The notes under the pieces were generated by a model. That model made no database searches, had not been told where the DNA came from, and saw nothing but the letters and a program-made list of their open reading frames with translations. Both the position numbers and the translations under genes were made by a program. From Bdellovibrionota bacterium (lineage in GTDB: Bacteria > Bdellovibrionota_C > UBA2361 > JBIKWN01): a stretch of 56,388 nt of DNA. Location of the stretch: contig JBIKWN010000122.1 in NCBI GenBank assembly GCA_044356295.1, positions 1 through 56,388 on the forward strand, in the 5' to 3' direction. The first letter of the stretch is position 1; each line of letters starts with the position of its first letter. Below, piece by piece: positions 1 to 56,388 of the stretch.

Positions 1-2
1 TA

Positions 3-662
3 AAGCAGGGCGCCATTATTACTGCTGACAATATAGTACTAGCACAAGGAACAAAGGAGAGAGATACTCCTAGTTATCTGCTGCCATATAAACCGGTATC
101 TAATCTAGATATATTAAATAAGGACTATGGTCGTCTATTGATAGTAGGTAGCGGTCAAGGAGCATTTGACATAGCTCATTATCTACATAGTAAAGGAGTA
201 GACATAGGAATCTATATTACTAAGTTGCCTAAGATACATCAGTATCCTGCTCCTTCATACAATATATGGGGCCCACGCACTGCTTTAGGTGTCTACTGTA
301 ACTGTCTCTCTTCTGTAGAAGCAAAGAGGAGATATATAGCTAGTGTTAAGGCGTGGGGTCCTTCTATTACTCCTAATAACGAGTACCTATTAAGTAGTGT
401 TCCTATATACAGAGATGTACCAATAGAAGAAGTAATGATTAAGTATGACTATAGGTATGTAAACAGGACTGGAGTAGTACCTATTAATACTCTATCCATA
501 AGACCAGATGAAGTAGATAGAGACGGCAGAGTATTAAATAGTCAAATATATGTGACAGGTCCTCTTGCTATTCTTAGTGATGGGCCTAGAGTTAATTCAA
601 TAATATCTAGCAGTACTGCAGCACAAACAATAGTAAGGAGCATAATAAATGCAAGTATTTAA
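3..662 (+). CDS. FAD/NAD(P)-binding flavoprotein monooxygenase-like protein (lysine/ornithine N-hydroxylase-like superfamily), 5'-truncated by window edge
   Basis: The frame is open from base 3 (KQGAIITADNIVLAQG...), upstream of the ORF-track start. Motifs: 'IVLAQG' (ATG-motif like), second Rossmann 'LLIVGSGQGA', C-terminal 'IYVTGPLAILSDGP'. Confidence 0.65.
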   Translation, partial: KQGAIITADNIVLAQGTKERDTPSYLLPYKPVSNLDILNKDYGRLLIVGSGQGAFDIAHYLHSKGVDIGIYITKLPKIHQYPAPSYNIWGPRTALGVYCNCLSSVEAKRRYIASVKAWGPSITPNNEYLLSSVPIYRDVPIEEVMIKYDYRYVNRTGVVPINTLSIRPDEVDRDGRVLNSQIYVTGPLAILSDGPRVNSIISSSTAAQTIVRSIINASI

Positions 663-1182
663 CTTTAACAGACTATCTAAAGGCCGCTCTATATTTCTAA
701 GAGATATTGCGCTCTACTTAAAGACTAAGTGTTTTATTACTGTAGGCAAGTATAGTGCCTGGGCTAATGAAACACTGCCTCCGCCAGTAACAGACTTTAC
801 TGCTACTGATGAGATCATACTGTATAAGAGGCCCCGCCTTATTATGCTGGCTACTGTTACTAACTGTGGAGGTATTGCGTGTGATAATAAGAGAATAAAT
901 GGCAATAACTATTACCTCGTAGATCCTAGCAATGAAGAAGACGTACTTAATGCAGACGTAACACACATATATATTGAAGGAGACATTAGATACACGGACT
1001 ATACAAGCGCCTACTTTAGAACTACATCTATAGTATTAGGAGCAGAAGCGCCTAATAACAACATACTATTTAAACCAGAACAGATGCTAAAACTAGGATA
1101 TGTGTATAGCTCTATCAATCACACGCGTATTGTAAGAGAAGACAATCAACGTCATCTTATTAAGCAGTTAATATCTATCTAA
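649..1182 (+). CDS. Putative baseplate protein
   Basis: 'FITVGKYSAWANETLPPP...EIILYK' resembles myovirus baseplate proteins that precede DUF4815 genes; tight gene packing. Confidence 0.55.
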   Translation: MQVFNFNRLSKGRSIFLRDIALYLKTKCFITVGKYSAWANETLPPPVTDFTATDEIILYKRPRLIMLATVTNCGGIACDNKRINGNNYYLVDPSNEEDVLNADVTHIYIEGDIRYTDYTSAYFRTTSIVLGAEAPNNNILFKPEQMLKLGYVYSSINHTRIVREDNQRHLIKQLISI

Positions 1183-1186
1183 CAAC

Positions 1187-4100
1187 ATGGCAGACATAAA
1201 TACATACAGAATAGATTATCCAGATAACAGCTCTAATAACATTAAGCTGTTATTTAACAATAAGCGCCCTATACAGACTAGAGAATTACTAGAGCTGCAG
1301 GATATTGCGCATAGAAACAGTAGAGACGTATTTAATACTCTCTATAAAAATGGAGCCGTTGTTACGGGCTTAGATATTACGCTGCAGACTACCTACTTAT
1401 CTGGTATTAGATCCTTTGTATGCTCTAAGGGAGTTGTGTATATAGAGGGACAGTTTATTGAACTGCCAGAATCTACGTTTACCGTAGCTACAGATAATGC
1501 GGTTATTGGTGTTCTTGTAGATGAGCAGATAATAACAGAGCAGCAAGATCCTAGACTTAATGACCCTGAGAAAGGAGGAGAGTTGTGGGGAGCAGCAGGC
1601 GCATACAGAGTAAAGTGGGCCGCCTCTATTGCTGTAGACGCGTCTTCTATGTATCCCTTTGCTCGTATTCAAGGCAGTAAGGTAATTAAGATAACTCCTA
1701 CTGATCCTAATAAGCAGTTGTTAGCAGACTACATACATGACGCTGAAGGTAACTTTGTAGTTAAAGGATTTAATGTAACCAGTATTAGCAGCAGTACAAA
1801 TAGCTTTAACACTACTAATCTAAACAATCTACTACAACAACAGGCCAATCAAGACGCAAAGATAAATACTATTACTAATCAGATTCAAATACTAGTAGAT
1901 AGTAACAATGCAGTTAATGCACTGTTAAGTCAATACAAGCAACAAATACTAGTAAGCTATACTCAACAGTTAGCTACTTCTATAGCTAACTCAGAACAGT
2001 TAATTGAGAGCAACACTGCACAGATTAATACTCTACAAAACAGTTTAAATGTCTTGCGACAGGCTAATCAGTCTTTACAGAGTGATATTGACGTAGAAAA
2101 GAACTCACAGGTAAATCTAGAGACTATATCTATTTCTCCTGGCGTAGGCTATGTAGAGGGCAATAGGATAGTTAAAACTACTAATACTCTGCTGTCTCTT
2201 CCTAAAAACCTACCTACTAGTCAAATATATAATGCGGTATTTAATTACTCTGGGACTGCTTCATACACCTCCTATCAGTTTAGTAATTTACTGCTTACTA
2301 CTTTATTGACTAATAAGAGTCTTATTAGAGTAGTAATGAATAATGTCGTCTTTAATGGCGTAGAGCATACAATGCAGATAGATATAAATCTGCCCAGTAC
2401 TATTACGTCTATTGCAGACATTGTTGTCTTTATAGTAAATGAGTTTAATAGTGCAATTACTACAACAACTATTACGTGTAGTACGCTGTCTCTAAATAAC
2501 AATGATTTAATGCTTGCCATTAAACAGAACTATGAGGTCATTCTAACTAATAACTCTACTATTACCTTTAAATTTATAACGCTACGCAATACTTCTACTG
2601 TTCCTGATATAACTCTCAATCTATTAAAAAGAGATGCTAACAATACTATTGTAGGAGCAGGAGAGGGTGTAACTATTACTAAGGCTCTTACTAGCACTTC
2701 TTCTTCTAGTCTAAATAGTTATAAGTTAGGATTTACTCCAGTATCAGAGATTAATAGACTTAGTGCTACATTAATTGCAACTAGTAAGCCAGTAGTAAGA
2801 GGTGCGGTACCCGGCACTATTGATAACTTAGGTCAAGCAACAGTAACTAAGATAGTTGCAGTAGGAAAAGACTTTACTACTTATCTGCAGGACGTTGACT
2901 TTAGACTTATTAATCAAAGTCAGATTGACTGGTCTTTGCCATCCACTAAAGAACCAGCACCAGGCACTACCTACTTTGTAACGTATCTCTACACCTCTAT
3001 CCTAACTAATAACGTAGACTATAAGCTGCAGAACGACGCTATTTACTTTATAAATAGAACTCCTGCAATTGGACAAAGCTTCTACGTAGACTACAGCTAT
3101 TATCAAACAAAGGCGGGTCTATTAACATTAGATAGAGACGGCAATATAGACTATGTAATGTCAGAGCCTGGCATTAATCCTGCTGTACCTAGTGTGCCTG
3201 ACTACTTATTACCTATCTGCGAATTTACGTTAAGAGTAAATGATTCATCCTTTAAATCTATTGGCTTAAATAAGTACACCAACAAGCAGTTACATCAGCT
3301 AAGAGAACAGTTAACTCAAGCAGTATACGCATTAGAAGATAAGCCAGAGTTAATTACAGACAGCTTCTTAACTTACACTAATCAAGACATATATAATCCT
3401 GCATATACTGCGGCTATATGTCCAAATAAGCAGGCGCTTACAGTCGGCTACTCTTACTCTGAAGTTCCTCTTTCTACTAATGAAGCTAGTAGATACTATA
3501 CTGACAGTTATATAAGCCTGCCACATCAAGTGTTAGGTGTGTCCTATTTAAATCAGTCTCGTATAACAGAGTATAGAACATTAACTAAGCAGACCTATAA
3601 GCCTATTCTTAGACTTAGTAGTTACTCTTTATTCTTTAACGTCAACAGCGCAAAGATAAATCCATCAAACAGTATTGCGGAAGTACAGAGTAAGATTAAT
3701 TCTCGTATTGCTATATACAATCAAAGTTTGTATGGCTTGTTAGGTACTGCATTAGAAGAAGCTTTCTACACCAATAATGCATTCAATAGTAATTCTCTGG
3801 ATGAGGAGATAGAGAATTATATATCTGCTAATGTAAAGACATTAAGTACCCTGTCTATTGATCTATTCCTAACTGACTTAGAGCCTCTAAGTAATAACTA
3901 TAAGGTTTATATAGATGGCGCTCCTCTGCAGACATCTTTAGTAATGCTAGGTTCTACGGCAGTAGGTAATATTTACAACAGTTTTAGAGCAGGTTCTAAT
4001 GGTAAAGCATCCGTAAGAATGTTAATGCCGCCTAATCTAAATACAGGAGTACATACAGTAGAAGTGCGTAACGTAGCGTATTCAGTACGTACTAAGTTTA

Positions 4101-5215
4101 GCGTATTTAATAATCTTCTTAATCATGTAGTATTTGACGCTACTAATGCGCAGGTACTTGGAGCTGATACTCTACCATACTTAACAGAAGATGCGTATAC
4201 ATATAACATTGAGCAGACATTTATAGCTACACAGACCTGCTTCTTAAACAATATAAAGCTGTTTATTAATAAGGCGCCTACAGTAGCTACAGAGCTAACT
4301 GTACTGCTATTAGATGAAGATAGAAATGTAATTAGCTACGCAGAATTAACTACATTTGTAGGAACCACATTAACTGCTCAATTTCTTACGCCCTGTCTAA
4401 TAGAGAAAGACAAACTCTACAGAATAGTGCTGAAGTCCCCACAAGATGGCTTCTCCTTTGCTGTAGCTAAGATTAATGCGCCAGATTTAAATACGGGAAC
4501 TTACTTTGGTAATCAACTAGAAAGCAATGGATGCCTGTACTACTCATTAGATGGAAGTAATGCGGTACAACTAGACAATTACGATTTATCTTATGTAGTT
4601 ACTAGAGACGCATTTACACAGCAGTCTAAGCAGATACTGTTGGGTACATACAGACTTAACTTAGCTACTGGCTTTGCTCTAAATACTAGAGACGTTATTC
4701 CTCCTTTAACTTACATCAACTATGAATACGCCTTAGAAGATGGAGTGTGGAAATCTTTTAGCAGTAATAAGTACACTGCACTAGACTTTAAGTCTAATCA
4801 GATAAGTATTAGAGCTACTTTATATACTGATGATTTAGCTGTAAGTCCTCTACTACTTATTAAAGGAAGCACTCTAAGTATCTATGCTAATAACAGCAGT
4901 AGTACTGTTGTATCTAATTATTTCTCTCATGGCAACAATTACACCAGTGTAAATATTAAGGTGGGATATATAAAGCCTGCTGACTCTCAAGTACTTGTCT
5001 ATCATGCGCCTCAATCCTCCAATGAAGTATGGTCCATCTGCAGAGAAGTATCTAGTGTTCTAGTAGATGAGAATATAGGACTATATGAAAGCGTATTTAC
5101 TATTACCTATTCTACTAATGCTACTGGGTCTAAGTACAGAGTAGATACCGTAACTAATGACACTAGTAAACCAGTAACTATTAAATACGTATATGTCAAT
5201 CCAATCTTTATCTAA
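1187..5215 (+). CDS. DUF4815/VrlC-like large virion (baseplate/adsorption) protein
   Basis: N-terminal 'LLFNNKRPIQTRELLELQ', 'GNFVVKGF', 'ISPGVGYVEG', and 'IDWS...EPAPGTTYFVTY'; 1342 aa, beta-rich. Confidence 0.7.
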   Translation: MADINTYRIDYPDNSSNNIKLLFNNKRPIQTRELLELQDIAHRNSRDVFNTLYKNGAVVTGLDITLQTTYLSGIRSFVCSKGVVYIEGQFIELPESTFTVATDNAVIGVLVDEQIITEQQDPRLNDPEKGGELWGAAGAYRVKWAASIAVDASSMYPFARIQGSKVIKITPTDPNKQLLADYIHDAEGNFVVKGFNVTSISSSTNSFNTTNLNNLLQQQANQDAKINTITNQIQILVDSNNAVNALLSQYKQQILVSYTQQLATSIANSEQLIESNTAQINTLQNSLNVLRQANQSLQSDIDVEKNSQVNLETISISPGVGYVEGNRIVKTTNTLLSLPKNLPTSQIYNAVFNYSGTASYTSYQFSNLLLTTLLTNKSLIRVVMNNVVFNGVEHTMQIDINLPSTITSIADIVVFIVNEFNSAITTTTITCSTLSLNNNDLMLAIKQNYEVILTNNSTITFKFITLRNTSTVPDITLNLLKRDANNTIVGAGEGVTITKALTSTSSSSLNSYKLGFTPVSEINRLSATLIATSKPVVRGAVPGTIDNLGQATVTKIVAVGKDFTTYLQDVDFRLINQSQIDWSLPSTKEPAPGTTYFVTYLYTSILTNNVDYKLQNDAIYFINRTPAIGQSFYVDYSYYQTKAGLLTLDRDGNIDYVMSEPGINPAVPSVPDYLLPICEFTLRVNDSSFKSIGLNKYTNKQLHQLREQLTQAVYALEDKPELITDSFLTYTNQDIYNPAYTAAICPNKQALTVGYSYSEVPLSTNEASRYYTDSYISLPHQVLGVSYLNQSRITEYRTLTKQTYKPILRLSSYSLFFNVNSAKINPSNSIAEVQSKINSRIAIYNQSLYGLLGTALEEAFYTNNAFNSNSLDEEIENYISANVKTLSTLSIDLFLTDLEPLSNNYKVYIDGAPLQTSLVMLGSTAVGNIYNSFRAGSNGKASVRMLMPPNLNTGVHTVEVRNVAYSVRTKFSVFNNLLNHVVFDATNAQVLGADTLPYLTEDAYTYNIEQTFIATQTCFLNNIKLFINKAPTVATELTVLLLDEDRNVISYAELTTFVGTTLTAQFLTPCLIEKDKLYRIVLKSPQDGFSFAVAKINAPDLNTGTYFGNQLESNGCLYYSLDGSNAVQLDNYDLSYVVTRDAFTQQSKQILLGTYRLNLATGFALNTRDVIPPLTYINYEYALEDGVWKSFSSNKYTALDFKSNQISIRATLYTDDLAVSPLLLIKGSTLSIYANNSSSTVVSNYFSHGNNYTSVNIKVGYIKPADSQVLVYHAPQSSNEVWSICREVSSVLVDENIGLYESVFTITYSTNATGSKYRVDTVTNDTSKPVTIKYVYVNPIFI

Positions 5216-7559
5216 CTATAAAAGCGCAAGATACATGTCTTCTTATCTCAAGCTATTACCTGTAGCCAGTAGAGAGCGCCCTCCTCAAGCTAAAGAGTTT
5301 GAAGATATACAGGACATTCTTATTAATCCTATATACCAATATGCTAAAACAGCCTTTAATGACGTGGAAGTGCTTAGTGGATTACGTCTATTACGCCTTA
5401 CACCTAGCAGTATTACTTTATCTCCAGGTAGAATACTACTTAATAACTATCCTCTTGTTGTAGAGACGCAGCAAGAAGTTATAAGTATAAATAGCGCTTC
5501 ATTTACTTTATACCTAGATCTCCTGTTCACCGTAGATTCTACGTCTATTGCTCTTGACTACACTATTACTACTACTGCCAGTAATACCGCTATTCCTATA
5601 CTAAGAGTAGATGCAGGTATACTTAGTCCCCTTACAAAGTCTCGCTCTGAAGACTACATACAACAACAGCTCTTTGAGATATATGGTAACTTTGTTAGCT
5701 GGGGACTTACTTATAACGACAACTGTGTTAGTCCAGGAGTAGTCTATATTAATGGCACTAGGTACTCCTATCCCTATCATTCTCCAGTAACTACTACATT
5801 ATCTAACTATGTTCTAGTTGTTAATAGATTGGGTATACAGACATTAAATCCTCTAATTAAACTGGACAGCAATAGCTCTGTACTATTAGGTTATTATCTT
5901 GATGGCAAGTGGCAGCCTAACAAGTATGCATATCAGATAACATCTAAACAGATACGTACTATAGAGACTGGACTTGCAGGACTAAGAGACTACTTATTAG
6001 AGAGCACCATTCTTACCAGTATAGACACTACATCTAACCTGTTAGCTGATACGTTTAATAATGAAGATAAAGCAGACACGTATCATGTTCTGTATGACTG
6101 TGAGATATTTAATGGATCTCTCAGTATTGGTAAGCTAACTAGATTAACTAACAGCGTTGCTATTAGCAATAACAACACTAATGTAAAACTAGTTAATGGA
6201 CAGCCTTCTATACTTATACAAAACTATACTGCTACTCCATATATACAACAAAAGTTGAGTGATTCCTTTATTACTACTAATATAAGTAGCAGAGGAATAC
6301 TGAAGCTTCAATATCCCAAACTAAATACATCTATATACAAAAGCACTAAAGAGGTAACTACTCTATTAACACAGTTAATAGTAAATGCAGAAGTCTATGG
6401 ACTAACTCCAAACAGCTCTGAGTTTAGCTTGACTATTGGCAGCACTTTAATCAGTACCTCTATTAGCACTAATGCATCTGGATATGCTGCCTTTTCCTTT
6501 TCTTTACCTGCGCGTAGCAGTATAAATGACGTAATAACTGTACAGAATGCTAAGTCTTCTGCTACTTCTTCTCTATTAGATAACAGTTATGGAGTAGATA
6601 ATACTTACATAGGTCAAACGTTTGAAGTAACTGCACCTACTACTCTAGTAGAGCTGGATATATACATTAGAAGAGTCACTACAAATAATCCACTTATAAA
6701 GGTGTTAGTGGCGCGGTATACAGATAAGCCACAAGAAGTAATAGGGCAGGCTATTGTAGAGCTAAATAACATTAGAGCAAGCGTAGATGCTACGCTGCCT
6801 ACTAGATGTGTATTTGACGTACCGATTACTCTATCTAAGGGAATCTACTGTCTTCTTATCTGTACTCCTAATTCTCCTATTGACCTGTTTATATCTAATC
6901 AGTCTCTAGTTACTAACGGTTATCTATTTACACAAGACGCAGCACAGACAACAACTACACAGTATCTAAATAAGGATCTCATGTATACTCTGTACTCTGC
7001 AAACTATGTAAACAGTACAGGCAAAGCAGTATTAACAATTAATGACGCGCTATCTAAGTTTGATCATCTGTACTATCCCGATAGCTTCAAGATAAATAAC
7101 ATTGAGTATATTAATGAGGCGTCTATTAATAGTACAAATAGTCTACCTATAACTATTGATGTTAATAAGTATGCGTATATAAGACCCTGTTTAATATCAT
7201 CTAAGCAGGATAAAGCCATTTACGTATCTAAGACAATTAGAACTAACTTTGCTTATTCCACTGTGTATGCAGAACTAGATGCAATTATTCTAGATTCTAC
7301 ATACGTGGATCTATATATATCCTCTAATCAGACATACACATGGGAGAAGCTGAATTCTAACTATCGCTATTTAGTAGACGGTAATGATCAGACGTACAAA
7401 TACGTATTTGAAGTGCCACTCAATAAACTAGTAAAGGTAGTAACTCAACAGGGCACTAACACACAAGCAACTAGGAACTATCTAACCGTGCGCATAGATC
7501 TTAGAACAGAATCAGACAATAGACCTTTAGTAAAAGCATATAAAGTATATGTCAAATAA
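5193..7559 (+). CDS. Second DUF4815-like virion protein (paralogue of the preceding gene)
   Basis: 'RPPQAKEFEDIQ', 'GNFVSWG', 'VSPGVVYING', 'ADTF', 'IGQTF' and 'DLMY' parallel motifs in 1187..5215. Confidence 0.6.
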   Translation: MSIQSLSNYKSARYMSSYLKLLPVASRERPPQAKEFEDIQDILINPIYQYAKTAFNDVEVLSGLRLLRLTPSSITLSPGRILLNNYPLVVETQQEVISINSASFTLYLDLLFTVDSTSIALDYTITTTASNTAIPILRVDAGILSPLTKSRSEDYIQQQLFEIYGNFVSWGLTYNDNCVSPGVVYINGTRYSYPYHSPVTTTLSNYVLVVNRLGIQTLNPLIKLDSNSSVLLGYYLDGKWQPNKYAYQITSKQIRTIETGLAGLRDYLLESTILTSIDTTSNLLADTFNNEDKADTYHVLYDCEIFNGSLSIGKLTRLTNSVAISNNNTNVKLVNGQPSILIQNYTATPYIQQKLSDSFITTNISSRGILKLQYPKLNTSIYKSTKEVTTLLTQLIVNAEVYGLTPNSSEFSLTIGSTLISTSISTNASGYAAFSFSLPARSSINDVITVQNAKSSATSSLLDNSYGVDNTYIGQTFEVTAPTTLVELDIYIRRVTTNNPLIKVLVARYTDKPQEVIGQAIVELNNIRASVDATLPTRCVFDVPITLSKGIYCLLICTPNSPIDLFISNQSLVTNGYLFTQDAAQTTTTQYLNKDLMYTLYSANYVNSTGKAVLTINDALSKFDHLYYPDSFKINNIEYINEASINSTNSLPITIDVNKYAYIRPCLISSKQDKAIYVSKTIRTNFAYSTVYAELDAIILDSTYVDLYISSNQTYTWEKLNSNYRYLVDGNDQTYKYVFEVPLNKLVKVVTQQGTNTQATRNYLTVRIDLRTESDNRPLVKAYKVYVK

Positions 7560-8697
7560 TAACCGCCCTATTCAAATATCTCCAGCTATACGTATTATAA
7601 AGACGGATAGTTCGTCCTTTACTACCACATTAGAAACATTAAACTCTAATATAGTTAAGCCTCCTAATTACCGAGTAAGGATGACTGCTAACAACAAAAG
7701 CTTTTACATGGTATTACCCCCCAACGCAGATACAAAGCATCCAGGTAAAGCAAATCCCATGCAGATGCCTGGTCTTCAAATAAAGTCTGCTACTACTATA
7801 TCCAAGCTAAGAATACCTGGCTTCTTTCCCATCTATCAACATTTAGGTATAGACAGTATTACTGTTACTATGAGTGGCATGTTTACTGGCTATGACGGAC
7901 TAAGAGAAGTATCTTCTGCGGGCAACTGGGAAGAGTGGAGAAATGGAGAAATAAGCTCTCAAGATATTTATGGTCAACTTAATATTCCTGGAGCGCAGGA
8001 CAGCTATGCTGCTGCTAGTGAGTTCTTTGAGTTTGCCGTAACTCAGAAAGTACCAGTACAGGTAACTATCTTTACAGAAGCAAAGAATCCCAGCACAAGC
8101 AAGAGCTACTTATTTAGAGATAATCAATCCAATATTGCGTTTAAAGGCTATGTAAAAGAGTTTGAGGCGCTCTATGTAAGACAGGATAGGAACTACTATC
8201 TAATGAAGTTTGAAGTCCTACAGACTATTAATCTAGCTTGCGTAGACTCTAAAACTGAATCTACTACATCTATTAAACCAAAAGAAGAACCTAAATCAAC
8301 CGACTTAAACTCTTGTATAGATAATGAAGATTTAAATAAGTTAGTTGTTTTATTTAATAATACAAGAGGACAAGATCAAATAACCAGAGTTATTACAGAC
8401 TCTGATATTCCACTTTATAGCTTATATAAAATCTCTAAAGAAGCTTCTTTTAGAGAAAAGGTTAGTACTAATGTGGCAAATGTAGATAGCACCGTATCTG
8501 CTGCTATAGATTTCTATGTTAAGGTCTTAGTTGGTTTTTATAGAAGAGATTCTAGTGCGGCTGTTATTAGTATAAAAGGACAAAGTGAAAAGGTAAAAGC
8601 AGAATGTAAGAAAGACTGGTCTCAGTTTTGGCTTGCGAGAATCAGTGGAAAAGGTCTTACTGCTATAGAAAGCTATTTAAAAAGTATTAATAAATAA
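7549..8697 (+). CDS. Hypothetical virion protein (possible tail-tube initiator/baseplate hub-like N-terminal domain)
   Basis: 382-aa ORF overlapping the previous stop, in the structural cluster; 'KLRIPG..PIYQHLGIDSITVTMSG' is suggestive only. Confidence 0.4.
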   Translation: MSNNNRPIQISPAIRIIKTDSSSFTTTLETLNSNIVKPPNYRVRMTANNKSFYMVLPPNADTKHPGKANPMQMPGLQIKSATTISKLRIPGFFPIYQHLGIDSITVTMSGMFTGYDGLREVSSAGNWEEWRNGEISSQDIYGQLNIPGAQDSYAAASEFFEFAVTQKVPVQVTIFTEAKNPSTSKSYLFRDNQSNIAFKGYVKEFEALYVRQDRNYYLMKFEVLQTINLACVDSKTESTTSIKPKEEPKSTDLNSCIDNEDLNKLVVLFNNTRGQDQITRVITDSDIPLYSLYKISKEASFREKVSTNVANVDSTVSAAIDFYVKVLVGFYRRDSSAAVISIKGQSEKVKAECKKDWSQFWLARISGKGLTAIESYLKSINK

Positions 8698-8709
8698 CAA
8701 TAACGTTTT

Positions 8710-9126
8710 ATGTACCTTACAAACATTACTTACAGTAATTATCTAAATCAAGTATCTAGTGACTTTAAGCAGTTTAATTACTTAGTAGAAGAAGAGGAGG
8801 TATGGTTATCTAATAGGCCTCCTAATCTGGATTTCTTATATCCAGAAGAATTACCAATACAGCAAGACAACTGCTATAAGGGTTATACCTATGAAGATCC
8901 TAACTTTGAAGGTGTCTACATAGGAGTATCCTATACTATTACTGGACAAAGACTGTTTATCTACAGACAGTTTAATACGGACATCATCTTTCAATCTATA
9001 TATGCTCCTACTGCCGTTTTTAAGGTGCCCACAAAGTCAAATACTTTGTTGATACAACTAGACATGTCAGAGCCATATATAGGCATACATATTCCTACAG
9101 ACACTATTACATTAAATCTAGGCTAA
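8710..9126 (+). CDS. Hypothetical protein (structural cluster)
   Basis: 138-aa ORF, tightly packed, TAATG stop/start overlap with the next gene. Confidence 0.6.
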   Translation: MYLTNITYSNYLNQVSSDFKQFNYLVEEEEVWLSNRPPNLDFLYPEELPIQQDNCYKGYTYEDPNFEGVYIGVSYTITGQRLFIYRQFNTDIIFQSIYAPTAVFKVPTKSNTLLIQLDMSEPYIGIHIPTDTITLNLG

Positions 9127-9593
9127 TGAGATACAGCAAAGTTGGTAGACAAGACATACTTAGTACTATTACTACAGATGCAGTAGCAGTACTTATTAAC
9201 GCTCCTATTTATGGTGGTACTTCTCCTAATGAGACACAGTTGGCCGCATTAGACAGTATAACAATGTTAGACGTAGTTAAGTACGAGCTTCAAGGAACTT
9301 ACAGTAGATACGTTATTCCTACTGTTAACACTACAGAAGAAGTAGTTGGTGGTCAGACTTATGTAGTGGCTACTGTACCTATTGAATTTACATGTGCTAT
9401 AACTAATGCGACACATATCTGCTATGTATATAACGCATTGTTAGTTGGAGCTAATCAGCTTAACTACAACAATAGAGGTAATGTACAGGGCGTGCCTCTA
9501 CTTGTAAAGCCCATAGCAAACGCGCCTGTTACTATAACTCCTCCTGCTAAGCTAACGTACACATTTAATATAAGGATAGGTAGCAATGGCTAG
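9126..9593 (+). CDS. Hypothetical protein, likely virion structural
   Basis: 155-aa beta-rich ORF coupled to its neighbours. Confidence 0.6.
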   Translation: MRYSKVGRQDILSTITTDAVAVLINAPIYGGTSPNETQLAALDSITMLDVVKYELQGTYSRYVIPTVNTTEEVVGGQTYVVATVPIEFTCAITNATHICYVYNALLVGANQLNYNNRGNVQGVPLLVKPIANAPVTITPPAKLTYTFNIRIGSNG

Positions 9594-10287
9594 GCAAATA
9601 ATAAAGGAAGATCGTACTCAATACGATCTTGTTAACAGTATTATGCAGAACTATGATGCTAGCTGGAACAATCTAAGAACATGGGACCGCTATAGATTTG
9701 CAGTACATCCATTCAACACATACTACATTAATCCAACTACTCCAGATATAACTGACGTTATTGGCCCCTACAAACTATTTGATTTGGGAGGTAACACGCT
9801 ACAAGTAGAGAAGAATAAGACACCCTTTGTATGTTCTAAAGAGGTTATAAGAAGAGGGCCGCTTATAGCATATCTAAAGACAGCTACAGAGCTGTTTATG
9901 TTGTTCATATCTAAGAACGCATTTGTAGATGATTATGTAGAGACGACTAAGCCTGTAACAACTATTAAGAATAACTACATTACTATAGAGAACACTACAG
10001 ACTCTTCTCTGTATTACAGCTATAACAGCTTAGCTACTAATGCAGATCTATATATAATTGCACCTAAACAGACACAGACTTTATCTCCATCTAATGCGGG
10101 CTATCTGTATTTACAGTTAGAAGATACTCCTATTGCTATTACCTCTAGCAATACTAGAACTAAATCTGTTAATACTTATTACCTGTTAATATGTCCGACT
10201 AACTACTCTTTAGTAGAGACTGCTAAGTTAACTGGTAGAAATATAGACACTATTGTTGATCAGTTAGAGATGTATATAAGAGTATGA
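9586..10287 (+). CDS. Hypothetical protein
   Basis: 233-aa ORF with ATGA overlap with the terminase start. Confidence 0.6.
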   Translation: MARQIIKEDRTQYDLVNSIMQNYDASWNNLRTWDRYRFAVHPFNTYYINPTTPDITDVIGPYKLFDLGGNTLQVEKNKTPFVCSKEVIRRGPLIAYLKTATELFMLFISKNAFVDDYVETTKPVTTIKNNYITIENTTDSSLYYSYNSLATNADLYIIAPKQTQTLSPSNAGYLYLQLEDTPIAITSSNTRTKSVNTYYLLICPTNYSLVETAKLTGRNIDTIVDQLEMYIRV

Positions 10288-13046
10288 GCAGAGAACAGTA
10301 TGGTACAAAAGAGTTCTTAAATGACTTATTAGCAGAGTTAACTGAAGCATCAATTAGTACTCCTCAAGGTAGCAATATAGACGTTGTTACCTTTGCTAAT
10401 TCTATACTCTTTAATGACTCTCCTTCTAGTAAGCTGTGGCCTACGCAAGAAGCAATATTAAAGGCAATATACAATGAGCCCTTATCTGATACGCATAAGG
10501 CTATACTTGCCTTGTGGAAGGAACAGAATAAGACTAACTGGGTAGAAGGCAGAAAGTATACCAACTTAATCTTTGAAGCGGGAAGAGGTTGTCCTGTTGC
10601 TACTTCAGAGATAATAACATCTGCGGGCACTATTACTTATAAGGAGCTACATGATAGAAGTACAGAAGCTATTAGTATCTACACTATTGATCCTGCTTCA
10701 TTTGTATTGTCTACTACTAGTAACTTTAGAACGTGGGATCAAGGACTACAGTCTGCGCACAAGTTAAAGCTTAAGAATGGCAAAGAAGAGCAGGTAACAA
10801 GTGATCATCCATATCTTGTATGGAGAAATGCTATGCCTGAATGGATAGCAGTTAAAGACTTGGTTAAGGGAGATAGAGTAGCAGTACTAAACAACTTACC
10901 TCTATTTGGTAATAAGTCTATTGGTATTGAACGTGCTAAACAGCTAGCTAAGTCAATAGCTAGTTCTATTCCTACATGCATTAAGGAGGCGCCTAAAGAA
11001 GAAGTAGCTGCCTTCTTATCCTGTCTATTCTCTTGTAATGGTTTTGTATCTACGAAAAAGTCTCATAAGAGATACTTAAGACCTAGTATAGGTATAACAT
11101 CTCTACATGAGACACTTGTACTAGACATACAAAAAGAACTTGTAAAGTTTGGCATTAGATCTAAGGTACGCTATACGTCTAATAAAAGAACACCTAATAG
11201 GTGGGCTCTAATTATTGAAGATGCAAATTCTATTCTAGAGTTTGCTGCGTCTATTGGTATGTTATCTAAGCAGGATAAATTGAATGAAGCAATACATAGA
11301 CTAAAGCATATAGAGCTAGATACTATTCCTAAACCTGTATGGCAAAGAATAAAGCAGAGACAAGCAGTACTTGAACTGACTAATAAACAACTGTCAGGCA
11401 AGAATAGGCTAAGAAGTAACGGTTCTCTTACTAAGCGCAATGCTAGAGCGTATGCAGCTAACACATATGATACGCAGCTATTAAGTATTGTAGACAGTGC
11501 TATTGATTGGGAAGAAGTCAGTTATGTACAAGACTTAGGACTGCAGCCTATTATTGGCTTTGAGGTGCAGGACACTCACGTTATAGGTAACTACATAGTT
11601 AGTCATAACAGCTCTAAAAGCACGCTCTCTTCTATCATCTCTCTATATGAGTTCTATAGGCTTATATCCTTACCAGATCCAGGACTGCACTACGGCCTTT
11701 TATCCTATTCACCTATTGCCTTATTTGCTATTGCTCAGACAGAAGCACAGGTATTAGAGACTAGCTTTAAAGCAATCAAATCCTTCTTAGACAGCTCGGA
11801 CTTCTTTAAATCAATGATAAAGAAGAAGCGCATTATTGTACTTAGTGATGAGATCAAGTGTCCTGATAAGTTTGTATCTCTATTTGCTAAGCACACTAAC
11901 TCTAAAGCATTAGTTGGTTATAACCTAAAGATGTTATTTATAGATGAGATGGCGCGTTTTGAGACTACAGCAGATGGAGTTAATACGGGCATTAACATCT
12001 ATGAGAACGTAGGTCGTGCTCTTAATAGATTTAAGGGAGAAGGCAAGAAGATAGTAGTATCTTCTGCTTGGTCATTTACTGATCCTATGGTTACCTTAAA
12101 GGAACAGGTAAAAGGAGATCCTTATTCTTTAGTATTTGAATTAAGCTGTTTTGACGTTAATCCTACTATTACTAGAAGTAATCCAGACATAGTATCTGAT
12201 TATGCCAGTAATCCTAAGAGAGCAAGACTTGAGTATGAGAATATAAGAAGCAGCAGTGATAATTCGTTCTTAGATGCAGCATTACTAGACAAGCTATGTA
12301 TTATTCAAAGCCGCATAGATGCTACTGAGTGCAGCATAGACATAGACAATAGAAGCTACAGAGGTATTAGTATTGATAGAATTGACAATGTTAATACGGC
12401 CTGCTTTATACATGTAGACACGGGATCAAAGAAGGATAGTACGGCGTTATCTATTGCTACTATTAATAGTAAGGGTCAGATAGAGGTAATAGGAATAGCT
12501 TGCTGGACACCAGGCATTGATGAAAAGGGCCGTTTTAGAGAAGTATCTTACGTAAATACAGAAGAAGTAATACTGTATATAAGTCAATACATGAACGTAG
12601 TATCTATTACGTTTGATGGCTGGAACTCTATATCTCTTAATCAGAATCTATATGTTAAAGGTCTTAACACGAATGTAGTGTCCTTCTCTAGAGACAGTCA
12701 ATTAACTTACTACACACTACTACGTCAATTAATACAACAGGGAGATGTGTTGTTTCCCGTAGATAGTCCTTGGACTGCTCTAATTAAGACGGATTTGCCT
12801 TCTCTAGTAATTAAAGATAATGGCAAGATTGTGCATCCATATGGAACAAAGGACTTACCAGATGCATTAGCAGTATCAGTATTTGAGGCGTATAGATATG
12901 GATGTAGCTGTAATTTAATTCACACTAGAAATGCAAATCCTCCTAAGCTGTTAACTATTAATACTGATAGAAAAGTTATTAATAATAGATCCTCAATTAA
13001 CAGATTACAGTCCTACAAACAACAGTCTAAATACAGGACAATATAG
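10284..13046 (+). CDS. terL: Terminase large subunit, intein-containing
   Basis: Removing the intein restores Walker A 'AGRG|SSKST'. Walker B 'MLFIDEMARF', motif III 'VVSSA', and RNase H-like nuclease residues 'HVDTG', 'FDGWN', 'KDLPDALA'. Confidence 0.9.
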   Translation: MSREQYGTKEFLNDLLAELTEASISTPQGSNIDVVTFANSILFNDSPSSKLWPTQEAILKAIYNEPLSDTHKAILALWKEQNKTNWVEGRKYTNLIFEAGRGCPVATSEIITSAGTITYKELHDRSTEAISIYTIDPASFVLSTTSNFRTWDQGLQSAHKLKLKNGKEEQVTSDHPYLVWRNAMPEWIAVKDLVKGDRVAVLNNLPLFGNKSIGIERAKQLAKSIASSIPTCIKEAPKEEVAAFLSCLFSCNGFVSTKKSHKRYLRPSIGITSLHETLVLDIQKELVKFGIRSKVRYTSNKRTPNRWALIIEDANSILEFAASIGMLSKQDKLNEAIHRLKHIELDTIPKPVWQRIKQRQAVLELTNKQLSGKNRLRSNGSLTKRNARAYAANTYDTQLLSIVDSAIDWEEVSYVQDLGLQPIIGFEVQDTHVIGNYIVSHNSSKSTLSSIISLYEFYRLISLPDPGLHYGLLSYSPIALFAIAQTEAQVLETSFKAIKSFLDSSDFFKSMIKKKRIIVLSDEIKCPDKFVSLFAKHTNSKALVGYNLKMLFIDEMARFETTADGVNTGINIYENVGRALNRFKGEGKKIVVSSAWSFTDPMVTLKEQVKGDPYSLVFELSCFDVNPTITRSNPDIVSDYASNPKRARLEYENIRSSSDNSFLDAALLDKLCIIQSRIDATECSIDIDNRSYRGISIDRIDNVNTACFIHVDTGSKKDSTALSIATINSKGQIEVIGIACWTPGIDEKGRFREVSYVNTEEVILYISQYMNVVSITFDGWNSISLNQNLYVKGLNTNVVSFSRDSQLTYYTLLRQLIQQGDVLFPVDSPWTALIKTDLPSLVIKDNGKIVHPYGTKDLPDALAVSVFEAYRYGCSCNLIHTRNANPPKLLTINTDRKVINNRSSINRLQSYKQQSKYRTI
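10590..11609 (+). mobile_element. Intein (340 aa) in TerL Walker A, with degenerate LAGLIDADG domain
   Basis: Starts CPVATSEII, block B 'VTSDHPYL', ends 'IVSHN' followed by Ser+1; block E-like 'AAFLSCLFSCNG'. Confidence 0.9.
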
Positions 13047-13063
13047 TTTGATACTTACTACTA

Positions 13064-13843
13064 TTGCGTATGAAGACTCCTATTTTATTTACTCTTGAGC
13101 CATTCATTGAACAGACACCAGATCCACCTGTACCCGTACCAATACCTACTACTCCTGACAATGAACTAGATCTAATAACTAACACTATAATTCTATCTCC
13201 TCGTTACTACTTAATAATTAAACCTCCCAGTAACATAAGAAATGATGCTTCATACATACCCATGCCCTATAGGTATAATGTGCCCTGGGAAGGTATATAT
13301 GCAAATCAAGTTAGACTTGCATTAGAGCCTACTGTGGGATGGGGAGAGGGCTCCTGTTATGAAGTTGAGTATTGGATGTGGCGGCCCCACTTGTTACCTA
13401 GGATGACTAAGAAGATAGGCAATACGCCAACTAAACTTAAAACGGAGCACTGGCTAGTTCCACATCCTTCAGGTAAGTATCTACTTAACTACAGCTATGC
13501 ATACGCAAATCAATTTAGAACAGAAGTGCTGTCTTTAGTTCTTACTGCTAATCCTATGTCGATTAAAGACTACATAAACAAATTAGTATATGTAGTATCT
13601 GTTAATAATGAGCCAACATTTACATTAAGTTCTGTAGTTGCGGCTAATACCTCATTGCTACAACGTACAGTAAATTATAAGAACACTACGGACGTTCTAC
13701 TTACTACTAGTGCTGCTATTGGGGAAACTATAAGTATTGAGTATCTAAGACCAATAGACATTAAAAACATACTGTTTAAGAACAACGTGTTCCCACAGAA
13801 CATATATGCTTATCCTCCAGGTACTGTGCCTACCTACATGTAA
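13064..13843 (+). CDS. Hypothetical protein (Pro-rich N-terminus)
   Basis: 259-aa ORF filling the gap between terL and the giant gene; the true start may be the ATG at 13070. Confidence 0.6.
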   Translation: MRMKTPILFTLEPFIEQTPDPPVPVPIPTTPDNELDLITNTIILSPRYYLIIKPPSNIRNDASYIPMPYRYNVPWEGIYANQVRLALEPTVGWGEGSCYEVEYWMWRPHLLPRMTKKIGNTPTKLKTEHWLVPHPSGKYLLNYSYAYANQFRTEVLSLVLTANPMSIKDYINKLVYVVSVNNEPTFTLSSVVAANTSLLQRTVNYKNTTDVLLTTSAAIGETISIEYLRPIDIKNILFKNNVFPQNIYAYPPGTVPTYM

Positions 13844-13867
13844 ATCTACTATCTCTTATCTTGTATC

Positions 13868-16800
13868 ATGATCAATTTACTTAGTGTAGGAACTACTGTA
13901 TTAACTGTAGGCGTAGCAGCTTTAGGAGCTAAGCATTTAGCAGATGATGCTCTTAGTTGGCGTAGAAAGGATGGATGGGATTGGCAGTACAAGGGCAACT
14001 CTATACATGATAGAGTTGGTAATTTTGTACTGGGTGGAGATCCTAAGTCTAGATATAATAATTATTTACGTAACTACAATGAAGTAATTGGTTATGGATA
14101 TAAGATGCCCTCTATTGAGTTGGTGCCTCCTCCATCTCAGAGTATTGCTCCTATTGCAGGAGCAAGGAATTATGGTTTAGATAATACGGGTTTATCTCCC
14201 GTATTAACTCAAATAGGCAATCTTACAGGCGCAACTAGAGAGGATGCTAACAACTTATTACTTGTACGTAAGCAGGAGAATGTAGGAGGCTACGTAGTTA
14301 GTTACAACTCAGACAAGGGAAGACCTAACTGGGTAGCCTTTAAGATTGATAAGAATAGTCTAGGTTCAGTAAGAAGAGAGAATGATTTTAGACCTGACTA
14401 TGAAGTACATAAGCCCGTATCTCCTAGCACCTTTCCTAGTGGATTTGATATGGGACATGCTGCTAACTCTGCAGCATTTACTGCTAATAAGACGTTAAAC
14501 AGTCTTACGTACTTAATGTCTAATATGTACGCAGAAGCTCCTGCACTCAATCAAGGTCCCTGGGCAAGTCTAGAAATCTATCTAAACAATAAAGTATCTC
14601 CTAGCATTATTAATGGAGCAGGCCCTCTAAATAATAATTCTATGTACGTTATTACTGGAGGCTCTGGAACTGGAGGTGTAGGTAGTAAGGGCTATATAGA
14701 ATCACAAGGAGGAGTAGAGGTACCCAAGATACTGTGGAAGGTTGCTATCTTTGTTCCTAATGGTATGGATTTAAAGGAAGCAGTTAATAGTCAGCAGGCT
14801 AAAGCGTTAGCTGTTGCTATGCCTAACATGCAAAACGTTAATCCTAATTGGCAGAGACATGTAGTAACAGACTTAGATCAGCTAAGACGATTAACCGGAG
14901 TACAGAGATTTGTACCTACTATCAGTGAAGAGCAGGAGAGAAAGCTATTAAGTGATGCGGGTCTACTTCCTAATCCAGAGAATAAGGCTAAGATTCTTAA
15001 TATAGATATAAATGATATTGGTCCTAACTTTAGAAGTGATGCTGCAAATAAGGCGCGATCTAGAGGCATACATAATCCCCTGTTCTATCCTTTATTTGAT
15101 ACAGACAAAAGCTTAAAGGGTTTTGTGTTGTCAAACAAGAACTCTTATTCTGAGTCGTTTGAAATGGCTAGATACAATGCGTCTATGAGAAATACTGGAC
15201 GTTTTAACAGTGTTGTAGACGTAGAAGATATGAATACCTTTGAGCTTATTCTAAGAGCAGATAAGGGAGATCTAACTGAGCATGAATTAAGAACCGCAAG
15301 AATGTATGATAGGGCTGTTAATAGTCCTAGCCTATCTACAAGAATTAATGAGTTTGTATTTTTACCCATTAATATGGGTAGAGTGTATAAAGAAGAGAAG
15401 GGATTTATACCTTCTTTATTTGGCGCTGTTGGAGGCTTAATAGATCAAGCATATCTAGTTAATAATCCAGCGCTTATTAAAAGTTATAAGAAGGATGGAG
15501 AAAACTACTTTGCTACTAAACAGACATTCTTTCAAGACTTACTAGAAAACTCAGCAGCAGGTCTTATTGCTTCTGTATCTTCTGTTGCTACCTACTTAGC
15601 AGTAGGAGAACCTATTAAGGCTATGATCTCTCAGAGTATACTATCTGCACAGGAATCTGTTATTAATGCAAGTAAGATGAACGTATTTGCAAAGGTAGCA
15701 TCTGGAGGCAGCATATACAATACTCCCTTTTTAGCAGAAGTAATGCAGTTTAAAAGAGATCAGCCTGCTACTGCCTTCTATAGTGCTAATAATCCAACTC
15801 TATCTCTTTACTGGTTTGAGAACTATGCAAGAATAAGGGGCGCTACGTTCTTTGAAGCTACTGCAAGAGAGTTCCTACTTAACAAGATAAGCCCTTATAA
15901 GATTGATAGTAAGGATGGTAAGTATAAACAGTTGTTAGGCGCTATTAATGATTACACACAAGCACTTGCTTCTCCTGCCGATATAGTAATAACTAAGATG
16001 GATGGAGAGATAACTGTTAACACTCATAGTGAAAACATATGGCAGAGAGAGCAGATTACTGTTAATGGTGAAACTATTAATCTAGAGACTGCTTTAGCTA
16101 GACTACAGAGAAATGCTGAAGTAAATGGCACACTAGTTACGCAGGAAGTTAAGCAGGCAATTACAGATCAGCTTCACAACAAGTATCAACTAAAGATTGT
16201 TAATGTGTCCTTAGAACGTAATATGGACTTAGCTCAGAAGCTACAAAAGATACTCAATCTAGTGCCAATGCCTTGGCACTGGGGAATGTTTACTGGACCT
16301 AAAGAAGTGTTTAATGGTCCCATGATTGGTAATTTAGTAGACATTGAAGGCTTTACTAGATACATTAATGCTGCGGTTAACAATCAAGGATTCTGGGGTG
16401 CTGCGAATGAGTTTATGGTGTATCACTCAGGAGATAAGACTAAAGCACATGCTCCTGCATATAGAATACTCAATCACATGGCTACTATGACTAGAGCCTT
16501 ATTAGCTTTTAATGATAGAGGTGGTCAAAGTCAGAGAGAGTTGGCTGGTATAAAGAGAATAGCTGAGACGTATGTAGAAGAAGAGCAAAAGATTCTTAGT
16601 AATAAGAAACAGCCTCTACATACTGAGACTGGATATACGGTTATAGATAATTCAATAGATCCAGATACAGGCGCAGTAAGAGTAACTGATGATGAACTAG
16701 CTAAGCTATTAGCTAATGAAGCACATTATCAAAACAACTGGAAGAGCCAAGGAGAATCTCTAAATAAGATAAAGCTAGGTAGTCATTATCACTACGTTAA

Positions 16801-19800
16801 TAAGACAAGAGGAACTAATAACTTAGGATTTATCCTCAACACCATTGACAGAAATGGCACCTACATGGGTATGAAGATAGCTAGTACTAAAATATCCGCT
16901 GCTAAATGGATTATTGGCGGGATATTTATTCCCCATTTACTGGCTAAAGAATTTATTGAGAAGTCTGGACTGTCTCTAGGAGGCACAGCTTTAGCCCACT
17001 CTATTCTTAACACTACATCTACTAATACAACTATTCAGACGCACAGTACAAACTTATTTAGTTATACAGATGTAGCTAGATATATGGGAGCTACTGGAGC
17101 TACAGAATCTGCAATTGGTGTAGTTGAAACTCTTGTTAATGCGGGAGGTTTAGCTGTATGGGCCTACAATAATAGTGCATTTACACCTGAGACTCATGCT
17201 CGTCTATACACATTAGATAGATTAGTTAACACGGTTAGTGAGTATGCAGTTGATGTAGATGCTGCAGGTAATAAAGTATTTCAAGCAGTACCAAAGACAG
17301 AAGCAGAGTTTATTAAGGCATTAGCAGGTAAAGAAGAAATAGCTTTAAAGCTTAAAACTGGTCAAGAAGTAGGAATGGTAGTAGCAAGAGAAGCGTCATT
17401 ACTACCAGGTACAGAAGGTAAAGTTAGAGGGCTGCACACTCTACATACAAGAATAAGTAAGAATATGACCTCTTTTGGTATATCTCTTGCCTTATCTTTA
17501 GCAGCAATGCAGACTGCTAGATATGTAGTCAGTTCTGTTATTGACGCAGATAGACAGATGTTTGGATCTAGTTTTGCTGGATTTTGGTTATTAGGAGTTC
17601 CGTCTATATTGTTAGGTGCTGCTACTACTATAGATAATGCGGCTCACCTATTAAAGGTAGTAGGTGGTGGCTTCTCTGCTAAGCCATTAAACGTTAACTA
17701 CTGGCTTACCAGTCAACTAACTAAGAAGGTAGTTTTGCCCGCTTTACAGGGCTATGCAACATTATTAGGTAGAAGTGGTACTAGTGCGGCAGTTACACTT
17801 GGATTAACTGCTGCGGCATTGTTTGTGGGCTACGTTAATAGATGGACTCCTATACAGGGGGATGTTAATGGTCCTAAGCTAGATGCTGTCAACAGTAACG
17901 CGGTACTTAAGTTGGCAGCCTATAATCAACATATACAGGCTAAGGTAGCCATGTATAGGCAGATAGGTAAAGATGGCAATGAGTCTATTAGTGATAGTGT
18001 TTCTCCATTAGAAGTTAATGCTGCCTTATTAAGTATTGCTCTACATAAGATGATGGCGCCTACTGGTCCAGAAGTAAAGGGCAGTACTGCTTACATAGTT
18101 GCTATTCAATCTCCTACTCCTATATTCCAGTACTACAGCGTAATTAAGCGTGTAGTAGATAAGACGGGCAACAGTTATGCTACTGTTGGTCTTGGTATAC
18201 AGGGCCCTCCAATTCTAGGTATAGCGCCTATTAACTTTACACTTCCTATTGCTTATGCACTTAACTCTTCAAGGAATGCTATACAGATAAGAACGGGCTA
18301 CATGGGTACTGGTCTTATACTGAATGAGCATAATAAGGATGGAGTAAATATAGCTGACATATTTAATATGTATAGTCAGGTAGCTCTATGGAGCAAGCTA
18401 GGCTTATGGGTATCTAAACCATTAATATCTAATGTGATGTATAGAAGTCAGTATCAGATGTTAGCTACTCCTGCTGTAGGTGCAGAGCTTCCTCTGGTTC
18501 AGGGACTTAGAGCAGGTAGAACTAAGTTTTTAGATGTAGGTAGAGTAGGCTTTGAGATAGCCGCTCAGTCTGCAAGACTAATGACTGCAGACCTTAGAGC
18601 TCCAGGCTATAGATTAACCAGGTCTAGTATAGGTCCTGCAGCTATTAATGCTGTTATTGCAGGAGGATTAACATATTATTTACTTAGCGTATTAAATGCG
18701 GCTGGAGCATATGATAAAGATGCTAATAAAGAGCCTGACTTTAGCTTTAATAATGCTATTAACAGTATGGATAAAACGGCATTAGCAGGAGGAGTAGCTA
18801 TTGCCTGGGGTGTAAAAGACTATGTTAGGAATACATTAATAGAGGCAAGAGTATTAAGCCAGTTAGAGAGAGATATTCTAATTGCTAGTACTGACGCTAA
18901 GTTTGATAAGGCAAAGGTAGACTTTATATCCCAAAAGCTATACTCTAATCCTCACAGCAGTAAATGGCTACGCACTGCAGGCCGTATAAGTGATACGGCA
19001 TTTGAGCGTCTATCTGTATTTAAAGGAGACAAGCTTAATATGCGTAAATTGGGCCTAATGAGAGCGGGTGGTATGTTAGCCGCTGGAGCATTATGGACCC
19101 ACTTTATTACTGATCCTAAGTCTGGACTAGTTAATCCTGAGTTGGCCTATGGAGACTTAAGACAGATAAAGGATGGTACGCATGAGAATCTATATGATGG
19201 CTTTAGAAGAAATACGCATATAGCTATTAATGCTTTGTTTTTAGGAGTAGGCCTATCTACACTTACTAGATTTACAGCAGCTACTGTCTTCTTTTCTCCA
19301 TTAGATCCTGAAGTTATATTTGCAGAGTATAAGTATAAGTTAGAAGCAGTAGCACAGTTAAGAGACAAAGTAAGTAGTCAGAGTGCCAAGTCTAGCAAAG
19401 GGCTTAATAGAGTAGTAGATGGCGCAGTTACTGCTATTAGAAAGATGCAGTTAAGTTTTGCTACTATGCGTTTAGAACAGGTAGGTACTGAAGTACAAAT
19501 TCTATTAGAAGAAGCTAGACATGCAGATCCAAAGATAAGCTCTATTACAAAAGACATGCACAAAGCTTTAGGAGGACAAGATCCTAGAGATAATGTAAAG
19601 CATAAAGTAGCAGAAGGTGCTAATAGAGTAATGGTAGATCTACAGCAGAAAGGAGATACTACATTAGGAACAGACATTAATTCAATTGCTAGAACTACTA
19701 ATCATCAAATAGTAAAGCAGTCTCTTGATTCTTTAGGAGATCCAACTATTGTTGATGATGCTAGACAGACGGCAAATAGATCTGCACTGCTAAAAAGTAT

Positions 19801-22800
19801 GCGCTATCTACACGGAGCAAACATGCGTATTAGAACTAGACAATATACGCAGATGGGATTGTTGTTACTAACGCCTGCTCTATTTATGCATACAGCTAAC
19901 GCAATATCTGCAAGTATGGGCTTTAAAGACTTCCAAGACGTATTTATTGGAGATAAGGATATAAGGCTTCCTAGTACGCAAATACTGTATGGCTTTCTAG
20001 ACTTCTTAAAGGTTTATAGTAAACACGACAGAAGACACCACTATGAGATAGCTAGAGGACTTGTAGGTCCTAATATGACTGTTAGTAATGGAGAGTTCCT
20101 TATTAATCCTGCTAGTACTACTAAAGGCGCTATTGCTGATTCACTAAGCAAACTAAATAAGACTATTATTGTTAATTCTCCTAGTACGTTTATTGGTATA
20201 GAGGTAGGAGGTATTACGGTTAGACCTGATGATCATGATGTAAGAGTTAGAGATTACTTCCAGCTACAATCTGCATCACAGGACTTCTCTTCTGCTATGT
20301 ATAGTATGTCTCCTGTCTTTGGCTTTAAGTCATTAGCAGCTAGAGGCTTTCTTCCTAACGTAATCATTGCAGAGTTAAAAGGAGTTAATGACTTTGAAAG
20401 TCTCAATTCTCATCAACTACGTAGTTTTGGAGCAGCTATTATTACTGCAGTAGCTAGTCAACCTATACGCCTATCTAAAGACAGAATTAGATTTACTGCT
20501 CCAGACAGAAGTACTCTAGAAGCAATGCAAACTAGCAAGGCACTATCCTTATCTCTTGGCACTAGATATAAAAGGCTGCAAGCATTAAGTTATGGTACAG
20601 ATACGCATATAGGTCTTTATTCTTTAATGAATAATATGCAGATAGCAGATCCAGCTATGCAGAAGACCTTTCTTAAAGCTCTACTTGAAATAGGCAATAA
20701 TGATACCTCTATTACATTGGGAGAGTTAAATCAGAATGCTTATATGGGGCGTAAGTTTAAGATTGATAAGTTGATATTTAAGGGCAAAGACAATAATCCA
20801 TTTGAACCTCTACGTCTATCAGAACAGGACAGTAACAATGAGGATGCGTTTGCTAATCAACAAGGCATAGCATTACAGCTAACTACTAATCAATATATAA
20901 ACAACAATCCTATTCATAGACTAAAGACCTTCTTTGAAGCAAATAGTCAGGTATCTGCTATACAGGGAATGCTTAATGCCTTGCCTTTTGGCTTAGGACT
21001 AATAATTACAGCAGCAACTTCTATGGGCTTAGCATTATTAGGCATTACTACTATTGCTAAGATGATTACAGACTTTGGCACTAAACATATAACTAAGGAG
21101 AATACAGCGTTATTTAAACAGGCCAGCCAATACTATGACGGAGGTAAATGGTTTAGCAATCATCCAGTTGAGGGCGTTGAGATACCAGGAGGCATCAATC
21201 CTACTACAGGAGAAAACGTACCCAGTCACTTTGTACTTAAGCGTTCAGGAGTAGTGTTCTTTACAGATACGGTACAAGAAGCAGGTCTTAGAGAATTGTA
21301 TGGAAGACAGGCTAATGCACTTAGCGCCGCATTAGCTAGTACTTTTGATATGAAGTATATGGAGTTCTACAGTGGTACTGCAGTTGATGGTTATGGCAGT
21401 AGAGGAGATGAGTATATTAAGGCAAAGCTTAGTAGAAATAATACTCCTCTAGAAAACTATAAGCAGCCTTTACCTGCTAATGATGCTAGAGGAGTATTAG
21501 AGCAGTTCTACACTGAACATGTGCAGAGTATGGAATCCTTTGATCCTTCTACACGCCCAGATCTAAACAAGCTATTAGATTCCTCTGAAGACTTTAACCT
21601 AGCTAAGAGATTACAGAGAGCTCATGCTAGTGAATTTACTCCAGTAATGCAGTATGTAGACACTGGTGTTACTCCAGAGACAGTAAAGTTTAGTAATTCT
21701 GGGGGTAGAAGATTAGCTGAGCACATGCTAGACAGCTTTACTCAGAAGCAGGTATTAGATGCGTACTTAGAGGGTCAATACTTGGCCTCATTAAAAGAAG
21801 GAGCAGGACCTGACATAGTAAGTAAACAGAACTTTATTGAGAAGTATTATAAGGGAGCTACGTACAGTGAGTTACTACAAGCAGCAGTAGAAGGAGAGCT
21901 AAGAATACCAAAGGGTGTAGAGTTACCAGAAGGCAAGTTTATTAGTCATCTAAACATCTTTGGTAAGGATAGAATGCCAAATATGTCCTACAGCATTAAC
22001 TTAATGACAGAAGTGTATGCCGCTAAGTTTGATCACATTATTGATACATATTTTGACGTAATGCAGAGTCAAGCAGATCTAATGTACGCAGAAAGTCCTA
22101 ATGCAAATCTATTTAGTGAGTATGTTGATAGGGATTTAGTTGTAGATGTGGATGGCGGTCCTTTGGGCCAAGATAGAGTTAAAAAGGTAATAGCAGATAG
22201 GCGTAACTACTACAAGGCTCATCTTAGATCTACTATTCACACTAGATTAGAAAGCACTGTATTAGCTAAGAAGCATGGTAGCTGGTTTGACAGACTAGTG
22301 GATAAAGTAGTTGGAGGTACAGTAAGAGACAATATTAATAGAATAAGCTTAGAAGCAACTAATGCAAGTATTGAAGTAATACAAGAAGTGCGTACTGGAG
22401 CAGGTAATCTGTTTAGCAGTAAAGGAGGACATCAAACGATAGAAGCACAGCTAGTAGAGGCACAGGTTGCAGCAGAGCTAGAACTAAGAACTAAGAACGC
22501 TATGGGCTTATCTGGAGATTTACCAGGAGGTGCTGGCATGGCGCAGATAAACTATAACTCTAGTAGACTATCTGCCATAGACAGTATAGAGCGTCTAGGT
22601 CATGGTATTGGCAGCCTATTTCAAATGGTACAGTTTGTAGGCATTAATCTATTAGCATTAAGAGCTGGCGCTAGTATTGCGTCTTCTAAGACAGAAGATA
22701 GAGAGAAGGAGATGGCAAGAGAAGAGCTAGCTGAGATGGCATTTAATAATATGTTTGGTGCCTTATTCTTTACCGCATTGCTATCTAGTGATGCGGTTAA

Positions 22801-24535
22801 AAGAAGCTTTATGCCTGGTGCTTTAGGCTTTGGTGCTGGTTATGCTTCTTATCAGATGTTCTTTGCAGATAAGAGCAAGAGTCCAATAGGCGCTGGTGTT
22901 GGTGTTATTGCCAGTATTACGGGTGCAACTATGCTTGCAAAGAATACCAGTAGTAAATGGGGCGCAGGCTTACTGATTATGGGTATAACTATGTTCAGTA
23001 GAGGTTTATTGGATAGCGCACCCAACATGAAGAATCTACTTGGTTCTGACGCGGTTAATAGTATTGTTTTTGGCCTAGAGGCATTTAAGGATAACAGTGT
23101 TAGGGGTATAAGAAATATACAAGACAATGCTGGTCCTATTAATGTTATAGGAGGTCTAACTGTTGCGGGTGTAGGAGCTAGTTATTTAGCAAGTGGGTAC
23201 GCATTTAAACGTACCAGTATAGGTCTTATAGCCATTGGATCAATACTAGCTGCTGCTGGCTTTATGCATTCTCTAGACAAGAGCAATACTAAAGCAGAAG
23301 TTATTAGTAAGTTGGGTCTTATGCACTTAGCTACTATTGCTGCTACTCCTGTTCTTGAAAAGGCACAGATAGCAGTGGGTAACTATGTAGGTAAGACTAT
23401 TCAAGCTACTCTAACTGAGAACATTAAGAAGAACGCAGTGGGTAAAGCGGCTGCCAATTTAACTGCTTCTATAGCTGCTAAAGTACCCTCAGTAGGATTA
23501 GCAGCCGGAGCAGCTAGATTAGCAGGAAGAGCTGCATTAGGTTTAGCTAGATTAGGTAGTGGCTTCTTCTTAGGTCCTTGGGGCTTAGGTATAACGTTAT
23601 TAAGTATTGCCGTAGAGACTGCTTTAATCCTTGCTGCTCCAGAGATGTTAGATGAGGCTACATCTAGACTTACACATCTTCCTACGCAGTTATTAGGTGA
23701 GTATGGAGGCTTTATAGTACAGCCTTCAAACACTATATACAGAGAAAAGCGCTATAAAGACATAGATCCTAAGAATGTTCTTTATTATGGTACTGCAATG
23801 GATGCTATTAAGTTAGACTGGACACAAAAGATACAGGCACTAGAAGATACTACTGGTAGACAGATGTCTGCATATAACACTTCATCTTTTGACGCGCCTC
23901 TTGTAGGCTATAGAAGTACAGGAGAAGGATATGGTCCTGGATTTCCTGATCCTCTTATGGACTTTACATTAGCGCAAAGAGGAAGACAGTACATGTCGCT
24001 AGTATTAGGTAGACAGTTCTGGAATAGTAGACTAGATGGTACCTTTAACTTTGAATTAGCTCAGAAACATATGACGCTAATGGATGATCTAATACTACAA
24101 CATTGGACTAATAGTAGAAAGAATGCAGTAGATGCAGCTACCGCTAACATGACTCAAACAAGTCAGCCTATAGTTGGCGCTAGAATTGATTCTAGTGATG
24201 CTCAGTATAAACAGTTAATAGATGAGTTAGCCTTTGCTAAGAATGCTACTAATATAGCAGCGCAGGCACAAGACATAATTAATAAGCCACATCTATTAAT
24301 TGCAACTCAGGTGCCCGCTCTACGCATTAATCATGATCAAACACTGCTAGTTGGTAAGGTTACACAGGCCGCTCTTAGAAGCTATAGAAGTAAGGATGCT
24401 ACTACAGGAAAGGCATCTGTAGAAGTAGCAGTATCTGTTGCTCCTAGCGCAGAAGTAACTGCCACTGAACACTTTAGAGTAACTCAAGGTAATAATACGG
24501 TTGAATCTTTTATTGTGCAGCCTCTCATTACCTAG
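13868..24535 (+). CDS. Giant (3555 aa) tape-measure-like/ejected virion protein with N-terminal DNA/RNA non-specific endonuclease domain
   Basis: Ala/Gly-rich helical protein with many hydrophobic segments. Around aa 130-350 it carries NucA-family motifs 'YVVSYN...PNWV', 'RENDFRPD', 'GFDMGH', 'TYLMSNM', 'NQGPWASLE', 'VPKILWKV'. Confidence 0.7.
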   Translation: MINLLSVGTTVLTVGVAALGAKHLADDALSWRRKDGWDWQYKGNSIHDRVGNFVLGGDPKSRYNNYLRNYNEVIGYGYKMPSIELVPPPSQSIAPIAGARNYGLDNTGLSPVLTQIGNLTGATREDANNLLLVRKQENVGGYVVSYNSDKGRPNWVAFKIDKNSLGSVRRENDFRPDYEVHKPVSPSTFPSGFDMGHAANSAAFTANKTLNSLTYLMSNMYAEAPALNQGPWASLEIYLNNKVSPSIINGAGPLNNNSMYVITGGSGTGGVGSKGYIESQGGVEVPKILWKVAIFVPNGMDLKEAVNSQQAKALAVAMPNMQNVNPNWQRHVVTDLDQLRRLTGVQRFVPTISEEQERKLLSDAGLLPNPENKAKILNIDINDIGPNFRSDAANKARSRGIHNPLFYPLFDTDKSLKGFVLSNKNSYSESFEMARYNASMRNTGRFNSVVDVEDMNTFELILRADKGDLTEHELRTARMYDRAVNSPSLSTRINEFVFLPINMGRVYKEEKGFIPSLFGAVGGLIDQAYLVNNPALIKSYKKDGENYFATKQTFFQDLLENSAAGLIASVSSVATYLAVGEPIKAMISQSILSAQESVINASKMNVFAKVASGGSIYNTPFLAEVMQFKRDQPATAFYSANNPTLSLYWFENYARIRGATFFEATAREFLLNKISPYKIDSKDGKYKQLLGAINDYTQALASPADIVITKMDGEITVNTHSENIWQREQITVNGETINLETALARLQRNAEVNGTLVTQEVKQAITDQLHNKYQLKIVNVSLERNMDLAQKLQKILNLVPMPWHWGMFTGPKEVFNGPMIGNLVDIEGFTRYINAAVNNQGFWGAANEFMVYHSGDKTKAHAPAYRILNHMATMTRALLAFNDRGGQSQRELAGIKRIAETYVEEEQKILSNKKQPLHTETGYTVIDNSIDPDTGAVRVTDDELAKLLANEAHYQNNWKSQGESLNKIKLGSHYHYVNKTRGTNNLGFILNTIDRNGTYMGMKIASTKISAAKWIIGGIFIPHLLAKEFIEKSGLSLGGTALAHSILNTTSTNTTIQTHSTNLFSYTDVARYMGATGATESAIGVVETLVNAGGLAVWAYNNSAFTPETHARLYTLDRLVNTVSEYAVDVDAAGNKVFQAVPKTEAEFIKALAGKEEIALKLKTGQEVGMVVAREASLLPGTEGKVRGLHTLHTRISKNMTSFGISLALSLAAMQTARYVVSSVIDADRQMFGSSFAGFWLLGVPSILLGAATTIDNAAHLLKVVGGGFSAKPLNVNYWLTSQLTKKVVLPALQGYATLLGRSGTSAAVTLGLTAAALFVGYVNRWTPIQGDVNGPKLDAVNSNAVLKLAAYNQHIQAKVAMYRQIGKDGNESISDSVSPLEVNAALLSIALHKMMAPTGPEVKGSTAYIVAIQSPTPIFQYYSVIKRVVDKTGNSYATVGLGIQGPPILGIAPINFTLPIAYALNSSRNAIQIRTGYMGTGLILNEHNKDGVNIADIFNMYSQVALWSKLGLWVSKPLISNVMYRSQYQMLATPAVGAELPLVQGLRAGRTKFLDVGRVGFEIAAQSARLMTADLRAPGYRLTRSSIGPAAINAVIAGGLTYYLLSVLNAAGAYDKDANKEPDFSFNNAINSMDKTALAGGVAIAWGVKDYVRNTLIEARVLSQLERDILIASTDAKFDKAKVDFISQKLYSNPHSSKWLRTAGRISDTAFERLSVFKGDKLNMRKLGLMRAGGMLAAGALWTHFITDPKSGLVNPELAYGDLRQIKDGTHENLYDGFRRNTHIAINALFLGVGLSTLTRFTAATVFFSPLDPEVIFAEYKYKLEAVAQLRDKVSSQSAKSSKGLNRVVDGAVTAIRKMQLSFATMRLEQVGTEVQILLEEARHADPKISSITKDMHKALGGQDPRDNVKHKVAEGANRVMVDLQQKGDTTLGTDINSIARTTNHQIVKQSLDSLGDPTIVDDARQTANRSALLKSMRYLHGANMRIRTRQYTQMGLLLLTPALFMHTANAISASMGFKDFQDVFIGDKDIRLPSTQILYGFLDFLKVYSKHDRRHHYEIARGLVGPNMTVSNGEFLINPASTTKGAIADSLSKLNKTIIVNSPSTFIGIEVGGITVRPDDHDVRVRDYFQLQSASQDFSSAMYSMSPVFGFKSLAARGFLPNVIIAELKGVNDFESLNSHQLRSFGAAIITAVASQPIRLSKDRIRFTAPDRSTLEAMQTSKALSLSLGTRYKRLQALSYGTDTHIGLYSLMNNMQIADPAMQKTFLKALLEIGNNDTSITLGELNQNAYMGRKFKIDKLIFKGKDNNPFEPLRLSEQDSNNEDAFANQQGIALQLTTNQYINNNPIHRLKTFFEANSQVSAIQGMLNALPFGLGLIITAATSMGLALLGITTIAKMITDFGTKHITKENTALFKQASQYYDGGKWFSNHPVEGVEIPGGINPTTGENVPSHFVLKRSGVVFFTDTVQEAGLRELYGRQANALSAALASTFDMKYMEFYSGTAVDGYGSRGDEYIKAKLSRNNTPLENYKQPLPANDARGVLEQFYTEHVQSMESFDPSTRPDLNKLLDSSEDFNLAKRLQRAHASEFTPVMQYVDTGVTPETVKFSNSGGRRLAEHMLDSFTQKQVLDAYLEGQYLASLKEGAGPDIVSKQNFIEKYYKGATYSELLQAAVEGELRIPKGVELPEGKFISHLNIFGKDRMPNMSYSINLMTEVYAAKFDHIIDTYFDVMQSQADLMYAESPNANLFSEYVDRDLVVDVDGGPLGQDRVKKVIADRRNYYKAHLRSTIHTRLESTVLAKKHGSWFDRLVDKVVGGTVRDNINRISLEATNASIEVIQEVRTGAGNLFSSKGGHQTIEAQLVEAQVAAELELRTKNAMGLSGDLPGGAGMAQINYNSSRLSAIDSIERLGHGIGSLFQMVQFVGINLLALRAGASIASSKTEDREKEMAREELAEMAFNNMFGALFFTALLSSDAVKRSFMPGALGFGAGYASYQMFFADKSKSPIGAGVGVIASITGATMLAKNTSSKWGAGLLIMGITMFSRGLLDSAPNMKNLLGSDAVNSIVFGLEAFKDNSVRGIRNIQDNAGPINVIGGLTVAGVGASYLASGYAFKRTSIGLIAIGSILAAAGFMHSLDKSNTKAEVISKLGLMHLATIAATPVLEKAQIAVGNYVGKTIQATLTENIKKNAVGKAAANLTASIAAKVPSVGLAAGAARLAGRAALGLARLGSGFFLGPWGLGITLLSIAVETALILAAPEMLDEATSRLTHLPTQLLGEYGGFIVQPSNTIYREKRYKDIDPKNVLYYGTAMDAIKLDWTQKIQALEDTTGRQMSAYNTSSFDAPLVGYRSTGEGYGPGFPDPLMDFTLAQRGRQYMSLVLGRQFWNSRLDGTFNFELAQKHMTLMDDLILQHWTNSRKNAVDAATANMTQTSQPIVGARIDSSDAQYKQLIDELAFAKNATNIAAQAQDIINKPHLLIATQVPALRINHDQTLLVGKVTQAALRSYRSKDATTGKASVEVAVSVAPSAEVTATEHFRVTQGNNTVESFIVQPLIT
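14250..14915 (+). other. NucA/Serratia-type (Endonuclease_NS, His-Me finger) domain within the giant protein
   Basis: DMGH at 14447-14458 (canonical DRGH), with the downstream metal-binding Asn and Glu in 'LNQGPWASLE'. Boundaries are approximate. Confidence 0.85.
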
Positions 24536-24570
24536 GGTATAATAATTAAGTAAGCCTCTACTCTAAATAA

Positions 24571-25626
24571 ATGTCTAACAATACCAGACCAGCCACATAC
24601 TCTGTAAGTCGCCTAAAGACCTTTCATATCTGCTCTATGCTCTACAAGTACAAGTATGTGGATAGAATTAAGGTAGACAGTCTAACTAAAGCAACATTAC
24701 TTGGCTCCTGCTTACACCAAATACTAGAAGACACGTATAAGCCTTACATTAATCTAACTAATCCTCCTATTGCTCTCTCTTCTAATCTTATAATACAGGG
24801 CACTATTAATACGCTTACTAATGCCTTTGTACACGATCTAACTGAACAGGTAAATGAGGTACATAAGAACTATCTTCTTCTTGCTCATTTATACAAAAGA
24901 GCAGATGAGCATTATACAGGTAAAGACGCAATAAGAAAGGCAGATGGAACAGTAGCACAAGCACCAGAGATGACTGGCACTTGGAAGAGAGAAGTAGCTA
25001 GTTATAACTTAGAAGATACTAAGGAGCGATTAGATAGCTATATTAAGTCTGTAGATGCAAGATGGGATACTATAAGCTTCTACGAATTAGTAATGGACGT
25101 ATTTAAGATTGCGTATAAGTTTACACTTGATGCAAGAATTAAAAAGATACTAGCTACAGAGTTAGAGTTCTCCCCAGAGACTAACGTACTTATTACTCCA
25201 TTTACAGGTAAGGATGGTCCCGTATTAGAAGCTTATATAGATCTAATAGTAGAACTAGATGATGGTGAGGTAGCTATTATTGACTATAAGAGTAGTTCTC
25301 AGGCATACAAAGAAGTAGATATAGACTTTAACAGTCAACTGCATATGTATAGTTATGCGTATGAGACGTTCTTTAAAACAAAGGCAAAGTATATAGGCAT
25401 ATACAATCTTAGAGACAACTCTCTAGTGGTAAGTAGAATGCAGCCTATTATTAGACAAGAAGTACTTAAGCAGTTAGTGTCTGCTCATACTCGCATAAAG
25501 AATAATAAGTTTGAAAAGAGATTACCTAATAGAGATGTGGCTAATGCATGTCCTTGTCTAGATCAATTTCATAAGCCCTGTGCATACTTAGCTTTATGCT
25601 ATCCCAATCTAGCAAGTAAGCTTTAG
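24571..25626 (+). CDS. PD-(D/E)XK exonuclease, Cas4/AddB-like with probable Fe-S cysteines
   Basis: 'YSVSRLKTFHIC', 'GSCLHQILE', 'ATELEF', 'YIDLI', 'IIDYKS', 'QLHMYSYA', C-terminal 'CPC...CAYLALC'. Confidence 0.85.
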   Translation: MSNNTRPATYSVSRLKTFHICSMLYKYKYVDRIKVDSLTKATLLGSCLHQILEDTYKPYINLTNPPIALSSNLIIQGTINTLTNAFVHDLTEQVNEVHKNYLLLAHLYKRADEHYTGKDAIRKADGTVAQAPEMTGTWKREVASYNLEDTKERLDSYIKSVDARWDTISFYELVMDVFKIAYKFTLDARIKKILATELEFSPETNVLITPFTGKDGPVLEAYIDLIVELDDGEVAIIDYKSSSQAYKEVDIDFNSQLHMYSYAYETFFKTKAKYIGIYNLRDNSLVVSRMQPIIRQEVLKQLVSAHTRIKNNKFEKRLPNRDVANACPCLDQFHKPCAYLALCYPNLASKL

Positions 25627-25654
25627 TATTAGTATTTAAATAGTGCAATTATAA

Positions 25655-26089
25655 ATGTATGTTATAATTGCACTATTCTTTATATATGAGGTCTTTGTTT
25701 TGTCTCCACATCCAGGAAGAATACAGTTAATTAGATACTTAAAGAATGATCATCCGTGGAAATCTTCATTCGTATATAAGTTTCAAGTAGGCGATCAAGT
25801 ATTCTGTTATGAGTTCACAGCTTTGCAGGTTGATGCAGCTAAGCGCTGGGCTTCACGCATTAATCCAGAGTACTACAGAGTGTTAATGTACTTAGTAGCC
25901 ACTAATAGAACTAGAAGAGATATTGCAGACTCTCTGTTTTTAGATACAACTACACTAAGAAGACGTGCGGATAAGTGTCTAAACAATATAATGCAGTATC
26001 TAGTAGGTACGTTTGTTAACTTAGAAGACTTTGATAGTATGCTAAGTCCTATTGATATTGGTATACAGATGGGAGATGAACTATTGTGA
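25655..26089 (+). CDS. Putative HTH (sigma-region-4/RinA-like) DNA-binding protein
   Basis: 'TRRDIADSLFLDTTTLRRR' helix-turn-helix pattern; start uncertain. Confidence 0.5.
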   Translation: MYVIIALFFIYEVFVLSPHPGRIQLIRYLKNDHPWKSSFVYKFQVGDQVFCYEFTALQVDAAKRWASRINPEYYRVLMYLVATNRTRRDIADSLFLDTTTLRRRADKCLNNIMQYLVGTFVNLEDFDSMLSPIDIGIQMGDELL

Positions 26090-26838
26090 TAGATGCTCAT
26101 CTTTACGTAAAGCAGATAATGCAGAACTTAAGAGATCAGTTAATTATGGATGGTCTTATTACTAAGCCTGCATATATAGCATTACTGGAGGAGTTAGATC
26201 ATCTAAGAGAATCACTACAGGAAGACAGTAAATTAACTAATCCTACGCTAGTAACTAATGTAATTGATCGTAATGGTCTTGCTTCTTACTTAATTCAATT
26301 CTATCAGTCAGGGCAGTCAATAGACGCTATAGCTAACGCTCTTACTACTTTAAATGGAGAAATAATTAAGCCGCAGCAAGTAGAGGACTGGTTAAATACA
26401 TACAAGCAGACCAACAGTCTATATGTAAAGCCAGACAATAAACTAGGAAGTGTATTTGATGCCTCTGCTCGTTATCAGGATCTGTATGAGCAGTTAAGTA
26501 CTTTATTAGATGATATAAAGACTACACATGCGGATGCTTATAAGAACAAGAATGTAACTAAGGAACAAATTCTTATTGATCTGTTTAAAGAGATGAGAAT
26601 GTTGACTGCGCAGGCAGATCAGTTTGTAAGTACTCAGACAAGAGCTCAAGCTCTGCGCAGTCTAATAGCTGACATGGTTAATGCAATTGCTAGCTACAAT
26701 CCTATTGTAGGAAGAGACATTATTAACCTTATTAAGGTGAAGAGCAGTCTATGGGACACCTTATTATTAGGCGGCTCTGCTATGAATCCTCCACAGCTTC
26801 CTGCTACTTATACCTATCTAGAAGAGAACGAAGAATAA
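26086..26838 (+). CDS. Hypothetical helical protein with HTH-like segment (terminase small subunit candidate)
   Basis: 'QSGQSIDAIANAL...QQVEDWL' followed by coiled-coil; function is inference only. Confidence 0.4.
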   Translation: MIDAHLYVKQIMQNLRDQLIMDGLITKPAYIALLEELDHLRESLQEDSKLTNPTLVTNVIDRNGLASYLIQFYQSGQSIDAIANALTTLNGEIIKPQQVEDWLNTYKQTNSLYVKPDNKLGSVFDASARYQDLYEQLSTLLDDIKTTHADAYKNKNVTKEQILIDLFKEMRMLTAQADQFVSTQTRAQALRSLIADMVNAIASYNPIVGRDIINLIKVKSSLWDTLLLGGSAMNPPQLPATYTYLEENEE

Positions 26839-26893
26839 ATAATATAAAAGAAGGGTATCTAGTAGTGGACACCCTTCTTTTATATTATTTATT
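26834..26893. terminator. Bidirectional terminator hairpin between convergent gene blocks
   Basis: Perfect 23-bp inverted repeat AATAAATAATATAAAAGAAGGGT (26834-26856) / ACCCTTCTTTTATATTATTTATT (26871-26893), U-rich on both strands. Confidence 0.85.
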
Positions 26894-27683
26894 AATTGCG
26901 AAACTGCTTAGCAAATATTCTCCAGATATTGTAGAAGGACATGTCCTTCTTCTTTATATACTGTTCTATTAAACAGTCTTCTAGTCTCATAGTAATAGCC
27001 ATTACATTCTTTCTCAATTCTGCGTCTTTCTGCAAATCATTTATTGGTAGATTAATATAGTGTAGATCTATAATGCCATATATAATGTGTTTAGCAGGGC
27101 CTTTCATACTTAGTAGCTTATAGTCTTTACCAATAATGCCTATCTTATCTAGATACTTGTTGCACTCAGAATCAATATCATCTCTTCTTACAAAGCGTTC
27201 AAAGTTATTATCACCTCCCAGCATTATCTCTTCCTTTATATAGTTTATTGGTATGTTCTGTATCTCAGTCTTTATAGATTTAGCTCTAACACTTACTACT
27301 TCATACACGGTACTAAACTTCATTTCATGATTACCCGCCGCATCATATGTGCCGTTATGTATCTTAGCAATAATGACTCTATCTGCACCAGTTATAGCAA
27401 GTAGCTGATTCATCAAGTCATCTATTTTATCTATGAGAACTACATCTTGTCTTGTAATGAATTTATAAGTGCTCTTAATACCCTCTTCTAAATTAATTAT
27501 ATTTTTAATAAGCTCAAAAGTATTTCCTAATACATTAATTAGCAGTAAAAAGCCAAGTACTAAGAATAAAGGATTACTCATATCAAGATGAACATCGTCA
27601 TTAATTATCTTAATTGAACTTATATTCTTATTACATTCAACTGTTTCATGTGCCGTATTTTTATTTATGTCGTTAGTTGTCAT
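26892..27683 (-). CDS. Holin, T4 gpT-like (single TM plus GAF-like domain)
   Basis: TM segment 'PLFLVLGFLLLINVLG', then 'GADRVIIAKIHNG...KFSTVYEVV' and 'YGIIDLHY'. ATG at 27683 is preferred over the ORF-track start. Confidence 0.6.
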   Translation of the reverse strand: MTTNDINKNTAHETVECNKNISSIKIINDDVHLDMSNPLFLVLGFLLLINVLGNTFELIKNIINLEEGIKSTYKFITRQDVVLIDKIDDLMNQLLAITGADRVIIAKIHNGTYDAAGNHEMKFSTVYEVVSVRAKSIKTEIQNIPINYIKEEIMLGGDNNFERFVRRDDIDSECNKYLDKIGIIGKDYKLLSMKGPAKHIIYGIIDLHYINLPINDLQKDAELRKNVMAITMRLEDCLIEQYIKKKDMSFYNIWRIFAKQFRN

Positions 27684-27724
27684 ATAGCTTATAAGTATAT
27701 ACAAGTGTTACTTATAAGCTATAT
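27682..27724 (-). promoter_or_regulatory. 16-bp hairpin covering the holin translation-initiation region
   Basis: ATATAGCTTATAAGTA (27682-27697) / TACTTATAAGCTATAT (27709-27724) is a perfect inverted repeat that includes the AT of the ATG at 27683. Confidence 0.65.
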
Positions 27725-27752
27725 CATCTGTAATTATCTTAATTGTAGGTAA

Positions 27753-28388
27753 TTAAATACCTCCACTGCTTCCAAAGCCCTTTTCTCCTCTAGTAGAAGC
27801 AGGCAATGACTCTACAATTTGCACAGTAGTTCTGCCCCCTAATGGATTAACAATCTGTACTAAGCGAGTACCAGCCTTAATAAGAGTACCGCTATCTTCT
27901 TTATCGTCTTCATTACTGTTATATAGATCTAGCATTAACAGTAGCTCTGTTCTAGACGGATATAAGTCATCTGCTTCTTCTAACAAAGATCTTAGTTGTC
28001 TTCTAAACTGTAGCGCTCTAATGCTTGGGCTGTGCATACTATCAAAAGAATCAATAGCGGCGATGTATGGGCCTCTATAAATGTCAATAGTACCTACTCC
28101 ATTAGCCAATCTATATGCCGTCTTTGTAGTGCCTGATCTAAGTCTAAGATCTGGACCAATCTCTACATCATTACACAGGGCAACAAAGGATACATGATGA
28201 TCAATCTTGTTACCTAAAGAATCATAAGGAATAATAGTGTCTCTTGGAACAATTAAGTCAAAGCCTCTATTTTCTGTATTGTGCGCTTTAATCTGATCTT
28301 CATAAGCCTGCCTTAACGTTCTTCTATCTGGTAGCTCTAAGTCTGGCTCTCTAATTAATAGTAAATAGTTTACATCATAAATACTCAT
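27753..28388 (-). CDS. dut: Trimeric dUTPase with internal insertion
   Basis: Motifs I 'GFDL', II 'LRSG', III 'GVGTIDIYRG', IV 'RLVQIV', V 'RGEKGFGSSG'. Confidence 0.88.
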   Translation of the reverse strand: MSIYDVNYLLLIREPDLELPDRRTLRQAYEDQIKAHNTENRGFDLIVPRDTIIPYDSLGNKIDHHVSFVALCNDVEIGPDLRLRSGTTKTAYRLANGVGTIDIYRGPYIAAIDSFDSMHSPSIRALQFRRQLRSLLEEADDLYPSRTELLLMLDLYNSNEDDKEDSGTLIKAGTRLVQIVNPLGGRTTVQIVESLPASTRGEKGFGSSGGI

Positions 28389-28678
28389 CTGCTTGTCTCC
28401 AACTTATAAATGTAATTCATACCATTAAAACTAATAGACTTAATGTCTATAAACTCTATAGTCTTTAGCTGCTCTGCTTTTCCTTTTCCTAATAAACAGA
28501 CCGTATTATCCTTAACAGAAATAACAGAGCAGCTTCTTGCTCTAACTATGCAGTTATTTGCATCTAAATAGTAGATAGTAATTAACTCATTATAATCCAA
28601 CTTATTTAGTATACTTTTTAGTTCTATTAAGTTAACTAAAACTGCTTCTCTATAAGAGTTAATACTATTTTTAGACAT
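28385..28678 (-). CDS. Hypothetical protein
   Basis: 97-aa ORF overlapping both neighbours. Confidence 0.6.
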   Translation of the reverse strand: MSKNSINSYREAVLVNLIELKSILNKLDYNELITIYYLDANNCIVRARSCSVISVKDNTVCLLGKGKAEQLKTIEFIDIKSISFNGMNYIYKLETSR

Positions 28679-29441
28679 AAACTAATTCTCTAGTAATTCT
28701 TTTAAAGCTATTGCTCTTTACTAACTCAAAGACTCCATATTTATCTAGTACTAATCTATCTAATATGTGAACGTCTTCTGCATACTCAAAGTTATACAAG
28801 CACGCCGCAATAATAGGACACTCTTGAATAATAATGTCTCTAATTAGCTGAGCTAGTTCTCTATGCTCTTTTTGCGTTGTTTTGTGTAAGCGCGCATTAA
28901 GCATAGTAATATAGCTTCTAATAGTGCCATTAAGATTAATCTTTGTTGTTGCTGATAAAGGCAGTATTTCTCTAGCGCACTCTTTTGCTACGTTGTTATT
29001 TACTAGCTCTTTATATAGGTCTAATGCTGCGTCTATAAACAGATCAACTCTACTATTTAACTGTTCATCCGTTATAACTTGACTGCTGCTTTGTCTATTA
29101 TTAGTTGCTTGACTTCTAAGTTCAATAGGTTCAATGCTGGGCACTTCTGCGTATCTCTGGGAGAACTCCTGTGGAAAGAAGCTTTTATGTCTAAGTAATT
29201 GAGCACTTACATATCTAGCACAGGTAATCTCTATTCCTAAACTTGCCTGATCAAATACGCTCCAATGCTGATTTAATATGCAATATCTTAGCAGCTTATG
29301 CGGCTCATTAAACAGATCATTTACTTCTCTGCTGCTACTTAGTCTAGCTTGACCAACAATGATCTCATCAATAGTGCGTCCCTCATATTCAGTATTAGAG
29401 GCTCCTACCGTCTTTGTAGTTAATCTAACGTTTAGTGTCAT
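28671..29441 (-). CDS. thyX: Flavin-dependent thymidylate synthase
   Basis: 'ARLSS', 'HWSVFDQ', 'QLLRHKSFFPQEFSQRY', 'VAKECAREILP', 'TQKEHR'. Start ATG at 29441 (MTLNVRL). Confidence 0.92.
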   Translation of the reverse strand: MTLNVRLTTKTVGASNTEYEGRTIDEIIVGQARLSSSREVNDLFNEPHKLLRYCILNQHWSVFDQASLGIEITCARYVSAQLLRHKSFFPQEFSQRYAEVPSIEPIELRSQATNNRQSSSQVITDEQLNSRVDLFIDAALDLYKELVNNNVAKECAREILPLSATTKINLNGTIRSYITMLNARLHKTTQKEHRELAQLIRDIIIQECPIIAACLYNFEYAEDVHILDRLVLDKYGVFELVKSNSFKRITRELVYV

Positions 29442-29475
29442 GTCTATTTTGGATATACAACTACTACATAACACA

Positions 29476-30096
29476 TTAAAGTAAGAATACTTCCATTTCA
29501 TCTCTACTGCCCAGAGCATACGGATTGCGAATAAGCCCATGTCTTAGTCCTACCCACTCTCTTATCTCTTTTAACTTGCTCTTTTCATACGCAGCTAATA
29601 GCTTTAAATAGTCACTGCTAGATACTAGTACCCATTCTCTTACTACATCTACTGCTACATTTAGCGTTTGTGCTTCCTCTATAAAGTGACACCATAAATA
29701 GGGCTTATTGTAGTTAATGATGTACTTAGTAGGATTATTCCAGTTAATAAGAAAGGGCTCCATTCTGTGTAGAGGAAAGGCATATAAACCTCTAAGTTGG
29801 GGAGGCGCATGATAACTATCTCTTCTAAAGTTAGTTATTCTGTGTAGATACTGCCATCTACTGTATATGCGTTTATTGTCTTCTATCCACGCATCAATTA
29901 GATCTTCATGTTTATATGATTGATCATCTTCTATCCAACTATAGATGTCCGTATCAATGTTTAACACGCCCCAGCTACTATTAATACGATTAGTAAGCGT
30001 CTTTAGTTCTCTAAGCTGCTTCTTAGTTGCTCTGTACTTGTGACTGTTACAGTTATGAGCATACCTAGCAAACACTAATCTCTTTAATGGATACAT
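29476..30096 (-). CDS. Hypothetical protein
   Basis: 206-aa ORF in the - strand operon. Confidence 0.6.
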   Translation of the reverse strand: MYPLKRLVFARYAHNCNSHKYRATKKQLRELKTLTNRINSSWGVLNIDTDIYSWIEDDQSYKHEDLIDAWIEDNKRIYSRWQYLHRITNFRRDSYHAPPQLRGLYAFPLHRMEPFLINWNNPTKYIINYNKPYLWCHFIEEAQTLNVAVDVVREWVLVSSSDYLKLLAAYEKSKLKEIREWVGLRHGLIRNPYALGSRDEMEVFLL

Positions 30097-30142
30097 ACAG
30101 TTAAGGCCCCATTAAAGAGGCCTCAATTATTAACTACATTAA

Positions 30143-30565
30143 CTAATCATCTGCAGCACTAATTGCTAACAACTCTTCAGCAGTTAAACCAGTAAAGCTG
30201 TTTTGCAGCTCTTCTTGTAACTTCTGCTGAGCAAGAGTTGCTGCTACATCTCTGCGCAGCTTATTAACTTGACGCAACTTAGCTGCTGCTGCTGCTGCTG
30301 CTTCATCTGCAATCTTCTTATTGATAATTACTTCTAACACTCTTAACTGCGTATCTACTACACCATTACCTGTTTCATTCTTGGCCCAAGGATCTTCTGT
30401 TAGAGGCTTATTCTTATACAGCTCTCTCCACATATTACGCAGCTCTGCTGTCTTTAGACTTACTAAGTCTAGTACGCTTAAAGGACCTTTAGTAGATAAA
30501 AAGGTAACGTTCTGTTGAAGAGCTCCAATAAACTCATTTAGATCTGGACTGTTTGTAGCCGTCAT
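30143..30565 (-). CDS. Conserved-type phage hypothetical protein (coiled-coil)
   Basis: 'FLSTKGPLSVLDL' N-terminal motif and helical C-terminus. Confidence 0.55.
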   Translation of the reverse strand: MTATNSPDLNEFIGALQQNVTFLSTKGPLSVLDLVSLKTAELRNMWRELYKNKPLTEDPWAKNETGNGVVDTQLRVLEVIINKKIADEAAAAAAAKLRQVNKLRRDVAATLAQQKLQEELQNSFTGLTAEELLAISAADD

Positions 30566-30623
30566 ACACTAACACCTAAGATACATAAATTTGACTAATT
30601 ATTAATATACACATTAAATAGAC

Positions 30624-32819
30624 TTAAAGCGTAACTCTAACTACTCTAGAGTTATTTTCCTTTGTTACCTTTACAACAAAGTCTGTCTTCTGATTTGCGC
30701 TGAATCCTAGACCAGCTAAATGCTGATTACTGGGATTTAACTTACTACTCTCTCCTAATAGTTCTAATGTGCGTCTATGTGGCTGAAGAAGAGAACATAG
30801 CCCTTCACTGTGAAAGCTTCTAAGAGGTTCAGTAGGTACACAGTCTTTAATAAAGAATAAATACTGCTTATCTCCAGTACCATTCTCATCCCAGTAATTT
30901 GGCGATAAACAAAACAGATTTACAGGATGAAATTGATTAGTAGTAAGACCCCATAATTCTCTTGTCTTATTAGTTGTTTGATCTGGAGAGACGTTATGGA
31001 TTACTTTAGCACATCCATTTTTATACTCAACTGTTGCGACTTTAATGTTATGCCTATCATATTTAAAAGCCGGTAATTTATAAGTATAAACTTGATCCTC
31101 AACTTCTAACTCTACTTCAAAGGAACTTGCACCTTTTACGTAAGAGAAGCAAGTCACTACAAAGTCATAGCTAGCTCCTTCTGTTAATCTGTTATAGACA
31201 ATATTCTCTACTGCTGGTACTCCCTTTTCAGTGTTAATCCTGTCTAAGTCTAACTGACCTCCATAAGGACTAAGAAAACTTGATACTCTATCTGCTCTAT
31301 AAATACTATTATAATAAACACGGGTGCCATTGTTTTCTTTGCAGGATAGATCTAAGTCACAGCGGTCCCAAGTATCTTCATGGTTCCACATTAAAGAGCA
31401 GCGCAGAGGTACTTCTGTCTTACCTCCTGCACTCTTTACTGCCTGCTTAATAAATGAAGCGCCTGCTAGATTATTAGCGTAAGTAACGGAAAAAGGAGTA
31501 CTCCATTTAAAGATACTACGATTACCAGTAAATAATGCAGCCAGATTATCTTGATGTCTACCCTCTACTAATACTTCTACCTTACTACTATGGGGTAGCA
31601 TATGACTAATAAAGTTTTCAATGCTTACAAGAGGCACATTAGCTACATCTGTTAAAATATTAGTATTGCCTTTTAAGTCTGATAGGGTCTGTACATCTTT
31701 AAATAAAGCAGCAGTAGTAGTTAGGCCTATAGTTTTACTAGCTCTATTAATGTGTAGGATAAAGTTAGCATCAATATCTGCAATAGTTGCAGGTCTTCTA
31801 CTAGTAAACGCATCAGTAAGATCATTCTCCTCTAAACACTTAATTGCTTCCTGCTTCTGTCTAGAACTAATAGGAGCAGTTGTCTTCTTATAGTTCTTAG
31901 GATCTGCTAATACGTTATAAGAATTACATACTTCTTCAATGTCTTTACCTTCTTCTAGTTCTAGGCAAGCTTTACCAATTAAACTATTAACAAAACGGCA
32001 CTCAGAAATTAAGCTGCTTTGTGCAGCTAGATACCAGAAGAATAATTGCTTATTAGTAGAGCTTGGCAGAGCGTCATACTTATTCTTTACTTCAATGAAT
32101 GCACATAGATTACGTCTATGCAATTCAGGGCGTAATAAGGCTCCTTGATCATATAGATCTTTAATTTCTAGCAGAGTAGATAGAGACAGTTGAATTAAGC
32201 CCTTTTCTAGTAGCTCCTTATTAGTTCTGTACTTGTTTTGAATGGTTGCAATACTAGTATCTACTGTAGTATCTAATGCATCCATTCTGGATTTTTTGTC
32301 TACTCTATACACATATTGTTTTAATGCTGTGTCTTCTACGTGAAAGTGATTAAACGTATAAGGAATACCAGCAGTTACAATGCCATACGTCTCCTTATCA
32401 CTATAGATTCGTCTAGTAGATGTATAGCCTAGAGTAATGCCATTACTGTCATAGGTAAGTACATCTTTATTTGCCAATGCAAGTACATCTGCAATAGGCA
32501 TACTATGCAGTAGAGTACTTAAAGCTGCTGCTACAGGTTCATAAATAGTTCCAGCAACAGCCGCTACATCATCAAACATAGTCATCAATTTGTAGTCTGC
32601 AGTAATAGCTACAATGCGACCATAGTTTTTAATAAAATGTCTATCTTTATTACAGTTATGTTCACTACTATCTGGTGATCTAAAACGTTTGTCTTGACCA
32701 AATGCATTCATGTAAGTAGACCATAGCAAGTTAGGATCTACGCTACTTACAAACAGACTGCCAGATCTACACATCTTGCTAAATTGAGCTTTGATGGTAT
32801 TGTTAAACTGTTTAAACAT
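30624..32819 (-). CDS. Large phage hypothetical protein with C-terminal YfaP/TerD-like beta domain
   Basis: 731 aa with AAGGAG RBS; 'LRCSLMWN...DLDL..C.E', 'GGQLDLD', 'AVENIVY'. Confidence 0.55.
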   Translation of the reverse strand: MFKQFNNTIKAQFSKMCRSGSLFVSSVDPNLLWSTYMNAFGQDKRFRSPDSSEHNCNKDRHFIKNYGRIVAITADYKLMTMFDDVAAVAGTIYEPVAAALSTLLHSMPIADVLALANKDVLTYDSNGITLGYTSTRRIYSDKETYGIVTAGIPYTFNHFHVEDTALKQYVYRVDKKSRMDALDTTVDTSIATIQNKYRTNKELLEKGLIQLSLSTLLEIKDLYDQGALLRPELHRRNLCAFIEVKNKYDALPSSTNKQLFFWYLAAQSSLISECRFVNSLIGKACLELEEGKDIEEVCNSYNVLADPKNYKKTTAPISSRQKQEAIKCLEENDLTDAFTSRRPATIADIDANFILHINRASKTIGLTTTAALFKDVQTLSDLKGNTNILTDVANVPLVSIENFISHMLPHSSKVEVLVEGRHQDNLAALFTGNRSIFKWSTPFSVTYANNLAGASFIKQAVKSAGGKTEVPLRCSLMWNHEDTWDRCDLDLSCKENNGTRVYYNSIYRADRVSSFLSPYGGQLDLDRINTEKGVPAVENIVYNRLTEGASYDFVVTCFSYVKGASSFEVELEVEDQVYTYKLPAFKYDRHNIKVATVEYKNGCAKVIHNVSPDQTTNKTRELWGLTTNQFHPVNLFCLSPNYWDENGTGDKQYLFFIKDCVPTEPLRSFHSEGLCSLLQPHRRTLELLGESSKLNPSNQHLAGLGFSANQKTDFVVKVTKENNSRVVRVTL

Positions 32820-32865
32820 AATTAATGCTCCTTAAATATTACAAATACAAAACACATGCGGACTC

Positions 32866-34071
32866 TTATTTATAGTAGCCACTATAGTCATAGTCATCTA
32901 ATTGGCGCTTAATATTAAATGATCTACCTCCAGGGACAGTATCTACGCCGGTGCCATTACAAGAATGCGCTCCAATCCAGTTATTATGTGGATTGTAGCC
33001 AACTAGATAATGCTCTAAATACTCAGCGTATGCAAGATGAGAGATGCCTAGTACTTTAATTACGTAGTAACCTAACATCATCCTCACTCTATTTGGTAAG
33101 TATCCCGTTACTCTAAGCTGATTCATTGCCCTGTTATAAAATAGGCTCCAATCATCCTTAGTCTGTACAGAATCTGGTAATACTTTTAACTGGCCCTTAT
33201 TTAAGTCTTTATCTAGACCATGCCTATAGAAGATCTTTCTACCATGCACATGAGCCAGTATAAAACAGTACTCATTCCAAATAAGACTTCTTAGTAAGCC
33301 ATCAAAGTCTGCCTGATCTATAGTCTTACTATTTAACTGGTTATACGCAATACCTACAACCTGCGCTTTAGATAGAATGCCATGTGATAATGCTGCTTCC
33401 AGCTTAGTAGTATCTAAGCCAGTAATAGCATTACGTCTATGTTCATAATTCTTTAAGTTGTTAAAGCAGGGCACTACATTAGCAGAATTTAGTTCCTTAT
33501 CTCCATCAATAGAAGACAGGCCTACATCAATCGTATTAAGACTAGTTACTGGATTGCTGCCGTACTTTATAGCAGAGAAGGCAGCTAAAGCATTTAAATG
33601 AAAGCTCTTAAAGTAGCTAGAAGACTTCTTATAGATGCTTACCAGATCATCTACAGCAAAGAGACTAATACCTCTCTTAATTAGTCTAGTTCTATAACCC
33701 AACTGTAGCTCCTCTTGATAAGCAAGTTCATAGGCATAGGGCTGATACAATACGTGAGCCTTAATCTCATGTATCTCTTTATTCAGTTTAAGTCTAACAG
33801 TATCTACTGCCTGCTTATACGTTCCCTCTAACACTAACAAATCATGAGCGCCTTTACTCTTAAGCTCTTCTCTAAGTAACTGCAATCTATAGAATAGATA
33901 GCGCCATCTATTCTCTCCTACACTAGGAATGCCCGTGTAATGTCCCTTAGAGAAGTAGTAAGGAGTGAGTACATAGACAAACACAGTAGGCGCATTATCT
34001 AGCTCTTCAAACAAGGGATTGTCTACAGTGCGAAGGGCACCATTAAGAATAACAACATTTAGTTTACTCAT
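32866..34071 (-). CDS. Divergent DNA photolyase/cryptochrome (Cry-DASH-like)
   Basis: 'LRTVDNPL', 'GENRWRYL...L..L', 'LSHGILS', 'LIWNEY', 'AMNQLRVTGYLPNRVRMM', 'GTGVD...RSFNIKRQ..YDYSG.Y'. Confidence 0.8.
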   Translation of the reverse strand: MSKLNVVILNGALRTVDNPLFEELDNAPTVFVYVLTPYYFSKGHYTGIPSVGENRWRYLFYRLQLLREELKSKGAHDLLVLEGTYKQAVDTVRLKLNKEIHEIKAHVLYQPYAYELAYQEELQLGYRTRLIKRGISLFAVDDLVSIYKKSSSYFKSFHLNALAAFSAIKYGSNPVTSLNTIDVGLSSIDGDKELNSANVVPCFNNLKNYEHRRNAITGLDTTKLEAALSHGILSKAQVVGIAYNQLNSKTIDQADFDGLLRSLIWNEYCFILAHVHGRKIFYRHGLDKDLNKGQLKVLPDSVQTKDDWSLFYNRAMNQLRVTGYLPNRVRMMLGYYVIKVLGISHLAYAEYLEHYLVGYNPHNNWIGAHSCNGTGVDTVPGGRSFNIKRQLDDYDYSGYYK

Positions 34072-34580
34072 TAACTATTCTCCTTAAATTGCTCATATAG
34101 ACGTAAGAACAGATTACACATCTGTGTGTGTCGTTCTTCATACAGAGTAATAACTGTATTTAGATCTTCTTTAATAACATGCTTACAGTTAATCACATCA
34201 CTGTAAAAAGCATCTGTAAAGGAAAACACTAATTCATTAATAGCAGCATTGCTTGTCTTACTCATCAATACGTCGTACTTAAACTGATTAAAGTAACTAT
34301 TGCTTAAATACTCTAATTCATAGAACTTACAGTCCTTATTAATAAAAGCAATAGTAGTTGTAGCATTACAAAGGTCAATAAATGGCTTCAAGTACTCTTG
34401 TATCTTTCTTTCTACTTCAACTGCAAATAGAGGATTATCAGTTATTAGTGGCTTAGACAGTAGCTGCTGCAATTCAGCAAAAGACATAGACAGGTGCATT
34501 CCTTTTGTTCTAGGACTTACTAAGCCCTTAAGCAGCTCATTAGCATACCACTTAGCAAGTACGTCTTTAGGTGTTAACAA
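34071..34580 (-). CDS. Hypothetical protein
   Basis: 169-aa ORF coupled to its neighbours. Confidence 0.55.
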   Translation of the reverse strand: MLTPKDVLAKWYANELLKGLVSPRTKGMHLSMSFAELQQLLSKPLITDNPLFAVEVERKIQEYLKPFIDLCNATTTIAFINKDCKFYELEYLSNSYFNQFKYDVLMSKTSNAAINELVFSFTDAFYSDVINCKHVIKEDLNTVITLYEERHTQMCNLFLRLYEQFKENS

Positions 34581-35280
34581 TCTTATACCTCCTAATTAGT
34601 CTATTGACTTCTATATTTGTTTGTAGACTTGCAAGCATCTGTCTATCTGGATCTTTACTAGAGAGACAATACAATTTGTACTTATCAAAGCTCTTAGAGA
34701 CTACAGATGCAGTCTGCTCTTTAGTTAAACCATCATTATTAATAACAATCAAGGGATACTTATAATCAATAATGATGCGGTGGTGAACATCTTCATTGCA
34801 GTACAGTTCCGCTATAGCTTTCTTGTGGTCATCTTCAAACATACCATTAGTATCTCTATTAGTTAATCTAGTAAGTCCCTGCATACCAACAAGCATAATT
34901 ACTACTGAAGGATGCTTAATAGAAGTATCTAGCAGATAAGAGCGGGCTGTTGTTTCTGAGCTACCACAAGCCAGCATATACATATAAGTACAGACGCTGC
35001 ACCTATCTACTACATAGATAGTACGAGGATCTACTAGCGTATGTCTATACAGTTCAAATCTATTCTGTTTAAACTTATCAGCTAAAGTAACTAGAGGAAT
35101 ATCTCCACGTATATATGCATTATATGCATTAGTAATAGCATGTCTATTACTGCTGTTATTATCTAGTTCTTTAACGTACTTAGTGCCGTTAATTGTTGTA
35201 CTAAAGAGTTCTGCTTGAGTGCTTTTACCAATACCATCAGGGCCAGTAAAAGCAATAACGTTAGGCATATATTCCAGCAT
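34567..35280 (-). CDS. tmk: Thymidylate (dNMP) kinase
   Basis: P-loop 'IAFTGPDGIGKSTQ' and 'VVDR..S...Y' motif. Confidence 0.85.
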   Translation of the reverse strand: MLEYMPNVIAFTGPDGIGKSTQAELFSTTINGTKYVKELDNNSSNRHAITNAYNAYIRGDIPLVTLADKFKQNRFELYRHTLVDPRTIYVVDRCSVCTYMYMLACGSSETTARSYLLDTSIKHPSVVIMLVGMQGLTRLTNRDTNGMFEDDHKKAIAELYCNEDVHHRIIIDYKYPLIVINNDGLTKEQTASVVSKSFDKYKLYCLSSKDPDRQMLASLQTNIEVNRLIRRYKIVNT

Positions 35281-35283
35281 ATA

Positions 35284-35418
35284 TTAATTCTTCTTGCCTC
35301 TATTATTATTATTGTCTTGTTTTGGAGGTGGTGGAGGTAGATCATCTTGACAGTATGCATATATCAATGCAGCTACCATAACAGCGCCACAAAGAACGTT
35401 ACCCTTATCTACATTCAT
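35284..35418 (-). CDS. Small (44 aa) membrane peptide, absent from the ORF track
   Basis: MNVDKGNVLCGAVMVAALIYAYCQDDLPPPPPKQDNNNNRGKKN*. It fills the gap exactly, 2 nt after the previous stop and 3 nt before the next ATG. Confidence 0.6.
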   Translation of the reverse strand: MNVDKGNVLCGAVMVAALIYAYCQDDLPPPPPKQDNNNNRGKKN

Positions 35419-35420
35419 AT

Positions 35421-35969
35421 TTATGTTGTTCCGTATTTAGATACCAATCTATTTCCTAAATCCAAGAATAGGGCATAGTTAAGAGTTAAAGGATCATCAG
35501 CCGTTATAGCATTTAAACACTCAAGCACGTACTGCCACATATCAAGCAAGTTATGTCCCATATGAGGGAAATTTACATACCACATAGTATCGTCTTGAGA
35601 GGCCAGTACTAATCCAATTTGATCCTTCTCTGCAAAGTACGTATAGTAGAGATGCAGTTCATTGTATTTTTTATTACCAAACTGCCAACATTCTTCTGTA
35701 CTAACCTTGACTATGCAGGCGTATTTCTCGTCACCAGCATGACAAGAGCCATTAGAATGATATATTGCTCCTCTTACTCTATAAGTTTGTCCAAGAACAG
35801 ACTCTAGTTCAGCATCACTAGTGTTGTATATTTCAAACATATCCTTTTGAAATCTACTTAGAATCAAATTATCACTTTGATCTTCAAGGCAAAGCTGATC
35901 CAAGTATTTTTCTGCTATGCGTCTTTTCTTTTTAGCTAATTTATTCATTGTACTTAATTTACGCATCAC
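35421..35969 (-). CDS. Hypothetical protein
   Basis: 182-aa ORF in the operon. Confidence 0.55.
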   Translation of the reverse strand: MMRKLSTMNKLAKKKRRIAEKYLDQLCLEDQSDNLILSRFQKDMFEIYNTSDAELESVLGQTYRVRGAIYHSNGSCHAGDEKYACIVKVSTEECWQFGNKKYNELHLYYTYFAEKDQIGLVLASQDDTMWYVNFPHMGHNLLDMWQYVLECLNAITADDPLTLNYALFLDLGNRLVSKYGTT

Positions 35970-36465
35970 CTAATAGCCTTTCCAAAGCGGGCAAGTAGCT
36001 TTCTCTTAGCTCAGGATGGTTTATCATTGCTTCAACTATGAGAAAGGTGTAGAGTCGTATTTCTTTTACGTAGTATGTAGGCCTATAGTGCCAGGACAGT
36101 ATGAAGTTAACTGTATTCTCTCTGATTAGTATTGAAGGACTTTTCAAGCTTTGTAGAATAAACAGATCCAATCTTTCAGCAGTAAAAGAGTCAAAGGAGG
36201 GCCAATCTCTTACAGGAGAGATGCTATCAAACAGTCTACAGATAGCTATTCTTGTTACACTGTCATCTGGAATATCAAACCGAACTAGAGCTGTTACTAT
36301 TGCGTGCAGGACATCCTTATTTTCTTTTATAAGTTCTGAGGGAAAGTTAAAGTCTCTAATGCGTCTATTCAATTTACAGACAGCGCGTTCAAGTCTTTCT
36401 ATATTAGGAGCTAGAAGTACCTCTGCTTTACAGGCAAGCAGCTTACGACTCAATATTCTTTTCAC
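35959..36465 (-). CDS. Hypothetical helical protein
   Basis: 168-aa ORF overlapping the next gene. Confidence 0.5.
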   Translation of the reverse strand: MKRILSRKLLACKAEVLLAPNIERLERAVCKLNRRIRDFNFPSELIKENKDVLHAIVTALVRFDIPDDSVTRIAICRLFDSISPVRDWPSFDSFTAERLDLFILQSLKSPSILIRENTVNFILSWHYRPTYYVKEIRLYTFLIVEAMINHPELRESYLPALERLLGDA

Positions 36466-36508
36466 TTTTTAATTTAGCTCTACGTATTAAAAGGGGAATT
36501 ATGTTATC

Positions 36509-36775
36509 TCATTCATTAGCGCCTTGAAGTGAGTATTTATGCAGCTCATAGAAAGCAACAGCTTCTTTATTTCTGCCATTATTAAGGAGATCTAACAGGG
36601 CAGTAGTTACTTCAACGTATCTTGTTGATTTAAGTTCAACAGTACGATATGCGGATGCAACATTAAGTCTTAGTACGTGATATGCAAAGTCTTTAGTACC
36701 TTCTATGCTTACGTAGCGCGTCAATTTATTAACTAGGAAGTTAATTGTATCAAGCATCTTCTTTTTAATCTGCAT
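36509..36775 (-). CDS. Hypothetical protein
   Basis: 88-aa ORF coupled to the upstream gene. Confidence 0.55.
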   Translation of the reverse strand: MQIKKKMLDTINFLVNKLTRYVSIEGTKDFAYHVLRLNVASAYRTVELKSTRYVEVTTALLDLLNNGRNKEAVAFYELHKYSLQGANE

Positions 36776-37085
36776 TATTAATTCTCTGTTTAAGTTTATT
36801 TATTAAATCTGATCCGCATCTAGTAAATAAGGTATTAATAAGCTTATCTTCCATAATACTTTTAAGCATTAGTAGTTGTTTATCTGACAAGTTCTCCTCT
36901 ACATTAAACCAATAACTTAGGACAGACTCACTAACAAAACCTCTAGAACGTCTAGATTGAAGTGAAAGCTTGAAGTAATCATTAAGCTCAATAATTAGAG
37001 ATAGGAGCTCCACTCCTTCATCAGTGCATATATCTACAATGCTTTGTAGATATTCAGCAGTAATTAACTTATTATTAGTAGGCAT
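36765..37085 (-). CDS. Hypothetical protein
   Basis: 106-aa ORF overlapping the HNH gene end. Confidence 0.55.
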   Translation of the reverse strand: MPTNNKLITAEYLQSIVDICTDEGVELLSLIIELNDYFKLSLQSRRSRGFVSESVLSYWFNVEENLSDKQLLMLKSIMEDKLINTLFTRCGSDLINKLKQRINNAD

Positions 37086-37674
37086 AGTCTTTATTGATTA
37101 CATCCAACTTAGTACAGACTTTAAATGCCCAACTCATTACAGACTTAAAGACAGTAGTAATACTATTAACGTACTGCAGGCCTGAGAATTTAAATGTAGC
37201 CACAATAGACCTAGCAACAATATTAAGAATAAACTTCAACCAATTAGCAATCTTATTGCCCTTTGTATTAAAGACAGTTCTAGCGCCCTTATATTTTTTA
37301 AACACTTTAATATTAAACGTACATGCTCTTCTTTGAAACTTAGTAACAAGCACATGATCATCTGGAGACAGATAGACTAAGTTACTAGGAGTATTATTAT
37401 GAGTATTACCATCTACATGATGCACTTCCACATCAGCGCCACTAAAGCGCATTTTATTTTTACCAACAAATAGAAAGGCAATAATTTGATGATAGTAGAC
37501 CAACTTTCTACTTCTATTAGAGAAGTGCCAGTAACCCGTTTCTTCTAGCAAGGACTTAATAGCACTATTACATGGTCTAGTAACATCAAAGCACTTATAT
37601 GAATGAGGAAATCTACCTACAACAAAGTAGGAGCTATTATCCAGTAATTCCTTTATATCGCAATAGTTATACAT
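37075..37674 (-). CDS. HNH endonuclease
   Basis: 'YHQIIAFLF...EVHHVDGNTHNNTPSNLVYLSPDDH'; GAGAGG RBS upstream. Confidence 0.88.
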   Translation of the reverse strand: MYNYCDIKELLDNSSYFVVGRFPHSYKCFDVTRPCNSAIKSLLEETGYWHFSNRSRKLVYYHQIIAFLFVGKNKMRFSGADVEVHHVDGNTHNNTPSNLVYLSPDDHVLVTKFQRRACTFNIKVFKKYKGARTVFNTKGNKIANWLKFILNIVARSIVATFKFSGLQYVNSITTVFKSVMSWAFKVCTKLDVINKDYAY

Positions 37675-37690
37675 AACACAAACCTCTCAA

Positions 37691-38075
37691 CAAATACTAA
37701 TAAACAACAAACACAAAACAAATAACTACTCTCTGTTGACCCAGGCCCAAAACCTAGAGGAGAGTAGTTATTTGACTGTATTTGATTAGACACTCTAATC
37801 CCTTGTGTTTTATTTAGTATCTCCCTAATAGGAGCCCCAGAGTTCCAGGATTACACTTATTAACGCCGATGTATGTAACATCTTTCTAAGAGTCAGCACG
37901 TATGCCCACAAAGACTCTTAATTTACTATTCTACTTAAAGTAGAGGCAATTATAAGGAGCTGGCTGGGGTCGGGGTGTTATGAAGAAGCTTTACTCTCTT
38001 CTACTAGTTTGCTAGTTTGGAGTGCTTCGTCTTACTAATGTAAGCGTCCTGCCCTGTTACTCATTATTATAACAC
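37691..38075. ncRNA. Unclassified highly structured non-coding element (candidate ncRNA or structured DNA)
   Basis: Largest ORF-free gap, with about 10 stems, e.g. 37719-33/37760-74 (15 bp), 37784-90/37794-800, 37835-40/37964-69, 37887-94/37913-20, 37930-35/37939-44, 37975-83/38067-75, 37985-89/38024-28, 38003-07/38012-16, 38031-35/38040-44. Confidence 0.55.
38066..38074 (-). promoter_or_regulatory. Candidate extended -10 promoter (TGnTATAAT)
   Basis: The minus strand reads TGT-TATAAT just after the upstream gene stop; no -35 match. Confidence 0.35.
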
Positions 38076-38078
38076 ACA

Positions 38079-38432
38079 TTATTTGTTTTCCCTTTCTTTT
38101 TTTAAAAGGGCCCAATCCCGCAGAGTATAAGTTGTTTCTTCTACGTCTGCATTACTAACTGTAGTAATATTGCAGCTTGTTACCGCATCTTCTACGTGTA
38201 CTCCTATTTCTTCCAGCACTGCAATCAAATAATCAATCTTGTTAAGTCCTGTATATTTCCATTCTGCAGCTACGAGCTGCTGTTCAATAGGATTAGCACT
38301 GTACCAATCATTATCAGCAATAGGCTGGCCATCATACAGCAGTTCAATATTAGTTAAGTCCGTCTTAAGTAAATTCTTTCTAGCCACATACAGAGCCAGT
38401 ACATCCTTTAAATCTATCTGCTGTCTGCTCAT
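38079..38432 (-). CDS. Hypothetical protein
   Basis: 117-aa ORF with ATG start. Confidence 0.55.
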   Translation of the reverse strand: MSRQQIDLKDVLALYVARKNLLKTDLTNIELLYDGQPIADNDWYSANPIEQQLVAAEWKYTGLNKIDYLIAVLEEIGVHVEDAVTSCNITTVSNADVEETTYTLRDWALLKKERENK

Positions 38433-38484
38433 ATATTGTTTACGCCTATTTTTTTAACTGCTTATCCGTATTTACTACATAAAA

Positions 38485-38517
38485 AATGCACCTAGGTCTT
38501 TTCCATCTAGGTGCATT
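38485..38517 (-). terminator. Intrinsic terminator downstream of tRNA
   Basis: AATGCACCTAG (38485-95) / CTAGGTGCATT (38507-17), followed by a T-run on the minus strand. Confidence 0.75.
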
Positions 38518-38569
38518 ATTTTTTCTGTATCCCATCATAGGAGCTTAATTGATTCTACACATTAACTTG

Positions 38570-38647
38570 TGGTGCGGATGGTAGGACTCTAACCTACGAC
38601 TTCCTGTCCCCAAAACAGGCGCTCTAAACAAACTGAGCTACACCCAC
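38570..38647 (-). tRNA. tRNA-Pro(UGG) with encoded CCA
   Basis: Cloverleaf GTGGGTG-TA-GCTC-AGTTTGTTTA-GAGC-G-CCTGT-TT TGG GG-ACAGG-AAGTC-GTAGG-TTAGAGT-CCTAC-CATCCGC-ACCA. Confidence 0.92.
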
Positions 38648-38691
38648 ATAACACATGTAACTGTAGAGGGGGCTACTTACGTAGGGATGAT

Positions 38692-38946
38692 TTATATATC
38701 TTCTACATTTACATGCTCTTCTATATTATATAACACATTTAATTGTTTTGCGCAAGCAGTATGAGCATCTTTCATTGTAGGAAAGGGGCCCTCTTGATAC
38801 ATTAGACCTCCAAAGAATATGGTGTAGTAGTATTGTTTATTTCCCAGTCTATGTACATGCTGATAATAAGACTGTTGAGGACTAAGCTTAGTAGTCAGAT
38901 GACTATTGCCTGGAGATATATTGTTAATTGGATACGTAGTCAGCAT
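38692..38946 (-). CDS. Hypothetical protein
   Basis: 84-aa ORF in the operon. Confidence 0.45.
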   Translation of the reverse strand: MLTTYPINNISPGNSHLTTKLSPQQSYYQHVHRLGNKQYYYTIFFGGLMYQEGPFPTMKDAHTACAKQLNVLYNIEEHVNVEDI

Positions 38947-39020
38947 AGATACAGTAGGCGCCTTACTTTGATTAGTTCTTTGTTAGACTTAGTCTTTTTG
39001 AGCCACCAAACAGAGATCAT
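38940..39020 (-). CDS. Putative 26-aa basic peptide, absent from the ORF track
   Basis: MISVWWLKKTKSNKELIKVRRLLYLC*, with an ATGA overlap with the upstream stop and a stop overlapping the next start. Confidence 0.4.
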   Translation of the reverse strand: MISVWWLKKTKSNKELIKVRRLLYLC

Positions 39021-39433
39021 TTGCTTCTTAGTTGTAGCAGTTGATTAAGCATATTTAATGCGGCTATGTTGTCTTCTAAGTCTACATAGACTGCATTGTC
39101 ATCTTCTTCAATCTTTAGATATAAAAGTCTTCTTCCATCTGTAGGATGTGTTGTATTTAAAGGAACAGCTTCATATAGCGATGAAGATACTTTAAATGTT
39201 CTACTGAAGGTACAACTACAAGTACTATCCATAATTCGCACTATTAGATAGTGTCCTGTAGCATCAGAGTACTTTTCAACTACTGTCGCATTACCTGTTA
39301 GTATTGGCTTTTTAGATTGAAGATAAAAGCTTTGCTTGCTTGATAAGGGGGTTGAATTAACTGCAGTAGAAGTACAGTAAAAAGATACAAATAGAAGAAG
39401 AGGTAATACTGTATTAACAAGTTTTATATACAT
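39017..39433 (-). CDS. Hypothetical exported/membrane protein
   Basis: N-terminal hydrophobic signal-like segment 'LVNTVLPLLLFVSFYC'. Confidence 0.5.
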   Translation of the reverse strand: MYIKLVNTVLPLLLFVSFYCTSTAVNSTPLSSKQSFYLQSKKPILTGNATVVEKYSDATGHYLIVRIMDSTCSCTFSRTFKVSSSLYEAVPLNTTHPTDGRRLLYLKIEEDDNAVYVDLEDNIAALNMLNQLLQLRSK

Positions 39434-40062
39434 GAGTTATTAGATGTGTTGGATAGTACGTTGTCGTGATTAGACTGCCACGTAGTATTAGCAAAGCCTA
39501 ATCTCTTGCAGTAGTGTCTAAACTCTGCCGAAGTCCATTTACTTAACACGTTAAGCAGTTCAATTTGCTGTTCATACATAGGGCGCTTAATGTCTACAAT
39601 AGCACTAACATCTGTCCACTTAACAAAGGCAGACTCAGTTATTCTAATCCAAGCTTCAAACACACACCACTTAGCACTTACTAAATCTCCGCCAGGTAAG
39701 TAGAACTCTGTAGGCTCCAGATCCTTTTCTAGTTCTGCAATTCTAGTAAACAGTCTATTAATAACGTTAGCCGTATTAATAGTGTATGTAGCGTGCTTAG
39801 GTGTAAATATCATAGCTCCAATGTTATTGCAGCAGTGTTGTATATCAGTAAGAGTAATATACTCAACAGAGTCCTTAAGATAATTAATCTTTAGTTCTCC
39901 TGCTAAAGCGCTAATCATCTGTACATAGCCTTGTACCTGAACACTAATATGTCCTTTAGATAGGCTTATAGAAAGGCCATCTTCTCCATTATGAGCATGA
40001 GTTTGTCCTTTGCTGCCCCTACCAATAATTGCGCCAGGAACAATTCTGTTATTCTTAGTCAT
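39424..40062 (-). CDS. Hypothetical protein
   Basis: 212-aa ORF. Confidence 0.55.
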   Translation of the reverse strand: MTKNNRIVPGAIIGRGSKGQTHAHNGEDGLSISLSKGHISVQVQGYVQMISALAGELKINYLKDSVEYITLTDIQHCCNNIGAMIFTPKHATYTINTANVINRLFTRIAELEKDLEPTEFYLPGGDLVSAKWCVFEAWIRITESAFVKWTDVSAIVDIKRPMYEQQIELLNVLSKWTSAEFRHYCKRLGFANTTWQSNHDNVLSNTSNNSCI

Positions 40063-40098
40063 TTAAGTAAAAGTGTGTAATAGTAATTGCGTTTATTC

Positions 40099-40773
40099 TT
40101 ACACATTAACAGCCTTTAACTTGTTCTTAGTTATATGACTAAGAGACCAGTGTTTATTGCGTATAGCTTGAGTAAAGCCTGGACGTACAAACTTAGCAAT
40201 ATTGTCTGTAGTGTTGATGTATTCTTCTACGTTTCTGACAATGTATCCTTCTACATCATCACTCTCAAATACTCTTAATCCATTAAACCGTCTTACTACA
40301 GCTTCACTATACATACCTCTATACAAGCAGCTTACTACCTCTATACCTAAGCACTGAGCAATATAAACAGTATCTTGCCAAGATAGACATTGCTGTAAAT
40401 CCCAAGCACTATGCAGATAAAAATAGTGTCTAAGATTACTGTACTTAATAGTATGTTGCGCATACATATTCTCTCCTACTAAACGTAGACTAGGCCATAC
40501 AGTTAGTAGTTGTTTATATGAGTCACTATAAACAATAGTTTGCCACCAGCCATATATCCAAGATCTGCATTCTGCAGAGTTATCACTATTAGTAGAGCGA
40601 GCATGAAAGCTACCATTACTGTATAGAGAAGTACTTTCTCCATCCATCTTTACAAGAACTACAATCTCTTTACCATCAAACATGTTCCTATTAGTAATAA
40701 TACGATCACTTCTGTCTAGAGATTTAGACCAAGGAAGATGCAGTATTCTAGGAGCTTTATACCTATTTTTCAT
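40099..40773 (-). CDS. ATP-dependent RNA ligase (Rnl2-like nucleotidyltransferase domain)
   Basis: 'PRILHLPWS', motif I 'KMDGE', 'LVGEN', motif IV 'EGYIVR', motif V 'AKFVR'. Confidence 0.85.
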   Translation of the reverse strand: MKNRYKAPRILHLPWSKSLDRSDRIITNRNMFDGKEIVVLVKMDGESTSLYSNGSFHARSTNSDNSAECRSWIYGWWQTIVYSDSYKQLLTVWPSLRLVGENMYAQHTIKYSNLRHYFYLHSAWDLQQCLSWQDTVYIAQCLGIEVVSCLYRGMYSEAVVRRFNGLRVFESDDVEGYIVRNVEEYINTTDNIAKFVRPGFTQAIRNKHWSLSHITKNKLKAVNV

Positions 40774-40800
40774 TTCTACTTACCTAAATGCATTAAGTTA

Positions 40801-40824
40801 AAGGGAGGTCTAAGCGCCTCCCTT
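40801..40824 (-). terminator. Hairpin/terminator
   Basis: AAGGGAGG / CCTCCCTT 8-bp stem in the intergenic gap. Confidence 0.6.
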
Positions 40825-40831
40825 CTTTACA

Positions 40832-40951
40832 TTATGAGTACCAGAAGTCCATATACAGTTCCTTGTGCATCATTAAGTATTTAATGTTTGCAAGGCTGTC
40901 TTTAAACTCCAGTACTACGTTGTTATATGTTCTGGCTTTTATTGTTCTCAT
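40832..40951 (-). CDS. Putative 39-aa protein, absent from the ORF track
   Basis: MRTIKARTYNNVVLEFKDSLANIKYLMMHKELYMDFWYS*, starting 3 nt after the nrdJ stop and ending just before the hairpin. Confidence 0.5.
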   Translation of the reverse strand: MRTIKARTYNNVVLEFKDSLANIKYLMMHKELYMDFWYS

Positions 40952-40954
40952 ACA

Positions 40955-43900
40955 TTACTTCTTAGATGGTAGAATTTGGCACATGTCTTTCTCACATGCA
41001 ACACTACCTCTATCATCTTCAAAGTCACTATTAGTGTAATACTTTCTAATTGCGTCATAGAATGTATCTATCTTTCTTCTGGTATGCATATCTGCTACCT
41101 GCTGTTCATACTCAGACTTACTAATAGGTTCAAAGGGCAGTCTAGGGAAGTTTGCATAAGAGTCAAAGCGACTTAGTAACGCTGTACTTACATAGTCCGT
41201 ATTATGTTGAATTGCTTGATAGATGCTTTCACTTAGTTCTTCAATCTCTTCTTGTCTCAGTTCAATAGTACTACTTACATTATGTTGTGAGTAGTGTTCT
41301 TGTACCTGCATAAAGAAATCAAACTGTGCCTTAGCACTAAACTTACTAATGTCTACATCAATCTCATCAGCAAACGCCGCCCAATTAACTTCTACGGGAA
41401 TCTCTACTAACCATTCAGTGCATCTAGGATCATGAGGATCATTTAACAGCTTACCATTCTCATCCGTATCTGATTGAGCAGGTACAACTGAATAGCCAAA
41501 ATCTAGACACGCTAATGCAATAGGATCATCCTTAGCAAAAGTAATACGTCTAATGTAGCGCTGAGCTTTAGGTAGATGATAGCCACAACTAGCACCCGTC
41601 AGTAGACTCTTGGTGTTGTGAGATTTAATAGCGCCCTGCCAATACCAGGAGTCATTATCATCTTTACCATCTACGGCATAATCATATGTATAATCCGTTG
41701 TTTCTTCTATCTTACTAATCATATAAGGTAGATCATCTACAACTAATTCTACATCTTTAGTACTCATATACTGGTAGAGCTCATTAACTGAGGGCTCATA
41801 AGACTTGTTGACATTTAATTTAAGTTCATATCCGCCTGCATTTATTTTGAATGGATACTTACTAGCTTCTATAGTATGTAGACTAAAGCATAGTCCTACT
41901 GCTTCTGCTACCTGCTGTACATTAACTGCCAGATTCTTATTAGTATGTGAATGACGTTCTAAGTATCCAGCAATAAAGGCCAGTATTGAACTCTTAGAAG
42001 AAGTTCTAACTGCTTTAGGTATATAGTCATCCGTCTTTTCATTAACTATTAAGTGGTTTAACTGTAGCCAATCTTTTAAGGCTGCAATAGCGGCAGGCGT
42101 TGCACTTGTCTTTAGCTCTCCAAATACACTTCTATACAAATTAGTTGCTCTATCTCCTCCACTTATATTGCGAATAGCATTAATAATAACCTCCTCTTCA
42201 GTGCCTGCTTTAGAAGAAGTTATATTTAGTCCTATACCCAATAGATAAGCCAATTCTGGCGACATTGTAGTGGGTAAAGTTAATGACTTAGAAGAAGGTA
42301 TAAGAGATGCTTCTTGTTCATTTTTATAAGTATATAACTTATAATCAATCTGCTGACCGACCTGCATATCCTTAGCCATAATCCAATTACCAGAAATGCT
42401 TAGTCTATGATTAGGCGTCATAGTTATTTGACGTCCATTATTAAGAGTAATACGCACTAACTGCATTAGATTATTAGCAATACCAGAAGTTACAGCAATC
42501 CCATCTCTTACGGTTAACTGTTGTTGCTCTAAATTGTATTCTCCTCCATTAGCTTCCATATGTTCATGTGCCATAAGAATACCCTTATCAAACACACGTA
42601 CTGCTTCTTTAGTAAGGCACCCGGCTGGTTGAACGGTAGTAATTCTATTAGGTATTCTCAAGCCATTGCGTTCACAATAAGTAGCTACTGCCTTTACAGC
42701 TACATCTCTCCAGTGAGATAAGTACCACTTTTCCATCTCACTAAACATAGCGCTTGTAATACTTGTAGCGCCTTGCATAAGCTTACTCTTATATGAATTA
42801 ACAATAACCATTAATTCACTAGGAAAGGCTAAAGTAAACAGTCTAGAGTTGATGTTAATAATGTCACTATCTAAGCTTCTGCCTTCTTTCCACCATAACA
42901 GCCACTCAGCACCAAACGCATTAACGAAGAAGTCAAATAGACCTGTAAAGGATACTCCTACAATAGGATCAATCTCTCTGCTGTATCTAAACTTCTCATC
43001 ATCAAATGTATGCTGCAGTAGTGACGCAGTAATAAGTCCACCAGCCTCAAACGCTTCATCCTGCTCTCTAATGTTAAAAGGATCTAACTGATTAAGATGC
43101 ACTTCACTTAAGTTGCAGTTACCAGTTAACGTATTACCAAAGACCGCCTTATGATTAAATGGCTCCTCAAAACAGTAAGTGTCATATAGTCCTTCTAACT
43201 CTGTAATGGATAGAATAAAAGCATCCTGCTCTCTATTATTAACACACACAGGACGGGTTAGTATCTGTGTAGGCAGTTCTGCATAACTATTAAAGGCTAC
43301 GTATGCAGTATTTAGTCCGCCTACACTAATAGAGGACTTAATTCCTACCTTAGTCAGTAGTAACTGCACTATTCTTGCCAGCTCTTCTCCAGCCACTTTA
43401 ATGCGCATGACATTAGAGAGATTATTTGTAGGATCTCCGTCAATAAGTCCTGCAATTAGATAAAGTACTGCCTGTCTAGACCAGCTAAATGGCTTTAGAC
43501 TTGCCAATAGATTATCCAAGTAGTTCTTATTAATGCCTGTATCTATACCTCTATCCGTCTTAACACCTAACAACTCTGGACTGTTTAAAAGAGTATTAAC
43601 CGTATTATTAGTAATTACTGCTGACACAGTTGATAGGGCCATTAAGGAACCACTTGTCTCTTGTATATTAGATGCAGTATAACCATTACTTAATGCATAG
43701 CCACAAGTGTATGCAAAGTCATAAGGTACTTCTTCACCTTCTTCTGTATTAATAGTAAAAGGCTCAGTAAACAGCTTATACTTACTAAAGCTTAATAAGT
43801 CTTTAGTTGGCAGCTTACTGTACTCCGCTTGAAATCTAGTCTTTACATAGAAGTTATGATTCTCTGTTACATCTAAGTAAGAACCATCATTGAACTGAAC

Positions 43901-46594
43901 TCTGTACAGCTTTCTATTGCTGCCCGTCTTAATGGGAGTAACTGTAGACCATCTATCTCCATTCCATACTTCAATAGGCACGCCTACTACGTCTTTAATC
44001 TTAACTAAGTTGTTACGGGTAATGATGGGAGTATTACCATCAACACACATGAAGTTACTACCTAAAATCTCATAACAAGGATTGGCTCTCCATCTATCTA
44101 CTCTGTGTTGTAGCTCTTTATCTGTTAGATTAGGATTTAGTTCCTTCAAGTATCTCTTAGCAGCTTCAATGTCTGCTAGATACAGATCATGAAATAAGTC
44201 TTTCTTCTTCTTAGTGTTAAGCAGATCCGCATTACATCTAATAACGGCAGTAGGTGCATAACCAATTGCGCCTTCTCCAGAGAAGAACTGTTTAGTTACT
44301 GCTTCTACTACTTCCTGTTTAGAGGGCTTAGTTTGATACATGCGAGTATGATTAGCCATACGCAGACAATTCTTTTCTGGATCAATGCTCCAATTACCAT
44401 CTTTGTCTACTGTCCAGAGATTATCCTTTAGTCCACCAAATACTACATCGTCACTAGAGCCCTGCATTAATTCTGCACTGTTATGAGTTAGATAACCATC
44501 ACAATAGAAGCAGTGAGCTTCTTCTACTTCAATATCATACGTCTGAATAGAGTTGTATGATCCTAAAGCTTTAAAGGTTACAGGAATATCTAGATCAAGT
44601 TCTTGATGTGTTAGAAGGCGTTCATATGTGCAATTAGCTGCTTTATCCGTACTAAACCCCATAGATTTAATCTGGTTATATGTGTAGCTATTGCGCATCA
44701 TGTCACCAGTAAATGTAAAGCTCTCATTCTTTGTAGCTTCTTTAATAAAGCCTTTAGCAGAATGAGGAGCAATAAGAGTATTAAATCTGTTCTTGAATGC
44801 AGGTAGAGTTACAAGATGTTTAATCTGCCAAGAAGTGTTTGTAGAAGATACCAGCTTTACTCTAGTTACAATACCAAGACTAGACATTAGTACAGATATT
44901 TGATCTGCAAAGTTTTTGTATACAGTGCATACAAGTTGTACAGGTCGTGTTCTTAGGCTACCATCACTATCAAATAAACCTGCTAAGTATGCAGAACGCA
45001 CATCAATAGTACTTTGTAGGATAAAAGTTGGAACCTCTAAAGGTACGTTGGGCTGCTTAATATGTTGATAAAAGTATTCAGCTAAGCGAACTGAGCTGCA
45101 GACTGATCTAAGTGTGTTTTCTTTATTACAGACAGTATGTCTAGCCTTTAGACCAAATGCATTCAAAGCGCGATCAATCTTTTCACACAAAACCTTAGAC
45201 AGTTCTAGTTCTGAGGAGTTCATTGACCAGCTAACAGAACCATAAGGCTTATCATACTTATTACGTCCTAAAGCTACATAGCCATTACCATGAGTAAATC
45301 CAATTAACCACGCAACTTCAGGAGTTAATGTGGGAATAGTAATAGACTTTGCAGTGTGACTATAATTAGGACGCTTCTTAGTATTGTCTAAGGGTAACTC
45401 TGTAGTTGTTCCAGAAAGAATCTTGTTTGTGTGTACCAATCTATCATTTTCTGATAAGTCACATACCTTCTTCCATTGTATAGAACCAGAAGCATCAGTA
45501 AATACTGCAACGCGATGATTTAAAGTTGCACGAGGGTTACCAGCATTAGTTTCAAGCTCATAAACGTCTTGTACACCTTGATCAAACTTATTTAAGACTT
45601 TTCTAAATCCCAAAGGAGTCTGAACCAGGTCACCAATCTGTACATCTTTAATTGCAACTAGTCCCTTAGATGTGTGTACTAACGCATCTTCAGGAAGACA
45701 TCTACGTACATTGCCCGCTACTGTTGCTTTAGCTTCTACGCCATAAAGCCATGCAGCTAAGAAGGAGTCCCATTCTCTACCTACATACTTATTACACATG
45801 TTTACCGTATCTTTAAATAGATTAGGTAAATCCTTTGGATTAGCAACGCCACCAAATCCCTTAATAGGTGTGCCCTTTTTACGAGGATTAGTTAGATCAA
45901 CAGTTAAGTCTACATGGTAGTTAATGTCTACCTTATCTGCTCTATTCCCATCTACGTACAAAGCATATTGATTGTTCTTATTATTTCTAACAGGATTAAC
46001 AGTGTTAGTAAATACGTTTAACAGAGCTAAGAAGCCTGTAGTCCAGCCCTCTCTAGTGTCTGCTACTGTAATACTTACTTGTTTCTGCTTAGTGTTAACA
46101 CGTACTTCAGTGGTTTGTAGCGGAAACACAGCACTACCAATCATGTGATCTGGAGTAATGTCTACTAACTTTACATTATTAACCATCTTTGGTAGTTTAC
46201 TAAGCTCTTCTGTTGTAATAGAAGCGCCTACTCCACATCCCTGCATCAAGAAGTTAAAAGCTCTAGCAATATCTTCTAGCTCTTCTGTCTTCATACCAAT
46301 ACAGTTATATGCCGCATAATAGTTCTTTGGCTTATCTAAGAACTCCATGCCTCCAACCCACAGCCATCTACCAGACATTAGAGTCTTTAGACTATATAGC
46401 TTCTCTCTAATAAGCTGCTGTTCTTTTGTAGTGTAATTGCCTAGTTTAAATAGGCCTCTTAAGCATCTTTCAAAGACTTCATTTACGCTCTCCTTTGTTA
46501 CGGAGCTGTCAATTCTACTTCTACTATACGTTCTATAGAAGGTGGGATCTCCCGTATTAGCAGGAAATACTACAGATACGTTATTGTCTAACAT
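40955..46594 (-). CDS. nrdJ: Class II (adenosylcobalamin-dependent) ribonucleotide reductase with three inteins; mature protein about 827 aa
   Basis: 'FYRTYSR', 'SGRWLWVGG', 'AYNC', 'MQGCGVG', 'VAGNVRR|SA', 'NPCYE...|CNLSEVHL', 'TTVQPAG|TKSLL', C-terminal 'CEKDMC'. Confidence 0.95.
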   Translation of the reverse strand: MLDNNVSVVFPANTGDPTFYRTYSRSRIDSSVTKESVNEVFERCLRGLFKLGNYTTKEQQLIREKLYSLKTLMSGRWLWVGGMEFLDKPKNYYAAYNCIGMKTEELEDIARAFNFLMQGCGVGASITTEELSKLPKMVNNVKLVDITPDHMIGSAVFPLQTTEVRVNTKQKQVSITVADTREGWTTGFLALLNVFTNTVNPVRNNKNNQYALYVDGNRADKVDINYHVDLTVDLTNPRKKGTPIKGFGGVANPKDLPNLFKDTVNMCNKYVGREWDSFLAAWLYGVEAKATVAGNVRRCLPEDALVHTSKGLVAIKDVQIGDLVQTPLGFRKVLNKFDQGVQDVYELETNAGNPRATLNHRVAVFTDASGSIQWKKVCDLSENDRLVHTNKILSGTTTELPLDNTKKRPNYSHTAKSITIPTLTPEVAWLIGFTHGNGYVALGRNKYDKPYGSVSWSMNSSELELSKVLCEKIDRALNAFGLKARHTVCNKENTLRSVCSSVRLAEYFYQHIKQPNVPLEVPTFILQSTIDVRSAYLAGLFDSDGSLRTRPVQLVCTVYKNFADQISVLMSSLGIVTRVKLVSSTNTSWQIKHLVTLPAFKNRFNTLIAPHSAKGFIKEATKNESFTFTGDMMRNSYTYNQIKSMGFSTDKAANCTYERLLTHQELDLDIPVTFKALGSYNSIQTYDIEVEEAHCFYCDGYLTHNSAELMQGSSDDVVFGGLKDNLWTVDKDGNWSIDPEKNCLRMANHTRMYQTKPSKQEVVEAVTKQFFSGEGAIGYAPTAVIRCNADLLNTKKKKDLFHDLYLADIEAAKRYLKELNPNLTDKELQHRVDRWRANPCYEILGSNFMCVDGNTPIITRNNLVKIKDVVGVPIEVWNGDRWSTVTPIKTGSNRKLYRVQFNDGSYLDVTENHNFYVKTRFQAEYSKLPTKDLLSFSKYKLFTEPFTINTEEGEEVPYDFAYTCGYALSNGYTASNIQETSGSLMALSTVSAVITNNTVNTLLNSPELLGVKTDRGIDTGINKNYLDNLLASLKPFSWSRQAVLYLIAGLIDGDPTNNLSNVMRIKVAGEELARIVQLLLTKVGIKSSISVGGLNTAYVAFNSYAELPTQILTRPVCVNNREQDAFILSITELEGLYDTYCFEEPFNHKAVFGNTLTGNCNLSEVHLNQLDPFNIREQDEAFEAGGLITASLLQHTFDDEKFRYSREIDPIVGVSFTGLFDFFVNAFGAEWLLWWKEGRSLDSDIININSRLFTLAFPSELMVIVNSYKSKLMQGATSITSAMFSEMEKWYLSHWRDVAVKAVATYCERNGLRIPNRITTVQPAGCLTKEAVRVFDKGILMAHEHMEANGGEYNLEQQQLTVRDGIAVTSGIANNLMQLVRITLNNGRQITMTPNHRLSISGNWIMAKDMQVGQQIDYKLYTYKNEQEASLIPSSKSLTLPTTMSPELAYLLGIGLNITSSKAGTEEEVIINAIRNISGGDRATNLYRSVFGELKTSATPAAIAALKDWLQLNHLIVNEKTDDYIPKAVRTSSKSSILAFIAGYLERHSHTNKNLAVNVQQVAEAVGLCFSLHTIEASKYPFKINAGGYELKLNVNKSYEPSVNELYQYMSTKDVELVVDDLPYMISKIEETTDYTYDYAVDGKDDNDSWYWQGAIKSHNTKSLLTGASCGYHLPKAQRYIRRITFAKDDPIALACLDFGYSVVPAQSDTDENGKLLNDPHDPRCTEWLVEIPVEVNWAAFADEIDVDISKFSAKAQFDFFMQVQEHYSQHNVSSTIELRQEEIEELSESIYQAIQHNTDYVSTALLSRFDSYANFPRLPFEPISKSEYEQQVADMHTRRKIDTFYDAIRKYYTNSDFEDDRGSVACEKDMCQILPSKK
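41615..42619 (-). mobile_element. NrdJ intein 3 (335 aa), degenerate endonuclease
   Basis: CLTKEAV...'MTPNHRL'...IKSHN|Thr; 'LAYLLG' and 'AFIAGYLE' remnants lack the catalytic DG. Confidence 0.9.
43118..44047 (-). mobile_element. NrdJ intein 2 (310 aa), penultimate Gly, partly degenerate LAGLIDADG
   Basis: CVDGNTPII...'VTENHNF'...TLTGN|Cys; 'LIAGLIDGD'. Confidence 0.9.
44480..45700 (-). mobile_element. NrdJ intein 1 (407 aa) with LAGLIDADG homing endonuclease
   Basis: CLPEDALVHT...YLTHN|Ser; 'AWLIGFTHGNG' and 'AYLAGLFDSDGS'. Confidence 0.92.
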
Positions 46595-46640
46595 ACTTCT
46601 CTAATGTAAATGTGTTGTTTTGTATTAACTACCCATTAAA

Positions 46641-46678
46641 GCACAGTAACTCTCTATCTAGTAGAGCGGTTACTGTGC
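46641..46678 (-). terminator. Hairpin/terminator upstream of nrdJ
   Basis: GCACAGTAAC (46641-50) / GTTACTGTGC (46669-78), extended by CTCTA/TAGAG. Confidence 0.65.
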
Positions 46679-46689
46679 ATATATCTTTT

Positions 46690-47034
46690 CTATTCAGCGA
46701 CTACTTTATAGTCAACTTCTTGTGGTACGTAAGGCACCAACATCTGCACCTGCTTCCAATTACGTTGTAGTACAGCATCAAGCACTTTTGCAGTATCTAC
46801 TCCTATGCGCTTAAGAGCCAACTTAACTGCTTGAACGCCTACTCCCTTAACACGTAGCTTATTATTACCTAAACTAGTAACTTTAAACTTCTTTGTCCAG
46901 ATCTCATCCGCAGAAGTAAGAATTGCAGTGTTACGCTTTAAGAAACGCAGATGCTGCTTCTTAATGCGCTCATCATCTTTATACTCTGTCTTCTTAACTC
47001 TATTACTAGTTGTACCTGCTTTAGGTTTACCCAC
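46690..47034 (-). CDS. Small basic hypothetical protein
   Basis: 114 aa, Lys/Arg-rich, GTG start with AGGA upstream. Confidence 0.55.
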   Translation of the reverse strand: MGKPKAGTTSNRVKKTEYKDDERIKKQHLRFLKRNTAILTSADEIWTKKFKVTSLGNNKLRVKGVGVQAVKLALKRIGVDTAKVLDAVLQRNWKQVQMLVPYVPQEVDYKVVAE

Positions 47035-47083
47035 TTCAGTTCATCCTATTAAACTACTTACGTTAAACATTAATAAACTCACA

Positions 47084-47566
47084 TTAAATAAGGCTTGCAC
47101 CGTATATAGCAATACATATAGCGTCTGCCTGTCCATCATTCTTAGCACCGTACTGTTTAGTAAATACTAAGCTTTTTCTTTTACTGGGCTTTAGTCTTAC
47201 AGGAGTTAGAGGATCTACTACTCCCTTTAAAAGTGTGTTCTGCCATGTAACTGCACTGACTTCAGTTATCTTATACTTATTTGCATAAAGTAATCCTAGT
47301 AATATGCCATAGTTCTTTAAGGTAGTTAGCGCTGCCTTGTTACCGTCTCTATTAGTAATAGTCTGATTCTCAATATAGACTACATCTGTTAAACCAGACC
47401 ATTTACTAAGTGTAGCTAAGATCAATACAGGATCAAGTATCTTCTTACTTGTCTTGGGAATCTTCTTTATTGGCATATCTATTACCTGCTCTACTGTTTG
47501 AGTTGTATTGTTATACAGACACAAAGCGCCACTTAATCCTGGATCAATAGCTACGGTATATTGCAT
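47084..47566 (-). CDS. ruvC: RuvC-like Holliday junction resolvase
   Basis: 'AIDPGLSGA', 'VYIENQ', 'NYGILLG', 'DGQADAICIA'. Confidence 0.85.
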   Translation of the reverse strand: MQYTVAIDPGLSGALCLYNNTTQTVEQVIDMPIKKIPKTSKKILDPVLILATLSKWSGLTDVVYIENQTITNRDGNKAALTTLKNYGILLGLLYANKYKITEVSAVTWQNTLLKGVVDPLTPVRLKPSKRKSLVFTKQYGAKNDGQADAICIAIYGASLI

Positions 47567-47621
47567 ACAAATACGGAGAAGTTATTTAATATGTTGTATT
47601 TTGTAGCATTATAGCGTAATT

Positions 47622-48569
47622 GTGTCTAGGTTCCTCTTCTTTCCTGCATCTAGTTATAGTTGGCAGGACTTACCAGTGCAGAGCATTTTATGTGGCAGTC
47701 CGAGATATGCCATTATCAATCCCATCAGTACTGCTACTAGTTACTTGTGGGAGCAGTTAGAGCCAGATCCATTAGTATCTCCTGTTACTATTCTTCCTAA
47801 CAATACAAGTAAAGACATAACTGTACTGTTACCTAACAGTATTAATAGTTACGTACTACTTAGAGTAACTTTAAACGGTAGAACAAATGAGCCAAAGTAT
47901 GTAACTATCAATCCTCTTCTTGAAGAGTTCATTAAACACTTTAACAAGAGCAGCTCTCACTCTGCTTCTATAGACAATACTCTCAATAATCCAGTACCAA
48001 TAAACTTGGCGCCTATTCCCTTATTAGGTCCAACGGCTCAGTACATTAATAGTTCTTCTCCATTAATAGGAATAAGGCTTAATAGTCAATCCTATAGAAC
48101 TGGCTACACTAAAGGCGTAACAGTAAATTCAACTTATGTGCCTTTTAACTTTAGTCTTTACAATATCCCTAATGAGACAAGAACAGAGATCAGTCCTAAT
48201 ACTTTATTTACCGTATTAAAGGATTGGATAAATGTAAAAGTCTTCTCTCAATCTATTGTTCCTATAGCTACTCAAGTTAATATTGCGTATCCATCAGTAA
48301 TAGCGGATGATTACATAAGTAACTTGAGTAAAGGCAGTACTATAGCTTTATTAAATAGACAGCCTTATTCTGTATCCAACTTATTTATGTATGATGATGA
48401 GCTTAATAATGTATTGTCCAAATCCAATACAACTACTGCACAGCTTACTAGAACTCCCTATAGCGTACTTAATCAGAATCATTTAGACGGCTTAGTTAAT
48501 AACTTTACTAAGGGTAACACCTTCTTCTCCTTTATAAGAACACCGTATTCATCAAATATAGTTGGCTAA
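47622..48569 (+). CDS. Hypothetical virion/tail-associated protein
   Basis: 315 aa, Ser/Thr/Asn/Pro-rich, co-oriented with the following tail-like gene. Confidence 0.5.
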   Translation: MSRFLFFPASSYSWQDLPVQSILCGSPRYAIINPISTATSYLWEQLEPDPLVSPVTILPNNTSKDITVLLPNSINSYVLLRVTLNGRTNEPKYVTINPLLEEFIKHFNKSSSHSASIDNTLNNPVPINLAPIPLLGPTAQYINSSSPLIGIRLNSQSYRTGYTKGVTVNSTYVPFNFSLYNIPNETRTEISPNTLFTVLKDWINVKVFSQSIVPIATQVNIAYPSVIADDYISNLSKGSTIALLNRQPYSVSNLFMYDDELNNVLSKSNTTTAQLTRTPYSVLNQNHLDGLVNNFTKGNTFFSFIRTPYSSNIVG

Positions 48570-48572
48570 TTT

Positions 48573-51452
48573 ATGAAGCTCTCTGGACATCTAACAATTG
48601 AAGTAGTAGATGCTACTACTAATGAAGTAATTAATACTATTGAACAAAGTAATATTATTACAGACAATGCATACACTAATGAGTACTTTCTAAGAACTCT
48701 TATCTGGTCAGCAAATACTATATTCATAAGCAATGAGACTGCATTGCCTACAAGAACTAAGGCATCTATTCAGTGTTTAGGTTGTGCTTATAGAGGAACA
48801 GGACAGCCAGATACACAGGTATTCCATACTGCTAATCCTCCATACATTACTTATACGCAGAGATTAGATGCGGTTAGTGTTGCTAGAACGTTTCAAACAG
48901 TTGGACTAACAAATCAAAATATGGGTCAAGTAGTTAATACTGTAATAACTCCTTGGGCCTACTTATTACTAAATCAGCCATGTACTCAAGAAGTAAATCA
49001 AATACTCAACTTTAATTATCGTATAACTGTTCAAAACAGTACAATAAGCGGCGCTAACCGGCCCTTATATCCTCAATGGATAAATGACATGTGTTTTAGT
49101 ATGAGCGGCTTTAACAGCTTTTTAAATATTAATCAGGACTATAGATCATTGAGAAATATGACGGCATGTGCTCCTCTTCCAGAGTATGAGTGGTGGTATT
49201 TGCCTGTAGCTACTTATGGCAATATTCCTGCTGTAGCAGGGACAAGTGATAATCAGGGCAACTGGGTGACTTGGCAGGGTAATCAGGCTACTAACTTCTA
49301 TAGACAGAAGTGTTACTGGTCTTTTCCTAGAGCCAATAATAGTGACGCTAATGGGCGCGTATTTAATGGAATACTGTCTGGCTCTAATTACACACCTAAA
49401 ACTACTAATGAAGCGGCAGAGACAAAGGCTACGTTCTCTGCCTACAGTAGTTCTACGCTATCAACTACAAGTAATCTACAGTCTGCCTTTGCATATAGCA
49501 GTGTACCACCTACAACTATTACTGCCTGCTTCTTACCAGACAATACTCCTACTGGCTCTGGCTCTCTTACATTTAGTGAGGCTCCTTGGACTGGTGTATG
49601 GCCTACTACTTATAGAATTAGAATCACTGAGTCTGGAGCACCTGGAACTGCTAAGTATGTATTAGGAGTACGTAACTTTACTAGCTACTATACAGATAGT
49701 TATTATACTTACTGTCAATCTAATAAGGCCTATCATCCATATATACAGCATCTTGCTAAACCGTATAACAAGGCGCATGGTTGGCAGTTAACAATGCCTA
49801 TATCTGCTATAGATAATGTATGGACGGTGCAGGCAGATAGAACAGGCGTATCTATAGTTAATCAGTTTACGGGACAGCACTATGATTTAGACAGTACTAC
49901 TACTCCTGCTTTACCTATTACAGACATGCGACAGTATGCAGTAGACGCTCCTAGATCACTTATCTACGTAGCATGTAGCACTACTGGTTTATGGCGTATT
50001 AACTATTCCAATCTATCTGCTATTACCGTTACAAACGTGCTTGCTCAGCCCGTTTATGCGGTAGATACAGATAAAAACGGTATTGTATATGCAGTTATTG
50101 TTGACGCAAGTATTTCTTTAATACTTACTAGTTCTGCTAGTAACTATACTGCTAATTTGGGATTTACTGGAACATTAACTAGTTGGCTGTACATTCTAGT
50201 TAATCGCATACATGCAGATACAAGAATAGCTATAGTTGTTAGAAATAACACTATTACTAATCAGTTAAGAGGAGCAAATATATACTGGTGGAGCTTAGCA
50301 AATGGAACTAGTACTAATACTTATTTAGGTAACTTAGTTAGTTGTGGGGAATCACAGAACAGCGTAGCTTGGGTAAGAAATAATGATTCTAGACTATGGT
50401 GCTCTGACGGAACTCTATTAGAATTTAATACTGCCTCTCAAGTTAATCCTTCTGCGGCTAAATACAGTCTAACTAATATACAGAGCTACATTTCAGATAT
50501 TGGATATGATCCTGAGACATATAAATTATTAGATGGCACGCAGCTTCCTACTACCGGTACAAGATACTTACCTCATCAAATATGTCAGGACTATTGGGGT
50601 GCTTATATCTCTAGTCCCAATGGCTATGCACAAATCTATCATCCTGCTACTGGCGCTACTTTTACTAATATAAACAATCAAGGTAGTGGCGCTCAAGGAC
50701 TATTTCCCTTCTTATCTGTAATTCCAGATAAGGCAGTATGCTTTGCTAATGGTATTCATCTTAGTTCTGCTGCTTGTCATTATCAATGGGCTAACTTTGT
50801 AGGCAATACGGATCAAGACTGGATATGGTATAAGTGGAATGGCACTAGCTGGATTCCTGCGGTTACCTTTGATGCTAATACAAATACATGGATTAATACT
50901 ATAGACAGCGCTTCTAGTAGAACAACTAGTACATCTAATCAAGCACTGCTAGACGGTATAAGCGTTAGATTTACTGCAGGACTAACAGAGCCTAGCTTTG
51001 TAGTAGGAGAAGTGTATGATCAGCATGTTGCTAGAGGTATGTTTAAGACTAACGATACTTCTATGTATGTAGAGACTGCAACTATATACAGTCAGCCCGT
51101 ATTTAATAAGGTATCAATTACTCCTACTACTATTACTGCTGCTAATAACTATGGAGTAGTAGTAGATGGTGCTCCTGGTAATACGGCTATTAGTAGCGCT
51201 GTATCTGCTATTGCTGTTAATCCTCTATATCACTCTCTCTTGCCTGAATACGATAAGAGTAATATGTACTTTGAAATTAATAGCATTCCCGTAACTACAG
51301 TATACGCTGAGTCTATTAATACTCTTCCTGCTGCAAATACTCTTACAGCAGGCCAAGTCATTGTCTATAGAAATGGACTTATTGTATGCAGCAGTGCAGA
51401 CGTAAATAAGACGTTAACTGGATACTTTAGCTACGTAGCTAGAAGTGACTAG
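48573..51452 (+). CDS. Putative tail fibre/receptor-binding protein with beta-propeller-like region
   Basis: N-terminal 'LSGHLTIEVVD...SNIITD' typical of tail/baseplate attachment domains; Thr/Asn/Trp/Tyr-rich; propeller-like 'YAVDAPRSLIYVA...GLWRI' and 'YAVDTDKNGIVYA'. Confidence 0.55.
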   Translation: MKLSGHLTIEVVDATTNEVINTIEQSNIITDNAYTNEYFLRTLIWSANTIFISNETALPTRTKASIQCLGCAYRGTGQPDTQVFHTANPPYITYTQRLDAVSVARTFQTVGLTNQNMGQVVNTVITPWAYLLLNQPCTQEVNQILNFNYRITVQNSTISGANRPLYPQWINDMCFSMSGFNSFLNINQDYRSLRNMTACAPLPEYEWWYLPVATYGNIPAVAGTSDNQGNWVTWQGNQATNFYRQKCYWSFPRANNSDANGRVFNGILSGSNYTPKTTNEAAETKATFSAYSSSTLSTTSNLQSAFAYSSVPPTTITACFLPDNTPTGSGSLTFSEAPWTGVWPTTYRIRITESGAPGTAKYVLGVRNFTSYYTDSYYTYCQSNKAYHPYIQHLAKPYNKAHGWQLTMPISAIDNVWTVQADRTGVSIVNQFTGQHYDLDSTTTPALPITDMRQYAVDAPRSLIYVACSTTGLWRINYSNLSAITVTNVLAQPVYAVDTDKNGIVYAVIVDASISLILTSSASNYTANLGFTGTLTSWLYILVNRIHADTRIAIVVRNNTITNQLRGANIYWWSLANGTSTNTYLGNLVSCGESQNSVAWVRNNDSRLWCSDGTLLEFNTASQVNPSAAKYSLTNIQSYISDIGYDPETYKLLDGTQLPTTGTRYLPHQICQDYWGAYISSPNGYAQIYHPATGATFTNINNQGSGAQGLFPFLSVIPDKAVCFANGIHLSSAACHYQWANFVGNTDQDWIWYKWNGTSWIPAVTFDANTNTWINTIDSASSRTTSTSNQALLDGISVRFTAGLTEPSFVVGEVYDQHVARGMFKTNDTSMYVETATIYSQPVFNKVSITPTTITAANNYGVVVDGAPGNTAISSAVSAIAVNPLYHSLLPEYDKSNMYFEINSIPVTTVYAESINTLPAANTLTAGQVIVYRNGLIVCSSADVNKTLTGYFSYVARSD

Positions 51453-51820
51453 TACTTCTTATTGTATGTTGTAGTCATATAGGTATCTAGGCAAATACGT
51501 CTTAGCTCTAAATACTTTGCATATGACTTAATACTAAGTATGCGGCCCTCTTTAAATACTTCTTGATTTAAAAACGGCAGACTATGTACTTCATCTATAA
51601 ATACGTAGAGTTTAAGTAGAAGAAGAGAGTATTCTTTTATCTTATCTTCATCAGTAAGTGTTAGTAAATTGAATAGCATACTATCAAACTTTAATAGCTG
51701 TACTACAGTATCACTCCAACTGCCATCTGTAATAGTACATAACAATCCAATTAACACGTCTCTACTAGTAGTAGGCTGTTCTAACTCCAATACACTCTTT
51801 AATGCTTGTACTTTATTCAT
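51449..51820 (-). CDS. Hypothetical protein
   Basis: 123-aa ORF ending the - strand replication operon. Confidence 0.55.
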   Translation of the reverse strand: MNKVQALKSVLELEQPTTSRDVLIGLLCTITDGSWSDTVVQLLKFDSMLFNLLTLTDEDKIKEYSLLLLKLYVFIDEVHSLPFLNQEVFKEGRILSIKSYAKYLELRRICLDTYMTTTYNKKY

Positions 51821-52397
51821 AGGGGGACATCCATAAGGGACACTGTTTTAACTGTTTATTTCTGTCTGCTACTAGTAACTGTCTTCTTAGCTTATCTCTA
51901 TTTATAAAGGAGGGTAATAGTAACTGTTTTGCTACTGTTAATACGGACGTATCCTCTAAACCATAAACGCAGCAATCTGTTCTTTCTTTGTCTTGTCTTA
52001 GTAATAAGGACCAAATATATACAAAGCGCATATAGACGTGCTGATTTAGCATTGTTCTGTGAGACATAGTCTTATCTCTACAGTACATGTATAGCTGTCC
52101 CTCCTTATTAACAGTTCTACTTATACGTGTTATCCGTTTATCCAGTTCTTCTGGATCATAGACAAGATCTACACACGTATTTAGTAGAAGCGCCTTCTTT
52201 TCTAATTCATTAGCAATTACTATGTAGTGTAGATACTTGTTTATTGCATTGTTGGGTAAAAGAGTAGGTACAAGTAGCTTATCTATTAGCTGCATTAATT
52301 GCTTATCTTCAGCTATAGACACTGCAACTATAACGTAAGGGAGATACAGGTCATCTGTATCTCCTTTTTGTACACATATACAGCTAACTACAGTCAT
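51813..52397 (-). CDS. Hypothetical protein
   Basis: 194-aa ORF with ATGA overlap with primase. Confidence 0.55.
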   Translation of the reverse strand: MTVVSCICVQKGDTDDLYLPYVIVAVSIAEDKQLMQLIDKLLVPTLLPNNAINKYLHYIVIANELEKKALLLNTCVDLVYDPEELDKRITRISRTVNKEGQLYMYCRDKTMSHRTMLNQHVYMRFVYIWSLLLRQDKERTDCCVYGLEDTSVLTVAKQLLLPSFINRDKLRRQLLVADRNKQLKQCPLWMSPYE

Positions 52398-53581
52398 CTT
52401 TTTACATCTAATATGTCTATTAAGTAATCATAGGCAGTTGAACCAATTAACTCATAGAACTTATTTCTTCCACTACTACTGTTAAGCGCTTCAATAACTC
52501 TAATTAACTGTACATGCTGTTTTTTATCATCAAACAGGCTATCTAGTAAAAAGTCACATAGGGGCCATTTATCCCTAAGTATAGACTGTCTACTAATAAT
52601 GCCATTGCATAGTTCTTCATTTATGTCTTTACGCTTAGGTAAATAGACATAATACTTGTTATGTGGATACAGTAGAACTAAATTAATCAGTTGAGGTATT
52701 AGCGCAGTATAAGATTTATACCTACCAGTCTCCTCATCTCTATCACTATCAAAACAGAAGCAGATACTATTAAACTTTGTTAGCTTGTGTGCATAGTTTA
52801 ACAGGCCGTATACTCCCAATATTCCACAAGACTGCATTCCTAGTTCATACAGAGAAATAGTGTCCATAAATCCCTCACAAACACATAACATGTCTTTCTT
52901 GTTATATAGACTAAGGAACTGCTCAAGTACTAGAGTATGTATAGTAGTGCTTAGGTTCTTATATCTAGGTATATAGTCTGAAGGCGGCCCTACATATCTA
53001 CCTACAAAGGATGTAATATGACCTCTATCACTTACTAGGGGAAACATTACTCTAGTCTTAAAGAACTCCTTATTAGTAGAACTACTTAATAACCCTGCCT
53101 CTATTAGTTCAGTACGTCTAAAAGCACTCTTTAAACTAGTACCAGAAGCATAGCCTACGCCTATCTCCTGTAAAGTACTGTTCTTTATATTACGTCTGTC
53201 TGTTAAATACTGTAGTACTAAGGGAGAGTCAAAAAGATCTTCCATGTATACAGCTCTTACTTCTCGTAGTAGTTGTAATTTCTTCTCCTGTTCTGCGGTT
53301 AATTTAACGTTACGTCTAATACCATATCTATCACACAAGTCATAGATACTTTCTTTAGTAAGACTGTCATCACCTAAGTTTATTAATGCGTTTAGCTGTA
53401 TGCTATTTGCCTTAAAGCCACAAGAAGCGCTATGACAGAATACATACTCATCATTAATTACACTAGCAGTCTTTATTCTGTGACATTTAGGACAGTCAAT
53501 ACGGCTGTAGTAACTGCCTAATATATCACTAATTTTTACCTGCGCTCTAATCTCATTAGTTAGATGTCCCATTAGTAACAA
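52394..53581 (-). CDS. dnaG: DnaG-type DNA primase
   Basis: Zn-finger 'CPKC...CHSASC', 'YLTDRR', 'FKTRVMFP', 'FVGR', 'PRYKN', TOPRIM 'VCEGFMD' and 'FDSD'. Start may be the ATG at 53572. Confidence 0.88.
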   Translation of the reverse strand: MLLMGHLTNEIRAQVKISDILGSYYSRIDCPKCHRIKTASVINDEYVFCHSASCGFKANSIQLNALINLGDDSLTKESIYDLCDRYGIRRNVKLTAEQEKKLQLLREVRAVYMEDLFDSPLVLQYLTDRRNIKNSTLQEIGVGYASGTSLKSAFRRTELIEAGLLSSSTNKEFFKTRVMFPLVSDRGHITSFVGRYVGPPSDYIPRYKNLSTTIHTLVLEQFLSLYNKKDMLCVCEGFMDTISLYELGMQSCGILGVYGLLNYAHKLTKFNSICFCFDSDRDEETGRYKSYTALIPQLINLVLLYPHNKYYVYLPKRKDINEELCNGIISRQSILRDKWPLCDFLLDSLFDDKKQHVQLIRVIEALNSSSGRNKFYELIGSTAYDYLIDILDVKR

Positions 53582-55562
53582 AGGCTAAGTATTTAGGATC
53601 AATATAAACGCAACTGTCAAAATCATTAGGACTGCCTACTACTCTAATTCCTTTAATCAATGGACATCTAGAGAGAGCTACATAACTCATACCACTAGAT
53701 CTGCCCATAAAGTAATCAGTTCTATCCATACGCACCTGTATATAGTCAGAAGTAATTCCCTGTATAGCATGAATAGTAGAAGCAAAGCTTAAACGTAGCG
53801 GCACATAGTTAATAGTACCCTGTTCAATTCCAGTCTCAGGATTAACTATTCTTTTCTGTATATAGCTAATAACAACACTCTTCTCATTGCGCAGTAATCT
53901 TACAACTACACAGTTATTATACAGCTCCTCAACTATAGCCATATCGCCATTAGCAATATATTCTCCTGTAGCAACAGTATGATTAGTAATACATCTAACA
54001 AGACAGCCTACCTTTAGAACTAAAGGTTCTAGAAAGCTATCCCATGATCTATCTATCCTGCCCGTCTTATGCCCAATGTATTCAGTAGAACGATTATCTA
54101 TACTAGCTAGCTTTGCCCCATTATACGCAGCAACGTCTCTCTTAGTACTGAATAGAGTAAGACCTAAGAAGTCTGGATCTAGCTCCTTATGAAAGCAGTT
54201 ATTATCTATTAATAGCTGTTTTATCTTTGCAGTATTACCGAGTCTTAAGTCATTCAGTGCTTCTTTAAATAGAGGATCTGTTTGTCTATGTACCTTAGTA
54301 AGAACTTCTACATCAAAGCGATCAATATTTATTGAATCAAAGTAAGGCTTACCTTCAATGGGAGGCAGTTGAGCAATATCTCCTGTTAGATATAACTCTA
54401 GTTGTCTATTAGTTGCAGCTCCATATCTATCCATAGCCTCAATAAGACTATCAATATATTGAGCAGATAGCATTGGAGCCTCATCAATAGCTATACCATT
54501 CTTTGATTTAAATAGATTAGAGAAGGATCTAAATATCTTTCCAGTAATTATCTTCTGAACTATTTGTTCTGACTTTATGGCTCCTAACAAAGAATGTATA
54601 GTGCAGGCAGTCTCATGTAGATTTACAGCAGCAATACCAGTACTAGCTGTAAGTATCAGTTTGTTTTCTTCTACTGCTTGTTGCAGCTTATATGTGTTAT
54701 GAGTAACAACATAGTCCTGTGTTACGTACAGATGACTAGGATGATCAATTAATATGCATCTACCTGGCTGATAAGATCCCTTTCTATAGATCTTCATAAT
54801 GCGCTTGCCTTTAGGTCTCTTACCAATACCTAATTGCTCTAAGTACTTTACCTCAACAACATATATAGGCTGTCCCTTAGCAAAGCTTTCATATGCCACT
54901 ACAAAGCCACCCAGTCCCCTAATAAGATCAAGCAGTACATGTACATAAGATCCTGCTTTATCCTTATAGAAGTAGTAAGTATTGCCTTTTCTCTTTTGTA
55001 AAGAGTTAGATAGCTGATACAGAAAGAGAGCATTAAATCCTTTGTTGTTTTTTATATAGTCAACGTTATACTTAAAGTGACTTCTAGTATGAATAGAGAG
55101 TATTTCAGTAGCAGCTACTATTCTAGTCTTAACATCTGCTCTTAATAAGGTATAAGCAGCGCATAGATTAAATAGATCATCCGTATAACCAATAATATTC
55201 TGTGGATATTGAATGGGAGATTCAATCAGAGGAATATACAGATAGGAGTTAGATACTTGCCGTCCATATAAATTATAAGTACTGTCTGTATATGTTTTAC
55301 CTCTATGCGTATAAGTCCATAAATGATCTTTGCAGCAGATGCATCTAGTATTGTCATTAAACAGTATTTCATACATCTCTAGACGAGCATTATCATGTAC
55401 TTCTAATACATCTGCAAAGGAGCCATCTACTGTAGCTACTTTAGTGCCGACCTTAATACTAGAGTTAAGCATCCATCCTCTATTTGTAAGCACTAAAGCG
55501 TCCATTGGTAAAGCCTTACCACTACCAGCAACGCCTGATACACTCTTAATACGTGTCAACAT
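53556..55562 (-). CDS. Pif1/RecD-like SF1B helicase, intein-containing
   Basis: Walker A 'GVAGSGK|T', 'ASTGIAAVN', 'TIHS', 'IDE', 'GDIAQLPPI', 'HRQTD', 'ANGD', 'FASTIHAIQG', 'YVALSR'. Confidence 0.9.
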   Translation of the reverse strand: MLTRIKSVSGVAGSGKALPMDALVLTNRGWMLNSSIKVGTKVATVDGSFADVLEVHDNARLEMYEILFNDNTRCICCKDHLWTYTHRGKTYTDSTYNLYGRQVSNSYLYIPLIESPIQYPQNIIGYTDDLFNLCAAYTLLRADVKTRIVAATEILSIHTRSHFKYNVDYIKNNKGFNALFLYQLSNSLQKRKGNTYYFYKDKAGSYVHVLLDLIRGLGGFVVAYESFAKGQPIYVVEVKYLEQLGIGKRPKGKRIMKIYRKGSYQPGRCILIDHPSHLYVTQDYVVTHNTYKLQQAVEENKLILTASTGIAAVNLHETACTIHSLLGAIKSEQIVQKIITGKIFRSFSNLFKSKNGIAIDEAPMLSAQYIDSLIEAMDRYGAATNRQLELYLTGDIAQLPPIEGKPYFDSINIDRFDVEVLTKVHRQTDPLFKEALNDLRLGNTAKIKQLLIDNNCFHKELDPDFLGLTLFSTKRDVAAYNGAKLASIDNRSTEYIGHKTGRIDRSWDSFLEPLVLKVGCLVRCITNHTVATGEYIANGDMAIVEELYNNCVVVRLLRNEKSVVISYIQKRIVNPETGIEQGTINYVPLRLSFASTIHAIQGITSDYIQVRMDRTDYFMGRSSGMSYVALSRCPLIKGIRVVGSPNDFDSCVYIDPKYLAFVTNGTSN
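54696..55514 (-). mobile_element. Class 3 (Ala1, WCT) intein, 273 aa, in helicase Walker A
   Basis: Starts ALPMDALVLT; block B 'KDHLW'; block F 'GRCILID...LYVT'; ends 'VVTHN'|Thr. Confidence 0.88.
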
Positions 55563-55575
55563 TAGTTATCTTTTC

Positions 55576-56388
55576 CTACATAATAAATACATTCTCAGCG
55601 CCATACGTCTCTTTATACGTACTTATACGCTTTTTACTTTGACTAGCAGGCCATCCCATAGGATCAATAAAGTCTATTACAACACCACACGTCTTTCCAT
55701 TTGCTCTTCTTAGTACGCGTCCTACTCTCTGTAGTAATAAATTAATAGAAGAACCACCATAAGTAATAACTATGCGCTCTAGATAAGGTATATCTGTACC
55801 GGCACTAACTAGCTTAGGTCCTGCTATTACAATAGCGTTTGACTGCTTGAGCACATCTAAACAACTATTAGTATTACTCTTTGCTACTACAATATTCTTA
55901 TTGGGATACTTGTCAGCAATAAGTCTTCTAAGTATTTCAGCGTGATTGTTCTTCTGAGTATTAATAGTGCTTACTATGATAAGAGTAGATAGATTAGAAG
56001 CAACTAAATCAGCTATTAATTGATTACGTGCCGTGTTATTGATAATTAGAGATCTTATCTGCATGTTGTACTTGAATTGATCAAATGCTCCATATAGCCA
56101 CTTAGGACTACATTTACCTGCAGGTGCTGTATAAAGCTCTATGCGAGGTTGACTAATGTGTTGATTGTCAATAGCAGTTTTCTCTGTATATTCATAGAGC
56201 ACATCACCAAACATAGTGTTTACTAGTTCATTTAATACTGGCTCTTCAAAATGAGGAGTAGCTGATAAGGCAGTAATAAGATGTACGCCTACTAACTTGT
56301 TATAGAGAGTAATACCACTTCTATTTAAGTAGTAATGACTTTCATCAAATATAGCGTAGTCAATAGTCTCTAATCCCTGTACCTTTAT
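55576..56388 (-). CDS. SF2 (DExH, UvsW/XPB-like) helicase, 5'-truncated by window edge
   Basis: The frame is open to the window end: 'AIFDESH' (II), 'LSATP' (III), 'GTDIP' (V), 'QRVGRVLR' (VI). Confidence 0.88.
   Translation of the reverse strand: MKVQGLETIDYAIFDESHYYLNRSGITLYNKLVGVHLITALSATPHFEEPVLNELVNTMFGDVLYEYTEKTAIDNQHISQPRIELYTAPAGKCSPKWLYGAFDQFKYNMQIRSLIINNTARNQLIADLVASNLSTLIIVSTINTQKNNHAEILRRLIADKYPNKNIVVAKSNTNSCLDVLKQSNAIVIAGPKLVSAGTDIPYLERIVITYGGSSINLLLQRVGRVLRRANGKTCGVVIDFIDPMGWPASQSKKRISTYKETYGAENVFIM

Follow-up and report, generated by a model that had tools for sequence, protein, structure and literature searches.

A structured RNA of freshwater phages, present in environmental RNA, that recurs upstream of free-standing I-HmuI-type HNH endonuclease genes

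Introduction

What is encoded by a 404-nt stretch without open reading frames (37675–38078) that directly precedes a free-standing HNH endonuclease gene in a 56-kb phage contig from lake water, and is it tied to that gene? In the window, the whole 56,388-nt stretch of DNA analysed here, this gap is the longest stretch lacking an ORF of at least 60 aa on both strands; the runner-up measures 234 nt and contains a tRNA-Pro, which bears out the long ORF-free gap reported in a preliminary description made from the DNA letters. That description had divided the gap into three nested RNA domains and had suggested an RNA-associated nuclease, an antitoxin or attenuator RNA, or a replication origin with a nickase. 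The locus sits inside a replication and nucleotide-metabolism module, and the tRNA-Pro, the only gene ARAGORN identified, lies ~500 nt upstream of the ncRNA unit. A search of GenBank phages for similar DNA returned the tRNA as its sole match, and the flank proteins each have one 96%-identical relative, none of them in IMG/VR. The region 36700–38700 is nearly whole (0.94–0.97 of sampled words) in eight DNA runs from eight studies, none flagged as a possible source of the contig. We found no second copy of the RNA in the MAG or in the L008, L009 and L010 records.

Results

The gap is structured and present in environmental RNA

On the minus strand the gap folds with a minimum free energy of −118.5 kcal/mol (z −3.92; none of 100 shuffles as good) versus z −2.94 on the plus strand (1 of 100 shuffles as good), so the folding claimed earlier does exceed shuffled controls. 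It belongs to no Rfam family at either gathering or permissive thresholds: across the whole window only the tRNA reached a gathering score in Rfam 15, the best gap match in 37000–38700 at E-values up to 10 was to LhrC (21.7 bits against a gathering score of 110), and nine related loci searched at E-values up to 1 gave only a tRNA.

All four metatranscriptome runs examined, out of six available and from four studies, contained RNA contigs inside the gap with no mismatches, all within 37776–38067 (Table 1). The widest was a 289-nt contig in X15 (37779–38067, depth 81.9), accompanied by contigs in X17 (37776–37991, depth 147.3), X18 (37802–38025, depth 6.4) and X19 (37780–38048, depth 6.5). Such contigs carry neither strand nor true RNA ends, and the minus strand of the RNA is assigned on the grounds given below. 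The mapping also covered 1.6 kb of flanking coding DNA, where none of the four runs had an RNA contig over the HNH ORF, the 106-aa ORF or the 117-aa ORF, a result from which it does not follow that these are untranscribed.

Table 1. Features of the RNA–HNH locus, in window coordinates
Feature	Position	Strand	Basis or remarks
Metatranscriptome-covered ncRNA body, at least 289 nt	37779–38067	(−), inferred	Contigs of four studies
Extended −10-like promoter motif TGTTATAAT (TGTGTTATAAT including 5' flank)	38066–38074	(−)	Read from sequence
Motif GUAACAGGGC near 5' end	38051–38060	(−)	Conserved in L008, L045 and L011
Junction domain	37819–37982	(−)	Stacked closing helices around three hairpins, then a fourth hairpin
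Motif ACACAAGGGAUUA	37796–37808	(−)	By eye, without statistic
Long terminal hairpin	37719–37774	(−)	15-bp perfect lower stem and 26-nt top
U-rich tract UUUUGUGUUUGUUGUUUAU after terminal hairpin	37700–37718	(−)	Sequence and crude hairpin-plus-T scan
Shine-Dalgarno-like GAGAGG	37683–37688	(−)	Sequence; 8 nt before HNH ATG
199-aa I-HmuI-type HNH endonuclease gene	37075–37674	(−)	Pfam, PHROGs, profile, structure model

Parts of the RNA

Two of the three domains proposed earlier survived in whole or in part. The 15-bp perfect stem of the first pairs 37719–37733 with 37760–37774, and its GATTAGA/TCTAATC hairpin is also there; the top of this long terminal hairpin, a conserved CUAGG..CCUGG inner stem plus UCAACAG, is kept in L008 and partly in L010, while the stem sequence differs. 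In the second domain the CCCCAG/CTGGGG closure and its three enclosed hairpins stood, being conserved in a related phage, whereas the AGTTCC/GGAGCT second closing helix gave way to CCAG/CUGG plus CUCCUUAU/AUAAGUG, which the comparison backs; the stacked closing helices of the junction domain are thus CCCCAG/CUGGGG, CCAG/CUGG, CUCCUUAU/AUAAGUG and UGCC/GGCG. We propose that this junction is four-way and that GGAUUA and UrAUCC pair as a tertiary contact. The closure proposed for the third domain, GTGTTATGA/TTATAACAC, overlaps the promoter-like TGTTATAAT, and as no equivalent was found by eye in the relative we do not count it as RNA structure.

Two sequence motifs recur among the related loci. 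The 5' motif GUAACAGGGC has the counterparts AUAACAAGGC in L008, GUAACAGGCG in L045 and GUAACGAGCG in L011, and could equally be explained as a DNA-level operator; ACACAAGGGAUUA reads, by eye, AGACAAGGG in L008, L011 and L026 and AGACAGGGG in L045. A CsrA-sponge role was considered and dropped, the four GGA triplets in about 290 nt being close to the number expected by chance.

Promoter, terminator-like signals and strand

The extended −10 (38066–38074) and the stem plus U-tract pointed out earlier are both present in the sequence, though a consensus scan listed neither the TGTTATAAT promoter nor the terminator-like hairpin; the hairpin and its U-tract were missed owing to a loop longer than 8 nt and a stem poor in G–C pairs. 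Promoter-like sites occur in the region at chance level (9 found versus 9.3 expected). TGTTATAAT follows directly on the stop codon of the upstream 117-aa ORF, and the 11-mer TGTGCTATAAT opens the ORF-free stretch identically in L008, L012 and L045, and with one or two letters changed in L011, L047 and the window. Since one RNA contig extends to 38067, within the hexamer and 7–8 nt upstream of the start expected from TGTTATAAT, this motif does not fix the RNA 5' end.

The strand had been left ambiguous. The minus-strand (HNH-sense) reading holds up, since the extended −10 and the terminator-like stem fit it at every related locus, where promoter motif, hairpin and U-tract all lie in the HNH sense; the plus-strand reading found no support. 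Further evidence came from six variants of the L012-type RNA, in which four of five clean single-sided changes keep pairing only via G–U on the sense strand (this count sets aside a sixth, mixed pair at columns 2/443) and two to three pairs changed on both sides. We therefore infer that the RNA is transcribed from the minus strand.

The HNH protein is of I-HmuI type

The claimed 199-aa HNH gene was confirmed by a Pfam HNH_3 match (26.5 bits against a cut-off of 24.8), alongside a sub-threshold RecA_dep_nuc match, and by PHROGs HNH endonuclease families; NCBIfam has no family for it, and PADLOC gave weak generic HNH and homing-endonuclease matches only. Searched against the PDB, the family profile identified 1u3e, I-HmuI, with an E-value of 8.9e-5. 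An AF2 model (pLDDT 87.6) had I-HmuI as the sole chain with Z of at least 5 among 48,161 compared (Z 6.1, rmsd 3.4 Å, 86 residues aligned), and a Foldseek search of the PDB with the model gave no match at E-values up to 0.001 (E 0.83). Residues 1–116 of the model align in space with the part of I-HmuI that comprises its DNA-binding N terminus and catalytic region, which suggests that the protein has DNA recognition of its own. Across 34 family members H86 and N98 never vary, while H85, N94 and H107 occur in at least 90%; the C-terminal helical extension, which the preliminary description had singled out, is conserved across the family and absent from the aligned part of I-HmuI. Pfam shows no RuvC in the protein, as had been stated. 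By profile and structure model, then, this is an I-HmuI-type HNH homing or nicking endonuclease and not an IscB. As a single query the protein found no match in IMG/VR, relatives being found through alignments, and a scan of GTDB genomes yielded four loci that match the HNH core only.

Related phages keep the RNA and the HNH gene together

A phage of the L008 type has the same gene order as the window, an HNH protein 55% identical and a clearly homologous RNA. The synteny takes in the HNH gene, a thymidylate kinase, a photolyase-like gene and a phrog_1735 gene (31–55% amino-acid identity), while the flanking small ORFs of the two have no detectable similarity (E 0.3). Between the two sequences, 29 of the 40 pairs of the junction domain are invariant, four changed on one side, seven changed on both sides and none is broken; 3 of 500 shuffles reached this conservation and slid controls gave at most 1, for a structure that was derived from the same two sequences, the only distinct ones available for the gap RNA (that of the window is identical to L042). 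The RNA is not far above its surroundings in overall conservation, with 59% identity (71% in the junction domain and 50% in the 5' domain, its most variable part) versus 65% for the HNH gene and 54–57% for neighbouring genes.

A covariance model of the junction domain, R1, scored 191 bits at the window and 190 bits in L008. Against 45 sources at E-values up to 10 it gave four matches, three of them real (the window, L008 and L145, the last being the same record as L008) and one a chance match in the window (E 2.6). It had no match in 19 further sources, identified no junction domain upstream of other HNH subfamilies, and found none in the rest of the MAG, where the second match was not significant (E 0.136). 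Shared RNA ancestry across the HNH family is therefore argued from architecture and two motifs recognised by eye; MAFFT produced no usable common alignment across all subfamilies.

That architecture recurs. Among the 11 distinct loci whose family member is full-length, eight have a same-strand ORF-free stretch of 397–909 nt before the HNH gene, eight carry a TGnTAnWWT motif 207–556 nt upstream of it, and in nine a hairpin followed by a T-rich tail lies no more than 140 nt from its ATG. The upstream region of HNH homologues, where the preliminary description had proposed to look for conserved structure, thus links RNA and HNH family across diverged phages. The L012-type RNA shows weak covariation, its score being reached by 22 of 500 shuffles, and the 19 variable columns among its six variants are scattered. 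L012-type phages have the RNA split by an IS200/605-type insertion with the HNH ORF intact, four loci have the HNH gene truncated by an IS607-like insertion, and in one it is deleted; in the one natural deletion seen, L238, the HNH gene was lost together with most of the RNA. Neither the RNA nor the HNH gene is needed by the phage, and the HNH gene can survive for some time after the RNA has been disrupted.

An exact 16-mer of the hairpin top matched 11 IMG/VR loci, nine by chance in coding DNA and two of them real (L008-type); a promoter plus 5'-motif pattern matched 13, of which only three were real, all L008-type; and L228, a relative by its phrog_1735 gene with no HNH nearby, was rejected as an 'empty site' as it has no other gene in common with the window.

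Discussion

A two-part cassette

The RNA is present in RNA libraries, its structure is conserved and it is linked to an HNH family whose protein here is of I-HmuI type. We read the locus as a conserved two-part cassette in which a structured ncRNA gene, a terminator-like hairpin and a free-standing HNH gene follow head-to-tail, and put the probability that this anatomy is right at roughly 85%. The ncRNA gene would lie on the minus strand, with its start at or just after the extended −10-type promoter, immediately beyond the upstream gene's stop codon. It would end at the long hairpin and U-tract, 45 nt before the ATG of the HNH gene, or be cut just ahead of them; its length would be no less than about 290 nt, and about 350 nt should it extend to the U-tract. 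Large freshwater phages of one lineage appear to have kept the cassette while neighbouring small genes diverged beyond recognition. The RNA–HNH cassette is small, about 1 kb.

Our working model treats the cassette as a homing-endonuclease element that stands free and brings an RNA component of its own. The RNA would be driven by a strong promoter, and the hairpin plus U-tract would halt most transcripts, so that HNH mRNA would arise from read-through only and the nuclease level would stay low. The stable RNA so released might act on the nuclease or its mRNA as a regulator, inhibitor or cofactor. The RNA ends, the termination step and any RNA–protein interplay are predictions. The RNA probably regulates the nuclease or works with it; that the two are functionally tied, and not merely adjacent, we advance tentatively, at a little short of even odds. 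An I-HmuI-like protein with its own DNA recognition fits a homing endonuclease in need of restrained expression.

Resemblance to known systems is partial. I-HmuI (PDB 1u3e), the nicking homing endonuclease of Bacillus phage SPO1, is the best and only clear protein match and is likewise small and phage-borne with an HNH_3-type motif. I-HmuI lies inside a group I intron of a DNA polymerase gene, whereas the HNH gene here stands alone among small ORFs, follows an RNA that is not an intron and encodes a different C-terminal helical part. In type III toxin–antitoxin systems such as ToxIN, promoter, RNA, terminator and nuclease ORF follow in this order, the terminator setting the RNA-to-nuclease ratio, and the antitoxins are tandem repeats processed by the endoribonuclease toxin. 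The cassette has a similar order, but we rejected this class since its RNA has no tandem repeats (only two-copy direct repeats of 8–22 nt in 37600–38150) and its protein is a DNA-type HNH.

Free-standing homing genes of T4 (segB, mobE, seg43(25)) also place a selfish nuclease gene between phage genes, its expression restrained by RNA structure and by where promoters or terminators lie; according to PMC2988022, RNA hairpins and promoter placement limit translation of T4 homing endonucleases, and seg43(25) has a stable hairpin just upstream of its ribosome binding site that does not cover the site. Those elements have single hairpins of tens of nucleotides, in contrast to the 290–350-nt multi-domain RNA here with its putative own promoter, conservation by compensatory change and presence in environmental RNA. 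Table mmc8 of PMC10690425 names computationally predicted candidate structures at most 25 bp upstream of HNH_3/HNHc genes on viral contigs (e.g., DNAVirus_1632, _2711 and _6591), given there without function or expression; by names and domain counts, the gap RNA may or may not be one of them. A full-text literature search, judged mostly by titles and abstract openings, turned up no account of an RNA associated with the HNH family studied here.

Alternative explanations

The RNA might instead be an independent phage small-RNA gene, trans-acting or structural during infection, with the HNH gene a selfish gene that targets or hitchhikes on a conserved locus. We consider this somewhat unlikely. 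The unit does look self-contained from promoter to terminator: both motifs are conserved in orientation, and the RNA contigs of four studies, which have neither strand nor true ends, fall between them. There is a tRNA-Pro 500 nt upstream, parallels are offered by large ornate phage-associated RNAs and by the tRNAs and stable RNAs that phage tRNA regions contain, and the HNH gene is dispensable and decays in L012-type phages, as selfish homing genes do; in T4, according to PMC2988022, SegB sits in and targets a tRNA gene region. However, no copy of the RNA without HNH was found by the IMG/VR 16-mer scan or by R1 on the loci searched, from one HNH subfamily to another the upstream RNAs vary to about the same degree as the proteins, a pattern of co-divergence, and the L238 deletion took the HNH gene along with most of the RNA.

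Closer coupling has also to be weighed. We regard as doubtful a minimal ribonucleoprotein nuclease in which the ~300-nt RNA binds the 199-aa HNH protein and either guides it to its targets or holds it inactive pending release; were it true, large freshwater phages would have evolved an RNA-dependent HNH system separately from IscB and Cas9, and each HNH subfamily would have its own co-evolving RNA. A scaffold or guide RNA on an I-HmuI-type protein, analogous to IscB–omega RNA (HEARO), is improbable. As in HEARO, a structured RNA of ~300 nt directly precedes, in the same orientation, an ORF for an HNH-bearing nuclease, and the multi-helix junction with invariant unpaired stretches, the conserved C-terminal helical extension and the variable 5' domain would suit such a role. 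IscB is a protein of 400–500 aa with RuvC, bridge helix, HNH and PLMP that rides on IS200/605, while the protein here has 199 aa and HNH only, lacking RuvC, bridge helix and PLMP; a kinship with HEARO/OMEGA systems, which the preliminary description had mentioned, is not supported. There was no Rfam HEARO match, the scattered variable columns of the six L012-type variants include no guide-like hypervariable segment, and the superposition on I-HmuI predicts that the protein recognises DNA by itself.

A relic or derivative of a self-splicing or self-cleaving RNA is very improbable. One version is a group I intron, now decayed, that used to harbour the I-HmuI-type ORF; another is a ribozyme whose cut immediately 5' of the terminal hairpin would generate the HNH mRNA 5' end, in the manner of the lariat-capping ribozyme of twin-ribozyme introns. 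I-HmuI is itself intron-encoded (title of PDB 1u3e), the unpaired segments of the RNA are strongly conserved, and three of the four RNA contigs stop at 37776–37780, directly 5' of the hairpin, a weak hint; but contigs of the tRNA transcript likewise stop at or before their terminator hairpin (38511–38533 versus the hairpin at 38485–38517), so the stops may be technical. The absence of an intron core noted earlier agrees with our searches, in which neither the window stretch (E-values to 10) nor the nine related loci (E-values to 1) gave an Intron_gpI or GIR1 match and no P7-like helix could be paired by eye, although the Intron_gpI model misses some subgroups. A group I intron interrupting a host gene was rejected, as the flanking ORFs are complete, with a stop at 38079 for the upstream 117-aa ORF and an ATG at 37085 for the downstream one, and are not related from locus to locus, which leaves no exons that could be rejoined.

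A DNA-level element, such as a replication origin or recombination hot spot of hairpin-forming DNA nicked by the HNH protein, has next to no credibility despite the many inverted repeats of the gap, the nicking-type HNH next door and the replication and nucleotide-metabolism setting, as cumulative GC skew turns at about 26 kb (a flip in gene orientation) and not near 37.7 kb, which lends no support to the earlier suggestion of an origin, the stretch is present as RNA, and single-sided substitutions are tolerated as G–U on one strand only.

Significance

The gap RNA is structured, expressed, phage-borne and outside the catalogued Rfam families, and its pairing with an HNH gene recurs in related phages. 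Large, conserved, highly structured RNAs without a known job are rare, and several have proved to be ribozymes, RNA–protein machines or RNA-only assemblies; this candidate combines direct environmental expression data with a fixed protein neighbour. If the RNA is independent of the nuclease, it is still a new and abundant RNA of lake phages on which a homing endonuclease has settled. If it controls or partners the HNH protein, it would represent a new way of taming or aiming selfish nucleases, and might yield a very small RNA-linked DNA-nicking enzyme.

Transcription and folding of the gap

The gap before the HNH gene, described earlier as a 404-nt stretch free of ORFs, is indeed the longest such stretch of the contig (ORFs of at least 60 aa, either strand), the second-longest being 234 nt and containing a tRNA. 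Of the elements that the preliminary description had placed in it, the following could be seen in the sequence: a 15-bp perfect stem, a CCCCAG/CUGGGG closure that encloses three hairpins, the promoter-like motif TGTTATAAT, and a U-rich tract. Its folding surpassed that of shuffled controls on both strands: the minus strand reached -118.5 kcal/mol (z -3.92), a value that none of 100 shuffles matched, and the plus strand -104 kcal/mol (z -2.94), matched by one of 100. The Rfam search identified no known family in the gap, only tRNA reaching a gathering score; the best permissive match there was to LhrC (21.7 bits vs. a gathering score of 110). A simple promoter and terminator scan listed neither the promoter motif of the gap nor its terminator-like stem, and promoter-like sites in the region were at chance level (9 found vs. 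9.3 expected).

Fourteen DNA runs contained 94–100% of sampled words of 36700-38700, and six metatranscriptome runs contained 12–21%. Contigs were mapped from four RNA runs of four studies (X15, X17, X18 and X19; see table), and all of them fall in the gap or in the tRNA-Pro region (38511-38700), the latter being covered by RNA contigs of three studies. As the flanks examined alongside the gap received no RNA contig, DNA carry-over is not the explanation of the gap cover; this absence is uninformative on transcription of the HNH gene. Three gap contigs end at 37776-37780, immediately 5' of the terminal hairpin, a weak hint at a processed RNA end; however, under-representation of 3'-terminal hairpins explains these ends equally well, since the tRNA contigs likewise end at or before their own terminator hairpin.

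Features in and around the gap (positions in the window unless another contig is named)
Feature	Position	Strand	Remark
tRNA-Pro(TGG)	38570-38647	-	first in local gene order
13-bp hairpin after tRNA-Pro(TGG)	38485-38517		A-runs on one side, T-runs on the other: bidirectional terminator shape
117-aa ORF	38079-38432	-	between tRNA-Pro and gap
199-aa HNH ORF	37075-37674	-	after gap
Run identical to L008 in HNH ORF	37329-37363		35 nt
106-aa ORF		-	overlaps HNH gene end by 11 nt; last in local order
Junction domain	37819-37982		
X15 RNA contig	37779-38067	unstranded	289 nt, depth 81.9
X17 RNA contig	37776-37991	unstranded	depth 147.3
X18 RNA contig	37802-38025	unstranded	depth 6.4
X19 RNA contig	37780-38048	unstranded	depth 6.5
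3555-aa ORF	13868-24535		sole Pfam match an N-terminal DNA/RNA non-specific endonuclease domain
Cobalamin adenosyltransferase-like gene	39424-40062		adjoins ribonucleotide reductase ORF
Class II ribonucleotide reductase ORF	40955-46594		1879 aa; domains of intein and LAGLIDADG homing-endonuclease type
Region of the second, more distantly related HNH paralogue (L152, L154, L159)	about 1000-1370		L012-type phages
Split HNH homologue (L011)	3001-3483		short ORFs of 75 and 71 aa
Paired element (L132)	~1601-1760		G+C-rich, ~130 nt

The window is one entire contig (C55; ~36% G+C) of a 2.96-Mb MAG and has phage-like gene content (terminase, thymidylate synthase, dUTPase, primase, helicases and the 3555-aa ORF), together with an intein-containing class II ribonucleotide reductase, which also adjoins an RNA ligase-like gene. 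All genes around the gap lie on the minus strand. DNA runs of many lake and freshwater studies contain the same stretch, and the presence of this phage contig in the bin may be due to faulty binning or may reflect a link to a host.

The HNH protein

The 199-aa protein matched HNH_3 of Pfam slightly over the cut-off and HNH endonuclease families of PHROGs. An exhaustive search identified 184 cluster representatives at E<=0.001 (49 at E<=1e-10), mostly of ~200 aa and aligning over the full length, C-terminal part included. A 34-member profile run against the PDB gave I-HmuI as its sole match (E 8.9e-5); I-HmuI was also the only structural neighbour of the AF2 model (pLDDT 87.6) with Z>=5 (Z 6.1, rmsd 3.4 A over 86 residues, model residues 1-116), and Foldseek alone found no significant match to the model. 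That the protein has no RuvC motifs, as proposed earlier, was borne out by Pfam and by a defence-family search that returned generic HNH matches only, and PLMP is absent too. Based on these matches and absences, it is probably a homing endonuclease of the I-HmuI kind, small and of the nicking type, with DNA recognition predicted, from the model, to be by its own N-terminal sheet as in I-HmuI.

Conservation of the RNA and its linkage to the HNH gene

Related loci were obtained by HNH alignments from IMG/VR and metagenomes. Among them the L008 type (also found as L009 and L043; contigs of 108–196 kb) is the nearest relative distinct from the window; its HNH is 55% identical and is preceded by a 539-nt ORF-free stretch visibly homologous to the gap. 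Common to both stretches are the start TGTGyTATAAT, GACCCCAGCCAGCyCCUUAUA, AAGUGUrAUCCUGGA..CUCUGGGGC and ACAAGGGAUUA, and L008 too has a long terminal hairpin, with a different stem and the same top, CCUCUAGGU..GGGCCUGGGUCAACAGA. The two phages share the order HNH, thymidylate kinase, photolyase-like gene and phrog_1735 gene (31–55% amino-acid identity); the two small proteins flanking the cassette are orphans, and no similarity was detectable between the small ORFs adjoining it in the window and in the L008-type phage. At the nucleotide level the junction domain is 71% identical and the whole RNA 59%, vs. 65% for the HNH gene and 54–57% for two neighbouring genes; the RNA is conserved, yet not dramatically beyond the nuclease gene. 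Despite the 55% protein identity the two HNH ORFs share the 35-nt identical run and a further 20-nt one near codons 29-35; synonymous sites are frozen there, perhaps through an element acting at the nucleotide level or through gene conversion in the recent past.

RNAalifold assigned 40 pairs to the junction domain, of which 29 are unchanged, four changed on one side and seven on both sides while still paired, and none broken, the structure being derived from the same two sequences (window and L008) used for these counts. Column shuffles matched these values in 3 of 500 cases, and partners slid by 1-3 columns gave at most one double change and 34–49% pairing. Both sequences also form a fifth hairpin, from unrelated stretches (window, GAUGU..ACAUC; L008, ACUAG..CUAGU). 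The shape of the terminal hairpin is retained in the window, L008 and L010, with differing stems, a conserved UYAACAG bulge and a covarying inner helix (CUAGG/CCUGG vs. CCUCC/GGGGG); its automatic alignment was shifted, so pair counts there are not clean.

Among 11 distinct loci, each with a full-length HNH family member, eight have 397–909 nt before the HNH with no same-strand ORF, eight have a TGnTAnWWT motif 207–556 nt upstream, and in nine a hairpin with a T-rich tail behind it lies no more than 140 nt from the ATG. The upstream RNAs could not be aligned across HNH subfamilies, and the covariance model R1, made for the junction domain, recognised the window and the L008 type alone among the loci searched. 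L008, L012 and L045 have the 11-mer TGTGCTATAAT in identical form, and L045 shares sequence blocks with L011. By eye, two short motifs were seen repeatedly in different subfamilies, UAACARGSS close to the 5' end and AGACARGGG toward the 3' part; the former could equally be a DNA operator, like that described for I-TevI (PMC2988022). Six variants of the L012-type RNA differ at 19 columns; paired columns show 2–3 double changes, one disruptive change and four single changes that keep pairing via G-U on the sense strand, with a shuffle control that is moderate only (22/500).

Three observations concern other loci. In front of the second HNH paralogue of L012-type phages lie ~560 nt that contain a TGGTATAAT motif; the module CCCGGCCUCCGAUGGAGGGGGG occurs there three times, always within a longer inverted repeat. 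The split HNH of L011 reflects either decay of the gene or the use of a different genetic code, and its upstream RNA-like stretch still resembles that of L045. An unrelated viral contig found via the promoter pattern, L132, has a strongly paired element between promoter and next ORF, to which R1 gave no match.

A dispensable cassette

The L012-type cassette adjoins a phrog_1735 homologue. It is intact in some phages; in others an IS200/605-type element (TnpA and TnpB) lies within the RNA, in four loci an IS607-like element (serine recombinase and TnpB) has taken the place of the HNH 5' half and of some or all of the RNA, and in L238 the HNH is cleanly deleted along with most of the RNA (contigs with insertions or deletion: L013, L017, L022-L025, L235-L237, L243, L245; L231, L232, L240, L247; L238). 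Phage genomes do not usually carry insertion sequences. Because all these states occur, the RNA-HNH unit is accessory, like homing endonuclease genes.

We take the minus strand of the gap to encode a stable structured RNA, and the RNA gene with that of the I-HmuI-type free-standing homing endonuclease to be a conserved cassette. A functional tie between RNA and nuclease competes mainly with the view that the phage RNA gene is independent and that the endonuclease gene settled next to it. Less likely are an RNA-guided HNH, given a protein predicted to recognise DNA by itself, a ribozyme relic, in a stretch with no Rfam family, and a DNA-level origin, in a stretch covered by RNA contigs. Full-text literature searches found no paper describing the gap RNA; computational catalogues (supplementary table of PMC10690425) contain unnamed candidate structures before HNH_3 genes in viral contigs, and these may include it. 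The order of promoter, RNA, hairpin with U-tract, and nuclease ORF would yield much RNA and little nuclease mRNA, and based on the family-wide linkage and co-divergence we infer that the RNA may regulate the nuclease or act as its partner.
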